Source: an uncultured Acholeplasmataceae bacterium (lineage in GTDB: Bacteria; Bacillota_I; Bacilli_A; Acholeplasmatales; Acholeplasmataceae). Taken from it: DNA of 64,000 bases. The notes under the pieces were generated by a model. It searched no databases. It was not told where the DNA came from and worked only from the letters and a program-made list of their open reading frames with translations. Made by a program: the position numbers and the translations under genes. Location of the stretch: positions 1,225 through 65,224 of the forward strand of contig CAUTQZ010000006.1 of assembly GCA_963540875.1 (NCBI GenBank), given 5' to 3'. Within the stretch, counting starts at the first letter, position 1. Every line of letters begins with the position of its first letter. Of this stretch, positions 1 to 64,000 are shown in pieces.

Positions 1-785
1 AAACTTGGGGTTTTTATTACTTTTTTATTTTTAACCTTATAGTTAGTAATGTTTATTAAAGGTATTAGCGTAAATATAATAGTTAATAATCCAAAAATTA
101 ATGCTAAGTATACTAATAGTGTAGTTAAATTAAAGCCATCTATTAAAAAATAATAACCACTATTAAAATAATAAAATAAAGATAATTGATTATCACTTAA
201 CTGAAGTGAATATCTTAGGATTAAAAAATACAAAATAGAAAATAATGCCGTTAATAATACTTTTTTAATTTTATAAAAAAATGGTGATACTTTTGCTAGT
301 ATTAAGATAATATTTTTAAATAATTCAGTACAAAATACTGAAGATGTACAAATTATTATCATACTTAAAATAAAACCTAATAAAAAAAGGAGAGCACTAC
401 TAATTATATAAATAAAAAAAGGAAGCATAAATACTAAGGTACTAATAATACTATCTTTTAAAAGAATAATATTATCAACTAAATGAATTTTATATTTTGA
501 AAAAGAAAATCTTTCTAAAAAAGTGTTTTTTTCTAAGTTTGTTACTAGGAAATTATTCTTTTGTAAAATAAAAAAACTAAGTAAGAAAAATGAAGTTAAA
601 TTATATTCTTTTATATTAGAAATTAAATCATTAAATTTAAACCAAAAACCTAAAGAAAAAATTAGCCCTAATAATAAAATAGCCACATAATCAACATTAA
701 AATATTTTAGGATTATATTATTAGGGTTCTGTCTAAACTTTATTAAAGTTTTATATAAATATTTAAATCTCGTGTTTGTCTGCAT
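1..785 (-). CDS. Multi-pass membrane protein, probable permease partner of the adjacent ABC ATPase (3' end runs off the window)
   Basis: Own minus-strand translation. ATG at 785 (MQTNTRFKYLYKTLIKFRQNPNN...) stays open to position 1 (at least 261 codons, no stop). Hydrophobic stretches include VDYVAILLLGLIFSLGFWF, LVFMLPFFIYIISSALLFLLGFILSMIIICTSSVF, LLTALFSILYFLILRY and LLVYLALIFGLLTIIFTLIPLI. The start overlaps the ATPase 3' end by 23 nt. It is absent from the ORF track because it has no stop inside the window. Confidence 0.6.
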   Translation of the reverse strand, partial: MQTNTRFKYLYKTLIKFRQNPNNIILKYFNVDYVAILLLGLIFSLGFWFKFNDLISNIKEYNLTSFFLLSFFILQKNNFLVTNLEKNTFLERFSFSKYKIHLVDNIILLKDSIISTLVFMLPFFIYIISSALLFLLGFILSMIIICTSSVFCTELFKNIILILAKVSPFFYKIKKVLLTALFSILYFLILRYSLQLSDNQLSLFYYFNSGYYFLIDGFNLTTLLVYLALIFGLLTIIFTLIPLINITNYKVKNKKVIKTPS

Positions 786-1527
786 AAAGATTATTAATTA
801 CTTCATTACTCATAGATTGTTCATTATTAGTTAGATCTAAAAACAGTGCGTTTATATCTTTATTTGTATTTTTTAAATCTCCATCAAAAACTATAGTGCC
901 ATCACTTATAATAACTGCTCTTGTAATTAGTTCATCAAGCATTTTTAGTAAATGTGATGAAATTAAAACTGACCTACCGTTTTGGGCAAATGATTTTAGG
1001 ATGTTAGTAAAAAATAAAATTGCTTTGGTATCAAGTCCATCAAAAGGCTCATCTAAAAGTAAAAGTTTGGGTTTACTAATAAAAGAAGCAATTATAGCTA
1101 ATTTTTGTTTCATTCCTTTAGAATAACTTAATACTTTCTTATCTAAATAGGATGTCATTTCAAAACCATCAATTAATTCTTTTAAATAACTTAGCGCCTC
1201 TTGTGGCTCAATTCCTAATAACCCTGCGTAGTATGTTAAATATTCTTTGCCTGTAAAGGCTTCAAAAATTTCTACATTTTCAGGAACATATCCCACATAA
1301 TTTCTATAGAGTAAACTTTTTTTTATATTAGAATTATTTACTAATATCTCACCATTATATTTTTTTATAAGCGCTAATATGGTTTTAATAATAGTAGTTT
1401 TACCGCTCCCATTAGGACCTAATAAACCAACGATTTCATTTTCATTTATAAAAAAAGAAACTGATTTAACAGCTTCTTCTATACCATATCGAACTATTAA
1501 ATTATTAACAGATACTATTTTGTTAAT
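763..1527 (-). CDS. ABC transporter ATP-binding protein (~254 aa), proposed ATT start
   Basis: The track ORF 763..1296 continues in frame upstream with no stop to 1527. The extension encodes Walker A (LLGPNGSGKTT). Further on are the signature-like YSKGMKQKLAI, Walker B LLLLDEPFDGLD and H-loop SSHLL. The extension has no ATG/GTG/TTG. The first plausible initiator is ATT (1527..1525), which overlaps the upstream peptide stop as TAATT and follows a purine-rich AAGGGTGAAG. Confidence 0.85.
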   Translation of the reverse strand: MNKIVSVNNLIVRYGIEEAVKSVSFFINENEIVGLLGPNGSGKTTIIKTILALIKKYNGEILVNNSNIKKSLLYRNYVGYVPENVEIFEAFTGKEYLTYYAGLLGIEPQEALSYLKELIDGFEMTSYLDKKVLSYSKGMKQKLAIIASFISKPKLLLLDEPFDGLDTKAILFFTNILKSFAQNGRSVLISSHLLKMLDELITRAVIISDGTIVFDGDLKNTNKDINALFLDLTNNEQSMSNEVINNLYADKHEI

Positions 1528-1628
1528 TAGTCTTCACCCTTTATGATACCAATTGCTTCTAAAACAATAGCAATAATTTTTAATATAATGGCAATTACTC
1601 CTAGAACTACAGCAAGCGCTTTTTTCAT
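1527..1628 (-). CDS. 33-aa hydrophobic single-helix peptide MKKALAVVLGVIAIILKIIAIVLEAIGIIKGED
   Basis: Own translation. The ATG at 1628 lies 1 nt after the stop of the preceding 38-aa ORF (TAAAATG). Its TAA overlaps the ATT start of the ABC ATPase. It is too short for the ORF track. Confidence 0.5.
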   Translation of the reverse strand: MKKALAVVLGVIAIILKIIAIVLEAIGIIKGED

Positions 1629-1629
1629 T

Positions 1630-1746
1630 TTATAAACCTAAATAATCAAAAATCATAGAAATTAGTGCTACGATTTTAGACCACAGTCTCCATTTACCGG
1701 TTCCTGTTATTGATTTTAAATGTTGGGTATTTTTTATTTCTTTCAT
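1630..1746 (-). CDS. 38-aa peptide MKEIKNTQHLKSITGTGKWRLWSKIVALISMIFDYLGL
   Basis: Own translation. The ATG at 1746 is preceded by AGAGG 6 nt upstream. The N-half is polar, followed by G-T-G and a Trp-containing amphipathic/hydrophobic C-half. It is the first cistron of the peptide-peptide-ATPase-permease unit. Confidence 0.5.
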   Translation of the reverse strand: MKEIKNTQHLKSITGTGKWRLWSKIVALISMIFDYLGL

Positions 1747-1761
1747 AAAAAGCCTCTAGAA

Positions 1762-1920
1762 GATTTTTGTATTTACGATATTATTTTCTATACTTATTTT
1801 ATCATTTATTCAAGTAATTAGGAAAAATTTTTGCGTATTTAAGCAATTATTTTCTATACCAATTGCATCTTAACGATCAACTAGAAAAAAATTGTGTATT
1901 TACGCATTATTTTTACGATT
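1762..1920. repeat. Three direct copies of a ~30-nt AT-rich motif (core TTG[TC]GTATTTA[CA]G..ATTATTTT) spaced 66 and 61 nt apart
   Basis: Plus-strand copies are ttgtatttacgatattattttctatac (from ~1767), ttgcgtatttaagcaattattttctatac (from ~1831) and ttgtgtatttacgcattatttttacgat (from ~1892). The GTATTTA cores start at 1769, 1835 and 1896. The repeats lie between the sigH-like terminator and the peptide operon. Confidence 0.7.
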
Positions 1921-1933
1921 TAAACTAAGATAA

Positions 1934-1965
1934 GCAAAAAGTAAAAGGACTAGCAAAGCTAGTCC
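1934..1965 (-). terminator. Rho-independent terminator of the sigH-like gene
   Basis: Minus strand reads GGACTAGC-TTT-GCTAGTCC (1965..1947), an 8-bp perfect stem, followed by TTTTACTTTTTGC. The stem abuts the TAG stop. Confidence 0.75.
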
Positions 1966-2492
1966 TAGTTTAACTTCTTCTTGATTCTAAATATTGCGTT
2001 GTATACACTATTTACTTTCATACCTAACTTATGAGCGATAGCACTTATATCTTTATTTTGTTCAAAGTATAATTTATAAACATTATACTCCATTGAAGAC
2101 AAAAGTGATAACTTATCTTCAAGCATTGATGATTGTTCTTCAATAATAAAATCACTTTCTACACTTTTAGGCGATGAATACATCTCATCTATTTCTTCAC
2201 AAACGCTGTATTGATACTCTTTTTTTAATAAAGCCCAATAACGACGCTTTAGAATTAGTTCAAAATATCTAGTAAAGGTTTTATCATATCCGTCTACAAA
2301 AGATATTGCTGCTTTATGAAGACAAATTATTCCTTCTTGAAAATAGTCATCATGACTTCCACTAGGAACATTGTATTGCCTTATATAGCGCCAAATTAGT
2401 TTTTCGTATTTTTTAAATAGGCATTCTAGAGCAATACTATCTTGCTCACTTTGAATTAAGTAAAGAAGTTCATAATCATTACCATAATCCAT
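1965..2492 (-). CDS. sigH: Sigma-70 family sigma factor, SigH/ComX-like (175 aa)
   Basis: Region 2-like DDYFQEGIICLHKAAISF...FTRYFELILKRR and region 4 HTH-like ISAIAHKLGMKVNSVYNAIFRIKKKL. Its position directly after rlmB matches the Firmicutes cysS-(mrnC)-rlmB-(yacP)-sigH synteny. Confidence 0.7.
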   Translation of the reverse strand: MDYGNDYELLYLIQSEQDSIALECLFKKYEKLIWRYIRQYNVPSGSHDDYFQEGIICLHKAAISFVDGYDKTFTRYFELILKRRYWALLKKEYQYSVCEEIDEMYSSPKSVESDFIIEEQSSMLEDKLSLLSSMEYNVYKLYFEQNKDISAIAHKLGMKVNSVYNAIFRIKKKLN

Positions 2493-2507
2493 AGTACCTC
2501 TTAATTA

Positions 2508-3206
2508 TTATTTTTTAAATATTTGATATCCTAGTATGCCAAATGCTACTCCTACATTTAATGATGAGACATTACCATACATTGGAATTTTTACTAAATA
2601 ATCACAATTATCCATCACAAGTTTACGCATCCCTTGACCTTCAGAGCCAACTACCATGGCTATCATATTTTTTTTTGGTAGTTCCCTATAGTCAAGAACT
2701 GCTTTATCACTTGAACCTATAATAGTATATCCTAGTGTTTTAAGATAAATAATTGCTTGATTTATATTAGCAACCTCAATAATTTTAACATATTCTAGTG
2801 CTCCTGAAGCGATTTTTGCACAAATTCCGTTTACTGGGGCTTGATTGTTCTTACTAATTATAACTCCCTTTAAACCAAGTGCATTAGATGTTCTTATTAT
2901 TGATCCTAGGTTTTGGGCATCAGTAATTTGATCAAGGATTACTAAATCGCAGGATGGATATAACGTTAAAAATTCTTTTAAAGCAATACTTTTATAAGGA
3001 GCAATATCTGCAACAACGCCTTGATGAGAGCCATTACTTGTAAGTTTATTTAGTTCATCTTTAGCCACTTGCTGGAAGTATATGTTATTTTGTTTTAAAA
3101 ATAATAAAAATTTAGCATCATTAAATTTTTTATCTAAATACAATTTATAAAACTCATGTTTATTAGCCACACAAGCCTTAATTGCATTTTTTCCATAGAT
3201 AATCAT
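2508..3206 (-). CDS. rlmB: TrmH/SpoU-family 23S rRNA 2'-O-methyltransferase (RlmB-like)
   Basis: SpoU motifs LGSIIRTSNALG and VVGSEGQGMRKL...IPMYGNVSSLNVGVAFGI. Synteny with cysS and sigH. Confidence 0.85.
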   Translation of the reverse strand: MIIYGKNAIKACVANKHEFYKLYLDKKFNDAKFLLFLKQNNIYFQQVAKDELNKLTSNGSHQGVVADIAPYKSIALKEFLTLYPSCDLVILDQITDAQNLGSIIRTSNALGLKGVIISKNNQAPVNGICAKIASGALEYVKIIEVANINQAIIYLKTLGYTIIGSSDKAVLDYRELPKKNMIAMVVGSEGQGMRKLVMDNCDYLVKIPMYGNVSSLNVGVAFGILGYQIFKK

Positions 3207-5848
3207 TATTTATTTTTACGATTATGTTTACTCTTTCTTATTTTTGTCGTAATATTTTTTCTTGTTTTTTTAATAAATGCCGTAGTATTAGATGATATCG
3301 CAATAACTGGGTAGGCAGAAAGGACAATAACAATGGCAAGCATTTTCTCAATAGTAGTAAGTTCTTTACCTTTAGAATAACCAATAGGAATAAATGGTGC
3401 TAACTTGAAAAACTCAGGTACTAGAATAACTGAACCAATAATAGCAGCAACCATTCCTAAAATTAGAATTGTTCTTGGCACGTTAAGTGGTTTACAGATC
3501 TTAATTAAGATAAACATAAAAACTGATATTGCCGCATATAAAATTAGAGTTGATTCTACTGTAGTATCGTTTATTCTTAAGATTTTCTTAAAGGCATAAA
3601 AGATGAAAATACTAATAATCATTGCTAAAGCGCCTGGAAGGGCTGATTTAATAATTTCTGATAAAAAGCGATGTTTTTTAACTATAGCCTCGTTAGTCTC
3701 TAAGGCTAGGAAAAAGGATGGAATACCTACGATAAACCAATCAATTAGTAATAACTGCGATGGTTGGATTGGATAATTAAAAGCTCCCCCAGTACCGATA
3801 ATAAGTTGCAAAATGATTGTTATTAGTGTTAATAAAATAGAAAATACTGTTTTAGTTAAAAAGATAGTGGCAACTTTTTTAATATTGTTAATTACTCTGC
3901 GACCTTCTTTTACAACTTTAGGCATTGAAGCAAAATTTGAGTCTAATAAAATCATATTAGCCACATTTCTTGCCGCCTCAGAACCTGAGGCCATTGCAAT
4001 TGAGGTATCTGCTTCTTTAAGAGCTAGGATATCATTAATACCATCACCAGTCATACCAACAGTTCGTCCCATTTGCTTAAATGATTGGATTAACCATTTT
4101 TTTTGTTCAGGAGTAACACGACCAAATACTGTATAATGTTCTGCTGCTACTCTTACCTCATCTTCAGTCATTTGATGAAGGGAGACATATTTATGAGCAT
4201 TAACAATACCTACTTTTTGAGCAATTCTTGATACTGTAACAGGGTTATCGCCTGATATAACTTTAACTTCAACTCCTGCTTCATTAAAATATTCTAGTGT
4301 CTCTTGGGCGTCTTCACGAATGCCATCATCTAAGATAATTAAAGCAATTGGTTCTGGCGTTTTAGTAAATATTTTATCTTTTATCTTTTCATTAACTTGT
4401 GCTAAAAGAATTACTCTTGAGCCAGCCCTGTATGCTTTTTCAGCTTTATCTTGTACAAGAGAGTATTTTTTTCCTAGTATAAACTCAGGTGCCCCTAATA
4501 AAAAGGTAGCATATTTAGGTAGTTCTACTGCTTGGTATTTTAGCTTAGAATCAAATGGAATCTTAGCAACTGCTTCTACTTCTAATTGGGTTTTAAATCG
4601 TTCATCTAAGGCTTTATCAGTAGCATTGTTTACTCCCATTATTTTAATAATTAGACCAATTGCATCATCAGGAGAAAGAATTGGATTTTCTTTAATGGTA
4701 ATAACTTCAGATACTGACATTGTACCATCAGTAATAGTTCCAGTTTTATCAAGGCATAGAGTATCAACGCGAGCAAGAGTTTCTATACATGATAGTTCTT
4801 GCACTAGTGTTTTATGAAGTGATAATCTTACTACTCCTACTGCTAGCGCCATACTTGTTAATACTACTAGACCAGCAGGAATCATACCAATTAGTGCTCC
4901 TACGGTAGAAATAATTGGCTTAGATAGTGCTTCTCGCTCAAAGTTTACTCCTCTTGTAGATAAATATAAAAGGGCCGCACCTAGAATAACCACAATTACT
5001 CCTAAGATCTTAATTAAAAAGTTAATTGAACCTATTATTTGCGATTTAGGACGGTTATATTTTTTAGCCGCTTGTGAAAGTTGCTCGATATATGTATTTT
5101 CACCAATTAAACAAACCTGACCATAGGCACTACCTGAGACTACAAAAGAACCGGAGTATAAAATAGAACCTTCTTTTTTTAAAATAGCATCCGCTTCGCC
5201 GGTAAGCATTGACTCATTTACTTCAACCGGATACTCGCTTCGCATTACTAGATCGGCTGGGATCTCCATTCCAGGCTTTAGGACAACAATATCATTATAT
5301 ACTAGCTCATTGGGTGCAATTAATTGTTCTTCGCTATTTCTTATAACAGTAACCATTTCCTTACTCTTAAGGGATAATTTATCAATAATAATCTTAGCCT
5401 TAATTTCTTGAATTAAATAGATAAATAAATTAGCAGCCACTGCTAAAAGGAACAAATACTGTGATGGGGCTGCTTTAGCATATATAAGAAGTCCTACCAT
5501 TAAAAGCATTAAAATATTAAAAAAACTAAATATATTTTTAAATAAGATAAAGACAAACTTTTTTGATGATTTAGTACTGGCTTTATTTATTAGTCCTGCT
5601 TTATAACGAGCACTTATTTCTTCACTGCTTAATCCTTTTTTAATATCAGGATTATAGGCACTAATTATTAGTTTTGGTTTTCTTTTGGCTTTTTTCTTTT
5701 CAAACTTAGCCTGTTTTTTTGCTTTTTTTATTTCTTTTTTTACAATCTTTTTATCTTCGCTTTTTTGATTATTAAGCATTTGAGGAGTAATTTTATATAA
5801 ATTACTTGCTTCTTCAATTTTAATATCGATTGGTTTTATTCTACTCAT
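3206..5848 (-). CDS. Cation-transporting P-type (E1-E2) ATPase with a Lys-rich N-terminal extension
   Basis: Phosphorylation motif CLDKTGTITDG, ISGDNPVT, hinge GDGINDILALKEADTSIAM, and multiple TM segments. About 60 N-terminal residues are highly Lys-rich (KKEIKKAKKQAKFEKKKAKRKPK). The TAATG stop/start overlaps rlmB. Confidence 0.9.
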   Translation of the reverse strand: MSRIKPIDIKIEEASNLYKITPQMLNNQKSEDKKIVKKEIKKAKKQAKFEKKKAKRKPKLIISAYNPDIKKGLSSEEISARYKAGLINKASTKSSKKFVFILFKNIFSFFNILMLLMVGLLIYAKAAPSQYLFLLAVAANLFIYLIQEIKAKIIIDKLSLKSKEMVTVIRNSEEQLIAPNELVYNDIVVLKPGMEIPADLVMRSEYPVEVNESMLTGEADAILKKEGSILYSGSFVVSGSAYGQVCLIGENTYIEQLSQAAKKYNRPKSQIIGSINFLIKILGVIVVILGAALLYLSTRGVNFEREALSKPIISTVGALIGMIPAGLVVLTSMALAVGVVRLSLHKTLVQELSCIETLARVDTLCLDKTGTITDGTMSVSEVITIKENPILSPDDAIGLIIKIMGVNNATDKALDERFKTQLEVEAVAKIPFDSKLKYQAVELPKYATFLLGAPEFILGKKYSLVQDKAEKAYRAGSRVILLAQVNEKIKDKIFTKTPEPIALIILDDGIREDAQETLEYFNEAGVEVKVISGDNPVTVSRIAQKVGIVNAHKYVSLHQMTEDEVRVAAEHYTVFGRVTPEQKKWLIQSFKQMGRTVGMTGDGINDILALKEADTSIAMASGSEAARNVANMILLDSNFASMPKVVKEGRRVINNIKKVATIFLTKTVFSILLTLITIILQLIIGTGGAFNYPIQPSQLLLIDWFIVGIPSFFLALETNEAIVKKHRFLSEIIKSALPGALAMIISIFIFYAFKKILRINDTTVESTLILYAAISVFMFILIKICKPLNVPRTILILGMVAAIIGSVILVPEFFKLAPFIPIGYSKGKELTTIEKMLAIVIVLSAYPVIAISSNTTAFIKKTRKNITTKIRKSKHNRKNK

Positions 5849-7151
5849 CTAATGCTCCTTTTGCTATTAAATCTTTTTTAATTTTATCTGCTTGACTATA
5901 ATTTTTTTCATCTTTTGCTTTAAGCCAAGCACTATATAGTCCTACTACCTCATCGCTTGGGTTATACTCAAGTGGGATTCCTATTAAATTAAGCAGGTGA
6001 TTGATGGTATTTAATTTAATGGCTAAAGTAGTTAAGTCTTGTTCTTTATTTATTTCTTTTAAATATTCAAATAGATACGATATCATTAATGCTGTATTAA
6101 AATCATTATCAAGGGTGGCTTTAATTTTATTAATAAAAATAGTATCTAGATTAGAAGTTCTTATATTATTATAGCGAATAATTAAACTTTTACTTTTTAT
6201 TGTTCTCTTTAGTTTTAAATACTCTTTTTCGTATTGCTTGATTAACTCATCAGAATAACTAATTCTAACGCGATACAAGTGAGCATAAATTAAAAGTTTA
6301 AAACTATGTGGGTGATAGATTTTAAATAGTTCTTGGGCTTTAATAATATTACCAAGTGATTTAGACATTTTTTGATTATTAAAATCAAGCATCCCACAAT
6401 AGATAAAATTATTAGCAATCCTATTTTTATTAACTGCAAGATATTGAATATTTTCATTTTCATGATGGGGAAACTTTAAATCCATTCCGCCTCCATGAAT
6501 ATCAATTGTCTGTCCTTTAAAATAATCGCTAATTATAACAGCACACTCAGTATGCCAACCAGGCCGACCACTGCCGTGAGATGAGGGGTATTTGATTCCT
6601 TCGGTTGTATTTTTCCAAAGGGCAAAATCAAGTGCAGACCTCTTATTATCAGTATTATTCTTTAATAACTCTTTAGTATTTTGTTTACTAATACGACCAT
6701 ACTCATTAAGATAATTTTCTACCTTAAAATAAATACTCCCATCACTTACATAGGCGTTATTTGAACTAATTAATTTATCTAAAAAATTATTGATACTATC
6801 AATATAATTAGTCGCTAGTTGATAAGTTATGGGATATTTTATATTTAGCGCCTTTAGTAATTGATAAAAGCCTTCAATATATGTTGCTGCTACTTCTTTT
6901 TCACTTTTATTTTCACTAATGGCTTTTTTTATTATTTTATCATCGATATCAGTTATATTAGAGATAAAATTTAGCCTAAGGCCAAGATATTCAAAATATC
7001 TTGCTAAAAGATCAAAAATAATAACTGATCTCATATTACCAATATGCAGATCATCATATACCGTAGGACCACATAAGTAAATAGAAACTTCATTATTTTT
7101 GATAAGTTTTAACTCTTCAATTTTCTCGCTAATCGGATTATAAATTTTCAT
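5841..7151 (-). CDS. cysS: Cysteine--tRNA ligase
   Basis: Class I motifs CGPTVYDDLHIGN (HIGH) and KMSKSLGN (KMSKS), plus a GRPGWHTEC zinc/cysteine-binding region. Confidence 0.95.
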   Translation of the reverse strand: MKIYNPISEKIEELKLIKNNEVSIYLCGPTVYDDLHIGNMRSVIIFDLLARYFEYLGLRLNFISNITDIDDKIIKKAISENKSEKEVAATYIEGFYQLLKALNIKYPITYQLATNYIDSINNFLDKLISSNNAYVSDGSIYFKVENYLNEYGRISKQNTKELLKNNTDNKRSALDFALWKNTTEGIKYPSSHGSGRPGWHTECAVIISDYFKGQTIDIHGGGMDLKFPHHENENIQYLAVNKNRIANNFIYCGMLDFNNQKMSKSLGNIIKAQELFKIYHPHSFKLLIYAHLYRVRISYSDELIKQYEKEYLKLKRTIKSKSLIIRYNNIRTSNLDTIFINKIKATLDNDFNTALMISYLFEYLKEINKEQDLTTLAIKLNTINHLLNLIGIPLEYNPSDEVVGLYSAWLKAKDEKNYSQADKIKKDLIAKGALDE

Positions 7152-9015
7152 TATTATAAATAATACCTCTTAATTTTTTTAAAATTACAAACATTGAATA
7201 AGTATCAAGTTTACAATATTCTAACATATCTTTACGAAGTCTAATAATCGCATTTTTATCAACAAGTTTTCCTAATTGTAAAAAAGAAGTATAAGCCATT
7301 ACTCCGTTTTGAACATTAAGTTCTTTATAAGAAAGTTCAGGTGCAAAGATAGGCAGCACTTTCTTAATTGAAAATGAGCCATATAATTTACGGTGATAAA
7401 AGTAATAAACCGTCTCGCTTGTATTTGATACTTCTTTTGAAGGAATTAGTCCTAAGTATAGATCTATAATTCTATCATTAATATTATTTAGTTTTGCACT
7501 AAGTTCTGGAAAATATGAGGCTAACTCCTTTAGGCGTTGTTTTTCAAATGTTTGATTATATACTACAACTGATCCAGTTGGACCAATTGAATCGCATAAC
7601 TTTTTAGCCAGATCATATCTTTGGTCTTCTTTATCATTTGTAGCAAGAAAATCAATATTATCATCTTTATCACACACACCCGGTTCTTTTTCAATATGAA
7701 GTGAAAATTGGAAAAGTGATTGGGTGTAGCATTTTTCATCCTTAAATCTAGGTAGTGGTTTAGGAAGAGATTCAAAATCAAGATGATATAGGGGGTAGAC
7801 TAAATTTTTATTAAGCCATTCTTTTAGTCTAGTTCTATCTAAATAGTAATCATTTAATGATGGCGCTTGGATAACTTTTAATTGCGTTTTTTGTCTTTCA
7901 CCTGATAAATACTCTTCCTTCATGTTTTTAATATCTTTTAGTTCATCATTATTAAGACATTCATAAAAATCATCTTTTTTTGCTTGCCCTGATACTTTAA
8001 AACCATAATGATAGTGATAAAAATTAAATAAGTTTTCAACCGGATTTATCTTATTATCTTTAAGGCACAGTTCAAAATAAATACATTCTCTAGTTTTTTT
8101 ACGCAAGCAATTTTTTCCTATCGGTACTTTATTAATATTACATTCATTTAAAGATGAAATGGCTGCATTAATATCATTTTCCATTTTAGTTTTACAAATT
8201 AAATTAGTAAAATTAGTTGCATACACTAAAGTTATAATTTCATTATAATCGTATTTAGGTTTACCATTTTGCACTTTTCCATCAAAGATATATTTAGAAT
8301 TAAGTACGGCTAGATAGTATTCGACTTTTTTATTCTTAGGGTTATATATACTAGATCTTTCATAAATATAGCACTGAAATGCTAGATCATAAATAGACCT
8401 TCCATTATCATGAAAAGGATTAATTAGCGCTTCTTTTTGGCTACTTAATTTAAATTCATTATTAGTGCCTAAAACTTGTCTATCATCATAAGAGTACAAA
8501 ATTCCTTCACTTGATTTTTCAAAATAAGGTATCTTTGGTGCAATTTTATAAAATCTAGAATCAGTACTAGCCTTACATTCAATAATCCTAATTGCTTTAT
8601 CGTCTTCTTGAAAGATATCCATAAAAGCATAAAACTTATAGCCATCTATTGTATGCTCAATATATTTTTGTTCTTTAAAAGACTGACCATAAATAACTTT
8701 ACCACCAAAAAGATTTAAAACTTTTTTAGCAGCTAGTTCTTCAACTAAATTAAAATCATCCATAAAAGCAAGTTCTTCTTGCTTGCCTATTTTTAGTTGC
8801 TCAAAATCTATTTCGTCTTCATTATCAGTTTCATAGATTTCCTTTAGCATATCCATTTTAGCCTCTTCAAGTTTAATTTCTCTATCTTCAGTAAATAATT
8901 CATCAAGACTACTATCATCAATAATGGCTTTAGTTTTATTTTGCTTTAACTCATTTAATGCCGCAAAACGCTTGCAACGGATTAAATTTAAAAATAGAGT
9001 TTTAGGAATCCTCAC
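7138..9015 (-). CDS. DUF2779-type protein: N-terminal Cas4/PD-(D/E)xK-like nuclease with Cys cluster plus C-terminal DEDD-like exonuclease fold
   Basis: N-terminal IPKTLFLNLIRCKRF, then DIFQEDDKAIRIIECKAS (D..E.K) and CLRKKTRECIYFELC (C-x8-C-x5-C). The C-half has YHLDFES, VVYNQTFEKQRL and YCKLDTYSM, resembling exonuclease motifs. The family call is from memory of DUF2779 proteins. Confidence 0.6.
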   Translation of the reverse strand: MRIPKTLFLNLIRCKRFAALNELKQNKTKAIIDDSSLDELFTEDREIKLEEAKMDMLKEIYETDNEDEIDFEQLKIGKQEELAFMDDFNLVEELAAKKVLNLFGGKVIYGQSFKEQKYIEHTIDGYKFYAFMDIFQEDDKAIRIIECKASTDSRFYKIAPKIPYFEKSSEGILYSYDDRQVLGTNNEFKLSSQKEALINPFHDNGRSIYDLAFQCYIYERSSIYNPKNKKVEYYLAVLNSKYIFDGKVQNGKPKYDYNEIITLVYATNFTNLICKTKMENDINAAISSLNECNINKVPIGKNCLRKKTRECIYFELCLKDNKINPVENLFNFYHYHYGFKVSGQAKKDDFYECLNNDELKDIKNMKEEYLSGERQKTQLKVIQAPSLNDYYLDRTRLKEWLNKNLVYPLYHLDFESLPKPLPRFKDEKCYTQSLFQFSLHIEKEPGVCDKDDNIDFLATNDKEDQRYDLAKKLCDSIGPTGSVVVYNQTFEKQRLKELASYFPELSAKLNNINDRIIDLYLGLIPSKEVSNTSETVYYFYHRKLYGSFSIKKVLPIFAPELSYKELNVQNGVMAYTSFLQLGKLVDKNAIIRLRKDMLEYCKLDTYSMFVILKKLRGIIYNNENL

Positions 9016-11665
9016 TGATGCCTAACTCCTTAAAAAATAATTCTCGATTAGTTTTAGTAGCTAAACGATGTAGTATTTTTGCTTTGTCTGTTAGATTATT
9101 GTTAAAATCAATATTAGTAAGCGTACTATAAATAGGTTCCCCGTTGATAATAGAGATACTTTTAAAAAAGTTATTCTTATCATCAGCATTAAATACTTCT
9201 TCAAGCAGGTTTTGCTCTAAATGACCATCATTATAAATTTGACTAGTAACTGGTAGCACCCGGTTATTATCACTTATTGTATTATAATAAGTAGCCGTTG
9301 AGTTAGCGCTATATAAACCCACATTAACTTTATTAGTAGATATCTCATTAACTTTATCTGTTTTTAATAAATTACCAAAATCACCAACATGATAAAGGAA
9401 ATTATTTTCACAATAAAGGGAGGCAATATTTTTAGCAAATCCTGCTACTAAGCCAAAATAGTAATTACGCTCAGGCATTTGATAGACCTCTAATTTAGCA
9501 AGTCTGCCTCCAATAGCTGTAAGCTCAAATACACCGTCTTCATCTAATCTTGAGTATATTTTATACTCATATTCTTTATTCTCACTTTTTTTATCATCTT
9601 TATGCTCATAAGCAAAATCGAATGTAGCAATTGCATATAAAGATTTAAAGTCTTGCGATTTTTTTAAATATTTAAATTTTAATTTAGTAAGATATGGATA
9701 TTCGTCTTGTTTAGGATTTAGAGTAATATCTTCAAAGATAACTTCATCTTTATCATTTTTAAAAGGATCTTTATATTTATCCTTATTTTTTTCTTTATCC
9801 TCACTATTAACATTTTTATTTGTAGTATCAGTTCGTCCGCTTCTAGCAAAAGTTTCGGTATAGTGAAGTTTAACTTCTAAATTTTTTCTTACTTCAAACT
9901 CAATATAATAATAGCCTTCAAATTTCTCATCAAGTTTATAATCCTTAGGATAGTATTCTTTATCACCAACAGTTATTTTTTTAACCTCGTGAGTATTATC
10001 ACCACCACTATAAACATTACGCATATGTTTTGCATAGTTCATTTTTCTGCGGAAAAATACTTTAGCCTTCTCGCCATATTTATAGGTTTTAAAAATCTTA
10101 TTATCAACTTTATAAATATTATTATCAGTTGAAGTGTCTTCTTTAACATATTCTTCTTTATAGTTTTTAGTAAAATCAAAACAAAGGCCTACTCCTAAAA
10201 GAGTAACAAAGTATTCTTTTTCATTATCTTTTTGAAAAGTTTTCTCTTCAGTATTAAAATTAACTTTATTATCTTTAAGATAAATATAACCAAAATGAGT
10301 TTCTTCAGATGATTCCATATAACCACAAACAAGTCCTGCGTAGGTGTTATATTTTTTACCAGAGAACTTCTTTAAATCTGCCATTTTATAATCATCTTTA
10401 TCAGAACCGGTTTCTAATTTATCCATATGAAGCAGTCTTCTTTCATCACACAATACATTTAGCTCAGAGGATTTAATAGTAATATTTTGCACAATATTAG
10501 TAGCATTTCCGGCCACAAGACCAAAAGCCATCCCTGAATTAGATCTATTGATAAATGTCGCTTTTACATTACTTATATGAATATTAGTAATCTCACCTTT
10601 ACTTACACCACATAATAAGCCTGCACCAGTATCAAGACCGCTTTGATTTTCTACTGCATATGGAAGATGAGATAAATAGGTAAGACTAATATTATTTAAG
10701 GTAATATTAGTAATCTTGGCATCTTTTTGTATTTCTCTTGCAATTAAGCCAAATTTCTTTATCTCTTTTACTTCTTCATAATCTTTATATAATACTTGCG
10801 AGTTATCATAGGTAATATCTTCAAGCACTAAATCAGTGACTTTTGAATTTTCTAATAGCTCATCAAATAAACCAAAAGAAACATATTTATTAAACTTAGG
10901 CTTTTGTACTTCATAGTCAACCTTATAGCCATATTCTTTACTAATATAGTTTTTCTTTTCAGTGTTAATATTTATATTAAAAATTCGTTTATTATTTCCA
11001 TCAAACCAACCTGCAAATCTAGGGGCTAAGGGAACAAATTCTTTATCTTTAAAATCAAGATCACTTACTAATTTATAATTTTGCACTACTAATCCTGATT
11101 CGGTATTAAGGTTATAGTTATTAGCAATATTTAGGTAGTCGTCAACTGATTTAATTTCTTTAATATCATTTAAATCATAATCAGGATTATCTGTTTTATC
11201 TTTAAAATCAACATATTTTTTTTCTTTATCATCAAAATGTGGCCACTTTTTACCATCTTGGTCAACTAGATCAAAAACACGAAACTCATTTTCATATTTT
11301 TTCTTCTCGTCTTTTTCATCCTTATCTGTTTTCTTTTTATGTTTAAGATATGCTCCAAACTTAGGTTCAAAGTCTTTTGAATAGCCAAGGCCAAAACATA
11401 CTCCTGTATAATAGCCTGTAGCAGAATTATAAGTAAGCTTACTGCGCTCAATTCTACCAGATGATGTCTCCCATTGAATAAAAAAGTAGTTATCCTTAGT
11501 ATAAATATAATTATTTGTTTTTTTAAGTTGAACTTGATATTCAATTTTATTACGCCAAGATTTTCTTCCTTTAATCGTAAATTCACCTTCAGGTTTTTTT
11601 ACACAAGCCCATAATAAGAGCCCTAAAAGAAATAAAATTAGCATAGTTAAATTTTTCTTAATCAT
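9002..11665 (-). CDS. Large surface lipoprotein with GLUG-like repeats
   Basis: Signal plus lipobox MIKKNLTMLILFLLGLLLWAC. Recurrent hydrophobic-G-L-hydrophobic-x-G/R units are each followed by an I/V-x-N-I/V strand (FGLIAREIQKDAKITNITL, AGLLCGVSKGEITNIHISNV, FGLVAGNATNIVQNITIKS, AGLVCGYM, FGLVAGFAKNIASL). No HExxH motif. Confidence 0.55.
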   Translation of the reverse strand: MIKKNLTMLILFLLGLLLWACVKKPEGEFTIKGRKSWRNKIEYQVQLKKTNNYIYTKDNYFFIQWETSSGRIERSKLTYNSATGYYTGVCFGLGYSKDFEPKFGAYLKHKKKTDKDEKDEKKKYENEFRVFDLVDQDGKKWPHFDDKEKKYVDFKDKTDNPDYDLNDIKEIKSVDDYLNIANNYNLNTESGLVVQNYKLVSDLDFKDKEFVPLAPRFAGWFDGNNKRIFNININTEKKNYISKEYGYKVDYEVQKPKFNKYVSFGLFDELLENSKVTDLVLEDITYDNSQVLYKDYEEVKEIKKFGLIAREIQKDAKITNITLNNISLTYLSHLPYAVENQSGLDTGAGLLCGVSKGEITNIHISNVKATFINRSNSGMAFGLVAGNATNIVQNITIKSSELNVLCDERRLLHMDKLETGSDKDDYKMADLKKFSGKKYNTYAGLVCGYMESSEETHFGYIYLKDNKVNFNTEEKTFQKDNEKEYFVTLLGVGLCFDFTKNYKEEYVKEDTSTDNNIYKVDNKIFKTYKYGEKAKVFFRRKMNYAKHMRNVYSGGDNTHEVKKITVGDKEYYPKDYKLDEKFEGYYYIEFEVRKNLEVKLHYTETFARSGRTDTTNKNVNSEDKEKNKDKYKDPFKNDKDEVIFEDITLNPKQDEYPYLTKLKFKYLKKSQDFKSLYAIATFDFAYEHKDDKKSENKEYEYKIYSRLDEDGVFELTAIGGRLAKLEVYQMPERNYYFGLVAGFAKNIASLYCENNFLYHVGDFGNLLKTDKVNEISTNKVNVGLYSANSTATYYNTISDNNRVLPVTSQIYNDGHLEQNLLEEVFNADDKNNFFKSISIINGEPIYSTLTNIDFNNNLTDKAKILHRLATKTNRELFFKELGISEDS

Positions 11666-11718
11666 AATATCCTCTCTATATTTTGATAAATTAGCATTTT
11701 TTTATATAATATATTTGC

Positions 11719-11790
11719 GGTTCCATAGCCAAGCTGGTAAGGCAGTGCTCTGCAAAAGCTCGATCGTCGGTTCAAATCCGGCTGGAACCT
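11719..11790 (+). tRNA. tRNA-Cys (GCA), no encoded CCA
   Basis: Hand-folded cloverleaf. Acceptor GGTTCCA/TGGAACC with discriminator T. D arm GCCA-AGCTGGTA-AGGC (A13:A22 mismatch, as known in tRNA-Cys). Anticodon arm GTGCT-CTGCAAA-AGCTC (one U-U mismatch). T arm GTCGG-TTCAAAT-CCGGC. A T8 run follows. Confidence 0.9.
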
Positions 11791-11795
11791 TTTTT

Positions 11796-14156
11796 TTATG
11801 CTTTATTTTCAACCGGATAGCCATTATGCCAATTAGTATGAATGGCTGACATATCATCTGATTTTCTATCTATTTTAATTTTAATTAACTTAGGTAGTGC
11901 TTTAAATACTTTCTCATCGGTTCTAATAAGTTCTTTATCAATTTCTACTAACTCACAATTAGGGAGATCTTTGATTGATTCTTGCATTAATCTTAAAACA
12001 TTTTTTAAAACTACTTTTTTAACATGCTTTAATGAACTACTGCCTGATTGTGAAAGTACTCCTTTAGTAATTTCTTCAAACACGTCTTCCCCGCTAAGTT
12101 TACCATTTATAGTTATTACACCACCTGGTTGTGAGTGGTTAGGGTTAATAGCAATTAGTCTTTCATTAATAACAAAATAATTTTTACCATCACGTTCAAA
12201 GATGTTTTCTAAAAATTTAGTTTGATTAAATATATACTCACCAAAAGTACCTAGATATTTAGAATATTGCACTTTCTCTAATACTTCACAACCATAGAAT
12301 GCTTCATCACCTAAATGCTCCACAATTCTTAAATTAGCCTCAGTTATTTTTTTACAAAATCTAAAAGCACGATCTTTTATTTTTTGGATATGTTCTAGAT
12401 TTATCTTTTCTAAATTATAACAGCCAGAAAAAGTGTCTTCGTTAATATCTCTAATAAAATCATGGAGTTTTACTTCTTTAATAAGGCTATTGTGCATGAA
12501 TGCTTCCCTTGCAATTGATTTAATAAACTCAGGTAAAGTATATTCTTCTTTATCTAGGCGATATTTAAATAGTGTTTTCCCAATGATAATATTTTCTTTA
12601 TCTTGAGCAAGCATTTTATTTAAATAGATAGTATCTTTAAAAATATTAGTATTATTAACTTCAGATATACCATTTGGGATAGAGACAAATTCTAAATTAG
12701 TATAACCATTAAAAATATCACCATCAAAGCAAGTTATTTTATAACCACCATAATTAGATGGAATCCCTACATATCTAATTGCTTTTTTATCGATAGTGTC
12801 TTCATTTTTAATACTAGTAATAGATAGTTCATAATTAGAAAGAGATTTAAGAGTAATATTAAAAAAATCATCGACATTAACTAACTTAGGGTATAGGGTA
12901 ATATTTTCACTATATGGAGTATCAAAATCAAATGGTTTAGTTAACTCTTTATCTAAAAACCACCCAAGAAATACTTTACCATCAATATCAGGAATAGTTT
13001 GTTCATATTGCTTTAAACTTGAGCCTTTTTTAAATACCACATCATAAATTGGCGTATTATCAAACTTACATACAGCCTCGTCATCTTCTTGAAAGATAGC
13101 CTCAAGGGTATAGGTATTTTCTACCGTTGATTTTTTATTTTCATCTAAAACCATAAAAGGATCAAAAGTTATTTTCTTACCATTAATATCTAGCTCCCAG
13201 CGAATAAACTTTTTATCTTTAAAACCAAAATAATTAAAACCTGGTGCTTTATTTATTGGGTCTCCTTTATATACATGAAGGTTATAATTGTATAGTCTTG
13301 CTTCTGCTGTTAGTTTATTTTCTGGAATCTTATAAATAATAGTATCGTGTTTTTCTTCTTCAAAATAAGGATAGCCTTTTGTGTCTTGAGTTATTGGCTT
13401 GGTAAAATCAAATTTAGGTGAATTGGCATTAGGATTTTTTTCAGTTGACCAAAATTTAAATTTATGTTTATCAAGTTGGGGATCTCTAATATATTCATTA
13501 TGAAACATAAAAGGTTCCCCTTTTTTTACATATCTTACATAATCTATTCGATTAAATGGTTTTTCTTTACCTTGATTAAAAGTAAGTTTTACTGTTTTTC
13601 TTGTTCTTTCCCATCTAGCATAAATAGTACAAGATTCTTTTATATCACTTGATGATAGTACTGGCTTAGTTAGTTTTTTATCAAAATACCAGCCAATAAA
13701 TTTATAACCGGTGTATTGCTCAGCGTGATAGTTTTCAAGGTTAAATTTAAAATCTGGGTCATTGTTAAAATTTCCTACTTGCGGTTCCATATCAAATGGC
13801 GCTGACATTAGGTCATATTTTAAAACTAGTTCTCCTTTATTTATATAGTTAGGTGATATTTTAGTATGGGTATCAACAAACTTTGAATGAATTCCAACAA
13901 TTTTTGAGTTTTGTTTAAAGTTAAGAAAAACTTTACTTGGATTTTCATACTCATAGTCATTTATTGCTTGCTGAAAAAACTTGCGATGCTTATTGATATA
14001 AGCAAGGATACTTTCTCCTTGACGAGCATAGCCTTCATGGAGGTGCTTGATATCACCTGGTTTTGCGTTAAAATAAACATGGACTTTTTTAGGCTTACAA
14101 CCAAAAAAAGCAAATGCAGCAATAATTAAACTTAAAATTAGAAATACTTTTTTCAT
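11796..14156 (-). CDS. Surface lipoprotein with Listeria/Bacteroides (InlB B-type) repeats and C-terminal BspA-type leucine-rich repeats
   Basis: Lipobox LIIAAFAFFGC. Repeat signatures YKFIGWYFDKKLTKP and KVFLGWFLDKELTKPFDFDTP. The C-terminal LRR_5-like run is IAREAFMHNSLIKEVKL...DTFSGCYNLEKINL...DRAFRFCKKITEANL...DEAFYGCEVLEKV. Confidence 0.7.
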   Translation of the reverse strand: MKKVFLILSLIIAAFAFFGCKPKKVHVYFNAKPGDIKHLHEGYARQGESILAYINKHRKFFQQAINDYEYENPSKVFLNFKQNSKIVGIHSKFVDTHTKISPNYINKGELVLKYDLMSAPFDMEPQVGNFNNDPDFKFNLENYHAEQYTGYKFIGWYFDKKLTKPVLSSSDIKESCTIYARWERTRKTVKLTFNQGKEKPFNRIDYVRYVKKGEPFMFHNEYIRDPQLDKHKFKFWSTEKNPNANSPKFDFTKPITQDTKGYPYFEEEKHDTIIYKIPENKLTAEARLYNYNLHVYKGDPINKAPGFNYFGFKDKKFIRWELDINGKKITFDPFMVLDENKKSTVENTYTLEAIFQEDDEAVCKFDNTPIYDVVFKKGSSLKQYEQTIPDIDGKVFLGWFLDKELTKPFDFDTPYSENITLYPKLVNVDDFFNITLKSLSNYELSITSIKNEDTIDKKAIRYVGIPSNYGGYKITCFDGDIFNGYTNLEFVSIPNGISEVNNTNIFKDTIYLNKMLAQDKENIIIGKTLFKYRLDKEEYTLPEFIKSIAREAFMHNSLIKEVKLHDFIRDINEDTFSGCYNLEKINLEHIQKIKDRAFRFCKKITEANLRIVEHLGDEAFYGCEVLEKVQYSKYLGTFGEYIFNQTKFLENIFERDGKNYFVINERLIAINPNHSQPGGVITINGKLSGEDVFEEITKGVLSQSGSSSLKHVKKVVLKNVLRLMQESIKDLPNCELVEIDKELIRTDEKVFKALPKLIKIKIDRKSDDMSAIHTNWHNGYPVENKA

Positions 14157-14165
14157 ATTTCACCT

Positions 14166-16574
14166 CTAATCAATAATATTTATTTTAGCACATTTATAAC
14201 CTTTTAGGGTTGTTTTTATCTTTATAGTTCCTTTTTTTACTCTTTTAACAACAATAACACCGAGCCCATTAAATAGTTTTATTTGTGGCTTTTTTAAACC
14301 ACTCCAGTTAAGTCTATCAAGCGAGGCACTGCTACCATTATCAGTGCCTATAATAGATGCATTAGATGAGTATTTAATACTAATTAAATTATCGCTATAA
14401 GGGTATACTTCATCATTATTATTTGTAAGTGCTACTATAAGATAGTACAAGTTATCATAGTTATGTAGCTCTTCTTGTTTTAAAGATATTTTAGTAGGTG
14501 AAGTAATTGTTTTTAATTCTTTAGTTAGGACAACTTTTCCATCATTATCATAAGATTTAACTTTTAGCACGCCACTAGAATAAGGAAGTCTAACTTTAAA
14601 ATCAAGGCTATTAGGATCTTTTCTATATTCTCCAATTAGGTTATCATTAAGCCAGACTTTAATTAGATCATTAGATGAGTAGATATTAAATAATAAGTTA
14701 TTTTTATCTAACTGATGACCATATTTAGTTAAGTATGGCTCATCATTATCTTCTAAATTCATAGTACCGCCAATATGAAGGGTTGGCTCTTTTTTATTCC
14801 AAAGGGAGCGATACCAGTAATAATCATCCTTAGGAATACCGGCTAGATCGATAATACCAAAAAAAGAACTTTTAACAATATTTTTATAATCGTTTAACCA
14901 TGGAGTTGGTTCACCTAAATAATCAATTCCTGTCCAGATAAACTCACCAAACATGTTTTTATTCTCTAATACAAACTTTTGCGACTCCAGGGCAGTATGT
15001 CCCCATCCAACTCTGTCGGTTGGAAAATTATTTAAATAATAATTAGTCCTTTGGTTTCTGTTTTCTTCATTGCAGACATCAATACTATAATTATCTTTAG
15101 TATCAATATAGATCCCCCTTGATTTTACAGCACTGCTAGACTCTGATAAGAAATAGCGCCAATCAGGGTGTCTTTTAACTAAATCAGGATATTCTTTAAT
15201 GGCGTAATTTAGCCCGCAGATAGGAAATAAAGCCATAAACTTATCTAAATTAGCAATATCTTCAGCCTTAATAAAGCAATAGCCATTTTGCCCAATAGTA
15301 CACTCTCTTGTGCTATCAAGTGAATTTTTTAGTGCTATTAGTTTTTTAGCCCACGCAAAAGTTTTCTCATTTGGTCTATGGGTTTCATCTAATTCATTAC
15401 CAAGACTATATAAAAATACCGATGGATGCAGGCGATCTCGTTTAATCATTTTTGCTAAATCAAGTTCAGCATAACTTAATTTATTAGGATTATTTAGATT
15501 TGGAATTTGTTCAAAAAATCGTCCGTAGTCATGTTTTCTTTTGCCCATATACCACGTATCAAAGGCTTCATCAAATAACAAAAAGCCCATCTCATCACAT
15601 AGCTCTACTAATTTATCTGATGCCATATTATGGGTTGATCTAATTGCATTAACCCCCATATCTTTAAATAAAGCTAACTTTCTTCTAAGTGATGTTTTAT
15701 AATCTACCGCCCCAAGGGAGCCATTATCATGGTGGATACAAACACCGTTTAACTTCATTAAATTATTATTTAAATAAAAACCCTCGTTAGTAATTTTTAT
15801 CTCTCTAAACCCATAATTAATGTTTACTTCTTCACAAAAGCAGCAAGTAGTTAGAGCAATCTTAATTTGATAAAGATTAGGATTTTCTACACTCCAAAGT
15901 TGAATTTCAGGTAGTGCAATTTGTTTTGATACTAAATTATCTTTAATATCTAGTTCAAATACATTTAAAAGGTTATTATCTTTTAATAAACTTAGTTCTA
16001 TTTTTTTTATTTTAGAACAATCTCCTATAACAGGAAATGATATATTAATTGAATTATCTTTACTAAAATAATTTATTACTACATCATCTAAATCAATAAA
16101 GGTTTTATTATGTTCTATTAAATAAACATCTCTAAAAATACCAGAGCCTGAATACCATCTTGAACTTGGTTGAGGATTGTTGACAAAAACAGTAATTAAA
16201 TTTTGGCCATTATTTAGAAATTCGCTTATCTTAGCCTTTATCGGAGTGTAGTAGTTTTTATTTATTGCTACTAATTTTTTATTTATATATACAAGCGATT
16301 GGCCTAAAATGCCACCAAAATGAATAAAGTAATTTATATTTTCTTTTTTATCAATAGTTATAACTTTTCTATAAACTGCGGCTCCTCCATCTAAAAGAGC
16401 ACCCTCGTTTTGAGCAAGGGATTTTAAATTAAAATCTTTAGTAATACTATAATCATGCGGAAGATCAAGTGAAGTAAAACACCTAGAATTATACTCAATA
16501 TCTCTAGGGTCTCCTTTTTTAAGATTATTTAAAAGGCAAAATTGCCAGTTATTATTTAGTAGTGTTTTTTTCAT
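14166..16574 (-). CDS. Glycoside hydrolase family 2 (beta-galactosidase-like), no signal peptide
   Basis: GH2 motifs NAIRSTHNM...LCDEMGFLLFDEAFD, RDRLHPSVFLYSLGNELDE (acid/base region) and GEFIWTGIDYLGEP (nucleophile region). The N-terminus MKKTLLNNNWQF is not signal-like. Confidence 0.85.
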   Translation of the reverse strand: MKKTLLNNNWQFCLLNNLKKGDPRDIEYNSRCFTSLDLPHDYSITKDFNLKSLAQNEGALLDGGAAVYRKVITIDKKENINYFIHFGGILGQSLVYINKKLVAINKNYYTPIKAKISEFLNNGQNLITVFVNNPQPSSRWYSGSGIFRDVYLIEHNKTFIDLDDVVINYFSKDNSINISFPVIGDCSKIKKIELSLLKDNNLLNVFELDIKDNLVSKQIALPEIQLWSVENPNLYQIKIALTTCCFCEEVNINYGFREIKITNEGFYLNNNLMKLNGVCIHHDNGSLGAVDYKTSLRRKLALFKDMGVNAIRSTHNMASDKLVELCDEMGFLLFDEAFDTWYMGKRKHDYGRFFEQIPNLNNPNKLSYAELDLAKMIKRDRLHPSVFLYSLGNELDETHRPNEKTFAWAKKLIALKNSLDSTRECTIGQNGYCFIKAEDIANLDKFMALFPICGLNYAIKEYPDLVKRHPDWRYFLSESSSAVKSRGIYIDTKDNYSIDVCNEENRNQRTNYYLNNFPTDRVGWGHTALESQKFVLENKNMFGEFIWTGIDYLGEPTPWLNDYKNIVKSSFFGIIDLAGIPKDDYYWYRSLWNKKEPTLHIGGTMNLEDNDEPYLTKYGHQLDKNNLLFNIYSSNDLIKVWLNDNLIGEYRKDPNSLDFKVRLPYSSGVLKVKSYDNDGKVVLTKELKTITSPTKISLKQEELHNYDNLYYLIVALTNNNDEVYPYSDNLISIKYSSNASIIGTDNGSSASLDRLNWSGLKKPQIKLFNGLGVIVVKRVKKGTIKIKTTLKGYKCAKINIID

Positions 16575-18309
16575 AAATTAACTGCTCCAATATATTATTT
16601 AGTTCATTTAATCTTTTAGTTATCCCACTATATAGAGCTTGGTTAGAGTAATCTAACCCTCCTGCTTTAGCAATCTCTAAAGTTGGTTTAGAACCACCAA
16701 GTGATAACATTTTAATAAATTTAGTAAAGTCTTTACTCTCTTTAATTTGTTCATATATAGCCAGTGAGCCTGCAATAGATGTTGCATATTTATAAACATA
16801 AAAAGGAGATTCAAATATATGTGGTACATATGCCCATAAGAAGCCTTTATATATTTCAGGAGTAATATCTATATCATAATAGTTTTTAAATAGTTCTTTA
16901 ATTATATTATTATAATCCTCGTAAGTTAAGAGCTCATCTTTGCTTTCTGCTAGATGAACCTTATATTCAAATTCTGCAAGAAGTACCTGGCCATAAAAAG
17001 TAGAGATTATATTTTTAATTGCATTTTCTACTAAATAGATCTTCTCATCTAAAGAAGTATTATCTTTACTTAATAAATAATCATATAAGTTATGCTCATT
17101 TATAGTTGAAGCAATTTCTGCAATAAAGATGGGATAGCCTTCATTAACACTATCCTGATGCTCTTTAGCATATATATAATGGACTGAATGGCCTGCTTCA
17201 TGGGCTAGCGTGAAGATGTCTTCAAGTGAACTATCATAATTTATTAAAATATATGGCTTACTTAACTCACAAGCATAAGAGAAAGCCCCACTTGCTTTAC
17301 CATCTCTTGGGTATACATCAACATATCCATCACTTATAACACTTTTTGCTTTAGCAATATAATCACTAGGATATAAATTACTAAGTGAGGCTAAAAATAG
17401 ATCCTTTGCTTCTTGATAAGAATACTTGGTATTATTTTCAATCATATTGATGTATTGGTCAAAACTTCTAAGTGAGGTTAAACCTAGATAGTCCTTTTTG
17501 ATTTTTAGAAATCTTTTTACCTCACTAGTATTTTTATTAGTAAATTCTAATAAATTAAGAAATACAGATTTACTAATATTATCGCCTTCTAAAAACATAT
17601 CTAGAAAATGATTATACTTTCTTAGTTTAGCATTCTTTATATTATTAGCAACTATATCGTGATATATTTCATAATAAGAATATTTATTTTCTTCATAGTG
17701 TGAATAGATTGCCTTAAAGATTTCATATCTTTTTTTAGGGTCTCGTTCTTTACTAATTAAATTAGTCCAGTTAGCCTCAGTTATTTCTACGCCATCTATT
17801 TGATGATACTTTCTATCAGCTACAGCAAGGGTTGAGTGAAGTTTAACTGCTGTTTCTGATGGAGCAAAAACTGATAAAAGTTTTTCTTCAGCAGGGGTTA
17901 GATTATGTTTTTTAGTTCTTATAATTTCTTTAATGCTAAATAGATAAGTTTTAGTGTCACTGTCATTTTTTACTTGATTAACTATTTCCTTACTTAATCC
18001 TGCAATCTCGTTATCAACCCATGAAGTATTAGTTGCGTAATCCGTACCAAGATTAGAAATAAGTTTTTCCTTAATAATATATTCTTGCTTTCTTTGGTCT
18101 TGTTCTAAAAGCATCGTAGTATAAAAACTAAGTTTAGATAATATATTACCAACTTTAGTATCAAATAAAAGAAACTCTTTTAATACTTTAAAATCACTTA
18201 ATTTATTTTGATACTTTAATAATTTGTTAAGATTATTTTTTACAAATTCAACATCTTTATTAAATTCGTCTTCTGTTGAATATAGTTCATTAAAATTCCA
18301 TCTATCCAT
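16552..18309 (-). CDS. pepF: Oligoendopeptidase F (M3B)
   Basis: Zinc motif LAHEAGHSVH with a downstream FIAEIAST glutamate. Length and overall pattern are typical of PepF. Confidence 0.9.
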   Translation of the reverse strand: MDRWNFNELYSTEDEFNKDVEFVKNNLNKLLKYQNKLSDFKVLKEFLLFDTKVGNILSKLSFYTTMLLEQDQRKQEYIIKEKLISNLGTDYATNTSWVDNEIAGLSKEIVNQVKNDSDTKTYLFSIKEIIRTKKHNLTPAEEKLLSVFAPSETAVKLHSTLAVADRKYHQIDGVEITEANWTNLISKERDPKKRYEIFKAIYSHYEENKYSYYEIYHDIVANNIKNAKLRKYNHFLDMFLEGDNISKSVFLNLLEFTNKNTSEVKRFLKIKKDYLGLTSLRSFDQYINMIENNTKYSYQEAKDLFLASLSNLYPSDYIAKAKSVISDGYVDVYPRDGKASGAFSYACELSKPYILINYDSSLEDIFTLAHEAGHSVHYIYAKEHQDSVNEGYPIFIAEIASTINEHNLYDYLLSKDNTSLDEKIYLVENAIKNIISTFYGQVLLAEFEYKVHLAESKDELLTYEDYNNIIKELFKNYYDIDITPEIYKGFLWAYVPHIFESPFYVYKYATSIAGSLAIYEQIKESKDFTKFIKMLSLGGSKPTLEIAKAGGLDYSNQALYSGITKRLNELNNILEQLIYEKNTTK

Positions 18310-19237
18310 TACTTTCTTGATACTCCTTTAAATAATTGTCTATGTAGTTATTATCAATAAATAGTTTTTGCCCATTTAAATAATCTTTAACTAACATCTC
18401 TTTTTTGCCTGCTTGCTGCAAAAATAGTACTCTTAAATAATAATCCCTTGTACCAATAAGAAGTTCGTCTTTATTAACTTTAATATGATATGGTTTAGAT
18501 TTTATCTTAGTAGTATCTGCTTTAATAATTTTTACTAAAGTATTACTTACTTTAATGAATGCGCCAGGGGTAAGTGATAGCGCTCTTATTTTATTATTTA
18601 CTACTTGAGCATTTTGCATAAGGTCTAATATTTGGCTGCTATAGCCCATATTATACGCATACGTGGCTTTAGTTTCATCTTGCTTTACTTCTTTAAAATC
18701 ATTTATATTAGCTAAATATTTAATTATCATTTCTCCGGCCTTATTAGCAAGTCTTAAAGTAAGCTCGGTTTTATTTTCATTAGCTAATATATCTATTGCT
18801 TCTTGATAAAGAATTGGGCCTGCATCCATTTTTTTAACTAATCGCATAATTGTTATACCAGTGATGGGGTCTCCGTTTAAAAGGGCATACTCGATTGGAG
18901 ATCCACCTCTATATTTGGGTAGAAGTGATGCGTGTAAATTGATTGTAAAATATTTATCTAATATTTCATCCGGAATCATTTTCCCATAAGCAGCAGTTAT
19001 TAGAATATCTGGTCTAATTAAATCAAGCTCACTTATAATTTCTTTTACCCTATCAGGGGTTATAACCTTAATACCTAGCCTAAGGGCGTCTTCTTTTACA
19101 AGTGATGGGGTTAAAATTTTCTTTCTACCTACGGGGCTATCTGTTTTAGAGACAACTAAAGAAATAGGATAGATTGAATTTATTTTTTTTAATATAATAC
19201 TAGCAAATAATGGGGTACCTAAAAAAACAATTTTCAT
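18302..19237 (-). CDS. fmt: Methionyl-tRNA formyltransferase
   Basis: MKIVFLGTP..., HASLLPKYRGGSPIEYALLNGD, and a C-terminal Fmt domain. Adjacent to priA as in Firmicutes. Confidence 0.95.
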   Translation of the reverse strand: MKIVFLGTPLFASIILKKINSIYPISLVVSKTDSPVGRKKILTPSLVKEDALRLGIKVITPDRVKEIISELDLIRPDILITAAYGKMIPDEILDKYFTINLHASLLPKYRGGSPIEYALLNGDPITGITIMRLVKKMDAGPILYQEAIDILANENKTELTLRLANKAGEMIIKYLANINDFKEVKQDETKATYAYNMGYSSQILDLMQNAQVVNNKIRALSLTPGAFIKVSNTLVKIIKADTTKIKSKPYHIKVNKDELLIGTRDYYLRVLFLQQAGKKEMLVKDYLNGQKLFIDNNYIDNYLKEYQESNG

Positions 19238-21039
19238 TAGTATATCTCGGGACTTGAATAAATTCTAATCCCTTCCTCCTTTCTAAGTTCTATATTAGAT
19301 AATAAATCCTTAATCTTTTTAATATCTAAATTATTATCTTTAATTGTAATTGCAAAATTATAATTATAACCATTATCTAAAAAAAGCTCACTTGGTCCGA
19401 TATAGTTATAATTATTTAGAAGTGAAATAATTTTTTTTGCTTTTTTATAAGTTAATAAATAACTATCACTATTTGCACTATAAATGATTTGATAATTATT
19501 TACTATCGGTGGTAGCAAAAGATTTTTTCTATTATCTAGTTCAAATTGGCTAAACTCAAAATAGTCTTTATTTAAAAAAGAATAAAAAAAAGAATAATTA
19601 TGTTCGCTTTGAATTACTACAGGATAGCTTGATTGTCTTTGAAATCTATTAATTAGCTGGTAGCTTTGTTCTAGTGAATTATACTGATTTAGAGCTAAGT
19701 CAAGATCAATATTTAATAAAATATATCTAGTATTTAACTTAAGATTTAAAAATTTATTAATCCCTTTTGAACCAACAATAATATTAAATTCTTTAGTATT
19801 AAGTTTTTTTAACTTAGTATAATTTCCATCCATTAAAAGAATCTTTTGGTCAGGAAATAGTTTTTTTAACTCACTATAAGTATACTCTAAGCCGTAGCCA
19901 TAATAGTTTATACTTCTCTCGTTGCAATATGGACAGTTATCCAAATAAGAGTATTGTTTATGACAACTTGGACAAAATACTATCTGTTTATACTCACTAT
20001 ATTTTAAGGCTTTTTGACAATCATTACATCTAATAATTTTTTTACAATGCCTGCAAAATAAGTATAGCGAATAATGTACTCTTGCATTATAGACTACTAC
20101 TTGTTCTTTAGAAGCAAGGCTACTTTTAATAATATTTATAATATCATCTGCGATACTGTATTTATTTAATTGCTTCCTTATATCTATAACTTCAGGCGCA
20201 GGGATTAAAAAATCATTTCTTATAACTTTAATTTCATCCTTAAATAGATGAATAAACTCAAGCGATGGATTAGAAAAATAGACAAGATCAAATTGATTAA
20301 ATGCTTGTTTATATTTCAATAAATCAACTAGTGAAAAAGATAATTTTTCATACTCGTTAGAACCAACATTTATATCATCTAAAATAATAAGTTTACTAAA
20401 TTTATTATCAAAAAATAATAACTCTTTTTGCGTAATGATTATTCCTTTATTATTAAAATAACTATTTATGGCCTCGTTTTGCTTTTTCTCTCCAGTATAT
20501 GGATGATTTATAAAAGGATTAAATTCTTTTAGTTCATTATAGTATTTATCCAATAAATGATAATCACTTGATGTAATAATAATTTGTTCATACTTACTAA
20601 TACTATCTTTTATATATTCTATCTTATCCATAAATTGATTAGGATTAAAAACTAATTTTGCTCCATTTGATAATAACTTATATTTTATTTTTTCGCTATT
20701 ATTAGTAATTGGTCTTAATTTAAAAAAGTTATTAGGAATAAGCGATAATAATAAAAGATTACTTGCTAGATTAGTTCTACTTTTCATATACTCATAAGTA
20801 TTAAAAAAAGCCTCATTTAAAATTGAGGTTTTTTCTATTTTTTTAATTTCTGATAAGTTTTTAATATCATTTTCATCATTAGAAATATCTATTACTACAC
20901 CAAAGGTTTGTTTGTTAGCAAATATTATTTGAACTATATCACCTTTTTTGATGTGTGGTTCTAAATCAAAAGGAATGTAATAGGAAAATAACTTATCTAA
21001 TTTTTCAGTTTTTCGATTAATTATTACCTTAGCAATCAT
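19237..21039 (-). CDS. priA: Primosomal protein N' (PriA)-like, lacking Walker A and DExH motifs
   Basis: Typical N-terminus (VIINRKTEKLDKLFSYYIP...KKGDIVQIIFANKQTFGVVIDI). Eight-Cys zinc region CRHCKKIIRCNDCQ...FCPSCH...NCPYC. There is no GxGK[ST] anywhere, and the DEEH position reads LIILDDIN. Confidence 0.8.
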   Translation of the reverse strand: MIAKVIINRKTEKLDKLFSYYIPFDLEPHIKKGDIVQIIFANKQTFGVVIDISNDENDIKNLSEIKKIEKTSILNEAFFNTYEYMKSRTNLASNLLLLSLIPNNFFKLRPITNNSEKIKYKLLSNGAKLVFNPNQFMDKIEYIKDSISKYEQIIITSSDYHLLDKYYNELKEFNPFINHPYTGEKKQNEAINSYFNNKGIIITQKELLFFDNKFSKLIILDDINVGSNEYEKLSFSLVDLLKYKQAFNQFDLVYFSNPSLEFIHLFKDEIKVIRNDFLIPAPEVIDIRKQLNKYSIADDIINIIKSSLASKEQVVVYNARVHYSLYLFCRHCKKIIRCNDCQKALKYSEYKQIVFCPSCHKQYSYLDNCPYCNERSINYYGYGLEYTYSELKKLFPDQKILLMDGNYTKLKKLNTKEFNIIVGSKGINKFLNLKLNTRYILLNIDLDLALNQYNSLEQSYQLINRFQRQSSYPVVIQSEHNYSFFYSFLNKDYFEFSQFELDNRKNLLLPPIVNNYQIIYSANSDSYLLTYKKAKKIISLLNNYNYIGPSELFLDNGYNYNFAITIKDNNLDIKKIKDLLSNIELRKEEGIRIYSSPEIY

Positions 21040-21377
21040 TTATTTAATGATGCTAGAATTTTATCTATTTTATTACCGTTTCGTAATGATTCGTCAAATT
21101 TAAAAATTAAATCAGGGATTTTTCTTGAGTCTTTAATTTTTTCTGCTAGCTCTTTTTTTATTCGTCCTTTAAAACGAGCTAGTTCACTTTTTGCTAGTTC
21201 AATATTGTCGTTATTATCATTTAAGATAGTAAAAAATACTGTTGCATAAGCGTGGTCTTTAGTTACTCTTACTTCAGTAAGGTTAATATAACCAATTTTG
21301 GTATTTTTAATAACCTCGTTAATAATATTAGATAAATAGCGATGAATTAAGCCTGCAAGGCGTTCACTTGATAACAT
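21036..21377 (-). CDS. rbfA: Ribosome-binding factor A
   Basis: 113 aa with an ERLAGLIHRYLSNII...VRVTKDHAYATVFF pattern. Directly downstream of infB. Confidence 0.9.
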   Translation of the reverse strand: MLSSERLAGLIHRYLSNIINEVIKNTKIGYINLTEVRVTKDHAYATVFFTILNDNNDNIELAKSELARFKGRIKKELAEKIKDSRKIPDLIFKFDESLRNGNKIDKILASLNK

Positions 21378-21378
21378 T

Positions 21379-23124
21379 TTATTCCTCGCTACTTTCTACC
21401 ATTTCATAAAACTCAATGATATCGCCAGTTTTATAGTCTTGATAGTTTTCTATCGTAAGACCTCCCTCAAGTCCTTGCTTAAGTTCTTTTTTATCATCTT
21501 TTAAATGCTTTAGCGATCCTATTTTATTTTGGTATACTACTACACCATCTCTAATAATACGACCAAAGCCGTTTCTTTTGCATAAACCAGAAGTAATAAA
21601 TACACCAGCAATTACACCTACTTTAGGGATCTTAAATAAATCTCTTACTTCAGCCTCACCAATAATTACTTCTTTTAGGTCTTGTTTTAATAGTCCTTTT
21701 TGCGCTTTTTCAATGTCTTCTTCGATATTATAAATAACGCTATATTCTCTTATTTCAACGCATCTTTCTTTAGAGAGGTTTCTTATATTATTATTAGGTT
21801 TTACATTAAAGCCAATAATAAAGGCTTTGGCAGTTTCTGCTAAAAGGATGTCTTTTTCAGTAATTGCACCTGCTTCTGATCTAACTACGTTAATATTAAA
21901 ATCATCATTATTAAATTTTGTTAATAAGTTTTTAATTGCTTCAATAGAACCCATTACATCTGATTTAATAATAACATTTAGTTCTTTTACATCTTTACTT
22001 GCTAAAAGGGCACTAAGTGATTTAGAATTATCGATACCATCTTTTTCTCTTTCTGCTCTTTTTTGTGAAGCAAGTTTGGCTTCTTTTTCATCTTTAAAAA
22101 CCATAAACTTATCACCTGCAAGCGGGACATCTTGAATACCTGTAATCTCTACTGGTTGTGAAGGAATAGCAGTTTTAATCAGTTTACCAAAATCATTTTT
22201 AATAGTTCTTACCTTACCATATGTTTTTCCTATTACAAGATAGTCTCCTACCTTTAGGGTACCATTGGCTACAATAAGAGATGCCACTGCACCCATTCCT
22301 TTATCAAGGCGTGCTTCAATAACAGTTCCACTTGCCTGGGTGTTAGGATTAGCCTTTAGTTCATGTAGGTCTGCTACCATCAAAATAGTATCTAGAAGTT
22401 TATCAATATTTTTATTATGTTTAGCCGATATTTCAACTACTGGGTTGTCTCCGCCCCAATCTTCAGGCTGAACACCATATTCTGTTAATTTAGTTTTAAT
22501 TTGTTCTATTTTAGCATTAGGCTTATCAATTTTATTTATTGCTACAATTATAGGAACTTTGGCTACTTTGGCATGTTCTATGGCTTCAATAGTTTGAGGC
22601 ATAATGCCATCATCAGCGGCTACTACTAATATAACTATATCCGTAACTTTAGCTCCCCTTGATCTCATTTCAGTAAAAGCAGCATGTCCTGGAGTATCAA
22701 TAAAAGTCATTACCTCATTATTTTTTTCTACCTGGTAAGCTGCTATATGTTGAGTAATGCCCCCTGATTCACCAAGGGCAATTCTAGTTTTTTTAATGGC
22801 GTCAATAAGGGTAGTTTTTCCATGGTCAACATGGCCCATAATAGTAATAATTGGTGCTCTTTTAACTAGGTTTTTAGGGTCTTCTTTTATAACTATTTCA
22901 TCATATCTTGAATCGTCTACTTCAGCTTCTAATTTAAAATCATATCCTAGTTCTACTGCAATAAGCTCAGCCGTATCTTTATCAAGGGGCATATTTATAT
23001 TAGCCATTACTCCTAATTGCATTAACTTTTTAATTATTTCTACTGGAGCGAGGCCAAGTGATTTAGCAATATCACTTATTGACATATTATTTTTATAGAT
23101 CAATTCTTTTTTGTTTTTAGCCAT
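21379..23124 (-). CDS. infB: Translation initiation factor IF-2 (short N-terminus)
   Basis: G domain [28 protein letters not shown] prefer the ATG at 23124 (GGAG 9 nt upstream) over the track start at 23133, which abuts the SD. Confidence 0.95.
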
Positions 23125-23419
23125 TACTCTCATCTCCTTTAATAGCTTTTATTTTGTTTGCTAGTCCTAAATCAAGTACTCCTATAACTTTAGGAGGATT
23201 ATCCTTATATACTTTTAATAATATATTATTATCTATTATTAAATAGTCTATTAAGTAGTAGTTAGCCTTATCGCTAAATTTTTTAATTGTATTACTACTA
23301 GCATCACTTGATATAAGCACTAGTTTTACTGCTTTAGTTTTTATTTTTTCTAAAACTTTATCAGATCCACTAATAACTAGTCCTGCTTTCCTAGCTAGTC
23401 CTAAGTAGTTTTGGATCAT
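23117..23419 (-). CDS. ylxQ: L7Ae-family RNA-binding protein YlxQ
   Basis: 100 aa with LGLARKAGLVISG...VKLVLISSDAS. Sits between nusA and infB as in Bacillus. Confidence 0.8.
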   Translation of the reverse strand: MIQNYLGLARKAGLVISGSDKVLEKIKTKAVKLVLISSDASSNTIKKFSDKANYYLIDYLIIDNNILLKVYKDNPPKVIGVLDLGLANKIKAIKGDESNG

Positions 23420-24558
23420 TTAATTTTAGCTGTACTTTCTTTTATTTTTTTAAGATCTTCACTAGTTAGTTCAATATTTAGTTCTTTTGCTTCAGAGACT
23501 GATTTAATATCAATATTCCACCCAGTTGCTCTAACTGCAAGTTGTACGTTTTGTCCTTTATTACCAATGGCAAGAGATAATTGATCATCAGGGACAATCG
23601 CACGGGCTTTTTTCTCAACTGTATTTATATCAAATACTTTAATAACATCTGCGGGTTGTAATGCGTTTGTTATTAAAGTAGGGATATCATCAGACCATTT
23701 AAATAGATCAATTTTTTCACCACGAAGGGAGTTTTGTACATCATTTATTCTTAATTTTGCCTCACCAATACAAGCCCCAATTGGATCTACATTAGGATCA
23801 TATGAAATAACTCCTACTTTAGACCTATCTCCTGCTTCTCTTGCTATTGCTTTAATTTCTACAATACCTTCTTTAATTTCAGGTACTGTTTCACTAAGTA
23901 GAGATGTTACTACTTCATTTTTTGTACGTGATACATATACTACTAAATGTTTTTCTCTTTCTTTATCAACTGAAGTAATTAGTACTGATACTACTGCGTT
24001 AACATGTAATCTATCATTAGGGAGAATATCTTTTTTAGGTAATAGAGTAGTTACTTCATGCCCTATATCAAGCATACATTGTCCGTCTGCTTCCATTGAG
24101 ATAACTCTTCCTTTAATAACAGTATTTTCTCTTGCTTTAAAGTAGTTATATAATAGTTCTTTTTGCGCTTTTAAAATTCCATCGCGAAGAGAGTTTTTAA
24201 CTATTCTGGCTGATGAATAAGAAAACTGTTGTGGATCTACTTCTTCTTCAAGAATGTCACCAATTTTAATACGTGGTTTTATTTTTTTGGCTTCAATAAC
24301 TGATATTTGGGTCATCTTCATTAGAGCTGGGTCCATACTTTCACGGTTTAAGTTATATTCACCTACAACAAGTCTTTGCTTATATACGTTTAGTTCGCCT
24401 TTTTCTTCGTTTAGCTCTACTCTACAAGTTTTTACTTGGCCATCTTTTTTACAGCCTGATACTAGCGCTTGTTTAAAAATTTCAATAACTTGTTCTTTTG
24501 GAACATTATTGTCTTTTGCTACATTATCTAAGAGACTTGATAAATTTTTCCTTGTCAT
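23416..24558 (-). CDS. nusA: Transcription termination/antitermination factor NusA
   Basis: S1 plus two KH domain pattern (GDRSKVGVISYDPNVDPIGACIGEAKLRI..., LSLAIGNKGQNVQLAVRATGWNIDI). Confidence 0.95.
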   Translation of the reverse strand: MTRKNLSSLLDNVAKDNNVPKEQVIEIFKQALVSGCKKDGQVKTCRVELNEEKGELNVYKQRLVVGEYNLNRESMDPALMKMTQISVIEAKKIKPRIKIGDILEEEVDPQQFSYSSARIVKNSLRDGILKAQKELLYNYFKARENTVIKGRVISMEADGQCMLDIGHEVTTLLPKKDILPNDRLHVNAVVSVLITSVDKEREKHLVVYVSRTKNEVVTSLLSETVPEIKEGIVEIKAIAREAGDRSKVGVISYDPNVDPIGACIGEAKLRINDVQNSLRGEKIDLFKWSDDIPTLITNALQPADVIKVFDINTVEKKARAIVPDDQLSLAIGNKGQNVQLAVRATGWNIDIKSVSEAKELNIELTSEDLKKIKESTAKIK

Positions 24559-24561
24559 TTT

Positions 24562-24996
24562 TTACACCTTCACTGCCGTTCTTATTTTTCTTAGTTCATT
24601 ATATTTAATGGTTATTTTTTTAATTCTTCCTTTAAGATTTACTTCAAATATTAGTTCATTATTTATTATTGCTCTTAAATAGCCATAACCATTATACTCA
24701 GGGGAGTTTATAAATAGATATTTATCTATGTGATTATTTAGCTCCAAAAGGGTATCTATTGGATATTCTGCTCCTACAGATGATACTTCAAGATAATATC
24801 CATCAGGCATAATATCATCAATTAAATCTAAAATATCTAGATGAATTTGATCTGGTTCTAAATAGTAATTATCTCCTTTAAGAATAATCTCTATTATATT
24901 ATCTATGCCATAATCTTTTTTTATTTTTAAAGAATATAATATAAGTTTTTTATTATCGAGGTAAGATTTAATTTTTTCTTTTATTTGGTTAATAAT
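24562..24996 (-). CDS. rimP: Ribosome maturation factor RimP, proposed ATT start
   Basis: The track ORF (24562..24810) extends in frame to a TAA at 25003..25005. The extension reads DNIINQIKEKIKSYLDNKKLILYSLKIKKDYGIDNIIEIILKGDN..., a RimP N-domain pattern. No ATG/GTG/TTG is available. In-frame ATT codons lie at 24996 and 24993, downstream of AAAGGA. Confidence 0.8.
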   Translation of the reverse strand: MINQIKEKIKSYLDNKKLILYSLKIKKDYGIDNIIEIILKGDNYYLEPDQIHLDILDLIDDIMPDGYYLEVSSVGAEYPIDTLLELNNHIDKYLFINSPEYNGYGYLRAIINNELIFEVNLKGRIKKITIKYNELRKIRTAVKV

Positions 24997-25017
24997 ATTA
25001 TCTTAAATCCTTTCTTT

Positions 25018-25052
25018 ATAAAAACGAGCAGAACTAATTTAGTTCTACTCGT
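25018..25052 (-). terminator. Intrinsic terminator-like hairpin plus U-tract: terminator of the AAA ATPase gene and/or leader attenuator of the rimP-nusA operon
   Basis: Minus strand reads ACGAGTAGAACT-AAATT-AGTTCTGCTCGT (12 bp with one G-U), followed by TTTTTAT. It lies between a promoter-like element and the rimP SD. Confidence 0.7.
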
Positions 25053-25058
25053 AAATTT

Positions 25059-25087
25059 ATTTTATCACAATCTAATAGTATATCCAA
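25059..25087 (-). promoter_or_regulatory. Sigma-A-type promoter candidate for rimP-nusA-infB
   Basis: Minus strand: TTGGAT (25087..25082), 17-nt spacer, TGATAAAAT (extended -10; TAAAAT at 25064..25059). Confidence 0.55.
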
Positions 25088-25092
25088 ATAAT

Positions 25093-26376
25093 TTAGTCTT
25101 TTAGACAGCCTATAGGAACTATATAAACTCCATCGTCTCTACGATAGCCATATTCTGTAGCTGTAATAATAATTTTTAAATCAGGTTCTCTTAATTTTAT
25201 TTGCTTATTTTTTAGGTTATAATCTTTTATAAGACTTTCTAGTTTTAATAAATTTTTAGCTGCTTTATCAAACTCAGTTGCTCCTAATTTAAACTCAATT
25301 AGCGCATATCTTCCGTCTTCAAGATGTAAAATTGCATCTGATTCTAAACCATAAGCATCATGATAATAAGATACTTTGCCTCTTAAAATAGATGAATATA
25401 TTTTTAAATCTCTTATGCAAAGGCATTCGAATAGAAAACCTAGAGTTTTAAAATCATTATTAAAATATTCTGGTGAAATACCTAGGGCAGCAACTGCTAG
25501 AGATGGGTCTATAAAGTTTCTCTTTTTACTACTTCTAATGCTTGTTTTAGAACGTATAGCTGGAGACCACGCAGGTATATCTTCAATAATAAATAGTTGT
25601 TTTAAGTTATCTATGTAATCATAAAATGTTCTTTCAGATATATTATTATTTTGTTTTACATCTTCATATATTACTTTATTATTAGCAAGTGTTGCAATAT
25701 TTCTTGCATAAGAATGAAGAATAGCTTCAGCTAATTCTGGATTTCTTTTTATGTTATATAAATTAGATATATCATGATAACAAGTTTGATGATAAAGATC
25801 TTTAGCAATATTTAATTGTTGATCTTTTTTTATAATACCAATAGTTTGTGGCCATCCGCCTCTACATATTGCAAATATTAGCTCATCTATTGTTAAATTA
25901 CTCTTACAATCATTAAATTTATTATTAAATAAATCAAGTAGTGATACCATACCATTGGACTCGCTGGTTTCATATAAACTCATCGGATACATAGTCATTT
26001 CTGATATTCGCATAGTTCCACTATGAGGTCGATTAACAATAACCGAAGATGACCCTGTCAACATATATAAACCTTTTTCCTGTTCGTCATCAATAGATTT
26101 TCTAACAGCACCCCATATTTTCGGTATATCTTGCCATTCATCAATTAGAATTGGTTTTTCACCTTTAAGTAATTTAGAAGGCATAACATTAGCGGTTTTA
26201 ATATATTGTTCTCTTTTATCTTCGTCTTGCAATTCTATTATTGTTTTTGCTTTCCTTGCAGCAGTGGTAGTCTTACCGCAACCTTTTGGCCCAATAATTA
26301 ATACGCCACCAAAAGTTTCCAGTTTGTCATCTAAAATTTTATCTGCAAGTCTTGCTTTATATTCTTTTATTTTCAT
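25093..26376 (-). CDS. AAA-family ATPase with C-terminal DUF4143/PD-(D/E)xK-like domain (COG1373 type)
   Basis: Walker A IIGPKGCGKTT, Walker B PILIDEWQ, and a C-terminal D...E.K-like GLESDAILHLEDGRYALIEFKLG. It has its own promoter-like element and terminator. Confidence 0.8.
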   Translation of the reverse strand: MKIKEYKARLADKILDDKLETFGGVLIIGPKGCGKTTTAARKAKTIIELQDEDKREQYIKTANVMPSKLLKGEKPILIDEWQDIPKIWGAVRKSIDDEQEKGLYMLTGSSSVIVNRPHSGTMRISEMTMYPMSLYETSESNGMVSLLDLFNNKFNDCKSNLTIDELIFAICRGGWPQTIGIIKKDQQLNIAKDLYHQTCYHDISNLYNIKRNPELAEAILHSYARNIATLANNKVIYEDVKQNNNISERTFYDYIDNLKQLFIIEDIPAWSPAIRSKTSIRSSKKRNFIDPSLAVAALGISPEYFNNDFKTLGFLFECLCIRDLKIYSSILRGKVSYYHDAYGLESDAILHLEDGRYALIEFKLGATEFDKAAKNLLKLESLIKDYNLKNKQIKLREPDLKIIITATEYGYRRDDGVYIVPIGCLKD

Positions 26377-26391
26377 ATTACCACCAATATA

Positions 26392-26420
26392 ATTTTACAA
26401 TATTATTATAATATTATCAA
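26392..26420 (-). promoter_or_regulatory. Promoter candidate for the AAA ATPase gene
   Basis: Minus strand: TTGATA (26420..26415), 17 nt, TAAAAT (26397..26392). This leaves a very short leader before GGTGG and the ATG, so the call is tentative. Confidence 0.3.
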
Positions 26421-26435
26421 TTATAAGAACTTTTA

Positions 26436-26520
26436 TTGCAGACTTTTCGGCTTTTTTGCTGCAGAGATTTCGGCTTTTTTGTTGCAGACATTTCGGCTTT
26501 TTTGTTGCAGACTTTTCGGG
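26436..26520. repeat. 3.7 tandem copies of a 23-nt unit (TTGCAGACTTTTCGGCTTTTTTG)
   Basis: Units lie at 26436..26458, 26459..26481 and 26482..26504, with a partial unit at 26505..26520. The last unit merges into the hairpin TTTCGGG-TAAAA-CCCGAAA (26514..26532), 5 nt from the 3' end of tRNA-Gly. Confidence 0.9.
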
Positions 26521-26537
26521 TAAAACCCGAAATAAAA

Positions 26538-26608
26538 AGCAGGTGATGGGAATCGAACCCACACTATTAGCTTGGGAAGCTAAAGTTCTACCACTAAACT
26601 ACACCTGC
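26538..26608 (-). tRNA. tRNA-Gly (CCC), no encoded CCA
   Basis: Hand-folded from the minus strand. Acceptor GCAGGTG/CACCTGC with discriminator T. D arm GTTT-AGTGGTA-GAAC. Anticodon arm TTAGC-TTCCCAA-GCTAA. T arm GTGGG-TTCGATT-CCCAT. Confidence 0.9.
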
Positions 26609-26710
26609 CTAAATAATAAAATTATTTAGCTATATATCCTTATAATATTAGGATTACCTTCTAGATATATATTCCTTAATAAGATAATAATTTGAATTAA
26701 TTTACAAGCC

Positions 26711-29302
26711 TTATTTTAAAGTAATACTAATAACCGTATTTTTTACTAAGCTAAAAGTATAACACTGTGCATTTTTATCGTATTCTGCTTTTTTTGTTTT
26801 ATCGCTTGTATAGTATACTGCTTTAATCTTACTAGCATATTCAGGCTTAATATAAACATATACTGTAGTACCTTCAAAATGCATATCTTTAATACTTGGT
26901 ATTATTTCTTCAATATATTTACTAGACTCAATATCACCAATTTTAATTTTTGCAAGATAACTAATACCATAATCTACGGTCGTATTTTTAGAGACAATAA
27001 ATTTTGCTTCATATTTTTCGTTAACCTCTACTTGATTATTATTAATATTAAGACGATGAATCGCTGTTTTATCTTCTTTACCAAATGCATCTAAAATTGG
27101 TTTAAATTTAACTGTTAACTCAGTACCACCTGAAATTTGTGATATATCTAATACTTTATCACCATTAGGCAAAGTAATAGATTCAATATATTTTGAGTAA
27201 TTAGAATTATTTAAACCTGCTGTATTATCACCAAGATTTGAAAAAGTTAAACTATAGGTTAATACCTTAGCCTTAATTCTTAACTCATAATCTTTTAACA
27301 GTTTGAAATCAAATCTGTATACACGATAACTTACCTGCTCAGGAGTTGTAAGAACATCTTTTGATATATCTTTAACTTCACTATATTCTGGAAGAATAGA
27401 GCTTCCATAATATATTTTTTCAGTATTATCTTCTTTGTTATATAAAGAAAGTTCTTCTAATTCATAAAATTGTGGTAGCTTAATTTTAGCTTCTAATTTA
27501 GAGTTTTTATTATATATATTATATTCTAAATTACCATCATATTTTTTATTGCTTAATGTTATAGTATTACTAGGCTTAACGTTATTAATTAGTTTTTCGT
27601 TATTAACATAAAGAAATTTTGCTTCTTGTGCTTCACTAAAAAATTTAGTATCACTATCTATAGAAAATAATAACTCATTATTTTTCTCAAAATGAATTGT
27701 TGTTAATTCTTTTCTAAATACAATAATTCTACGGTCATTTTTTTCTGTTTTTTTAACTTTAAAAATGCTTCCACATAAATATTTTTTTTCAGGGCTCCAC
27801 AGCTCTTCACTACCATTTGAAGTGATGTGATAAATAGAAATTGAATTAGGGATTAATGATTTAACATCATCATTTTCTGCACTTAGCTGGTATTCATTAT
27901 TATCTTCTAATACTGAAACATTACAAAAAGTATGATTGCTACAATCTAATTTAATAAATTTATTAATTGTTGAGGTTTCATTTGAAGTTTCTTGCTCTTT
28001 GGTAATAATTATTTCATCATATTTATTTTTAACTGTTTTTAATCCGTAATCTTGATAATTTATCGAATCTATTTTATGGCCTGTTTTTGAAAATAAACGA
28101 AAAGTAAATTCTTTAGTATCTTGATTAAAATAGCTGGGGTGATACAAAAGTTTTTTTCCTTTTGCTAAATCGTATTGTGCAACATCAGATAAAATATTAT
28201 AATTATTAGTATTAGTAAATGTTATAACATATTGCTTTTCTTCGCTAGTTCCAAATTCTAATTTTTTAACTAAATTAGCAAGCTTTTCAAATTTATCTGC
28301 AGGAAATCCACTAGTCATTGATTTTAATTCATTATATATATTTTGTGCTTCAGAAATTATTTCGATAGATTTTGATGGGTCAATTCGTAAAATTCCAATT
28401 TCCTTACTTACTTTATCTACTGGAATATCTAATGAATAAAGTGTTGACGGAAGCAAAGCAATTGCCATTTGATTCATTACATCTGTAACATTTACCGCAC
28501 TTATATATAGCTCTTTAGAGATATTAATCACTGAGCCTGTAGCTTTAATTTTTATTCCTTTTTCACCATTTAAATAAAGAATGCTATCTTTGTTATCCTT
28601 AGGTTTTACTAATAAGCGAGTATTAATTACTAACTCATTAAAATTAGGCGTTTTACCATTTAAGTCAGTAAAAGTAAACTGATCTAGAATATTTCCTAAA
28701 AAAGATAATTTTATTTTTTTATCAATAAGTTGTTGAGTAGCTTTTATTTTACTAGCTTCATTTATAGTTAAACTATTTACTATAATTTCATCCTTATCAG
28801 TTGAAAGTACTTGATCTAATTTTTTATTATTTAATAAAACATCTACTAAATTATAGCTTGGTGCAGCGATTACTTTTAAACTTCCACTGCTTCCTTTTGA
28901 TAAAAGAAATTCATGCCCTAATAAGGGCTTTGCTTCGTTATTTAGCGTAAAATAAAAATTAGTACCTTTAAAACTAGTCATTTGAACTAAAACTAAATTA
29001 GAATCTAATTTTGCTTTTCCTTTATCTAGTGCGATATTATCAACTAATGTTTTTAATTGAGCTAAATACTTTTTATCTTTTTTTGCTTTTGGAAGTAGTT
29101 CTTCAATTTCTGATCTTAAATCTTTTGAACCTTTAGCAAGTAAGTAATTGCTAGGAACATTATCTACTGATAAATGTTCATTAATTATTACTGATTTATC
29201 TAAAAGTTGCTCAGCTTTTTTAATTGTTTTAGATCCACTACATCCACTTAAAATAAAAATTAAACTTGTAAATGTGAAAATTAAAAATAAATATTTTTTC
29301 AT
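26711..29302 (-). CDS. Large lipoprotein of unknown function (863 aa), last gene of glycan cassette A
   Basis: Lipobox FTSLIFILSGC. Lys/Asn-rich with many short beta-strand-like alternating segments. SD GGAGGAAATAATG. Begins 9 nt after the MalG-like permease gene. Confidence 0.7.
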   Translation of the reverse strand: MKKYLFLIFTFTSLIFILSGCSGSKTIKKAEQLLDKSVIINEHLSVDNVPSNYLLAKGSKDLRSEIEELLPKAKKDKKYLAQLKTLVDNIALDKGKAKLDSNLVLVQMTSFKGTNFYFTLNNEAKPLLGHEFLLSKGSSGSLKVIAAPSYNLVDVLLNNKKLDQVLSTDKDEIIVNSLTINEASKIKATQQLIDKKIKLSFLGNILDQFTFTDLNGKTPNFNELVINTRLLVKPKDNKDSILYLNGEKGIKIKATGSVINISKELYISAVNVTDVMNQMAIALLPSTLYSLDIPVDKVSKEIGILRIDPSKSIEIISEAQNIYNELKSMTSGFPADKFEKLANLVKKLEFGTSEEKQYVITFTNTNNYNILSDVAQYDLAKGKKLLYHPSYFNQDTKEFTFRLFSKTGHKIDSINYQDYGLKTVKNKYDEIIITKEQETSNETSTINKFIKLDCSNHTFCNVSVLEDNNEYQLSAENDDVKSLIPNSISIYHITSNGSEELWSPEKKYLCGSIFKVKKTEKNDRRIIVFRKELTTIHFEKNNELLFSIDSDTKFFSEAQEAKFLYVNNEKLINNVKPSNTITLSNKKYDGNLEYNIYNKNSKLEAKIKLPQFYELEELSLYNKEDNTEKIYYGSSILPEYSEVKDISKDVLTTPEQVSYRVYRFDFKLLKDYELRIKAKVLTYSLTFSNLGDNTAGLNNSNYSKYIESITLPNGDKVLDISQISGGTELTVKFKPILDAFGKEDKTAIHRLNINNNQVEVNEKYEAKFIVSKNTTVDYGISYLAKIKIGDIESSKYIEEIIPSIKDMHFEGTTVYVYIKPEYASKIKAVYYTSDKTKKAEYDKNAQCYTFSLVKNTVISITLK

Positions 29303-29311
29303 TATTTCCTC

Positions 29312-30259
29312 CTATCCTACAATTCCTGAATTTTCAAAATTCTGTACAAAACTTTTTTGAATAATAAAATATAAAAGTAAAACTGGTCCGATAAATAATA
29401 AATTAGTAGCACCCGTAACAGATGGCATATAATACTTATTCATAATATTATGTCCTGTTATATCTACAAATATTCTGCTTGCGCTTCCTTCACTTACGCT
29501 ACCCATCTTATTTGCTAATAGTTGTGCATTCCTTGCAAAGAACCCAGAATAGAATGCATCACCATAATTCCAAACAAAAGCAAATACTGCTACTGTAATA
29601 ATGATTGTTTTAGCATTAGGTAAAATTACTAAAAAGAAAGTTTTAACAAATCCACAGCCATCCATTTTGGCAGCTTCATATAATTCATTAGGTAAGCCTT
29701 GATAAAATTGTTTAAATAAATATATAAATAATCCTTGTTTAATTCCTTGCCCGAAAATAGCTAGTAAATAAATAGAAAATTCTGACCCATACAGACCATT
29801 TGGACCAAATGCTTTCATATTTTTAAAGAATAAATAAAGTGGCATTGCGATAATTGATGGTGGAATAATTATTGTTATTAAAACAAAGAGAAAAAATACT
29901 CGTGATACTCTTTTGTCCATAATATGTAAACCATATCCTGCGCACGCTCCAATAGCAACCTGGATTACCATAATAACAAAGGCATATAGAAGCGTTCTAG
30001 GTAAACTTACTTTATAGTTTAATAACTCACTTCCCACATTAAAAGCAAGTCCACTTACCCTCCATGGGATCCATCTTGAATTAGCTGCAGTAATATATTC
30101 ATACTTTGTAATGGCAGGTACTAGGGCTCTTATTAAAGGAAATAAAATTACAAATGATAAACCAATAATTAAAATAGTTCTAATTATAACAACTAAAGTT
30201 TTATTTCGTGCTTTAATATATTTATAATTTACATTTTTTTTATTTTCTCTTTTTATCAT
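29312..30259 (-). CDS. Carbohydrate ABC transporter permease (MalG-like, CUT1), copy A
   Basis: EAA loop ELYEAAKMDGCGFVKTFFLVILP and 6 TM segments. C-terminal LLLYFIIQKSFVQNFENSGIVG is identical to copy B. Confidence 0.9.
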   Translation of the reverse strand: MIKRENKKNVNYKYIKARNKTLVVIIRTILIIGLSFVILFPLIRALVPAITKYEYITAANSRWIPWRVSGLAFNVGSELLNYKVSLPRTLLYAFVIMVIQVAIGACAGYGLHIMDKRVSRVFFLFVLITIIIPPSIIAMPLYLFFKNMKAFGPNGLYGSEFSIYLLAIFGQGIKQGLFIYLFKQFYQGLPNELYEAAKMDGCGFVKTFFLVILPNAKTIIITVAVFAFVWNYGDAFYSGFFARNAQLLANKMGSVSEGSASRIFVDITGHNIMNKYYMPSVTGATNLLFIGPVLLLYFIIQKSFVQNFENSGIVG

Positions 30260-31193
30260 AATGACCTCCTCTTTGGATAAGTTTTAATAAAATCATAATA
30301 ATAAATAGCATTCCTAGGGTAAGTGCTGTAAAAATAACAGATATTACGGCTTTAATTTCAATTGAAAATTGATTTTGATTATCAATTATTAAAAGGGTTA
30401 ATTTAGAACGATATAGCAAATCAATTAAAGTGTATATAATAACTGATGATAAAATTGGGAAAATAGATGGGATGGTAATTTTAAAAAATTGTTCATATTT
30501 ATTAGCACCCTCTATATCAGCAACTTCGTATAGAGTTGGATTTATACTTTGAATAGCAGCTAAAAAAATTAAAATTTGTACACCTGATAGCATTAGAATA
30601 TTAAACACACCACTAACTGCAGACTGTAAAAAAGTTAAAATACTAACTGGAATTTCTGATGACATAAATATTTTCTTTATATCAAAAAAACGATAAAATG
30701 CTGAATCTGATAAAAGCCCGCTGGCATCACTTCCTGCTGTAGCAAATGAATTATAAACGCCAGGTAATGCAAAAATAATTGGTAGAAAAAAGATAGTTCT
30801 TGCTACTCCTCTACCTCTAAATTTTTGATTTAATAAAACTGCTATTAATAATGAAAAAACTGTTATTAAAGGAATCATTAAAGCCGTATCTGCAATAGAT
30901 GATAGCAAAAACTCAGTAAATGTATGTTTTTTCCCTTCTAATTCTATGATCTGATTACTAAATAAATTACTATAATTTTTCCATCCATTATTACTAAAAG
31001 TTAATCCCCCTTTAGCACCAAATTCTATTTTATTAAATGAATAATAAATAGTAGTGACAAAAGGAGTTATAAAAAATACTGAAAAACCAATTAACCACGG
31101 AAGAAAAAAGATAAAAGACCAAAACTGATCAATTGTTTTTTGTTTTAATTTAATTTTTTTATTATTTTTTAGTTTTAATTGCATTACTCTCAC
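30240..31193 (-). CDS. Sugar ABC transporter permease (MalF-like, CUT1), copy A
   Basis: EAA loop LYEVADIEGANKYEQFFKITIPSIFP and multiple TM segments. Start is GTG at 31193 or ATG 9 nt downstream. Confidence 0.9.
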   Translation of the reverse strand: MRVMQLKLKNNKKIKLKQKTIDQFWSFIFFLPWLIGFSVFFITPFVTTIYYSFNKIEFGAKGGLTFSNNGWKNYSNLFSNQIIELEGKKHTFTEFLLSSIADTALMIPLITVFSLLIAVLLNQKFRGRGVARTIFFLPIIFALPGVYNSFATAGSDASGLLSDSAFYRFFDIKKIFMSSEIPVSILTFLQSAVSGVFNILMLSGVQILIFLAAIQSINPTLYEVADIEGANKYEQFFKITIPSIFPILSSVIIYTLIDLLYRSKLTLLIIDNQNQFSIEIKAVISVIFTALTLGMLFIIMILLKLIQRGGHYDKKRK

Positions 31194-33823
31194 TTAATTA
31201 TCAAATAACTATATGGTGGTACTTGATAAGAATTTAGTTCTGTATCTGTATAATTTTTATGAATTCCATCTAAATTAAATAAAACTTTTTTTATAGAACC
31301 TTCTTTTTGATATGTTACTAAAAATAAATTAGGTTCTAGTAAAGTATGCTCCATAATATTATTTCCAACTATTTTTTGATAATCTTTAATTTTATTATAA
31401 AATTCATTAATAACTTCTTTATTATGATTAAAATAAGTATTATAGTACTTATTATCTTCTAGGGCATTGCGAGTAATTGTAGTATCTTTTCCAGTTATAT
31501 TAAATGTTGGATAAGTATTAGTTAAAAGAGCATAAGTTAAATAAAAATTACTTGGTTTGTTTTCGATATCTTCATTTGTAGCTGGTAGCATTACTTTATA
31601 TTTAAACGAATATAATAACGGCAAAAACGGTACTTGGGCTTTGTATAAGGGATTACCTGAATAACTTAATTGCATATCATAAATTAAATCTGCACTCTTA
31701 GCATAATCATAATAAGGATTTTTTAATGCAAGGTTTTGCCTTTTAGCACTTCTTAAACTATTTAATACTATTTGCTTAATAAGTTCAGGCGCTAGCTTAT
31801 GATTACTAAAATCACTATAAACTAAATTTCCTAAATCATCTACTGCAATAGAACTAAATTGATTATATTTATTATAGTATTGCATAACACTTAATAGTTT
31901 ATCAGGATTTAACAAGTAATATTTTTGACCAGTATATGCGTTTTCCTTAGTATTAAATTCATTTAATGCTCTTGTTTCACCAGATAAAACTTGAATACCA
32001 TCATATTTATTACGAAAACTTCCTTTGTTTTCACTATAAGTTTTAATTAAAGAATTTATAAAATAATAATTAGGATTATCTCTTTCTATTTGAGTGGTAT
32101 TTTCAAAATCTCTTAACTTATATGAAGGTATTTGATTATATAAACCTCCTTGTTGCCAGTTAGTAAAAAAGAAAGTTTTTGAAGTATTTTTTAGTTGTTC
32201 TTCTATTTTTTTAAACTCAGTACTACTAGTAAGAAGATGTTGTTCGTTAGTAGGAACTCCAAATGACGAGTTAGTCTTATTTATGGATTTAATAATATTA
32301 ATAGGTACTTCACCATCATAGTAATGATTAGCACGCACTTTATTAGTTATTTTGGCATATGTTTTAGCATAATCATAATAACTAACTTCTTTATTATCAT
32401 CTCTTTTAATAAGTTTATACCCAACACTAAATCTATCTTTATTATATTCAGGAGAATATGCATCGGTTTTAGAATCACCTAGAAAATAACGGTCGCCTTT
32501 AAATTTTAGTGTAAACTCAGGATATAAACATCTAAAATCAATTGAACTATTATTACCATATTCAACTACTTTAGAGCAATATAGCTTAGTCTGAAAGGCC
32601 CCGTTAGTAATATGCATAAGGGTGGCGTGATTAGTTGTTCCACTTTTTTGATTAATACCAATAAGAGGTACTCTGATAGTAGTTTTAGCGGTATCTCCGT
32701 TTTGTTTATATAAATAAAAATCTTGATCGTATACTCTACCGCTCCAGTGTTCGATTTTATTAGTTGAAGCAATAGCGCCAGTACCATCTGGAAGTAATAG
32801 CTCGTTGTTATTATTTTCAACTGCTAACGCCCCTGGATTTAATTTAATACTACTAATAACCCATCTTCCGCCATCAATAGAAGGACTATCTTGCTTTATC
32901 TGTTCAGTTAAAACAGTAGTATAAAATTGGTTATCTTTAATGTAGTAAGCAATTGGGATAATAAACTCATATTTGTTAATAACTTTACCAACATTAAATT
33001 TTAATAAACTTTTATCATTTAATTTATATATTTCATACCAAATTTTAAAAACATTATTTATATGATATATTCTATTAGTTAGTGGATAGCCAAAAGTATA
33101 CTTACTATTTTTATTAGCTTTACCCTCATCTCGGGTATAGCAAGTTTCTAATGAATTTATTAAGCTAGCGCTATCAAATGGTGAAGCTTTTTCTTTAATT
33201 AGTTTTTTAAGACTTGCTAATTCATTTGGACTTAGTAAATGTGGTATTAAAGAACCATCTCTTGGATCTGAGATAACTTTATAATTTATAATAAAACCTT
33301 TATGAGTAGTTAGTTCCTTAACTTTTTCAACTGAAACAAAACGAGATTTACCATTTATTGTAATAAGGGAGCCAGTATCAGTTGAAAAGCAGGCTTGCAA
33401 AACAAATGGTGCATATATGTCTTCTTTTTTTCTAAGATGAAATTGATGCAGATCATCAAGTGGGGCTAATTTATTTCTAACGTATTCTGATGGATATAAA
33501 CTTAGATTTAATCCCTTATTTTTAAATGAAATATTATGAATTTCATTTTCCCAACTAATTTGTGAATCACCCTCGGTTTTACTTATCAGATGATTCTTAG
33601 CAAGAGTTTTATAATTAATATCTTTACCACTGAATATTTCATATGCTATCCGATTAGGTATAATAGAAGTTAATTTATATTTGAAACTTAGTGAAATAAA
33701 TACTAAAGAAAATATAAGTAAAATTATCCATAAGTAAACAGCAACTTTATAAACTTTTTTTAATTTATAAAATTTTTTATAATTATTAACAATTAAATTT
33801 TTAACTGTAGTTTGTATGTTCAC
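31190..33823 (-). CDS. 877-aa single-pass membrane protein with a large extracytoplasmic domain (possibly DUF5696-like), copy A
   Basis: N-terminal TM VAVYLWIILLIFSLVFISLSF. Blocks conserved with the paralog at 54776..57358: IWYEIYKLNDKSLLKFN, SSIKLNP, LLPDGTGAI, FFFTNWQQGGLYNQIP, IAVDDLGN. The family name is a recollection and is not verified. Confidence 0.55.
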   Translation of the reverse strand: MNIQTTVKNLIVNNYKKFYKLKKVYKVAVYLWIILLIFSLVFISLSFKYKLTSIIPNRIAYEIFSGKDINYKTLAKNHLISKTEGDSQISWENEIHNISFKNKGLNLSLYPSEYVRNKLAPLDDLHQFHLRKKEDIYAPFVLQACFSTDTGSLITINGKSRFVSVEKVKELTTHKGFIINYKVISDPRDGSLIPHLLSPNELASLKKLIKEKASPFDSASLINSLETCYTRDEGKANKNSKYTFGYPLTNRIYHINNVFKIWYEIYKLNDKSLLKFNVGKVINKYEFIIPIAYYIKDNQFYTTVLTEQIKQDSPSIDGGRWVISSIKLNPGALAVENNNNELLLPDGTGAIASTNKIEHWSGRVYDQDFYLYKQNGDTAKTTIRVPLIGINQKSGTTNHATLMHITNGAFQTKLYCSKVVEYGNNSSIDFRCLYPEFTLKFKGDRYFLGDSKTDAYSPEYNKDRFSVGYKLIKRDDNKEVSYYDYAKTYAKITNKVRANHYYDGEVPINIIKSINKTNSSFGVPTNEQHLLTSSTEFKKIEEQLKNTSKTFFFTNWQQGGLYNQIPSYKLRDFENTTQIERDNPNYYFINSLIKTYSENKGSFRNKYDGIQVLSGETRALNEFNTKENAYTGQKYYLLNPDKLLSVMQYYNKYNQFSSIAVDDLGNLVYSDFSNHKLAPELIKQIVLNSLRSAKRQNLALKNPYYDYAKSADLIYDMQLSYSGNPLYKAQVPFLPLLYSFKYKVMLPATNEDIENKPSNFYLTYALLTNTYPTFNITGKDTTITRNALEDNKYYNTYFNHNKEVINEFYNKIKDYQKIVGNNIMEHTLLEPNLFLVTYQKEGSIKKVLFNLDGIHKNYTDTELNSYQVPPYSYLIIK

Positions 33824-34467
33824 TTCTTAATTCTAAATCCTATCTCTTCAAAAAATTGACCAATAAAGCCAAATGATAATTGTAGTAAATGAAAAAATAA
33901 AAAGATAACATATAGTAAAACTAGAAAGGCAAATAAAGTTGTTATTATCATCAAAACATTTTTAAAAAATCCGTATTCATGAATAACTACTAAACCAATC
34001 ATTAATACAATTGCACCAATAGTATAGCCTATATAATTACCTACCTGTAAAAGAGCATAATCACTTTTGGTTATTAAATTTGATAAAATAACTGTTATAA
34101 AACGAAATAGTATAACTGCAAATAATGAATAACATAATACTAGATATATCTTTTTTAAAGAGCCATTACCATCAAATAGAGTCGTTACTAAATAATTAGC
34201 TACAACTAGTAATAAAAGGGGCAATATACTACTTATAAATAAAAGGGGGGCATTAAGTAATCTAAAATCATTATTATTTATTATAAAGCCTGTAAAACGA
34301 TATTCAAATATTCTTAATATACCATATAAAAATAGCCATAAAGTTGCAGATAATAAGTCTCCTTCTTTATTATCAGATAATTGGTCCCATTTTTTAAACG
34401 GAAAGACAATAATTGATTGTGGAAAAATTATTAAATTATGAAAAAAATTATTAATTTTTTGCTTCAT
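33820..34467 (-). CDS. Yip1-like 5-TM membrane protein, copy A
   Basis: 215 aa with about 5 hydrophobic helices and an N-terminal IIFPQSIIVFPFKKWDQL motif typical of bacterial Yip1/DUF1282 proteins. It has 4-nt overlaps with both neighbours. Confidence 0.55.
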   Translation of the reverse strand: MKQKINNFFHNLIIFPQSIIVFPFKKWDQLSDNKEGDLLSATLWLFLYGILRIFEYRFTGFIINNNDFRLLNAPLLFISSILPLLLLVVANYLVTTLFDGNGSLKKIYLVLCYSLFAVILFRFITVILSNLITKSDYALLQVGNYIGYTIGAIVLMIGLVVIHEYGFFKNVLMIITTLFAFLVLLYVIFLFFHLLQLSFGFIGQFFEEIGFRIKK

Positions 34468-36239
34468 TTTTTCCTTTTTTTATCTTTTATAAATTTTTTT
34501 AATGATACATTAAACACTATAGCAAAAACTATAATAGCACTAATTAGAAATATGCTTTCTTTAATTACATTATTACGATATATTTCATAAGCCTCAGCAT
34601 AGCCGCTTTTTGAATGACCTAATTTATATTCTCTGCAAGCATTTTTATAGTCTCCTCTTAAATAGTAAATCTTACCAAGACCAATATGTGCATAATAACT
34701 ATTTGAATTATACTTAATCATTTCATTAAATAATTCATAGGATTTATCGTAATCACCTGATGCGTAATTTTTACTACTAAGATTAATAAGATCACCATAT
34801 TTCGTAGGAGTAATTATCTTTAAATAAAATGAAGAGCTTCCTTTTCTGTCTGTTAAAACGATGTTATCTCCTAAAAACCTCATAGTTTGAACATCAGAAA
34901 AGTTTTCTTTTGAACTACCTTTTTTACCGTAAACAAATAAAAGCTCACCGTTATTATTATAACTAAAAATACGTCCATTTTCTTTGTCATAAGTAATAAA
35001 TGTTCCATAAGTAGAAACATCAATTAACGATAATTTTGATTGCTTATGACCTTTTTCATTAGCTTTTTTATAATCACCCGTAATACTTTTATGTTTACTT
35101 TTTAAAATGTTTTCGCCTTTTGCATTAAATCTTTGAATTGGAGTATTTTTACTTGTAGCAGTAGCCGTATAAATAAATCCATTTTCATCTACTGCTAAAT
35201 CACTAAAATTTTCCTGTACTTTCTTATCTTTTTGATCTAAGAGATTTTTATTAGCAAGTTTACGCCAAAATTTTTCAGCAAGCGATAATTCTATTTTATT
35301 TGAGCCAACAAACTTAATGAATGTTCCATCATGGCGGTCAAAACCAAGTAATCCTAGCTTAGAACCTTCAGAAATAACGTATAAAATATTATGTTGCGGA
35401 TTAGTAGCAATTCTAACTGGTTTAAATGGAGTTTTATAATTTTCATCTAATATATGAGCTTCACTTGCTTTTAAACCAAAAGTTCTATCAAAGGTAAGTT
35501 TATAATCCTCACTAGTAAAATCATACATATAAATAGGATACTCTTGTCTTTTTGATTGTTCTAAGTTATATTTATATTTATCGTATTCTTCTTTTGGATA
35601 ATTATCATTTTTAACTTCTTGTTCTAAATCTTTTAGTAATTGTTTTTCAATTGCTAAAGTATCATCGCTAACTAAACTATCAACTTTAATAAGTACTTTT
35701 TTATCGATAGGATTTATGATATCATAATTATAAAGTAGGCGCACAACATTTGAAGATAGATATAATTTATGTTCACTAAATGCTAATGCTAATGCTTCTT
35801 TTGGTATATTTGCATCAGTTTTACTACTAAAATGATTTTTAAGTTCATATTGTTTAATAGTTAAATTATAAGTAATAACTAATATTAAAAGGCATTTATT
35901 ATGGGTAAAACTTGCTTCACTTTGAGCGTCCTCTTCTAAATTTAGGGCCATGAATATATTGTTATTACTAGTTGCTACATATAAATTAGTTATATTATAA
36001 CTAAGTGAGGTTTTTACACCCATAATAATTTCTGTTCTATCTTTAAATTCAGTTGGCAAAAAAGTAGTGATATCACGATTTAATAGGGTGTAATAGCTTT
36101 CAGGAGCATTAATTTTTTGATTATACGGATCATAATCATAGGTAATAGCTTTAACCTTACTAAAACAAACTCCTGCAATAAAGCTTAAAAATATAACCAC
36201 TAATAAAATTTTAAAAGTTTTATAATATTTTAATTTCAT
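34464..36239 (-). CDS. Bitopic protein: signal anchor, beta-propeller-like (NHL-like) region, TPR repeats, C-terminal TM; copy A
   Basis: N-terminal TM ILLVVIFLSFIAGVCF. Propeller-like strands LYVISEGSKLGLLGFDRHDGTFIKFVG, GFIYTATATS..IQRFNAKGE, NGELLFVYGKKG. TPR-like YASGDYDKSYELFNEMIKYNSNSYYAHIGLGKIYYLRGDYKNACREY. C-terminal TM IFLISAIIVFAIVFNV plus a KKRKK tail. Confidence 0.55.
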   Translation of the reverse strand: MKLKYYKTFKILLVVIFLSFIAGVCFSKVKAITYDYDPYNQKINAPESYYTLLNRDITTFLPTEFKDRTEIIMGVKTSLSYNITNLYVATSNNNIFMALNLEEDAQSEASFTHNKCLLILVITYNLTIKQYELKNHFSSKTDANIPKEALALAFSEHKLYLSSNVVRLLYNYDIINPIDKKVLIKVDSLVSDDTLAIEKQLLKDLEQEVKNDNYPKEEYDKYKYNLEQSKRQEYPIYMYDFTSEDYKLTFDRTFGLKASEAHILDENYKTPFKPVRIATNPQHNILYVISEGSKLGLLGFDRHDGTFIKFVGSNKIELSLAEKFWRKLANKNLLDQKDKKVQENFSDLAVDENGFIYTATATSKNTPIQRFNAKGENILKSKHKSITGDYKKANEKGHKQSKLSLIDVSTYGTFITYDKENGRIFSYNNNGELLFVYGKKGSSKENFSDVQTMRFLGDNIVLTDRKGSSSFYLKIITPTKYGDLINLSSKNYASGDYDKSYELFNEMIKYNSNSYYAHIGLGKIYYLRGDYKNACREYKLGHSKSGYAEAYEIYRNNVIKESIFLISAIIVFAIVFNVSLKKFIKDKKRKK

Positions 36240-39217
36240 TTAGTAATTTGAAATTCATTCCTTTTCTTTTCTAGTTCTACATCAATTTCTTTCATATATT
36301 TATAAAGAGTAGCTAGTGGATCCTCGCCATCAACTGCAGCAAGGAATGCATAATTAAATTGTCTTGTTGTCATATAGCCACCTGGTAGTTGAGGAATTCC
36401 TCTAGTTCTTTTTCGGGCTTGCTCAATAATTTTAATATCTTGACCTGGCCAAGGAAGTAGTTGAGCAACATTTTTATTTGCTGTTGCATATCTAGCTGCT
36501 GCTCCAACAATTACTTCTAGCTCTCTACCGTATTCTAATTGTATATCATCAGATAACCACCATTTTAAAAACTCCCAAGCAACATCTTTTTGTTTAGAAC
36601 TATTTAAAATAATACTTGCTTCTTTTGAGTTTGAGGTTATCTGATAATCTTTTTTAGGATTACTTATATTTTCATCACGAACAAATGTTGGGACATTAGC
36701 AATTTCCCACTTACCTGAAATTTCAGGAGCAAATACTGAAAGAGAGTTATATACATCATAAGAAATTATTCCTGCTGGCATTTCTCCAGAACGAAAACGG
36801 TTAATAAAATTAGCTTGTTTAGGTATACCTTTATTAGAGAAAAAATCTGTATATTCACGGAAAGCTTTTTTACTATTTGAATTTAATAATGCTGATTTAG
36901 TTAAATCTTCATTATAAAACGAGCCCCCCATTTGATATAAAATACTACTAAATAAACCAGTTTGAACTATATTGCTTCCTGCCTGTATATTTGCTTGTCC
37001 ACTACTACCTAGAGGAGATTCAATAAAGAAATTTAGTTTTTTATTTTGCAGTACTCCTATTATATGTTCAAGCTCTGATCTTTTCATATATTCTTTATTA
37101 ACTGTTAATCCTAATTGATCAAATATATCTTTACGATAAAAAAACACAGGGAATGTTTGTGTCTCTGGCAGAGCATAAATACCATTTTGATATTTAAATG
37201 GGACTAATGCTGAGTCGTTAAACTTATCTGCAATAGTATTAAAATCACTAAATTCAGCTAAATTACATAACGCTTTACGGAAAGCCAAATCAATAGGGAC
37301 ACTTTCAGGCACCATTAGTGCTACATCAGGACCTCTTCCAGAAGTTAGTGCTTTTAGTAAAGCTTGGCTGTTAACAATATCTATTACAATATTTAATTTT
37401 TTAATTTTTTCATTACCCGGATTATCAACTAATCGTTTTAATATTTGAGCTTGATCTCTTCCAGCTAAAACCCATACATTGAGTGGTTTTGAGTTAGTCT
37501 TTTTTTGTTTTACAGAAAATGATTTAAAAAATTTAGTAAATTCAAAATGAATATTTTCAAAAACATTAGTTCTAACTCTTTTTACTTGATGTTTAGGACT
37601 ATGAAAGAAAAACTTATCAACTGTTAACGGTTGTTCTTTTTCTTGAATTAACCAACTGCCCATACTAGTAATATTAGATTCTAAAGATTCTAGCTCGCTA
37701 ACAATACGGTTTGGGTATTCAATAAAAGTTTTTAATTGACGGATAACAGTAAGAATTGAAGAAGTTCTAGAACGAGAATTATTTACAAGCAAATGATAAT
37801 GTGCAACTAAAAGTTCTAAATTATTTATTATATTTTGAATTCTTTTTTCAAATAAAGGAACCTGTTTTTTTATCTCATATGTTTTAAATTCGTCATAATC
37901 AGAAACAACCATTTTTACTTCTAGATATAACTTATTTAATTTTTCTATACTATCTTGAACAGTTAGTAACAAATCACTTATAGTAGCGAGCGATGATTTA
38001 ATTCTGATTATATTTTTACCTTTTTCTAATGGAAATAAATAAGGTTCTTTTCTAGTACCAACCAGAAAAGTAGAAAAATAAGCATTATCTACAAAAGGTA
38101 TATAAGAAGCCTCTGCAAAAGGAACTTTACTATTAATAGTAATTTCTCGGGTTGAAAATGTTCCTTGCTTTAATGATTGTTTGGCATATAATGAAAATGC
38201 ATATAGACCTTTTTTGGGAGCATTAATCTCATATTCTACCCAATATCCTGGTAAACGCCACGAATATACTCCCATAACATTTAATTTAACATCTCTTCCG
38301 TTATAGTATGGAGTAATTTTGCTTGATGTAGTATCTGCTTGTGGTATTAGTACTGGTGATGACTTTAAGGTCATCTTTTCTCCTTCAAAGACGATTTCAT
38401 CTTTACCATCATATATTTCATATCCATTTGATAACCACATTTTTTTTGCATCGCTATAACTTTCTGGTAAACAAGATTTTTTAAAGCTTATATTATGAAT
38501 TATCATAGGTTCTCTGATACCTATTATCTCTAATGTTTGGTTTAATCCTTTATCTAGATTAAACATATATGGTCTTGGATGACCACATGTAAAATCACGC
38601 AGGAAAGTAGTTTCTTTTTTTGAAACTTCAACTTGCTTGCTTCTTATCTCATCACCAAGTTCATCAGTAGTTATTGGTCCTGCGTCTTTAAAAAACCTCG
38701 TTAATTTAATGTGTTCAGCCTCCTTAAACGGAGTCTTATTATTAATTTTAATGCTTCTTTCAATCTCACCTGATTTAGAAATAAATTGCTTTCTTTCTTC
38801 AGGTACTAACGTATCTACTTGTGTTTCATTTCCAACTAATGGCGTATAAGTAATTTCAATAGCATAAGCTCCAGCTTCTTCAACATCAAAGTTAAAAACA
38901 ACTGCTGTGTTATCACCTTGGAAAATACTACCATTATGCGAGTCTATTATAGCTCCTTTTTTAGGGAAGTGATCGTTATATGATAAGCTAATTTTTTTAT
39001 CTGGTTTATTAGTATTAATTTTATATTCGTTATACGATAAAATTGTGTTATTATTTACAGAATAACTATTATCAAAACTTAATTTTTTTTGATATTTATT
39101 AATATAGCCTGTAGTAATTATTTTATTTGCATTTACGCAAGAAAAAATAACTAATATCATAATAGTTATTAGTACAATTAGTAATGATGATTTAATTATA
39201 ATTTTTCGTATCTTCAT
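36236..39217 (-). CDS. 993-aa membrane-anchored chimera: two CBM-like beta-sandwich segments, a helical segment, and a C-terminal family-1 solute-binding domain; copy A
   Basis: N-terminal TM LLIVLITIMILVIFSC. CBM-like patterns FDVEEAGAYAIEITY...IKINNKTPFKEAEHIKLTRFF and WVEYEINAPKKGLYAFSLYAK...ITINSKVPFAEASYIPF. SBP-like C-half LNVWVLAGRDQAQ...GEMPAGIISYDVYN...ELEVIVGAAARY...GIPQLPGGY. Confidence 0.65.
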   Translation of the reverse strand: MKIRKIIIKSSLLIVLITIMILVIFSCVNANKIITTGYINKYQKKLSFDNSYSVNNNTILSYNEYKINTNKPDKKISLSYNDHFPKKGAIIDSHNGSIFQGDNTAVVFNFDVEEAGAYAIEITYTPLVGNETQVDTLVPEERKQFISKSGEIERSIKINNKTPFKEAEHIKLTRFFKDAGPITTDELGDEIRSKQVEVSKKETTFLRDFTCGHPRPYMFNLDKGLNQTLEIIGIREPMIIHNISFKKSCLPESYSDAKKMWLSNGYEIYDGKDEIVFEGEKMTLKSSPVLIPQADTTSSKITPYYNGRDVKLNVMGVYSWRLPGYWVEYEINAPKKGLYAFSLYAKQSLKQGTFSTREITINSKVPFAEASYIPFVDNAYFSTFLVGTRKEPYLFPLEKGKNIIRIKSSLATISDLLLTVQDSIEKLNKLYLEVKMVVSDYDEFKTYEIKKQVPLFEKRIQNIINNLELLVAHYHLLVNNSRSRTSSILTVIRQLKTFIEYPNRIVSELESLESNITSMGSWLIQEKEQPLTVDKFFFHSPKHQVKRVRTNVFENIHFEFTKFFKSFSVKQKKTNSKPLNVWVLAGRDQAQILKRLVDNPGNEKIKKLNIVIDIVNSQALLKALTSGRGPDVALMVPESVPIDLAFRKALCNLAEFSDFNTIADKFNDSALVPFKYQNGIYALPETQTFPVFFYRKDIFDQLGLTVNKEYMKRSELEHIIGVLQNKKLNFFIESPLGSSGQANIQAGSNIVQTGLFSSILYQMGGSFYNEDLTKSALLNSNSKKAFREYTDFFSNKGIPKQANFINRFRSGEMPAGIISYDVYNSLSVFAPEISGKWEIANVPTFVRDENISNPKKDYQITSNSKEASIILNSSKQKDVAWEFLKWWLSDDIQLEYGRELEVIVGAAARYATANKNVAQLLPWPGQDIKIIEQARKRTRGIPQLPGGYMTTRQFNYAFLAAVDGEDPLATLYKYMKEIDVELEKKRNEFQITK

Positions 39218-39230
39218 ATTTATATAATAA

Positions 39231-39264
39231 GCAAACTTTCTTAATATAAATTAAGAAAGTTTGC
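39231..39264 (-). promoter_or_regulatory. Perfect 15-bp intercistronic hairpin between the SBP and the downstream cassette genes
   Basis: GCAAACTTTCTTAAT-ATAA-ATTAAGAAAGTTTGC, followed on the minus strand by TTATTATATAAAT and the ATG at 39217. No clear SD lies between the hairpin and the ATG. Confidence 0.7.
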
Positions 39265-39278
39265 AATTTTCTATTAAA

Positions 39279-41093
39279 TTATTTATTTTCTTCCTCAATT
39301 TTAATCAAGCTTTTTAGTAATTTATCAGTAATTTCACTTACTTTATCACTAGCTTTTTTAATTTCTTGAGTAAAGTCTTTATCATCAATAGCATAACGAT
39401 ACATAGCATCTAAAACTGGTCTAGTTGATCCGTATTTTTCCATTTCATTAGGAATTATTTTATTTGGATTAGTATATGATTCGAATATCTTAGTAAATAA
39501 TCCAAGTTCGCTGCTATCTGCATTATTGTTATTAATCATATGTTCAACAACCCATTTTTCAGCATTAATAGTACCTTTTTTAGCTAAATCAATACACATA
39601 TCACGATAACTTGTGCCTTCGGGGTATTGTGCTTTAAAAAACGCTTCTCTATCTGGATGATTTGCAAAATAAGTTTTAATCTCATATGCTGCTTTAGCTC
39701 TACCATGATCACCATTAACATTAACTAATTCAAGCATTATTTGAGTACTTAATTTAGAGTTTTTAGCTTTACTTAATACAAGCATATCACCAGTAGCACC
39801 TAAAACTCTTGCTTTTTCTTTACCACGATTTCCTGGCATATCAGCAGGAAATGGCAGAATACCTACTTTAAAATCGCCATCTTTTTTGATGTTATTACTA
39901 CCTAAAATATAATCATGGAACATCCATGGGGCAGCCATTGCAAAAGCAGTACCTTCTACTTCAAAACATCTTGCAGCATTATGTGGGTTTGGAGAATCTG
40001 CTACCCATTTTTGCCAGCAACCTTCATATACAATATTTTTAGTTCCATCTGGATTAGGGTCTACATTATGTGTCATTTCTAACTCTTTTGATGGTTGATT
40101 TATTCCACCACGGCCTTTATCACCATTCATTAACTTCCACTCATCAATTACTTCTTTTAATTCCTTTAAGCCATCTCCGTTTAACATAGACTCCGTAACA
40201 GCATGGCCTCTTCTCATAGCAAGCATATCAAAAATATAATATCCACCATAAAAACCAAATGGTTTAGCACGATCATAAAAAGAAGCTTTAGGCTTATTAT
40301 ATTTATCTGAAGTTTTCATATAATTATTAATTTTTTCGCCCATCTTTTTCATTTCAGTATAGGTCCATTGTCCTTTTTCCCATAAATAAGCTGGGTCTTC
40401 ACAACCTGCTTCTTTTATTAAAGAACGATTGTAAATAAAACAATTAAATGATACTCCTGCACCGCCACCATTAGATCTTGACGAACCAAAAGTATTATAG
40501 TGAAAATTACCCTCACTATCTTTTACTTTAAGATAAGAATTAATGAACTGACCAGCACCAGAAACATTTTTCTTAATAAATTCATTATCGCCAACAACTT
40601 CTTCTTTTTCATTAAGAGAAGCTACTTCTTTATTTAGTCCAGTTAATAAATTATGTGAAACTAAATCAATTAACTCTTGTTGAGAATCAATACGTGCGAT
40701 AACTGAATGTTCATTATTAGCAGCCACTTCCTGTTGTAAACATGCTACTTTATTTTCATTTGTGTATTCTTCAAATACAATATTTGCTTTATATTTTTCA
40801 GAAACCATATTGTATTTATTTTGCATTTTATAACGAAAAGTTTTGTCGCTAGGACTAAAATCCTTATGCCATGGGTCATCTTCATTTAGATTTTTAGTTA
40901 GTATTTTAACAGTTGGCCAGCTACTATTTGATAGTCTATCAACTGCAGTATATATCTTAGTTTGGCCTGCTTCTTCGAACTCTGATGCTGGATCTAATAA
41001 ACCGTTATTTCCAGGATTTGGTTTCGGATTAGTACAGGCAAACAATGTAATTATTGTAAAAATAATTAAAACAACTAGTAATATTTTTTTCAT
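39279..41093 (-). CDS. Extracellular solute-binding lipoprotein (604 aa, enlarged family-1 SBP), copy A
   Basis: Lipobox IFTIITLFAC. SBP-like blocks LWEKGQWTYTEMKKM, AARCFEVEGTAFAMAAPWMFHDYIL and GATGDMLVLSK. SD AAAGGA. Confidence 0.75.
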   Translation of the reverse strand: MKKILLVVLIIFTIITLFACTNPKPNPGNNGLLDPASEFEEAGQTKIYTAVDRLSNSSWPTVKILTKNLNEDDPWHKDFSPSDKTFRYKMQNKYNMVSEKYKANIVFEEYTNENKVACLQQEVAANNEHSVIARIDSQQELIDLVSHNLLTGLNKEVASLNEKEEVVGDNEFIKKNVSGAGQFINSYLKVKDSEGNFHYNTFGSSRSNGGGAGVSFNCFIYNRSLIKEAGCEDPAYLWEKGQWTYTEMKKMGEKINNYMKTSDKYNKPKASFYDRAKPFGFYGGYYIFDMLAMRRGHAVTESMLNGDGLKELKEVIDEWKLMNGDKGRGGINQPSKELEMTHNVDPNPDGTKNIVYEGCWQKWVADSPNPHNAARCFEVEGTAFAMAAPWMFHDYILGSNNIKKDGDFKVGILPFPADMPGNRGKEKARVLGATGDMLVLSKAKNSKLSTQIMLELVNVNGDHGRAKAAYEIKTYFANHPDREAFFKAQYPEGTSYRDMCIDLAKKGTINAEKWVVEHMINNNNADSSELGLFTKIFESYTNPNKIIPNEMEKYGSTRPVLDAMYRYAIDDKDFTQEIKKASDKVSEITDKLLKSLIKIEEENK

Positions 41094-41118
41094 TTTTATC
41101 CTTTCATATTACTACTAG

Positions 41119-41136
41119 AGGGCACCTAGGTGCCCT
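41119..41136. promoter_or_regulatory. Perfect 18-nt GC-rich palindrome AGGGCACCTAGGTGCCCT
   Basis: Self-complementary, checked base by base. It sits in the 63-nt gap between the GH85 stop (41157) and the SBP start (41093). No U-tract follows on the coding strand. Confidence 0.6.
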
Positions 41137-41156
41137 AGCAATAAACTTTATTTTTT

Positions 41157-44100
41157 TTAAGGGAGTGCTACTGTATAATCAGTAAAATCCGCATTTGGCA
41201 TTTTACCTTCTTTATAGAACTTTAAGCTAAATTTATTCTTACGCGGATTAGAAAAATCACTAGGAATATAGATACGTCTTATCTCAACTATTCCTTCGCT
41301 ATTTGCAACGAATGTATCTACTCTTTTGTACGGATTAGTTTGTTTTAGTGTTACAACCGTACCTGGAGCTAAATTTCTAATTGTTGCTTTTACAAAATAT
41401 CCATCAGCAGCTCCACGATTATAACGATTAGAATATTTTAATCTAGTTATCATTATATCACTTTGATTTGCTACTGGAGTATCAGGAATTGAACCATCAT
41501 TATAAGGTAAATATTCTATTTCAGTAAACGAACTTTCATTAAGTTTTTCATGTTTTGCAGTGTAGTATAGAATGCCACCTTCTTTTTTTAGTGCTACATT
41601 TTCTAATGTTCTTTTTGCCATTTTAGAATTGCCAAATCCATTATGTTTAGGTAGTATTCCTATAACAGAACCATCTACTTTATCATAAAATTTTAACTCA
41701 ACATTTTTTGGATATTCTACTTCAATATCGCCAGTATTTTCTGATTTACGGTGAACTGTATATTTTATAGAACTAACATTCGTATAAGGAGAGCCTAAAA
41801 CATTATATAATTGCCAATCAAATAAAGTCATACTGCCCCAATTCTGTCCTGCAGATGTTTCAGTTATTTTTAATAACCAATATTTCCCTTTATACTTTTT
41901 ATCAAACTCAAATACTATCTCATTATTTTTTTTAGGATTTGTTATAGTTGCACACTTAGTAAATTTAGGACTACTTCCATTATGATATACGTCATCGCAA
42001 TCTACTTTAGATATTTCTTCTTCAGTACAGAATATTTCAAATTTTTTGGAAGCGTATCCCCATACTTCATCTATTGAATCTCCAAAATTTGTAGTAGTAA
42101 CACCACCAGCACAAATACGCGTAAAACCTGCTTCTCTTGCTTCTGGTAGTTTTACACAAACATAATCACCATATGATCCAACACAAGTCCACTTTGATCC
42201 CCAATCTCCTTTACCATCAACTGCTTTGTTTACATTTTCAGTAGTATTACCAAATTTTGAGTAAGCAAATACTTCACCATCTTTAAATAGATTATTACCT
42301 GCGTTAAATTCTTTTAATTTTGGCGTTTTTTTCCATACTTGCTCAGTAATATTTGATTCTAAATGTGTTAAACGCTCACCGTTTTCATTTACTGGAATAC
42401 TAGTTAAATAGACTGATTGAGCACCGTTTGTAGGAAACATATTATGAACATATGCATAACTATTTGAAGAAACTTTTAATAATTTCTTTTGATTTGTCAA
42501 ATTATCGTGCATCCAAATTTCATAGAATTTAACTGATTTTTGAGTAGGAATATGAACTCTAGCTTCAGCACTATTATTTCTATAATAAATATTTTCAACA
42601 ATTGGATTTCCTAATTTAGTAACTTTTTTAGCATTACCTAACATTTGAAGTTGACCAATGTTTAATGTATATGCGCCACTTATGTTATTAGTTACTTTAA
42701 TACCTACACCATTAATTAGTTCTCCACGAGGAATTATGCACTCAGCAATAGTCCATCCATTTTTAGTTTCAACTTTATTTAAAGTAATATTTTCAGTCCA
42801 CTCATATTTATTTTGGCCACGAGATATTAGTGCTTGAATAGTAGCATTATCTCCTGTTTCTTTGTAGGTTAAGCGGAACTTAATATCTTTTTGCATTCTT
42901 AGACGGGTAGAGTATAATTTTAATTCATTATACTTTTCACTCTCAACATTACCTTTTAATGCTAGAGAATTACCACCATTCCAAGCAGTTTCAAAATCAT
43001 ATCCAGCTCTTAATTTTTTAGATGCGTTACTATCAACCATCCAAGTCCAAGTAGGGGTAATTTCTTGTAAACTACGATTTGTCCATTCTTCATCAATTTC
43101 TAATTTGCCATCAATAAAGAATTTTTTTCCATGGCCAGTATTAAAGGTTGAATTAAACGGAAAACGATTAATAACTGATTTATCTAGAAGGTATTGAGAC
43201 ATACCAAATTTATCACCGTTATTTCTTGGATCGTATTCATATTCTCCATCTTTAGTAATACGAGATGACCAAAAATAATTTTCTAATTCATGGAATTGTT
43301 CACCAGTTGTTGCTTCACCAACAGTTGAATTTAAACAGTATGCTCCAATTGATGCTTTTAATTTACCATTAGCGTCTTTTAACCAATCAAATTGATAATC
43401 AGTATTTAAACCGTATTGTTGGAAATTTGATGCAATATATACATCATATGGACTACGATTATATCTTTTAGCTAATCTATTACTCTCATCAACTGTAGAA
43501 CTACTCCAATTATAATTTGTAAAGAAATCATCAATTAAATATGGTTTTAGAGCTTTTTTATTTTTTAATTCTTGATCTTCACCAAACCAACCAACATTTG
43601 AACCATTTAATCCATTACCATAATTAACTCCCCCATCAGTAAAAGTCATAGAGTCATACCAGTTGAAAACTAGTTCAGGATAATTTAATCTAGCATATCT
43701 AAGCGCATTTTTTAGACCTTGTAAATGCGCATAACACCCACTAGTTTCTTGGTTAAAAAAATATCCATCAAAGCCATAAAAACGAGCAATTTGAGCCAAT
43801 TTATCTATTGTAGGGAATCTTCCGTTTAGATCAGTCTTAACTAATTTTCTCATTTCTTGAACGCCTGCATCATTAGGACCATATGGGAAAAATAATCCTG
43901 CAGTAACAGCAACTCCATTACGATGTGCCATATCAATAGCATCAGCTGTAGGACATACTAAAATTCCCTTACCCGCATCTTCAGCCCAACCAACCATGCT
44001 ATCAAGATATTGCCAATGAGTAAATGCATAGTTTTGGAAACTATTATGTCCTTGAGCTCCACCATTCATAGTTAGGAAGGCGCAGTGTTGGAACTTAGCT

Positions 44101-44396
44101 CCTGGTGTGGCATTAGGATTAATTTGTGGACCATAAAATCTTCCAGTTCTTAGGGGAACTGTAGATCTAGCATAAAAAGCATCTGGATCACTTTCTGGTG
44201 TCCATTTTAATACTGTATCCATACTAAAACGTGGACGCTTAATATCTAGTGATAAATTTTCATTATACTCATCATTATTTATTCCAGTAGTATCGTATGC
44301 ACTAGTATTAATTGTAGTGAATAAAAATAGTGCGATTACCGAGAATAAAATAGTAGTATAAATTCTTTTAGTAAAAGTAAAACTTAAATTTTTCAT
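41157..44396 (-). CDS. GH85 endo-beta-N-acetylglucosaminidase with discoidin (F5/8 type C)-like domain, paralog 1
   Basis: LKWTPESDPDAFYARSTVPL, YAFTHWQYLDSMVGWAE, CPTADAIDMAHRNGV, FYGFDGYFFNQETSG (N-x-E catalytic context). Later AVDGKGDWGSKWTC...YVCVKLPE. Sec-type signal without a lipobox. Confidence 0.85.
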   Translation of the reverse strand: MKNLSFTFTKRIYTTILFSVIALFLFTTINTSAYDTTGINNDEYNENLSLDIKRPRFSMDTVLKWTPESDPDAFYARSTVPLRTGRFYGPQINPNATPGAKFQHCAFLTMNGGAQGHNSFQNYAFTHWQYLDSMVGWAEDAGKGILVCPTADAIDMAHRNGVAVTAGLFFPYGPNDAGVQEMRKLVKTDLNGRFPTIDKLAQIARFYGFDGYFFNQETSGCYAHLQGLKNALRYARLNYPELVFNWYDSMTFTDGGVNYGNGLNGSNVGWFGEDQELKNKKALKPYLIDDFFTNYNWSSSTVDESNRLAKRYNRSPYDVYIASNFQQYGLNTDYQFDWLKDANGKLKASIGAYCLNSTVGEATTGEQFHELENYFWSSRITKDGEYEYDPRNNGDKFGMSQYLLDKSVINRFPFNSTFNTGHGKKFFIDGKLEIDEEWTNRSLQEITPTWTWMVDSNASKKLRAGYDFETAWNGGNSLALKGNVESEKYNELKLYSTRLRMQKDIKFRLTYKETGDNATIQALISRGQNKYEWTENITLNKVETKNGWTIAECIIPRGELINGVGIKVTNNISGAYTLNIGQLQMLGNAKKVTKLGNPIVENIYYRNNSAEARVHIPTQKSVKFYEIWMHDNLTNQKKLLKVSSNSYAYVHNMFPTNGAQSVYLTSIPVNENGERLTHLESNITEQVWKKTPKLKEFNAGNNLFKDGEVFAYSKFGNTTENVNKAVDGKGDWGSKWTCVGSYGDYVCVKLPEAREAGFTRICAGGVTTTNFGDSIDEVWGYASKKFEIFCTEEEISKVDCDDVYHNGSSPKFTKCATITNPKKNNEIVFEFDKKYKGKYWLLKITETSAGQNWGSMTLFDWQLYNVLGSPYTNVSSIKYTVHRKSENTGDIEVEYPKNVELKFYDKVDGSVIGILPKHNGFGNSKMAKRTLENVALKKEGGILYYTAKHEKLNESSFTEIEYLPYNDGSIPDTPVANQSDIMITRLKYSNRYNRGAADGYFVKATIRNLAPGTVVTLKQTNPYKRVDTFVANSEGIVEIRRIYIPSDFSNPRKNKFSLKFYKEGKMPNADFTDYTVALP

Positions 44397-44409
44397 TAAA
44401 TAACTCCTT

Positions 44410-47400
44410 TTAACTTACATTAAATTCCTTTTCAGCATTCCATATTTGTTGATTAACTCCTTGTGCAATAAGTTTAATTTTACGGTTCTTATCAACGAAT
44501 ACCCAATCAAAGAACGCTACTCCGTTTTCATCTGCTATTACAGTTTCTAATCTTCTATATAAGCCTGTTTGCTTTAATTGTACAACAGTACCTGGTGCTA
44601 GACCTGATATAGTCAATGAATAAACTTGTCCGTCTTTTCTATTTCTCTTATAGATAGTAGAGACTTTATATGGGCTAAATTGTAATTGACCAGCATCAAT
44701 ATCAGGGGTCATCTCTGCGTCTTCTCCTGTATAAGGGATCTCAACTCTGGATGAACTTTCAAGTAAAGTATTCTTAATTTCATATCTATAGAAACCATTA
44801 GTTTTCTTCATAGTAACATTTTCAAATTTAATATCTGCACTATGAACTAATGTTTTATTACGATATGCGCTATATAGTGCTTCTGAATAAGGTTCAAATA
44901 CACTTTGCTTCTTTGTTGCAATTAGGACATCTTCTTCATTATATAAATTGATAGTTGAATTAAATGGTACATTTTTAAATGTAACGTTACCTGAATTAGT
45001 TGATACTCTTTCAACAGTAATATCAGATGGATCTATTGTAGCAGTTTTTGGTAATCCTAAATTTGAAAATAGTTCAAATTCACATAATCTTAAATTCCAG
45101 TGAGAATGCGTTCTCGGAATATTAAAAATTCTTAAGTATACATATCTACCCGTAACAGTGTGATATGTAATATTATTTAGGTCTGAGTAATTTCCTGTTT
45201 TAATACAAACTTCACCTGCAGTTGCAGAATGTCTAACTTTAGCACATAACTGTGCATCACTTGGGATACCATCAAGTGATGGAAGCCTACCACTTGTAGC
45301 AGGTTTAGTATTAGAATAATATATCTCATATTCAAGCGGATTTATGTCCTCATTATCTAATGTGTTTACATGTCTACCGTGTTCGCTACTTCCGATGTTG
45401 CCCATAGCAATAATTCTTGCCATTCCAATTTGTTTTACTTCACCTAAATCAAAGCATGCCCAAATATCACTATCTTTTGTTGATATTCTTGGGTCCCAAG
45501 AATAGATACCATCAATAATGCATCTAGGATTCATTCCACTATCTCTACTAATCCAAGTTACTAATTCTGCTTTTCTCATTAGGTTTTCTCCTGGTGTATA
45601 TACAGAAGCATAACGACCTTTAAAGTTAAATAGTGTTGAATCAGATGCTAACTCAGGACGACGATTTCCATTATTATCTATTGGAACAATACTTAGTTTA
45701 GCCTTAGTAACACCACGAGGTAGTTCTATTTTGTGAACAAACATATTTGGATTAGGACTTACTTTTAATAATTTTTTAGTGCTACCATATTCTAACCATA
45801 ATTCATAGAACTCAGCATTTTTAATTTTTTTACTTTCAACTCTAGCTTCTGCATAATTATCAAAATGCATTAATTTATTAAGTCTAGGAGCACTTGCTCT
45901 ACGCATAGAAACTTTTTTGTTATATAATTGCATTTGACCTAAGTTAAAAGTGAAGTTATCCACATTATTAGTTGCTTTAATTCTAATTCCTATTCCATTA
46001 ATCATTTCACCAGCAGGAATAGTACCTTCTAAAATGTCCCAACCATTTTTAGTTGCTACTTTTGTTAGAGTGATTTGTTCATTCCAATTATAAGCAGCTT
46101 TTCCTCTTGAAATAAGTCCGTAAACATTAGAAGCTTCACTTGCTTTAACAGTTATTCTAAAAGTAATATCTTTATTAGCATTAAGTCTAGTTGAATAAAG
46201 TTTAGCGTCATAGTATTTATTATTTTCTAGTTTACCCCAATACTTAACTGAACTTCCTCCATTAAATACTGTAGTAAAATCATAATCTGCTTTTAGAGTT
46301 TTTGTAGCATCGGTATCTACAATCCAAGTCCAAGTAGGAGCAATACTACTTAATCCCCTATTAAACCATTCAGAGCTATGTGCTACATTACCATCTATAT
46401 ATGTACTATAACCATGCCCTGTATTAAAGGTAGAATTAAATGGTAAAGTATTAACTACTGATTTATCTAAAACATAATTAGCTAAACCCCATTCATCATC
46501 ACCTCTTTGGCGAGGATCATAAGTAACAGACCCATCATCCTCAGTTTTCTTTGAACTCCACAAATAATTTTCCTTATCATGGAACTCTGCTCCCATAGTA
46601 GAAGCATCAGCACAATATAATCCTAGAGAAGTTTTTAATTTACCATCATTATCTAATACAAAAGGGAAACGGTATTTTTCTCTAAATCCTCTTGCTTGCA
46701 TCTCGAAAGCATGATACACATCATATGGAGAACGATTTATTTCTTTTGCTATTCTAACTGACTCATTTACTTTGCTTGCATTCCAGTTATAGTTAGTAAA
46801 CATATCATCCATTAAATATGGTTTCAATGCACCTTTTTCTTTTAGCTCGCTATCTTCGGCGATCCATTTTTTATTTTGGTTAGTTAATCCATCTTGCCAG
46901 TTAACATTTCCATAAGTAGAAGTCATTGAGTCATACCAGTTAAATATTAGTTTAGGATAATTTAATCTTGCATATCTCATTGCTTCAAACATACCATTTA
47001 AATATGAACTAGCTCCGTTAGTTTCTTGGTTAAATGAATAACCATCAAAACCATAGAATTTTGCTAATTGTGCTAATTTATCTATAACAGGATAACGATT
47101 GCCTTCTTTTTTAGTTAATAATCTAATTTGACTTTGTCCGTAAGTATTATAACCTCCGCCGAAGAATATACCAGCCGTTACTGGTACTCCATTACGGTGA
47201 GCAGCATCCACTACATCAGCAGTAGGGCATACAATAGTTCCTTTTGTTTCAGCCCATCCTACTAATGTATCTAGATATTGCCAATGGGTAAACGCATAAT
47301 TACCATATGATAGCGAACCTTGAGCACCGCATGTAGAAATCATTGCCCAGTGTTGAATTTTAGCATTTGGAGTTGCATTAGGATTTACCTGTGGACCATA

Positions 47401-47661
47401 AAATCTACCAGTTTTAAGAGGGACAGTGGCACGGTTATATTTAGCGTCTGGATCACTTTCAGGTGTCCATTTAAGAAGAGCATCAAAGCTTAGACGCTCC
47501 CTATGGACATCAAGACTTGTATTTTGATCATATCCTTCATTATTTACATTTTCTTCATACTCACCAGCATAAACTACTGATGCAAAACTTAATAGTAATA
47601 ATAGTGTTAAAAATAAGGAAAAAACATTTTTTAAAATAGATTGGTACGCTCTTTTAATCAT
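44410..47661 (-). CDS. GH85 endo-beta-N-acetylglucosaminidase with discoidin-like domain, paralog 2
   Basis: LKWTPESDPDAKYNRATVPL, YAFTHWQYLDTLVGWAE, CPTADVVDAAHRNGV, FYGFDGYSFNQETNG; IIDGIYSWDPRI...WACFDLGE. I prefer the ATG at 47661 (AAGAGG 8 nt upstream; MIKRAYQS...) to the TTG at 47688 in the track. Confidence 0.85.
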   Translation of the reverse strand: MIKRAYQSILKNVFSLFLTLLLLLSFASVVYAGEYEENVNNEGYDQNTSLDVHRERLSFDALLKWTPESDPDAKYNRATVPLKTGRFYGPQVNPNATPNAKIQHWAMISTCGAQGSLSYGNYAFTHWQYLDTLVGWAETKGTIVCPTADVVDAAHRNGVPVTAGIFFGGGYNTYGQSQIRLLTKKEGNRYPVIDKLAQLAKFYGFDGYSFNQETNGASSYLNGMFEAMRYARLNYPKLIFNWYDSMTSTYGNVNWQDGLTNQNKKWIAEDSELKEKGALKPYLMDDMFTNYNWNASKVNESVRIAKEINRSPYDVYHAFEMQARGFREKYRFPFVLDNDGKLKTSLGLYCADASTMGAEFHDKENYLWSSKKTEDDGSVTYDPRQRGDDEWGLANYVLDKSVVNTLPFNSTFNTGHGYSTYIDGNVAHSSEWFNRGLSSIAPTWTWIVDTDATKTLKADYDFTTVFNGGSSVKYWGKLENNKYYDAKLYSTRLNANKDITFRITVKASEASNVYGLISRGKAAYNWNEQITLTKVATKNGWDILEGTIPAGEMINGIGIRIKATNNVDNFTFNLGQMQLYNKKVSMRRASAPRLNKLMHFDNYAEARVESKKIKNAEFYELWLEYGSTKKLLKVSPNPNMFVHKIELPRGVTKAKLSIVPIDNNGNRRPELASDSTLFNFKGRYASVYTPGENLMRKAELVTWISRDSGMNPRCIIDGIYSWDPRISTKDSDIWACFDLGEVKQIGMARIIAMGNIGSSEHGRHVNTLDNEDINPLEYEIYYSNTKPATSGRLPSLDGIPSDAQLCAKVRHSATAGEVCIKTGNYSDLNNITYHTVTGRYVYLRIFNIPRTHSHWNLRLCEFELFSNLGLPKTATIDPSDITVERVSTNSGNVTFKNVPFNSTINLYNEEDVLIATKKQSVFEPYSEALYSAYRNKTLVHSADIKFENVTMKKTNGFYRYEIKNTLLESSSRVEIPYTGEDAEMTPDIDAGQLQFSPYKVSTIYKRNRKDGQVYSLTISGLAPGTVVQLKQTGLYRRLETVIADENGVAFFDWVFVDKNRKIKLIAQGVNQQIWNAEKEFNVS

Positions 47662-47681
47662 TTGACATACCTCTTTTCTAA

Positions 47682-50600
47682 TTAGCAAGCGTATTTGCTT
47701 ACTTTAGTTTCATGTGGAACATCACTAGATTTAATTTCTGTAACACCAGAACCTTTAAATGCTAAATCAGATATATATAATAAATAAGGCGAGTCTATAA
47801 ATTTAATTTTTTCTTTTAATAAATTTGTTGTACCTGCAAAAGCATTTTTAGCAATATGAGTTAACATATCATTTATTTTAACTTCAGTAATTGTTGTTTG
47901 ATCCTTGAAAGCTTCAGCTACGATTATTCTAGTATTAGGATGTAGATCAACTACCTCTCGAGCTGCACCAGCAAAACCAAGACATACTAAATAACTCATT
48001 TCATCAGCAGAATCGTTATCTAGATATTTAAGTCCTTCATGTTCTACTGTCTTAATATTAGGGCAATTCTTTAAGAAACCTTCGCCAATGTATTCGATTG
48101 AAGTTGGTAAGAAAACATTTTCTAATTCTTGAATATTTTGGAAGTTATTATCTCCAATAAATGATAATAAACTATTATCTTCTGAAGCTAGGTCTACAAT
48201 TTTAACTTTTTTAAGTTGGCTTGTAGCATTAGCAAGCATTCCTTCAATCATATAAGTAATTCCATTATGAGTGATTACATTTGGAATATCAATACGTTCT
48301 AATATTGTTGAACCAGTGTATTTAATCTTTTTAATATAAACAATTCCATTTCTTACTACTTCATAATCTACTTTATAACCAGAAGGATGAGAATATGTGA
48401 ATTCTAATAAAGTAGCTTTCCCTTCTTTTAGTAAAGATTTATACTCATTAACAAGTGCTGCAACTGCTTCTAATTGTGTAATATCATATTGAGTCAAAGT
48501 TTGAGCTTTAATTTCATTTACTTTAGCTGTTAATATTTCTTTTTCATAACTACTACCTTTAATATATGTTTTACCGTTTTTCATGCCATCTTCATCTCGA
48601 TCTTCTTCATACCAAACAGCTTGTAGGACAGAAGTATCTGCACTCTTAATAGTATTTAAAACAGTAGTATGGTCATATGTACCTTCGATATATGTTGCTT
48701 TTATTGCATCGAAAATGGCTTTTTGTGCATTGTAGTCATCAATAAATTCTGCATCGCTTTTTGCCTTTAATGCAATTAACGCATTTATAACATCTGTTTT
48801 AAATTTGTCTGTTTTAACATGAGCTAAACCACTAATTACTTGTTCAGCTGTTAAATCTTTGTTATCCCAAACTACATTATCATTAAAGATTTTATCATTA
48901 AGCATTTTATAAAGTTCAATTCTCTCAAGATTATATGTAGAGTCTAGACTACCAGCAATCATTTTTCCTTTAAGAACTTCTAATTCATTTTTTAGTGCCT
49001 CAAGATCTGATTTAACAAAATATCCTGGTACAATTTTATTAATTGCTACTACTTTGCTAATATATTGAGCCTTTTTAGCTGGATCTTCTTGGATGTAAAA
49101 ACGGCCTTTCATTATTATGTCTGCAGTTTTTGCTTCTAATCCAAAATCAACATCATCATTTAAAACTTCATTTTTTAAAGCATTAACTTTATTTAAATCA
49201 ACTTGGAAATCATAAGTTCCTATGACTATACCAGCTTGTAAAGTAGTTAATTGTGTTTTAAGATTCTCTAATTCAACTTTTTTTAATTCCTTTAAAGTTT
49301 TATTAGTAATATTTTCAATAGTTCCTAATAACTCTGCTTTTTTAGCAGGTGCAGCTTTAATATGAGAGAAACCTTTATTTACCACATCAGCAGTTTTATC
49401 TACTTCTTCAAATAATACATTATCGTTTAAAACTTGATCTTTTAAAGTATTAATTGTTTCTTTAACTGCTTCAGTATCATATGCACCATTAGTTACTTTT
49501 AATGCTCTTAAGAATGTAGTTAATTCTTCAAGTTGTGATTTTACTGATGATTTTTTAGGATCAATTGTAATAATATTATCATATGTAGCTTTTTTCTCAT
49601 CTATTGTTGTTTGATTAGTTTTAATATGATTTAAGCCTTTATTTACATCAGCAGCATTTAAATCATCTTCACTGTATATACTATTAGTGCTAAAAATTAT
49701 ATTATGTAGTTCCTCTAAAGCAGTTTTAGCAGCTTGGTAGTCATATTCACCAACAGTATAAGTAAGTGCTTCTAATTCTTGTTTAAAATTAATTAACTCT
49801 TGTTTTGTTACATTTGATTGGTTAGTTTCTAATTCATTAAATTTATCTTTTATTGATTGCTTTTTATCATCTTTAGCCATAACATGACTATAGCCTTTAG
49901 GGAACTCAGCACTTTGTCTTGCTAATTCGTTATATACTACATTATCATCAGTTAGTTTATTTACTAAAACACGAATTTCATTTAAAAGAGCAGTGCTATC
50001 AAAAGTTCCTAATACTTTAGTCGCTTTTAATTCAGTTAATTTATTTACTAACTGTTCTACTTCCTCTTTAAATAAATCTTCTACTTGTTTATTTACTAAT
50101 TCTTCTTTTTTAGCCTTTAACTGTTCTTTAAGGGCAGGTTCACCTTTAACAAAGTATTTATCTTTAGCTAACTCATCTGAAACTAATTCTTGATTTAGGA
50201 ATAAAACATTATCAGAAAGCACCTCATTAGCAAGAGTCTTAACTTGTTCAATTAAACCTTTAGCATTCTCTGGTGTAAAAGTTCCCGGAACCAAGGCATC
50301 TTTTATTGCTTGTAATTTTTGCTCTAATTGTTTCTTTTCAGAAATAGTTAAATTAGTCTTATTGCTATATTTTTCGAATAATTCATCTTTATTCTCTGAA
50401 CCTTTGTATAAAAATTTTGAACTAGATAAATTAGCAGCGTCCTTAGAACTATCATAAATTACATTTTTACTAAAAACAACATTTGCTAAGTCATCTAATT
50501 TTTTATCATCGTACATTTCCTTAGGTTTAGTACCTACAATGAAATTAACGCTTGATAATTTAGCAATAAGTTTATCTATTTTATCTTTTTCTAATTTAGA

Positions 50601-50882
50601 AACATCTGAGTTTATTGTTTCTAAAGATTCTTTTTTTAACGCTTCATAGTCTTCTTCGCTCATTTTAAGATAAAATTTACCTTTTTCAATATCTTCAGGT
50701 TTTTTATCTTCTGTTCCGAATTCGATAATTTCTTTTCTCTTATCTTCAAAAACAATTTTATGAAGTTCTTTTACTTTAGCGTGTTCTTCTTGTAATTTCT
50801 TTCTGCATCCAACTAATAAACAAAGAACTACGGTAAAAGCTAGTACGCTTAGAAATTTACATATTTTTTTCCTTTTTTGCAT
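47682..50882 (-). CDS. Lipoprotein with ~8 tandem ~88-aa helical repeats and C-terminal BspA-type LRRs
   Basis: Start ATG at 50882 (AAGGAGG 9 nt upstream) gives MQKRKKICKFLSVLAFTVVLCLLVGC (lipobox). Repeats are of the form L..L..L....GTYD.......L..(V/I)L.DNV.(F/Y)........(V/I).KG...(I/V)K. The C-terminal LRR_5-like region includes NNFQNIQELENVFLPTSIEYIGEGFLKNCPNIKTV and AKNAFAGTTNL. Confidence 0.75.
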   Translation of the reverse strand: MQKRKKICKFLSVLAFTVVLCLLVGCRKKLQEEHAKVKELHKIVFEDKRKEIIEFGTEDKKPEDIEKGKFYLKMSEEDYEALKKESLETINSDVSKLEKDKIDKLIAKLSSVNFIVGTKPKEMYDDKKLDDLANVVFSKNVIYDSSKDAANLSSSKFLYKGSENKDELFEKYSNKTNLTISEKKQLEQKLQAIKDALVPGTFTPENAKGLIEQVKTLANEVLSDNVLFLNQELVSDELAKDKYFVKGEPALKEQLKAKKEELVNKQVEDLFKEEVEQLVNKLTELKATKVLGTFDSTALLNEIRVLVNKLTDDNVVYNELARQSAEFPKGYSHVMAKDDKKQSIKDKFNELETNQSNVTKQELINFKQELEALTYTVGEYDYQAAKTALEELHNIIFSTNSIYSEDDLNAADVNKGLNHIKTNQTTIDEKKATYDNIITIDPKKSSVKSQLEELTTFLRALKVTNGAYDTEAVKETINTLKDQVLNDNVLFEEVDKTADVVNKGFSHIKAAPAKKAELLGTIENITNKTLKELKKVELENLKTQLTTLQAGIVIGTYDFQVDLNKVNALKNEVLNDDVDFGLEAKTADIIMKGRFYIQEDPAKKAQYISKVVAINKIVPGYFVKSDLEALKNELEVLKGKMIAGSLDSTYNLERIELYKMLNDKIFNDNVVWDNKDLTAEQVISGLAHVKTDKFKTDVINALIALKAKSDAEFIDDYNAQKAIFDAIKATYIEGTYDHTTVLNTIKSADTSVLQAVWYEEDRDEDGMKNGKTYIKGSSYEKEILTAKVNEIKAQTLTQYDITQLEAVAALVNEYKSLLKEGKATLLEFTYSHPSGYKVDYEVVRNGIVYIKKIKYTGSTILERIDIPNVITHNGITYMIEGMLANATSQLKKVKIVDLASEDNSLLSFIGDNNFQNIQELENVFLPTSIEYIGEGFLKNCPNIKTVEHEGLKYLDNDSADEMSYLVCLGFAGAAREVVDLHPNTRIIVAEAFKDQTTITEVKINDMLTHIAKNAFAGTTNLLKEKIKFIDSPYLLYISDLAFKGSGVTEIKSSDVPHETKVSKYAC
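48440..50600 (-). repeat. Coding tandem repeat array (~8 x ~264 nt, diverged) inside the lipoprotein gene
   Basis: Repeat cores: VLGTFDSTALLNEIRVLVNKLTDDNVVY, TVGEYDYQAAKTALEELHNIIFSTNSIY, TNGAYDTEAVKETINTLKDQVLNDNVLF, VIGTYDFQVDLNKVNALKNEVLNDDVDF, IAGSLDSTYNLERIELYKMLNDKIFNDNVVW, IEGTYDHTTVLNTIKSADTSVL. Boundaries are approximate. Confidence 0.6.
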
Positions 50883-50928
50883 ATTATTTAATGCCTCCTT
50901 TATTTTTTTGTGTATTACTTGCACCTAT

Positions 50929-50957
50929 ATTTTACTATAAAAGCCATATTTTTGCAA
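50929..50957 (-). promoter_or_regulatory. Sigma-A-type promoter candidate for the repeat-lipoprotein/GH85 unit
   Basis: Minus strand: TTGCAA (50957..50952), 17 nt, TAAAAT (50934..50929), about 45 nt upstream of the ATG at 50882. Confidence 0.55.
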
Positions 50958-50990
50958 ATTATATGAAACCGCTTTCATAAAAAAATTATT

Positions 50991-51032
50991 AAGCAAAAAT
51001 AAAACAGCATTTTTACCCTGAAAAATGCTGTT
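50991..51032 (-). terminator. Rho-independent terminator after cassette B
   Basis: Minus strand: AACAGCATTTTT-CAGGGT-AAAAATGCTGTT (12-bp perfect stem, 51032..51003), followed by TTATTTTTGCTT. Confidence 0.8.
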
Positions 51033-51083
51033 ATAAATTAGTTTTTTCTACTTATTTTTATCAGAAAATAACACATATTTAAT

Positions 51084-52913
51084 TTATTCTTCTAGACCTA
51101 TTTGAGTATCTTCAGTTAATTTAAAACTATATTGATTAGTATGAGCAATTTTTGAAACAAGTCCTTTTTTACCATTAACTATTATCTTTTCGCTTAAATC
51201 AATATTCTCATCACTATTTTTAATAGTAAATGTAACAAAGACACCTTCTTCTATACGTTTAGTAATATCTTCAACAGGAAAATGAAACTTATCTTCTTGT
51301 CCTGGTTTAACGCTTACTTTGTAAGTGTTCTTAATTTGATATTTAATTTCAATATTATCTTTTACCACTAACTCAAAAGTATCACCAACATTATACGGAG
51401 TTGTTCCTACATATAATACTCTAATTTTATCGTTAAAAACTGGCTTAAATGTAAATTTAACGACACTCAAAGCATCGATATTATTAAAACTTGAAATGTT
51501 AGTTGTAAAATATTTGTTAGTATTTTCTAGAATATCTGCGGTATTATTATTAGTTTTATCTTGAACCAATTTTAAATTAAATTTAATAATATCAAGCTTT
51601 AAATTAATTTTAGTATTATTTGAAACTTTAAATATTAGTTTATATTTACGGTTATAACTTTGGCCATCTTCTAATTCATTGGTAAGATCAAAAAATTGAT
51701 ATTGTGATTTTAATAAATCAAGAGGCTCACTTGTATCTGCATTTAAAAGTTCAATATTACTACTAGTTAATATTTCACGATTTGTTCCTTCAGATGGATT
51801 CCCAATTTCTTTTAACACTAGGTTTTTTATTTCGTATTTTTCTTTTATTTTAAAAGTTAAACTTATTAAGTTATTCCCACTACTTATAATAGTATTATTA
51901 TTTTTATTGAATTTTGCATTAACATTTTCATCAAAGGAAACATCATAATCATTAGCCTGATTTAAAAGTTTTACAGTATATACTGGAACAATTTTTAATT
52001 CTATTTGTACATCTTGGGTAATTCTATATAATAATTCATTATTTAAATCAACATCATAACGAACACTATTTATATAAAATATAGCTTTATGACCATCCTC
52101 GATAATAGTTGCTTTTAATTTAAGTGTTGTGTTATAAATTACTTCATTAGTATCTTTTAAATTAAGTTCTGTTTCTTTCTTATCATTAGATAATTTAGTG
52201 ATTTTTATACGACCCGATTTATCATTATTCACTATATCTAATTTATATTTTTTGCGTTCATTAATAGAAGCTACATCTATCTCAATATCAGAATTAATTG
52301 GTATATTATATAAATCATTATCACTTATTTTTAAATTTTCCCTAGTTTTAGTAATTTCTATTTTTTCAGTTGTTGGATCTTTTACCTTATTTATTTTGTT
52401 ATAAATGACTTCATTTATTTTTTTACCAATAAGTGGCGTAATTTTAAACTCAAGCAATTTATCACCATCTACTAGAATAAAGTTATCATTTTTAAAAGCA
52501 TAGTTTAAAATACTAACATATGGTTTTGCTCTTTCTGTTATACTAATAAAAAATTGTTGAGTAGCTTTAATACCTTTTGATCTCTTAGCTTTAATTTCTT
52601 TTAATAAATTATTAAGCTTCTCATATTCTACTTTTAATTGTTTCTTATCAGTAGTGCTTGATAGTAAATTAGCTTGGACAAATAGTTCTGTTCTTTTTTC
52701 TTCTGGTAATGAAATTACATATTTTGAATTACTTAAATTTTCTTTAGTTAAATTAGGCTCAAAAATAAAGTTATCTCTGTCCTTATATATATTAGCCATT
52801 TTAATTAGTTTATCAATATCTAACGGCTTATCTAGTTTTGGTTGACATCCATAAAAAACCCCTAGTAAAAATAGTCCCAGTAAAATAAATAATAAATTAA
52901 AATATCTTTTCAT
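51084..52913 (-). CDS. Large lipoprotein of unknown function (609 aa), last gene of glycan cassette B
   Basis: Lipobox LLGVFYGC. Lys/Asn-rich with repeated beta-strand-like segments (IELKIVPVYTVKL, LISLTFKIKEKYEIKNL, VVKFTFKPVF, VFVTFTIKN). Same position relative to the permeases as 26711..29302. Confidence 0.7.
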   Translation of the reverse strand: MKRYFNLLFILLGLFLLGVFYGCQPKLDKPLDIDKLIKMANIYKDRDNFIFEPNLTKENLSNSKYVISLPEEKRTELFVQANLLSSTTDKKQLKVEYEKLNNLLKEIKAKRSKGIKATQQFFISITERAKPYVSILNYAFKNDNFILVDGDKLLEFKITPLIGKKINEVIYNKINKVKDPTTEKIEITKTRENLKISDNDLYNIPINSDIEIDVASINERKKYKLDIVNNDKSGRIKITKLSNDKKETELNLKDTNEVIYNTTLKLKATIIEDGHKAIFYINSVRYDVDLNNELLYRITQDVQIELKIVPVYTVKLLNQANDYDVSFDENVNAKFNKNNNTIISSGNNLISLTFKIKEKYEIKNLVLKEIGNPSEGTNREILTSSNIELLNADTSEPLDLLKSQYQFFDLTNELEDGQSYNRKYKLIFKVSNNTKINLKLDIIKFNLKLVQDKTNNNTADILENTNKYFTTNISSFNNIDALSVVKFTFKPVFNDKIRVLYVGTTPYNVGDTFELVVKDNIEIKYQIKNTYKVSVKPGQEDKFHFPVEDITKRIEEGVFVTFTIKNSDENIDLSEKIIVNGKKGLVSKIAHTNQYSFKLTEDTQIGLEE

Positions 52914-52924
52914 TGTAATCCTCC

Positions 52925-53857
52925 TTATCCTACAATACCAGAATTTTCAAAATTTTGAACAAAACTTTTTTGTATAATAAAATATAAAAGTAATATTGGC
53001 GTAATAAATAAAATATTAGCAGCTCCTGTAATGGATGGTAGATAAAATTTATTCATATTAGCAATACCTGTTATATCCTTAAATATTCGTGAGGCGCTTT
53101 CTAATCTAATATTTAATAAATTATTGGGCAATAAATTAGCAGTTCTAGCAAAATATCCTGTATAGAAAGTATCTCCAAAATTCCAAATAAAACTAAAAAC
53201 ACAAACGGTAATAACAATAGTTTTAGAATTGGGGATAATAATTTTAAAAAATGTTCCTAAAAATGAGCATCCATCCATTGTTGCAGCTTCAGTTAATTCT
53301 TTAGGTAAGCCTTTATAAAATTGTCTAAATAAATAGATGAATAGACCTTGTTTAATTCCTTGTCCAAAAATAGCGATAATATAAATTGCTATTTCTTTTC
53401 CGACTAATCCATCACGACCAAATATTTTTATTGAATGTAAAAAAATATATTGGGGAAGTGCAATAATTGGTGCAGGAATAATAATAGTAATTAAGACAGG
53501 TAATAAGAAAAATTTCGAACCTCTAAAATTAATTATATGTAAACCATAACCACAAAATGCTGCAATAGAAACCTGTATAATCATTAAAACAATTGCATAT
53601 AAAAATGTTCTCCAGATTGAAATTGAATAGTTTAACATTCTACTAGCAATCCCGTATGCCTGGTCACTAGTTTTCCTTGGTAGCCACTGAGTATTTGCAA
53701 CTCCTATATAATCATAACTAGTAATTGATGCAATTAAAGTTTTAATTAGTGGAAATAAAATAATAAACGATAATCCAATAATTAATATTGCTCTTAATGA
53801 AGATACTAAAATTTTGTTTCTTACTTTTTCATATTTATAATTTCTTTTATTATTCAT
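52925..53857 (-). CDS. Carbohydrate ABC transporter permease (MalG-like), copy B
   Basis: EAA loop ELTEAATMDGCSFLGTFFKIIIP. Paralog of 29312..30259. Confidence 0.9.
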   Translation of the reverse strand: MNNKRNYKYEKVRNKILVSSLRAILIIGLSFIILFPLIKTLIASITSYDYIGVANTQWLPRKTSDQAYGIASRMLNYSISIWRTFLYAIVLMIIQVSIAAFCGYGLHIINFRGSKFFLLPVLITIIIPAPIIALPQYIFLHSIKIFGRDGLVGKEIAIYIIAIFGQGIKQGLFIYLFRQFYKGLPKELTEAATMDGCSFLGTFFKIIIPNSKTIVITVCVFSFIWNFGDTFYTGYFARTANLLPNNLLNIRLESASRIFKDITGIANMNKFYLPSITGAANILFITPILLLYFIIQKSFVQNFENSGIVG

Positions 53858-54771
53858 CTTTTCTTACCTACTAATTTTTCCTTATTAACCATTTTTAGAA
53901 AAATAGTTGCAATTAAAAGTAGTAATAAAGTGACAATTGTAAATACTACCGAAATAACAGCACGATTTTCTCTTGAAATTTTTTCATCCATAATTAGTTC
54001 AACAAGTGGAGAACGATATAGCAAATCAATTAACGTATATATTATTACTGCTGATAGCATTGGAAATATTGATGGGAGTGTTACTTTAAAGAATTGCTCG
54101 TACTTATTTGCTCCTTCTATTTCAGCTACTTCATAAAGAGAGGGGTTAATAGATTGTATAGCCGCTAAAAAAATTAAAATTTGTACACCTGATAACATTA
54201 AAATATTTAAAATTCCTAAAACAGATTTAGAAATTAGTGCTATAATGCTTGGTGGAATTTTTGAATATTCGAAAATTTTAGAAACATTGAAGATTTTATA
54301 AACTACACTATCTTTAATAGAAATTAAGTTATTTTCTCCAACACTAAAAAGTGATACTATAGCAGGCAATCCCAAAATTAGCGGTAAGAAAAATATCACC
54401 CTAACAAGACCTTGTCCACTAAACTTAGAATTTAGTAAAACAGCAATGGCAAGTGAAAATACAGTTATTAAAGGAAGCTTTACTACAGTATCAACAATTG
54501 CTTCAACTAAAAATTGTTTAAAAAAAATTGTTTCGCCTAAACTATTATTTACTTTTAATTTATTAAATACGTAATCATAATTAAAGCCACCTACATAATT
54601 AAACATTAAACCTCCTGTTTGAGCAGTTTCAAGTTTATTAAATGAGTAGACAATAATCATTACAAAAGGAACTAAAAAAAAGATAAGAAAACCAATAAGA
54701 AAAGGTAAATACATTAAAAAACCTTTAATTTGGACTTTAGTATTTAATTTTATTTTTATTTTATTCTTCAT
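53854..54771 (-). CDS. Sugar ABC transporter permease (MalF-like), copy B
   Basis: EAA loop LYEVAEIEGANKYEQFFKVTLPSIFP. Paralog of 30240..31193. Confidence 0.9.
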   Translation of the reverse strand: MKNKIKIKLNTKVQIKGFLMYLPFLIGFLIFFLVPFVMIIVYSFNKLETAQTGGLMFNYVGGFNYDYVFNKLKVNNSLGETIFFKQFLVEAIVDTVVKLPLITVFSLAIAVLLNSKFSGQGLVRVIFFLPLILGLPAIVSLFSVGENNLISIKDSVVYKIFNVSKIFEYSKIPPSIIALISKSVLGILNILMLSGVQILIFLAAIQSINPSLYEVAEIEGANKYEQFFKVTLPSIFPMLSAVIIYTLIDLLYRSPLVELIMDEKISRENRAVISVVFTIVTLLLLLIATIFLKMVNKEKLVGKKR

Positions 54772-54775
54772 CGCT

Positions 54776-57358
54776 TTATATTTCCTTATGTGAATATGGT
54801 GCTATACCTAAATAATTTCCTCCAGTAAGATTAAATATTAAAGTTTTAATAATACCTTCTTTTTCGTATTTAACTTCATATATATTATAATCAATTACCT
54901 TATGAGATACTATATTAGTGCCATATTTTTGATAAAAATTACTAATATATTGGTTATGCTTATCCATCTCACTTAGATAATCAGCATAATAACAAGAATT
55001 ATATTTATTGTAAAAATAACTATCTTTAGTAATATTAGTCTTTTCATACGATAGGGTGTATTTGGCTTTAGTTTGTGAAATTAGTTGGTACTGAAAATAA
55101 TAACTTTGCATATCACCTGCAATATGATCATCAAATAAATTTTTAGTTTCTAAATATAAATGATAATAATCTTTAAGTACTAACTGATAAAAAGGGATCG
55201 GTGATTTAATATTAGATCTATTATTAGTAGGTAGCTTAATATCATATATTAAATCTGCTTGACTTATTAGATTAAAAGATGGATAATTCATCGCTAATTT
55301 ATTTCTTTTTAAACGTTCAATTGAACTTTTTTTAATTTCATCGACAATTTTAGGTGAAAATAATTTATCACTATAATCATAGTTAGGAATACTTAGATCA
55401 TCAAGTGCTAAGTTTTTATAACTAGTCCCTTGATATCTATTTATTGTATCGAGTAAATATTTATTATTTAATAAATAATACCTATTTAATTTATCCTTAA
55501 CCTCGCTATTAGTAATTGGACTATAATCATATAATTTTTTAATTTCGTTTGATAGTGTTTGCATACCATTAAGTCTATTAGAAAATAATTGGTAATTATT
55601 ATTATAAGTTTTTAAAAAACTTTGTACATAATAAATATTATACTCATTAAGTATTTCCCTATCTCCTAATTTTCTTAACTCTTTAGTTTTTTTAGCAGGT
55701 ATATTTTGATAAAGAAAATCTTTTTGCCAATTAGTATAAAAATAAGTTGTAGAATATGAATTTATTTTTTCAATTATTTCCTTAGCTTCTTTAAACGATG
55801 TCATTTTAATATCTTTATAATAAGGTATACCTAAAAAATGATTAAGAGTATTTATGGCTCCTAAAAATTCAGTAGCTATATCATTATAAAATAACACCTT
55901 ATTTTTCCTGATATAGTTATTTGCAATATCATTTGCTACATCAAAATACGTTAAGTTTTCTTTTTCCATAAAGTGATATGCAACAGTATATCTAGTATCA
56001 AAATAAGCAGGGCTTTGTGCTAATGTAGTACTTTCCCCTATAAAAGTAGCGTTACCAGACCTTCTAAGATAAAATTCAGGATAAATTCTAGTGTAGTTAA
56101 TAAAAGGATCAAGATATAAATTAGCATTACTTGCACCGTCTTCAATATAAAAATAACTTACTAGTTTTTTTATATTATTTTTACTTATTAAACCAACAAA
56201 TGGTATTTTGACATCAGGGGGAAGTTGCTCATAATTTTTTTCTACTAAAAAACGATTAGCGTTATAAACTACTCCGTTCCATCTAATATCCATATTATCA
56301 ATTAGTGCCCCATTACCTTCAGGAATAATAGCTTCTTCGACATTTTCTTTTTTAGTTAATAATAGATTAGGATTTAATTTAATACTTGATAATTGCCATT
56401 TACTATTATTTATAACAATACTATTTTCTTTAATTAAATCACTAATAATACTTACTTTAAATGAATTTTCTTCTAAGTAATACATAATCGGTATAGTAAA
56501 AGAATACTTATTTATTCTAGCATTAGGATTAAATTTCATTAATTCGTTATCGCTTAATTTATAGATGTTATACCAAATATATTTTAAGTTATTTTTATGT
56601 AAAGTAATATCATCTGAAGGAAGAATAAAGTTGTAAAGATTATTACTAGTTTTATCTCCGTTTTTAATATAAGATAGTGATAGCGAAGCTAAATAAGACT
56701 TATAATCGTTTGGATTATTTTTAAAATATTTTTTTATTTTTCTAACTAATTCTTTCATTTTAATTGAATCTATCGCCTTAGGAAATAAAGAATTATCTAG
56801 CGGATCACTATTTATTTCATATTCAACTAAAACTCCATCATAATTTTTTACTTTTTTAATACTTTTTATACTAATCATTTTATAAGTAATTTCTCGTGCT
56901 TCACCAGGAGTACTACTATAAGTTAAATAAGCAATAAATGGTGAAAGTAAATTCTCTTCTTGTTCATTAGGATATTTATAATGATTTAGTAAAGTTTCTT
57001 CTGTATAACCTTTATCACTACCATATTGCATTAAAGGCACAACACTTACTAGATTATTTTTATATTTTACATCAATACTTTTTGATTTATCGTTGTAAAA
57101 CATTTTATTACTATCATTTGATGTTATTTCTTGAGAACCTAAATTCAAATAATTTTTATCTGTTAATTTAATCTTAGAATAGCTCGCTAAATTTGGTCTT
57201 ATTGCTCTTAAAGGATATTTCATTTGAATTGTAAAAAATATTATGGCAAAAATAGCAAAAATTAAATACCCTAAAATTAGTAGTTTACGCCACCATTTTA
57301 GTTTATTATAAATATCATAGTAAGATATAATTTTATTTTTAAAATCTATTTTTTTCAT
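54776..57358 (-). CDS. 860-aa single-pass membrane protein (possibly DUF5696-like), copy B
   Basis: N-terminal TM LILGYLIFAIFAIIFFTI. Shares IWYNIYKLSDNELMKFN, SSIKLNP, IIPEGNGAL, YFYTNWQKDFLYQNIP and LALDDLS with copy A. Confidence 0.55.
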   Translation of the reverse strand: MKKIDFKNKIISYYDIYNKLKWWRKLLILGYLIFAIFAIIFFTIQMKYPLRAIRPNLASYSKIKLTDKNYLNLGSQEITSNDSNKMFYNDKSKSIDVKYKNNLVSVVPLMQYGSDKGYTEETLLNHYKYPNEQEENLLSPFIAYLTYSSTPGEAREITYKMISIKSIKKVKNYDGVLVEYEINSDPLDNSLFPKAIDSIKMKELVRKIKKYFKNNPNDYKSYLASLSLSYIKNGDKTSNNLYNFILPSDDITLHKNNLKYIWYNIYKLSDNELMKFNPNARINKYSFTIPIMYYLEENSFKVSIISDLIKENSIVINNSKWQLSSIKLNPNLLLTKKENVEEAIIPEGNGALIDNMDIRWNGVVYNANRFLVEKNYEQLPPDVKIPFVGLISKNNIKKLVSYFYIEDGASNANLYLDPFINYTRIYPEFYLRRSGNATFIGESTTLAQSPAYFDTRYTVAYHFMEKENLTYFDVANDIANNYIRKNKVLFYNDIATEFLGAINTLNHFLGIPYYKDIKMTSFKEAKEIIEKINSYSTTYFYTNWQKDFLYQNIPAKKTKELRKLGDREILNEYNIYYVQSFLKTYNNNYQLFSNRLNGMQTLSNEIKKLYDYSPITNSEVKDKLNRYYLLNNKYLLDTINRYQGTSYKNLALDDLSIPNYDYSDKLFSPKIVDEIKKSSIERLKRNKLAMNYPSFNLISQADLIYDIKLPTNNRSNIKSPIPFYQLVLKDYYHLYLETKNLFDDHIAGDMQSYYFQYQLISQTKAKYTLSYEKTNITKDSYFYNKYNSCYYADYLSEMDKHNQYISNFYQKYGTNIVSHKVIDYNIYEVKYEKEGIIKTLIFNLTGGNYLGIAPYSHKEI

Positions 57359-58002
57359 TATTTTTTTATTCTAAAAATTATTTCTTCAATAATTTGATTG
57401 CCAAAACCAAGTGTTTGTTTTATTAAACTAAATGCTAAAAAGATTAAATATAGTAATATTAAAAAAGTAAAAAAAGTTGCTATAATCATTACTATATTTT
57501 TACCAACGCTAAATTCATGGACAACAATTAAGCCTATGAAAAGAATAATGCTAAATAGTATTACTCCTAAGACATTAAAAACTTTATATAAAACAAGATC
57601 AGATAATGTTATAAAATTAGAAAGTATAACACTTACAACTTGAAAAATAATTAAAATAAATAAAGAATACCCAGTTGCTTGATAAATTTCTTTTAATTTA
57701 CCACTTCCATCAAATAAAGTAGTTGTTAAATAATTTGCAATTACTAATAATAAGATAGGGATGACACTCCCTAAAAAAATAAGTGGTCCATTAATTTCTT
57801 TAGGGCTTAACTTATTTAAAAAGAACACTTTATACTGATAAGCAAATATCTGCACAATGCCATAGATAATTATTAAGATAGTCGCAAATATAAAACCAGT
57901 CTTTTTATTTTCTTTAATTTCTTCAAAGTTTTTAAAAGGGGCGAAAACCAATCTAATTGGAAACATTATTAAATTATCAAATATAAACTTTAATTTATTC
58001 AT
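57358..58002 (-). CDS. Yip1-like 5-TM membrane protein, copy B
   Basis: 214 aa. Shares LLLVIANYLTTTLFDGSG.LKEIY with copy A (LLLVVANYLVTTLFDGNGSLKKIY). Same TM layout. Confidence 0.55.
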   Translation of the reverse strand: MNKLKFIFDNLIMFPIRLVFAPFKNFEEIKENKKTGFIFATILIIIYGIVQIFAYQYKVFFLNKLSPKEINGPLIFLGSVIPILLLVIANYLTTTLFDGSGKLKEIYQATGYSLFILIIFQVVSVILSNFITLSDLVLYKVFNVLGVILFSIILFIGLIVVHEFSVGKNIVMIIATFFTFLILLYLIFLAFSLIKQTLGFGNQIIEEIIFRIKK

Positions 58003-59720
58003 TTCTTATAAATCATTTTTTTACTAACGCTAAAGGTAAATATTAAAAACACAAAACTTAGTAATAAATAAATACTTTCCTCAATTTGTAAATTACGATA
58101 TTTTTCGTATGCTTCAAGGTATAAAAGTTTATTATTAGCTAATTTAAAATAACTGCAAGCTTCTTTATAATCACCATTTAATAAAGCAATTTTACCAAGG
58201 CCATTATAGGCATACTCGCAGTTAGAGTTTAGCATTAAAAGCTCATTATATATTTTAGATGACTTATCATAATTACCACTTGCATAATTAATGGCACTTT
58301 GATTAATTAACTTACCATATCTTGTTGGTGATAGTATTTTTATGTAATTAGAATAGTTATCATTTTCTAAAACAAAGTAGTTTTGATTTATAATTTTTAT
58401 ATCCTTAACATTATTTAATTGTTCAATACTATTTCCTTTATTGCCGTATAAAAACATAAGTTCACCATTATTATTATATGTAAATAATTTATTATTATTA
58501 CTATCAAATAATACGTATGTTTTATAACTTGATACACTAATTAAACTAAACATTGAAGCAATACTATTTTTATTTTCAAAACTTTTTTGAATATAATCAC
58601 CTTGAATTTTTTTATTTTGGTCTTCAACTAAAATATTTTTTCCAGCTTGATTAAATCTTTGAACGGGATTATTTTTTGAAGCACTTGTTACTGTGTATAA
58701 AAAGCCACTATTATCAATTGCCATAGCAGTAAAGTTTAGTTGCGTTTTTCTAGCTTCATTATCTAAAACTTCATCTGATATTAACTTTCTCCATAACTTT
58801 TCTTTTAGTGATAACTCAATTTTATTAATACCAATAAACTTTACAAAAGTTCCATCTAATCTAAATGCCAAAATACCCATTTCTGAGTCGGCTGATATAA
58901 CATAAAACATTTCTGCATTAGGATTAGCACTTATTTTTAATGGCCTAAATGGCGTTTTTAAAATTGACATATCTCTACTATTTAAACCAATAATTCTTTC
59001 AAATTTTACTGGGTTATCATCTGGTAGTAAGTATCCATTTTCCATCCTTTTGTACTGGTAAATAAATGCTTGTGGTTTGAATGAATTAAAATAATCTCTT
59101 TTAAATAACATTGCTTTATCTTGACTAATTAACTTTAATTCATTATAAACCTTATTATATTTATTTTCTATTTCTTGAGTTAAAATATCATTGCTTTTTG
59201 CTATTACTTCTTTAGTAATAGGATTAAATAAATTTTTAATAAACTTATTTTTTTCTTCGCTTCCACCAATATAAATATACCCATTTGTATAGCAAATACT
59301 AGTAGGAGCATTAGGAACATATACGTCAGCACTTGTAATAATATGCCCTTTATAGTTATAACTACTATTAAATAAGAAAATAATTCCTTGAGCTTTATTG
59401 GAGCCTTTATTAAATAAGTGCGCTAAAAGAATTATTTCTATAATGTTATTTTTTTTATCGCTAATATATGCTATCTCAATTGCCTTTAACTTTTTATCTG
59501 AAAATTTAGTCGGTACTATTTTATTTAAATCTAAAAATTGCGAAACAAAATAGGCACTCGGTGAAGAGATAATATCATTATTTTTATCATAGTTATAAGA
59601 ACTTGCTTTTACAACTGGAGTAATTAAGATTAAACAAATAGATAAAAAAATAAATAGATATAATTTTAAATATTTTATTTTAAATCTAATTATAATTAAA
59701 TTCCTTTCTCTTTTTAGCAA
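57999..59720 (-). CDS. Bitopic propeller-like plus TPR protein, copy B (true start probably ~59690-59696)
   Basis: Paralog of 34464..36239 (FYVISADSEMGILAFRLDGTFVKFIG, NGELMFLYGNKG, YASGNYDKSSKIYNELL, C-terminal TM). The track start (TTG at 59720) has no SD. AAAGGA precedes in-frame ATT/ATA/ATT codons at 59696/59693/59690. Starting there aligns with the copy A N-terminus. Confidence 0.55.
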   Translation of the reverse strand: MLKRERNLIIIRFKIKYLKLYLFIFLSICLILITPVVKASSYNYDKNNDIISSPSAYFVSQFLDLNKIVPTKFSDKKLKAIEIAYISDKKNNIIEIILLAHLFNKGSNKAQGIIFLFNSSYNYKGHIITSADVYVPNAPTSICYTNGYIYIGGSEEKNKFIKNLFNPITKEVIAKSNDILTQEIENKYNKVYNELKLISQDKAMLFKRDYFNSFKPQAFIYQYKRMENGYLLPDDNPVKFERIIGLNSRDMSILKTPFRPLKISANPNAEMFYVISADSEMGILAFRLDGTFVKFIGINKIELSLKEKLWRKLISDEVLDNEARKTQLNFTAMAIDNSGFLYTVTSASKNNPVQRFNQAGKNILVEDQNKKIQGDYIQKSFENKNSIASMFSLISVSSYKTYVLFDSNNNKLFTYNNNGELMFLYGNKGNSIEQLNNVKDIKIINQNYFVLENDNYSNYIKILSPTRYGKLINQSAINYASGNYDKSSKIYNELLMLNSNCEYAYNGLGKIALLNGDYKEACSYFKLANNKLLYLEAYEKYRNLQIEESIYLLLSFVFLIFTFSVSKKMIYKK

Positions 59721-62685
59721 TTTCTAAATTAATTTCAGTAATATATTTATTAAGTGATTCAATTGGGTCATATCCATTCATTACTGATACAAAAGCATTT
59801 TTAAACTGTCTTGTAGTCATATACCCCCCTGGTACTTGCGGAATACCTATCGTATTAGCACGAGCAGCTTTAATTACCTGATAATCAATACTTGGCCATG
59901 GTAGCTTATTAGCAGTATTAATATTAGCAGTAGGATATCTTGCTGCTGAACCAACAATAACTTCTAATTCTCGTCCATATTCTAATTGCGTTTCATCACT
60001 TTGCCACCATTCTAAAAATTCCCACGCCATTTGCTTTACTTTACTCTCTTTTAATAAAATACTAGTTGCTGGAACATTAGATAAAATTGCATAACGATTA
60101 GCTGTTGTTTTTTCATCTTTTTTTAAAAAGGTAGGGACATTAGTAATTCCCCACTTGCCAGATATTTCTGGTGCAAATACCGCTAGTTGATTATACATTT
60201 CATATGAAATAATTCCGGCTGGAATTTCGCCACTACGAAATCTATTAATAAAGTCAGCTTCAACTAATATATTACGATTTGCAAAATATTCACTATATCT
60301 AATAAATGCCCTTTTACTACTATCTGATAAAAGACCACTTTTAGTAAAATTATTTTGGTAATAACTTCCTCCCATTTGATATAAAATAGAACCAAATAAA
60401 GCTGTATTTATAATATTAGAATTACTTGCGACTGCATTTGCACTTCTTTGAGCTAAACTTGAATTAACTGGCGACTCTAGGAAAAAATTTAATTTATTAT
60501 CTTGAATAGAATTTATAATGTTTTCTAACTCTTCATATGATAATGGTTTATTAGAATCTATTTTTAAATTTAATTTTTTAAATATATCCTTTCGATAAAA
60601 CATTACTGGATAAGTTTGGGTTTCAGGTAGTGCAAATAATTTATTATTCCTTAAAAATGGTGTTAAAGCACTTGGTGCATATTTAGATTTAATACTTTCA
60701 TAAGATGTATATTTAAATAAATTTTCTAGCGCATTTCTAAATGAAAAATCCATTGTTATTCCTTCGGGGACCATCAAAGCACAATCGGGCCCTCGCTTAG
60801 AAGTAACTGCTCTTAAAAGTACTTCTGATGTAGCAAGTTCTAATTGAATGTTCATATTTTTTATTGCTAAATTACTAGTAGCAGCAATTAATTTTTTTAC
60901 TATTTGAGCATTATCTCTTCCTGAAATTACCCACACTTTAAGTATGTTTTTACCTTTTTTAGTTTTAGGTTTAAACGAATAAACTAATTTTTTTATTTCG
61001 TGTCCTAAAAGCTCAAAAATATTTTCATTTATTCTCTTTAGCTTTTTTTCTTTACTATGAAAAAAGAAAGCATCAACTGTTAAAGGTCCTTCTTTTTCAT
61101 TCATTAACCAAGTTCCAAGCGATGATATATTTGCCTGAAAGGAATTTAGTTGCCTAACTAAATTATTAGGTCTTTTAATAAAATTATTTAATTGATTAAT
61201 CATTGTATTAATAGCAGCCACTCTTGCACTTGAATTTTTAGCAAGTAGTGTATAATGATTAACTAATTTTTCAAGGTTATTTTTAATATTAGTAATACGC
61301 TCTTTAAAATTAGGAATTTGCTCTGCAATATTATAAGTTCTTTCTGTATCACTATCACTTAAAAATATTTTTGCATCTAAATAAATTTGATTTAACGCAT
61401 TAATTGAGTCATCCATAATTCCGATAATATCCTTAATTACTGCAAGTGATACACGCATTCTTATTCTATTTTTTCCTTTTTTTAAAGGAAATAAATAAGG
61501 TGAGTTTTTATCTCCTATTTGATAAGTAGTAAAATTATCATTAGATAAAAAATTTATATAAGAAGCTTCTTTAAAGGGAACAAAATAATTAATATTTTCT
61601 CCTTCATAATGACCAATAATAATTTCTCTTGTAACAAATGATGATTTTTTAATATCCTCTTTAGCATAGAAAGAAAGAGCATAGAGCCCTTGTTCTGGAG
61701 CCTCAAATTCATACTCTACCCAATAACCTGGTAAGCGCCAAGAATACACTCCCATCACATTTAAGCGAATATCACGACCATTATAATATGGAGTTATTTT
61801 AGATGATGTTGTATCGCTTAAAGGAATAAGGTTAGGAGATGAAGCAAGACCGATTTTTTCTCCTTCAATTTTAATATTGTCGCTACCATTATATTCGCTA
61901 TAACCATTACTTTTATAATCTTTTATAGCGTCATCATAACTTTTAGGAAGAGGTGCAAGCTTAAGTGCTATTTTCTTAATTAACATTGCTTCTCTTGTAG
62001 CATTTAATGTAATGGTTTGGCTTTTACCTTTTTTTAAATAAAAATAATAAGCTCCCGTAGTGATATTAAAAAAATCACCAAAATAAGTTTTTTCTAATTG
62101 TGGGAGCTCAACTTGTTTCGACCTAATTTCATCACCTAGTTCATCTTTTGTAATACTACCCAAACTATGATAGTGTCTTGTTAATTTAATTTGTTCAGCT
62201 TCTTTAAAAGGGACAGTATTATTTATCAAAACTTTTCTCTCTATTTCAGCACTTTTACTACTATAATGCTCCTGCATACTAGTATCTATATAAGTTTTTA
62301 TATCATTTTCATCCCCAGTTAAAGGAAGATATTCAATATATATATTGTAAAGTCCTTCTTCTAAAACATCAAATTCAAATTCTAAGTTTGAAATATCAGA
62401 TGAATAGATGCCATTTGATAGTTGTAAGTAATTTTGCCCATTAACTAATTTTAAAGAAATCTCTTTATTTTGCTTAGGAAAATTTTTATTTTTTTCATAG
62501 TATTGTTCATATGAGATCGTTTCATCATCAAAAGAGTTCTTATAAAGAACTCTTTTTAATTGATGATTAACTTTCCCACTATAAATAATTTGGTGTGATT
62601 TTACTATCGACGCAATTATTAAACTAATTATAATAGTAAAAATCGTTAACCAAATCAAACGTAATACTACTTTTTTATGTAACAC
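59686..62685 (-). CDS. 999-aa membrane-anchored CBM-like/helical/SBP chimera, copy B
   Basis: Paralog of 36236..39217 (FDVLEEGLYNIYIEY, VLINNTVPFKEAEQIKLTRHY, WVEYEFEAPEQGLYALSFYAK, GEIPAGIISYEMYN, ELEVIVGSAARY). The GTG start shares its G with the upstream TAG (TAGTG). Confidence 0.65.
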   Translation of the reverse strand: MLHKKVVLRLIWLTIFTIIISLIIASIVKSHQIIYSGKVNHQLKRVLYKNSFDDETISYEQYYEKNKNFPKQNKEISLKLVNGQNYLQLSNGIYSSDISNLEFEFDVLEEGLYNIYIEYLPLTGDENDIKTYIDTSMQEHYSSKSAEIERKVLINNTVPFKEAEQIKLTRHYHSLGSITKDELGDEIRSKQVELPQLEKTYFGDFFNITTGAYYFYLKKGKSQTITLNATREAMLIKKIALKLAPLPKSYDDAIKDYKSNGYSEYNGSDNIKIEGEKIGLASSPNLIPLSDTTSSKITPYYNGRDIRLNVMGVYSWRLPGYWVEYEFEAPEQGLYALSFYAKEDIKKSSFVTREIIIGHYEGENINYFVPFKEASYINFLSNDNFTTYQIGDKNSPYLFPLKKGKNRIRMRVSLAVIKDIIGIMDDSINALNQIYLDAKIFLSDSDTERTYNIAEQIPNFKERITNIKNNLEKLVNHYTLLAKNSSARVAAINTMINQLNNFIKRPNNLVRQLNSFQANISSLGTWLMNEKEGPLTVDAFFFHSKEKKLKRINENIFELLGHEIKKLVYSFKPKTKKGKNILKVWVISGRDNAQIVKKLIAATSNLAIKNMNIQLELATSEVLLRAVTSKRGPDCALMVPEGITMDFSFRNALENLFKYTSYESIKSKYAPSALTPFLRNNKLFALPETQTYPVMFYRKDIFKKLNLKIDSNKPLSYEELENIINSIQDNKLNFFLESPVNSSLAQRSANAVASNSNIINTALFGSILYQMGGSYYQNNFTKSGLLSDSSKRAFIRYSEYFANRNILVEADFINRFRSGEIPAGIISYEMYNQLAVFAPEISGKWGITNVPTFLKKDEKTTANRYAILSNVPATSILLKESKVKQMAWEFLEWWQSDETQLEYGRELEVIVGSAARYPTANINTANKLPWPSIDYQVIKAARANTIGIPQVPGGYMTTRQFKNAFVSVMNGYDPIESLNKYITEINLEIAKKRKEFNYN

Positions 62686-64000
62686 TATTTTTTAATATCT
62701 TCTAGTATTTTATTTAAAGTATCTCTTGCCTTACTCTTGGCATCATTTAATTCTGAGGTTAAATCTTTACCATCGATTGCATAACGATGCACCGCGTGTA
62801 AAATAGGTAGTAGTAAACCGTATTTATCAATTTTATTTTCAACTAATTTTTTAGGATCACTATAGTATTTATAAGCTTCTACACATATATCAAATTCAGC
62901 TTCTGTAATATTGCCATTACCTAGTAAATGTTTTCTAACCCATAATTTAGCTCTAATTTCGCCTGTTTTAGCAATTGTTTTTAATTCTTGGTCAGTTTTA
63001 TTACTATATTCAGGCATTTTTTTAGCTTCAATAATTTCATCATCCAAATTATTATCAACCCATGCTTTATTTAACTCAAGTAAAAATTTAGCAGTAACTT
63101 CTTTATCTTTACCTTTTGTTAAAACCATCATATCTCCTGCAAGACCCATTATTTTAGAAGGAGAATTTTCGGGTTTACATTTTTCATTCGTAGGAAATGG
63201 TACTATTTTAATTTTAAAATCATGCTTTTGATCATTAGGTGATCCGTTAGGAGCCAAAATATAATCTCTATAAGTCCATACTTCTGCATTGGTAAAGGCA
63301 TTTCTTCCTTTATTAAAACATCTAGCCGCGTTGTGTTGATTAGGTGACCAATTATTAGGATGGTATCTATCCCATTTACCTTCGTATTTAATTTCACCCT
63401 CGCCACTATCAGTACCTGTCATTTCTTGAGTTCTACTTGGCCAGTTATCACCGTTAAAATACATTTCTTTCCATTCATCAATTAAATCTCTTATTTCTTT
63501 AGAATCGAGATTATTTAGATCAAGCGTTTTACCCGTTCTTTGTGCATATAAATCAAATAACCAAAATTGAAAAGAATAAGCGTAAGGTCTTGCACCTCTA
63601 TCGAAGGTTGGAAGTGGAGTAGTGTATTTACTATCGCTTGCTAAATATGCTTTAAGAGCAATTTTCATTTCTTCCATTTTTTGCCAAGTCCATTGACCTT
63701 TTTTCCATAATTCTAATGGATCTTCTAACCCTGCTTTTGAAATCATTGTTGAATTATATAAAAATAAATTAAACATAGATACATCATTAAAACGAGATAC
63801 TCCGTAAGTTTTTGAATAATTAACTCCATCATTTGGATCTGTTTGTTCAAGAGTGGCAACTTCCAATTGATTATTATTATTAATCATATTTTCAAAACCT
63901 TTACTTGCAACAATTTTATTATTTTTTAAAGAAATGATTTCATCCATTCCTTGTAAATAACCTTTAGTAACTAAGTCAATAAAAGTATCATTGGTATTTA
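62685..64000 (-). CDS. Extracellular solute-binding protein, copy B (5' end beyond the window)
   Basis: The reading frame stays open upstream of the track ATG (63947) to position 64000 (NTNDTFIDLVTKGYLQG-MDE...). Paralog of 39279..41093 (LWKKGQWTWQKMEEM, AARCFNKGRNAFTNAEVWTYRDYIL, GLAGDMMVLTK). Confidence 0.75.
   Translation of the reverse strand, partial: NTNDTFIDLVTKGYLQGMDEIISLKNNKIVASKGFENMINNNNQLEVATLEQTDPNDGVNYSKTYGVSRFNDVSMFNLFLYNSTMISKAGLEDPLELWKKGQWTWQKMEEMKIALKAYLASDSKYTTPLPTFDRGARPYAYSFQFWLFDLYAQRTGKTLDLNNLDSKEIRDLIDEWKEMYFNGDNWPSRTQEMTGTDSGEGEIKYEGKWDRYHPNNWSPNQHNAARCFNKGRNAFTNAEVWTYRDYILAPNGSPNDQKHDFKIKIVPFPTNEKCKPENSPSKIMGLAGDMMVLTKGKDKEVTAKFLLELNKAWVDNNLDDEIIEAKKMPEYSNKTDQELKTIAKTGEIRAKLWVRKHLLGNGNITEAEFDICVEAYKYYSDPKKLVENKIDKYGLLLPILHAVHRYAIDGKDLTSELNDAKSKARDTLNKILEDIKK

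What the first reader, a model, noticed from the sequence alone, without database searches (positions are those of the whole stretch)
29312..41093. Seven-gene ABC importer cassette carrying four extra membrane-tethered extracytoplasmic proteins (copy A): candidate undescribed glycan capture/import system
Seen. The minus-strand order is: SBP lipoprotein, a 15-bp hairpin, a 993-aa TM-anchored CBM-like/helical/SBP chimera, a 591-aa signal-anchor + propeller-like + TPR + C-terminal-TM protein, a 215-aa 5-TM Yip1-like protein, an 877-aa single-pass protein, a MalF-like permease, and a MalG-like permease. The junctions at 36236..36239, 34464..34467, 33820..33823 and 31190..31193 are 4-nt start/stop overlaps, so this is one translationally coupled unit. 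Established. CUT1 sugar importers need only an SBP, two permeases and an ATPase. A Yip1-domain protein (YknW) is a known accessory subunit of the B. subtilis YknWXYZ ABC system. Inference. All four extra proteins are predicted to face outward and be membrane-tethered. They could form a surface platform that captures and processes glycans and hands them to the permeases, a Sus-like logic built on a monoderm ABC importer. I recall similar Yip1 + DUF5696 + giant-SBP neighbourhoods being annotated but uncharacterised in Clostridia and Paenibacillus. That recollection is unverified.
Basis: partly seen in the sequence, partly recalled or inferred. Interest (0 to 1): 0.85.

Follow-up and report, generated by a model that had tools for sequence, protein, structure and literature searches.

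The report
Sugar importer with four surface helpers
This is a real gene cassette for a sugar-uptake pump that carries four extra membrane-tethered surface proteins; the same set recurs in hundreds of Gram-positive species next to varied glycan-degrading enzymes, and I found no paper that describes it.

Summary

Profiles and a confident AlphaFold model identify the four accessory proteins.
- A TM-anchored giant protein: CBM35-like modules, a helical region and a CUT1 binding-protein domain.
- An NHL six-bladed propeller with TPR and a C-terminal TM helix.
- A 5-TM Yip1 protein.
- A TM-anchored DUF5696 protein with a GH129/GH101-like glycosidase fold. Its catalytic residues are not clearly conserved.

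The cassette is duplicated in the window (30-63% identity). The core recurs in all 87 loci fetched from other genomes and metagenomes (Paenibacillus, Cohnella, Lachnospiraceae and others). At least 585 species genomes carry a DUF5696 relative.

The usual form has two permease pairs. This lineage keeps only the pair that follows DUF5696. Natural NHL-Yip1 and Yip1-DUF5696 fusions argue for a physical complex.

Flanking enzymes vary between genomes (GH10, GH43, GH53, GH38, sulfatase). Here they are two GH85 enzymes, which points to N-glycans.

Full-text searches found no paper mentioning DUF5696. My reading is a widespread, undescribed accessory module on an ABC sugar importer. The function is inferred, not shown.

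The parts
39279..41093 (-). Binding-protein lipoprotein (604 aa), a divergent CUT1-family solute-binding protein. It is the fastest-evolving component.
   Evidence: Lipobox LFAC. No direct Pfam or PDB hit. A seed HMM built from copies A and B hits canonical binding proteins in 26 of 80 loci at E<1e-5, best 4.9e-10. The family profile matches AbnE-like binding proteins, 6rjy at 8e-35.
39231..39264 (-). 15-bp stem-loop between the binding-protein gene and the giant gene. It is probably an mRNA-stabilising or attenuating hairpin that raises binding-protein output.
   Evidence: dG -18.6 kcal/mol, z = -7.0. It is absent from copy B and from L001/L002, where the two genes abut.
36236..39217 (-). Giant TM-anchored protein (993 aa). 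Order: N-terminal TM, two beta-rich CBM35/CBM6-like modules, a helical region, then a C-terminal CUT1 binding-protein domain.
   Evidence: - SBP_bac_1/8 at residues 606-898.
- Profile against PDB: Lin1841 at 1.5e-21, plus a CBM35 region of 5x7g at 4.6e-5.
- CBM_35 or Golvesin_C in 8-10 of 26 homologues.
- It is the most conserved component: the binding-protein domain is 39% identical to homologues in the 80 genome loci (mostly Paenibacillus).
34464..36239 (-). Signal or anchor sequence, NHL six-bladed beta-propeller, TPR repeats and a C-terminal TM helix (591 aa).
   Evidence: - The family profile hits Pizza and PknD NHL propellers at 2e-57 to 8e-31, and TPR proteins.
- Pfam NHL in 26 of 29 homologues.
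- Yip1 is fused in the same ORF in 13 of those 29.
- TPR hits in the window protein itself.
33820..34467 (-). Yip1-domain membrane protein with 5 TM segments (215 aa). I propose it is the membrane scaffold.
   Evidence: Pfam Yip1 at 40.3 bits against a cut-off of 28.6. A homologue is present in 80 of 80 genome loci. It occurs fused to NHL-TPR and to DUF5696 in P0019.
31190..33823 (-). TM-anchored DUF5696 protein (877 aa) with a GH129/GH101-like multidomain glycosidase fold. Its catalytic status is unresolved.
   Evidence: - Pfam DUF5696 at 169.7 bits.
- Profile against PDB: ZgGH129 5opq at 4.3e-10 and NagBb at 1e-4.
- AF2 model with pLDDT 85 and pTM 0.85.
- Foldseek top hit NagBb GH129 at 1.5e-18, then GH101.
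30240..31193 (-). MalF/UgpA-like permease (317 aa). It is the orthologue of the permease that follows DUF5696 in other genomes.
   Evidence: BPD_transp_1 at 19.4 bits, below the cut-off. UgpA and MalF hits. EAA-like loop EVADIEG...IP read in the translation. Median 179 bits to the downstream pair against 17 to the upstream pair.
29312..30259 (-). MalG/UgpE-like permease (315 aa).
   Evidence: BPD_transp_1 at 50.9 bits. UgpE and MalG hits. EAA loop EAAKMDG...LP read in the translation. Median 165 bits to the downstream pair against 42 to the upstream pair.
26711..29302 (-). Probable eighth gene: an 863-aa orphan lipoprotein, 9 nt downstream of the last permease gene, with a GGAGGA ribosome-binding site.
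   Evidence: No Pfam, NCBIfam or locus homologue. A tRNA gene follows at 26538..26608.
41157..47688 (-). Two tandem GH85 endo-beta-N-acetylglucosaminidase genes directly upstream. They are the likely source of the imported oligosaccharide.
   Evidence: Glyco_hydro_85 at about 200 bits each, plus GH85_C. The two are 42% identical. Both have N-terminal hydrophobic segments. GH85 also precedes the cassette in L001 and L002.
41119..41136 (.). 18-bp perfect GC-rich palindrome AGGGCACCTAGGTGCCCT between GH85_1 and the binding-protein gene. It could be an operator or an RNA hairpin.
   Evidence: It is unique in the window, with 0 matches expected.
52925..64000 (-). Paralogous copy B of the whole cassette. 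Its binding-protein gene runs off the window end.

Best explanation
The region encodes a carbohydrate ABC importer of the CUT1 type. Its permease pair is served by a conserved, membrane-tethered extracytoplasmic module.

**Proposed mechanism**
1. Secreted or anchored endo-enzymes release oligosaccharides at the cell surface. Here these are two GH85 endo-beta-N-acetylglucosaminidases, which in known cases release N-glycans from glycoproteins.
2. The 5-TM Yip1 protein acts as a membrane scaffold. It holds the NHL-propeller/TPR protein and the TM-anchored GH129-like DUF5696 protein next to the dedicated MalF/MalG-like permease pair.
3. DUF5696 binds the glycan and possibly trims it.
4. The fast-evolving lipoprotein binding protein supplies substrate specificity. 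In copy A the hairpin after its gene probably raises its output.
5. The highly conserved giant TM-anchored CBM/binding-protein chimera acts as a second, generic receptor or tether.
6. An unlinked MsmX/MalK-type ATPase energises transport.

**Shown:** gene content, order, translational coupling, duplication, homologies and fold, conservation across genomes, natural fusions, variable CAZyme neighbours.

**Inferred:** topology, physical complex, division of labour, N-glycan substrate, direction of transport.
For: **Importer identity**
- Two BPD_transp_1 permeases with EAA loops.
- Two family-1 binding proteins.

**Conserved module**
- Window-derived seed-only HMMs find Yip1 in 80 of 80 genome loci, NHL-TPR in 79 and the giant protein in 76, with fixed gene order.
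- The same core occurs in L001-L003 and L084-L087.
- At least 585 GTDB species genomes carry a DUF5696 relative.
- The DUF5696 family has 1784 clusters at 50% identity.

**Dedicated permeases**
- The window pair scores a median 179 and 165 bits to the pair downstream of DUF5696, but 17 and 42 bits to the other pair.

**Physical association**
- NHL-TPR is fused to Yip1 in 13 of 29 sampled homologues.
- 26 loci show the commonest fused gene order, with no separate Yip1 ORF.
- P0019 is a Yip1-DUF5696 fusion.

**Glycan handling**
- DUF5696 has a GH129/GH101-like fold.
- The giant protein has CBM35-like modules.
- In L085 the cassette's binding protein carries a CBM9.

**Catabolic context**
- Flanks hold AraC-family and GntR/LacI-type regulators and histidine kinases.
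- Flanking enzymes include GH10, GH43, GH53, GH9, GH38, sulfatase and GH95.
- Here and in L001/L002 the neighbours are GH85, plus GH38 in L002.

**Division of labour**
- Identity to the genome loci is 39% for the giant's binding-protein domain and 36% for permF.
- It is 21% for DUF5696.
- The lipoprotein binding protein is hardly detectable by BLASTP.
Against: - There is no experimental or expression evidence at all.
- No ABC ATPase is present in the window. Only 6 of 83 loci have any ATPase-like ORF within 10 kb, and none adjoins the cassette. This is usual for CUT1 systems in Firmicutes.
- DUF5696's GH129-equivalent acid/base is not conserved. In the window clade several family-conserved carboxylates are replaced: D728 to K, E767 to L or I, and R679 to P. 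Processing may therefore not be catalytic.
- The giant protein normally sits next to the other permease pair, which this lineage has lost. Its partner here is unclear.
- The complex is inferred from fusions and synteny only.
- The 80 genome loci are the best matches to one Paenibacillus-type query, so they are not an unbiased sample.
Confidence: 0.6

Rival explanations
1. Co-transcribed but independent enzymes. DUF5696 is simply a membrane-anchored exo- or endo-glycosidase of a new GH129-related family. The NHL protein is an independent enzyme, for example lactonase- or lyase-like. Both act upstream of an ordinary ABC importer, with no complex and no hand-over.
For: - GH129/GH101-like fold.
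- Many conserved carboxylates in the main family: D346, D368, E406, D671, D728 and E767 at 90% or more.
- NHL homologues also hit the SGL/gluconolactonase family in 24 of 29 cases.
Against: - NHL-Yip1 and Yip1-DUF5696 fusions exist.
- A dedicated permease pair is invariably adjacent.
- Start/stop overlaps link the genes.
- The putative catalytic carboxylates are not kept in the window clade or in other subfamilies.
- An independent enzyme has no need for a Yip1 membrane protein.
Confidence: 0.2
2. Assembly, gating or regulatory module. Yip1, NHL-TPR and DUF5696 control assembly, stability or opening of the transporter, as YknW does for the YknXYZ exporter. They may sense polymer at the surface rather than handle the transported substrate.
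For: - A Yip1 subunit in a bacterial ABC system has a precedent in YknWXYZ (my own knowledge of Yamada et al. 2012).
- NHL propellers serve as extracellular sensor domains, for example PknD (1rwi, 7.7e-31).
- TPR repeats are protein-protein interaction modules.
- The NHL, Yip1 and giant proteins are conserved regardless of the flanking CAZymes.
Against: - No cytoplasmic signalling domain is present in any of the four proteins.
- Separate regulators (AraC-family and GntR/LacI-type) and histidine kinases are encoded next to the cassettes.
- DUF5696 diverges quickly, as a substrate-contacting part would.
Confidence: 0.12
3. The cassette acts on the cell's own envelope glycans, in recycling or remodelling, rather than on nutrients.
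For: All parts are envelope-located. GH129/GH101 relatives act on glycoconjugates.
Against: - Neighbours are plant-polysaccharide and host-glycan degrading enzymes that differ between genomes.
- The regulators are of the catabolic type.
- Some genomes carry more than one copy: this window has two, and Paenibacillus terrigena, Paenibacillus sp. J5C2022, Paenibacillus aquistagni, Paenibacillus sp. GCM10027626, Cohnella luojiensis, Cohnella sp. CFH 77786 and Bacillus sp. FJAT-28004 each contribute two loci.
Confidence: 0.05

Closest known systems
CUT1-family ABC sugar importers: MalEFGK2, the MsmX-dependent systems of Bacillus subtilis, and the GH85 (EndoD)-linked N-glycan transporter of Streptococcus pneumoniae
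   Same: - A MalF-like and a MalG-like permease, both with EAA loops.
- A family-1 lipoprotein binding protein.
- An unlinked ATPase.
- Here, a GH85 neighbour as in the pneumococcal N-glycan system. That comparison rests on my own knowledge.
   Different: Four further conserved membrane-tethered extracytoplasmic proteins. A second, giant TM-anchored binding protein. Usually two permease pairs per cassette.
Gram-positive polysaccharide utilisation loci (gpPULs; Sheridan et al. 2016, PMC5320581)
   Same: A co-located regulator, ABC transporter and glycoside hydrolases. The CAZyme content varies around a transporter core.
   Different: To my knowledge the gpPUL concept, as described, has no NHL/Yip1/DUF5696 module. 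That paper came up in search with 0 occurrences of Yip1.
Bacteroidota Sus-like systems (SusC/D, surface glycan-binding proteins and surface glycosidases)
   Same: The logic is similar: surface capture and limited processing coupled to a dedicated transporter, with a conserved core and variable substrate-specific parts.
   Different: There is no homology, no outer membrane, no TonB-dependent transporter and no SusD. This is an analogy only.
GH129 (NagBb, ZgGH129) and GH101 glycoside hydrolases
   Same: Overall multidomain fold: Foldseek 1.5e-18 with TM 0.65 to NagBb. Collinear profile matches.
   Different: - No Pfam GH129 or GH101 hit in 37 family members.
- About 10% sequence identity.
- The GH129 acid/base equivalent is not conserved.
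- DUF5696 is TM-anchored and is always encoded with Yip1, NHL and permeases.
YknWXYZ of Bacillus subtilis
   Same: A Yip1-domain membrane protein serves as a subunit of a bacterial ABC system.
   Different: YknWXYZ is an exporter with a membrane-fusion protein. The system here has importer-type permeases with binding proteins. There are no other shared parts.

Membership tests
CUT1 binding-protein-dependent ABC importer | Two BPD_transp_1 permeases (MalF-like and MalG-like) with an EAA coupling loop | tested here: met
   Pfam and NCBIfam hits. EAA motifs read in the translations. The MalF-like one is below the Pfam cut-off (19.4 against 26.4 bits) but hits UgpA and MalF.
CUT1 binding-protein-dependent ABC importer | Family-1 extracellular solute-binding protein | tested here: met
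   The giant protein matches SBP_bac_1 at 49.6 bits and PDB binding proteins. The lipoprotein matches through a seed HMM and a profile.
CUT1 binding-protein-dependent ABC importer | MalK/MsmX-type ATPase | tested here: not met
   None is present in the cassette or the window. Shared, unlinked ATPases are usual in Firmicutes, so this does not exclude membership.
Pfam DUF5696 (PF18952) | Score above the gathering threshold | tested here: met
   169.7 bits for copy A and 190.4 bits for copy B, against a cut-off of 25.6.
GH129 / GH101 glycoside hydrolases | Shared fold: N-terminal beta-sandwich, (beta/alpha)8 barrel and C-terminal beta domain | tested here: met
   AF2 model with pLDDT 85. Foldseek to NagBb at 1.5e-18 and to GH101 at 6e-13. 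Profile hits.
GH129 / GH101 glycoside hydrolases | Conserved catalytic nucleophile Asp and acid/base Glu | tested here: inconclusive
   - An Asp at the end of beta4 (D663) is kept in the window clade but not across the family.
- By spacing, the acid/base position falls on a conserved Asn (N702).
- No residue-level structural alignment was available.
GH129 / GH101 glycoside hydrolases | Sequence membership (Pfam GH129 or GH101 models) | tested here: not met
   Only DUF5696 is matched in 37 members at E<=0.1.
Yip1 domain (PF04893) | Score above threshold and a multi-TM architecture | tested here: met
   40.3 bits for copy A and 57.1 bits for copy B, against 28.6. Five hydrophobic segments.
NHL-repeat beta-propeller | Repeated NHL blades | tested here: met
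   The family profile hits NHL propellers at up to 2e-57. Pfam NHL is found in 26 of 29 homologues. The window protein itself has no direct Pfam NHL hit.
Sus-like system | SusC TonB-dependent transporter and SusD | tested here: not met
   No such domains were found in the genes of the window that were scanned (all listed ORFs of 120 aa or more, apart from two short plus-strand ORFs inside larger minus-strand genes).

The most novel reading that the evidence does not exclude
The cassette encodes a previously unrecognised supercomplex found across Bacillota. A Yip1 membrane scaffold docks three partners onto a dedicated ABC permease pair: a GH129-like enzyme or pseudo-enzyme, an NHL propeller, and a giant CBM/binding-protein receptor. 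This would physically couple surface depolymerisation of glycans to uptake. It would be a monoderm counterpart of the Bacteroidota utilisome. It would also answer the question, left open for Paenibacillus JDR-2, of how surface hydrolysis is coupled to rapid oligosaccharide import (PMC4765114).
Probability: 0.4. Interest if true: 0.85.

Novelty: new variant of a known kind. Interest (0 to 1): 0.72.

Why it matters
Gram-positive gut and soil bacteria take up complex glycans through ABC importers. How large oligosaccharides made at the cell surface are fed efficiently to those importers is not understood. The Paenibacillus JDR-2 authors explicitly call this coupling an "unidentified mechanism" (PMC4765114).

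This cassette adds four conserved surface proteins and a dedicated permease pair to the importer. It occurs next to xylanases, galactanases, mannosidases, sulfatases and, here, N-glycan-releasing GH85 enzymes, in hundreds of species.

If the parts form one machine, it would be a general and so far undescribed solution to glycan capture in monoderm bacteria. It would also:
- give DUF5696 a function;
- provide a first role for a Yip1 protein in a bacterial importer;
- make the question testable in cultivable Paenibacillus strains.

Tried and rejected
- **Word-indexed homologue searches** with the AT-rich window protein or with mixed alignments returned only 3 and 6 proteins. A normal-composition alignment was needed.
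- **First genome scan** with window-clade peptide patterns found no relative. A 37-sequence alignment had no searchable conserved stretch.
- **Single-sequence PDB searches** of DUF5696 and the lipoprotein gave nothing. Only profiles worked.
- **tblastn against plasmids:** no match.
- **AF2 of the giant protein's N-terminal half** with only the two window paralogues failed (pLDDT 38.8), so no fold search was run.
- **Organism name:** none was obtainable. The exact protein is not on record for a contig look-up.
- **JDR-2 transcriptome supplement:** it is truncated in the library, so induction of the JDR-2 cassette could not be read.
- **Mapping GH129 catalytic residues:** I could only use spacing, because no residue-level structural alignment or model coordinates were available.
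- **Rejected ideas:**
  - chance ORFs;
  - a defence or mobile element, since there are no such domains;
  - a signalling system, since there are no cytoplasmic output domains.

Full report
**Observation**

The window has about 28% G+C, and every ORF of 120 aa or more lies on the minus strand, apart from two short plus-strand ORFs that sit inside larger minus-strand genes. ORFs at the stated coordinates have exactly the stated sizes. The junctions read ATGA (36236..36239), ATGA (34464..34467), GTGA (33820..33823) and GTGA (31190..31193). The two permease genes overlap by 20 nt.

The intergenic stem-loop at 39231..39264 has 15 base pairs, dG -18.6 kcal/mol and z = -7.0.

Hydropathy supports the proposed anchors:
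- a lipobox (LFAC) in the 604-aa protein;
- one N-terminal TM segment in the 993-aa and 877-aa proteins;
- N- and C-terminal hydrophobic segments in the 591-aa protein;
- five hydrophobic segments in the 215-aa protein.

The whole cassette is present a second time at 52925..64000. Identity gene for gene is 63% (MalG-like permease), 54% (MalF-like permease), 50% (giant), 48% (Yip1), 36% (NHL-TPR), 35% (binding protein) and 30% (DUF5696). The copy-B binding-protein gene runs off the window end.

**What the parts are**

*Permeases.* The two permeases are UgpA/MalF-like and UgpE/MalG-like. Both keep EAA loops, read directly in the translations.

*The 604-aa lipoprotein.* It has no direct Pfam or PDB hit. 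An HMM built from the two window copies finds canonical sugar-binding proteins in 26 of 80 foreign loci, best E 4.9e-10. The resulting family profile matches AbnE-like and other CUT1 binding proteins, 6rjy at 8e-35.

*The 993-aa giant protein.*
- It carries a bona fide family-1 binding-protein domain. Pfam gives 49.6 bits, and the profile hits Lin1841 at 1.5e-21.
- This domain is preceded by two beta-rich modules with weak CBM35/Golvesin_C similarity. These appear in 8-10 of 26 homologues, and a CBM35 region of 5x7g scores 4.6e-5.
- A helical region lies between the modules and the binding-protein domain.

*The 591-aa protein.* It is an NHL six-bladed propeller followed by TPR repeats and a TM helix. 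The profile hits Pizza and PknD propellers at 2e-57 to 8e-31, and Pfam NHL is found in 26 of 29 homologues.

*The 215-aa protein.* It is Pfam Yip1.

*The 877-aa protein.* It is Pfam DUF5696.
- An 82-sequence profile hits ZgGH129 (5opq, 4.3e-10; 8rzg, 3.6e-10) and the GH129 alpha-N-acetylgalactosaminidase NagBb (1e-4). ZgGH129 matches in three collinear stretches, and NagBb in two.
- An AlphaFold2 model has pLDDT 85 and pTM 0.85.
- Foldseek places NagBb first (1.5e-18, TM 0.65 on the target). GH101 comes next (about 6e-13), then GH13, GH36, GH31 and GH97.

DUF5696 is therefore a distant GH129/GH101-like protein. It is not a member of those families by sequence models.

**Is DUF5696 an enzyme?**

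This is unresolved.
- The main (Paenibacillus-type) family conserves many carboxylates: D346 in the PDGSGA motif, D368, E406, D671, D728 and E767, each at 90% or more.
- The window clade has K at D728, L or I at E767 and P at R679. D671 itself varies (N, S or E) in related subfamilies.
- NagBb itself has G and L at the D728 and E767 positions, so those two are not the GH129 catalytic pair.
- By spacing, the NagBb nucleophile D435 falls at the end of beta4. That corresponds to the family motif LRDLG and window D663, which is kept in the window clade but only partly across the family.
- By the same spacing, the acid/base E478 falls at the end of beta5, where the family has a conserved Asn (window N702).
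- I could not obtain a residue-level structural alignment.

My estimate is roughly even odds that typical members are hydrolases, and lower odds for the window clade. A non-catalytic glycan-binding role is a live alternative.

**Conservation elsewhere**

- An exhaustive profile search finds 1784 DUF5696 clusters at 50% identity.
- One conserved peptide pattern matched at least 600 stretches in GTDB species genomes. Of these, 585 encode a relative.
- In the best 80 loci, seed-only HMMs built from the window proteins find Yip1 in 80, NHL-TPR in 79 and the giant protein in 76. Iterated profiles that also cover the three metagenome loci give similar counts. These loci come from Paenibacillus, Cohnella, Bacillus-like genera, Lachnospiraceae, Clostridium, Halanaerobiaceae and Bacillota MAGs.
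- The commonest gene order is: binding protein, giant, permease pair 1, NHL-TPR (with Yip1 separate or fused), DUF5696, permease pair 2.
- The window's permeases are orthologues of pair 2. Median scores are 179 and 165 bits to pair 2, against 17 and 42 bits to pair 1.

The seven-gene form in this window and in the metagenomic relatives L001-L003 (30% identity, identical order, GH85 upstream, GH38 downstream) is therefore a reduced version that has lost pair 1.

Other subfamilies keep the same core:
- L084, Paenibacillus sp. JDR-2, sits between two GH10 genes.
- L085 has GH10, GH43 and an esterase. Its binding protein carries a CBM9, and two histidine-kinase/AraC response-regulator pairs lie nearby.
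- L086 has a sulfatase and DUF4434.
- L087 has no giant protein and no pair 1, and sits next to a pectate-lyase-like gene and GH95.

The minimal invariant core is therefore NHL-TPR, Yip1, DUF5696 and permease pair 2.

An ABC ATPase is almost never linked. Only 6 of 83 loci have any such ORF within 10 kb, and none adjoins the cassette.

**Evidence for a physical complex**

- NHL-TPR is fused to Yip1 in 13 of 29 sampled homologues.
- 26 loci show the commonest fused gene order, with no separate Yip1 ORF.
- P0019 is a natural Yip1-DUF5696 fusion, with Yip1 at residues 11-179 and DUF5696 at 408-1023.
- Together with the start/stop overlaps and the dedicated permease pair, this is Rosetta-stone-type evidence. 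It suggests that the three proteins meet in the membrane next to the translocon.

**Division of labour (inference)**

Against the 80 genome loci:
- The giant protein's binding-protein domain is the most conserved part at 39% identity. That is above permF (36%) and permG (31%).
- NHL-TPR and Yip1 are each 28% identical.
- DUF5696 is 21% identical and detectable by BLASTP in only 32 of 80 loci.
- The lipoprotein binding protein is hardly detectable.

The flanking CAZymes differ widely among these loci. The fast-evolving lipoprotein and DUF5696 are therefore the likely substrate-specific parts. The giant protein, NHL-TPR, Yip1 and the permeases look like a generic machine.

**Substrate here**

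Two GH85 endo-beta-N-acetylglucosaminidase genes and a BspA-type LRR protein gene lie between copies B and A. GH85 and GH38 flank the closest relatives. A GH2 gene lies further downstream. N-glycans released from glycoproteins are the most likely cargo. This is inference.

**Extent of the unit**

- An 863-aa orphan lipoprotein gene follows permG after 9 nt, with a GGAGGA ribosome-binding site. A tRNA gene then marks the end.
- Copy B has an unrelated 609-aa lipoprotein gene in the same position.
- Upstream, a unique 18-bp GC-rich perfect palindrome (41119..41136) separates GH85_1 from the binding-protein gene.
- The 15-bp hairpin after the binding-protein gene is absent from copy B and from L001/L002. 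It is therefore a local expression feature, not a part of the system.

**Comparison with what is known**

The system is a CUT1-type importer within a Gram-positive PUL-like locus. The NHL/Yip1/DUF5696/giant module is not part of any described importer that I could find. Full-text searches gave the following:
- 0 papers for DUF5696, PF18952, or "YIP1 family protein" together with carbohydrate ABC permease;
- nothing relevant for related term sets.

The library lacks most subscription journals, so absence is not proof.

The Sus comparison is an analogy of logic only. The YknW precedent for a Yip1 subunit concerns an exporter.

**Verdict**

The system is a widespread, conserved and apparently undescribed variant of an ABC sugar importer. 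The window carries two copies of a reduced, GH85-linked form. Function and mechanism remain inferred.

Noticed in passing
window 41119..41136: An 18-bp perfect GC-rich palindrome, AGGGCACCTAGGTGCCCT, in a 28% GC genome. It lies between the GH85_1 stop and the binding-protein start and is unique in the window. It could be an operator or an RNA hairpin, and no T-tract follows it.
   Followed up: partly
window 26711..29302 and 51084..52913: Each cassette copy is followed within 9-11 nt by a large lipoprotein gene (863 aa and 609 aa) with a strong ribosome-binding site. The two are unrelated to each other. Neither has a Pfam or NCBIfam hit or a homologue among the 83 loci (L001-L083) searched.
   Followed up: partly
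window 41157..50924: Two tandem GH85 paralogues (42% identical), each with GH85_C, lie between the two cassette copies. A 1080-aa BspA-type LRR_5 protein gene overlaps GH85_2 by 7 nt. The whole 26.7-64 kb stretch is co-directional with short gaps.
   Followed up: partly
L004-L083 (for example L007, L010, L013) and protein P0019: Natural fusions occur. NHL-TPR is fused to Yip1 (about 690 aa) in roughly a third of the genome loci. Yip1 is fused to DUF5696 in one 1032-aa protein.
   Followed up: yes
proteins P0054, P0122, P0125, P0010: These DUF5696 proteins of 1030-1201 aa carry N-terminal extensions of 400-560 aa with no Pfam match.
   Followed up: no
window 19237..23133 and whole window: Housekeeping proteins are unusually short (IF-2 584 aa, PriA 600 aa, NusA 380 aa), G+C is 28%, and the standard stop-codon set applies. 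This suggests a reduced-genome Bacillota or Mollicutes-like MAG.
   Followed up: partly
window 9002..16574: An 887-aa protein has no Pfam hit. A surface protein with LRR_5 and Listeria-Bacteroides repeats and a GH2 enzyme lie nearby. They may belong to the same host-glycan lifestyle.
   Followed up: no
L085 14359..16266: In a xylan-linked version of the cassette, the trailing binding protein (635 aa) carries a CBM9 module. This is a binding protein fused to a polysaccharide-binding module.
   Followed up: no
L086 and L029: Some cassettes sit next to a sulfatase plus DUF4434, or next to a DUF4855/F5_F8_type_C protein. Substrates may therefore extend beyond plant cell-wall glycans.
   Followed up: no
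window 25093..26376 and 26538..26608: An AAA_14/DUF4143 ATPase gene and a tRNA gene lie immediately downstream of the cassette-A unit.
   Followed up: no
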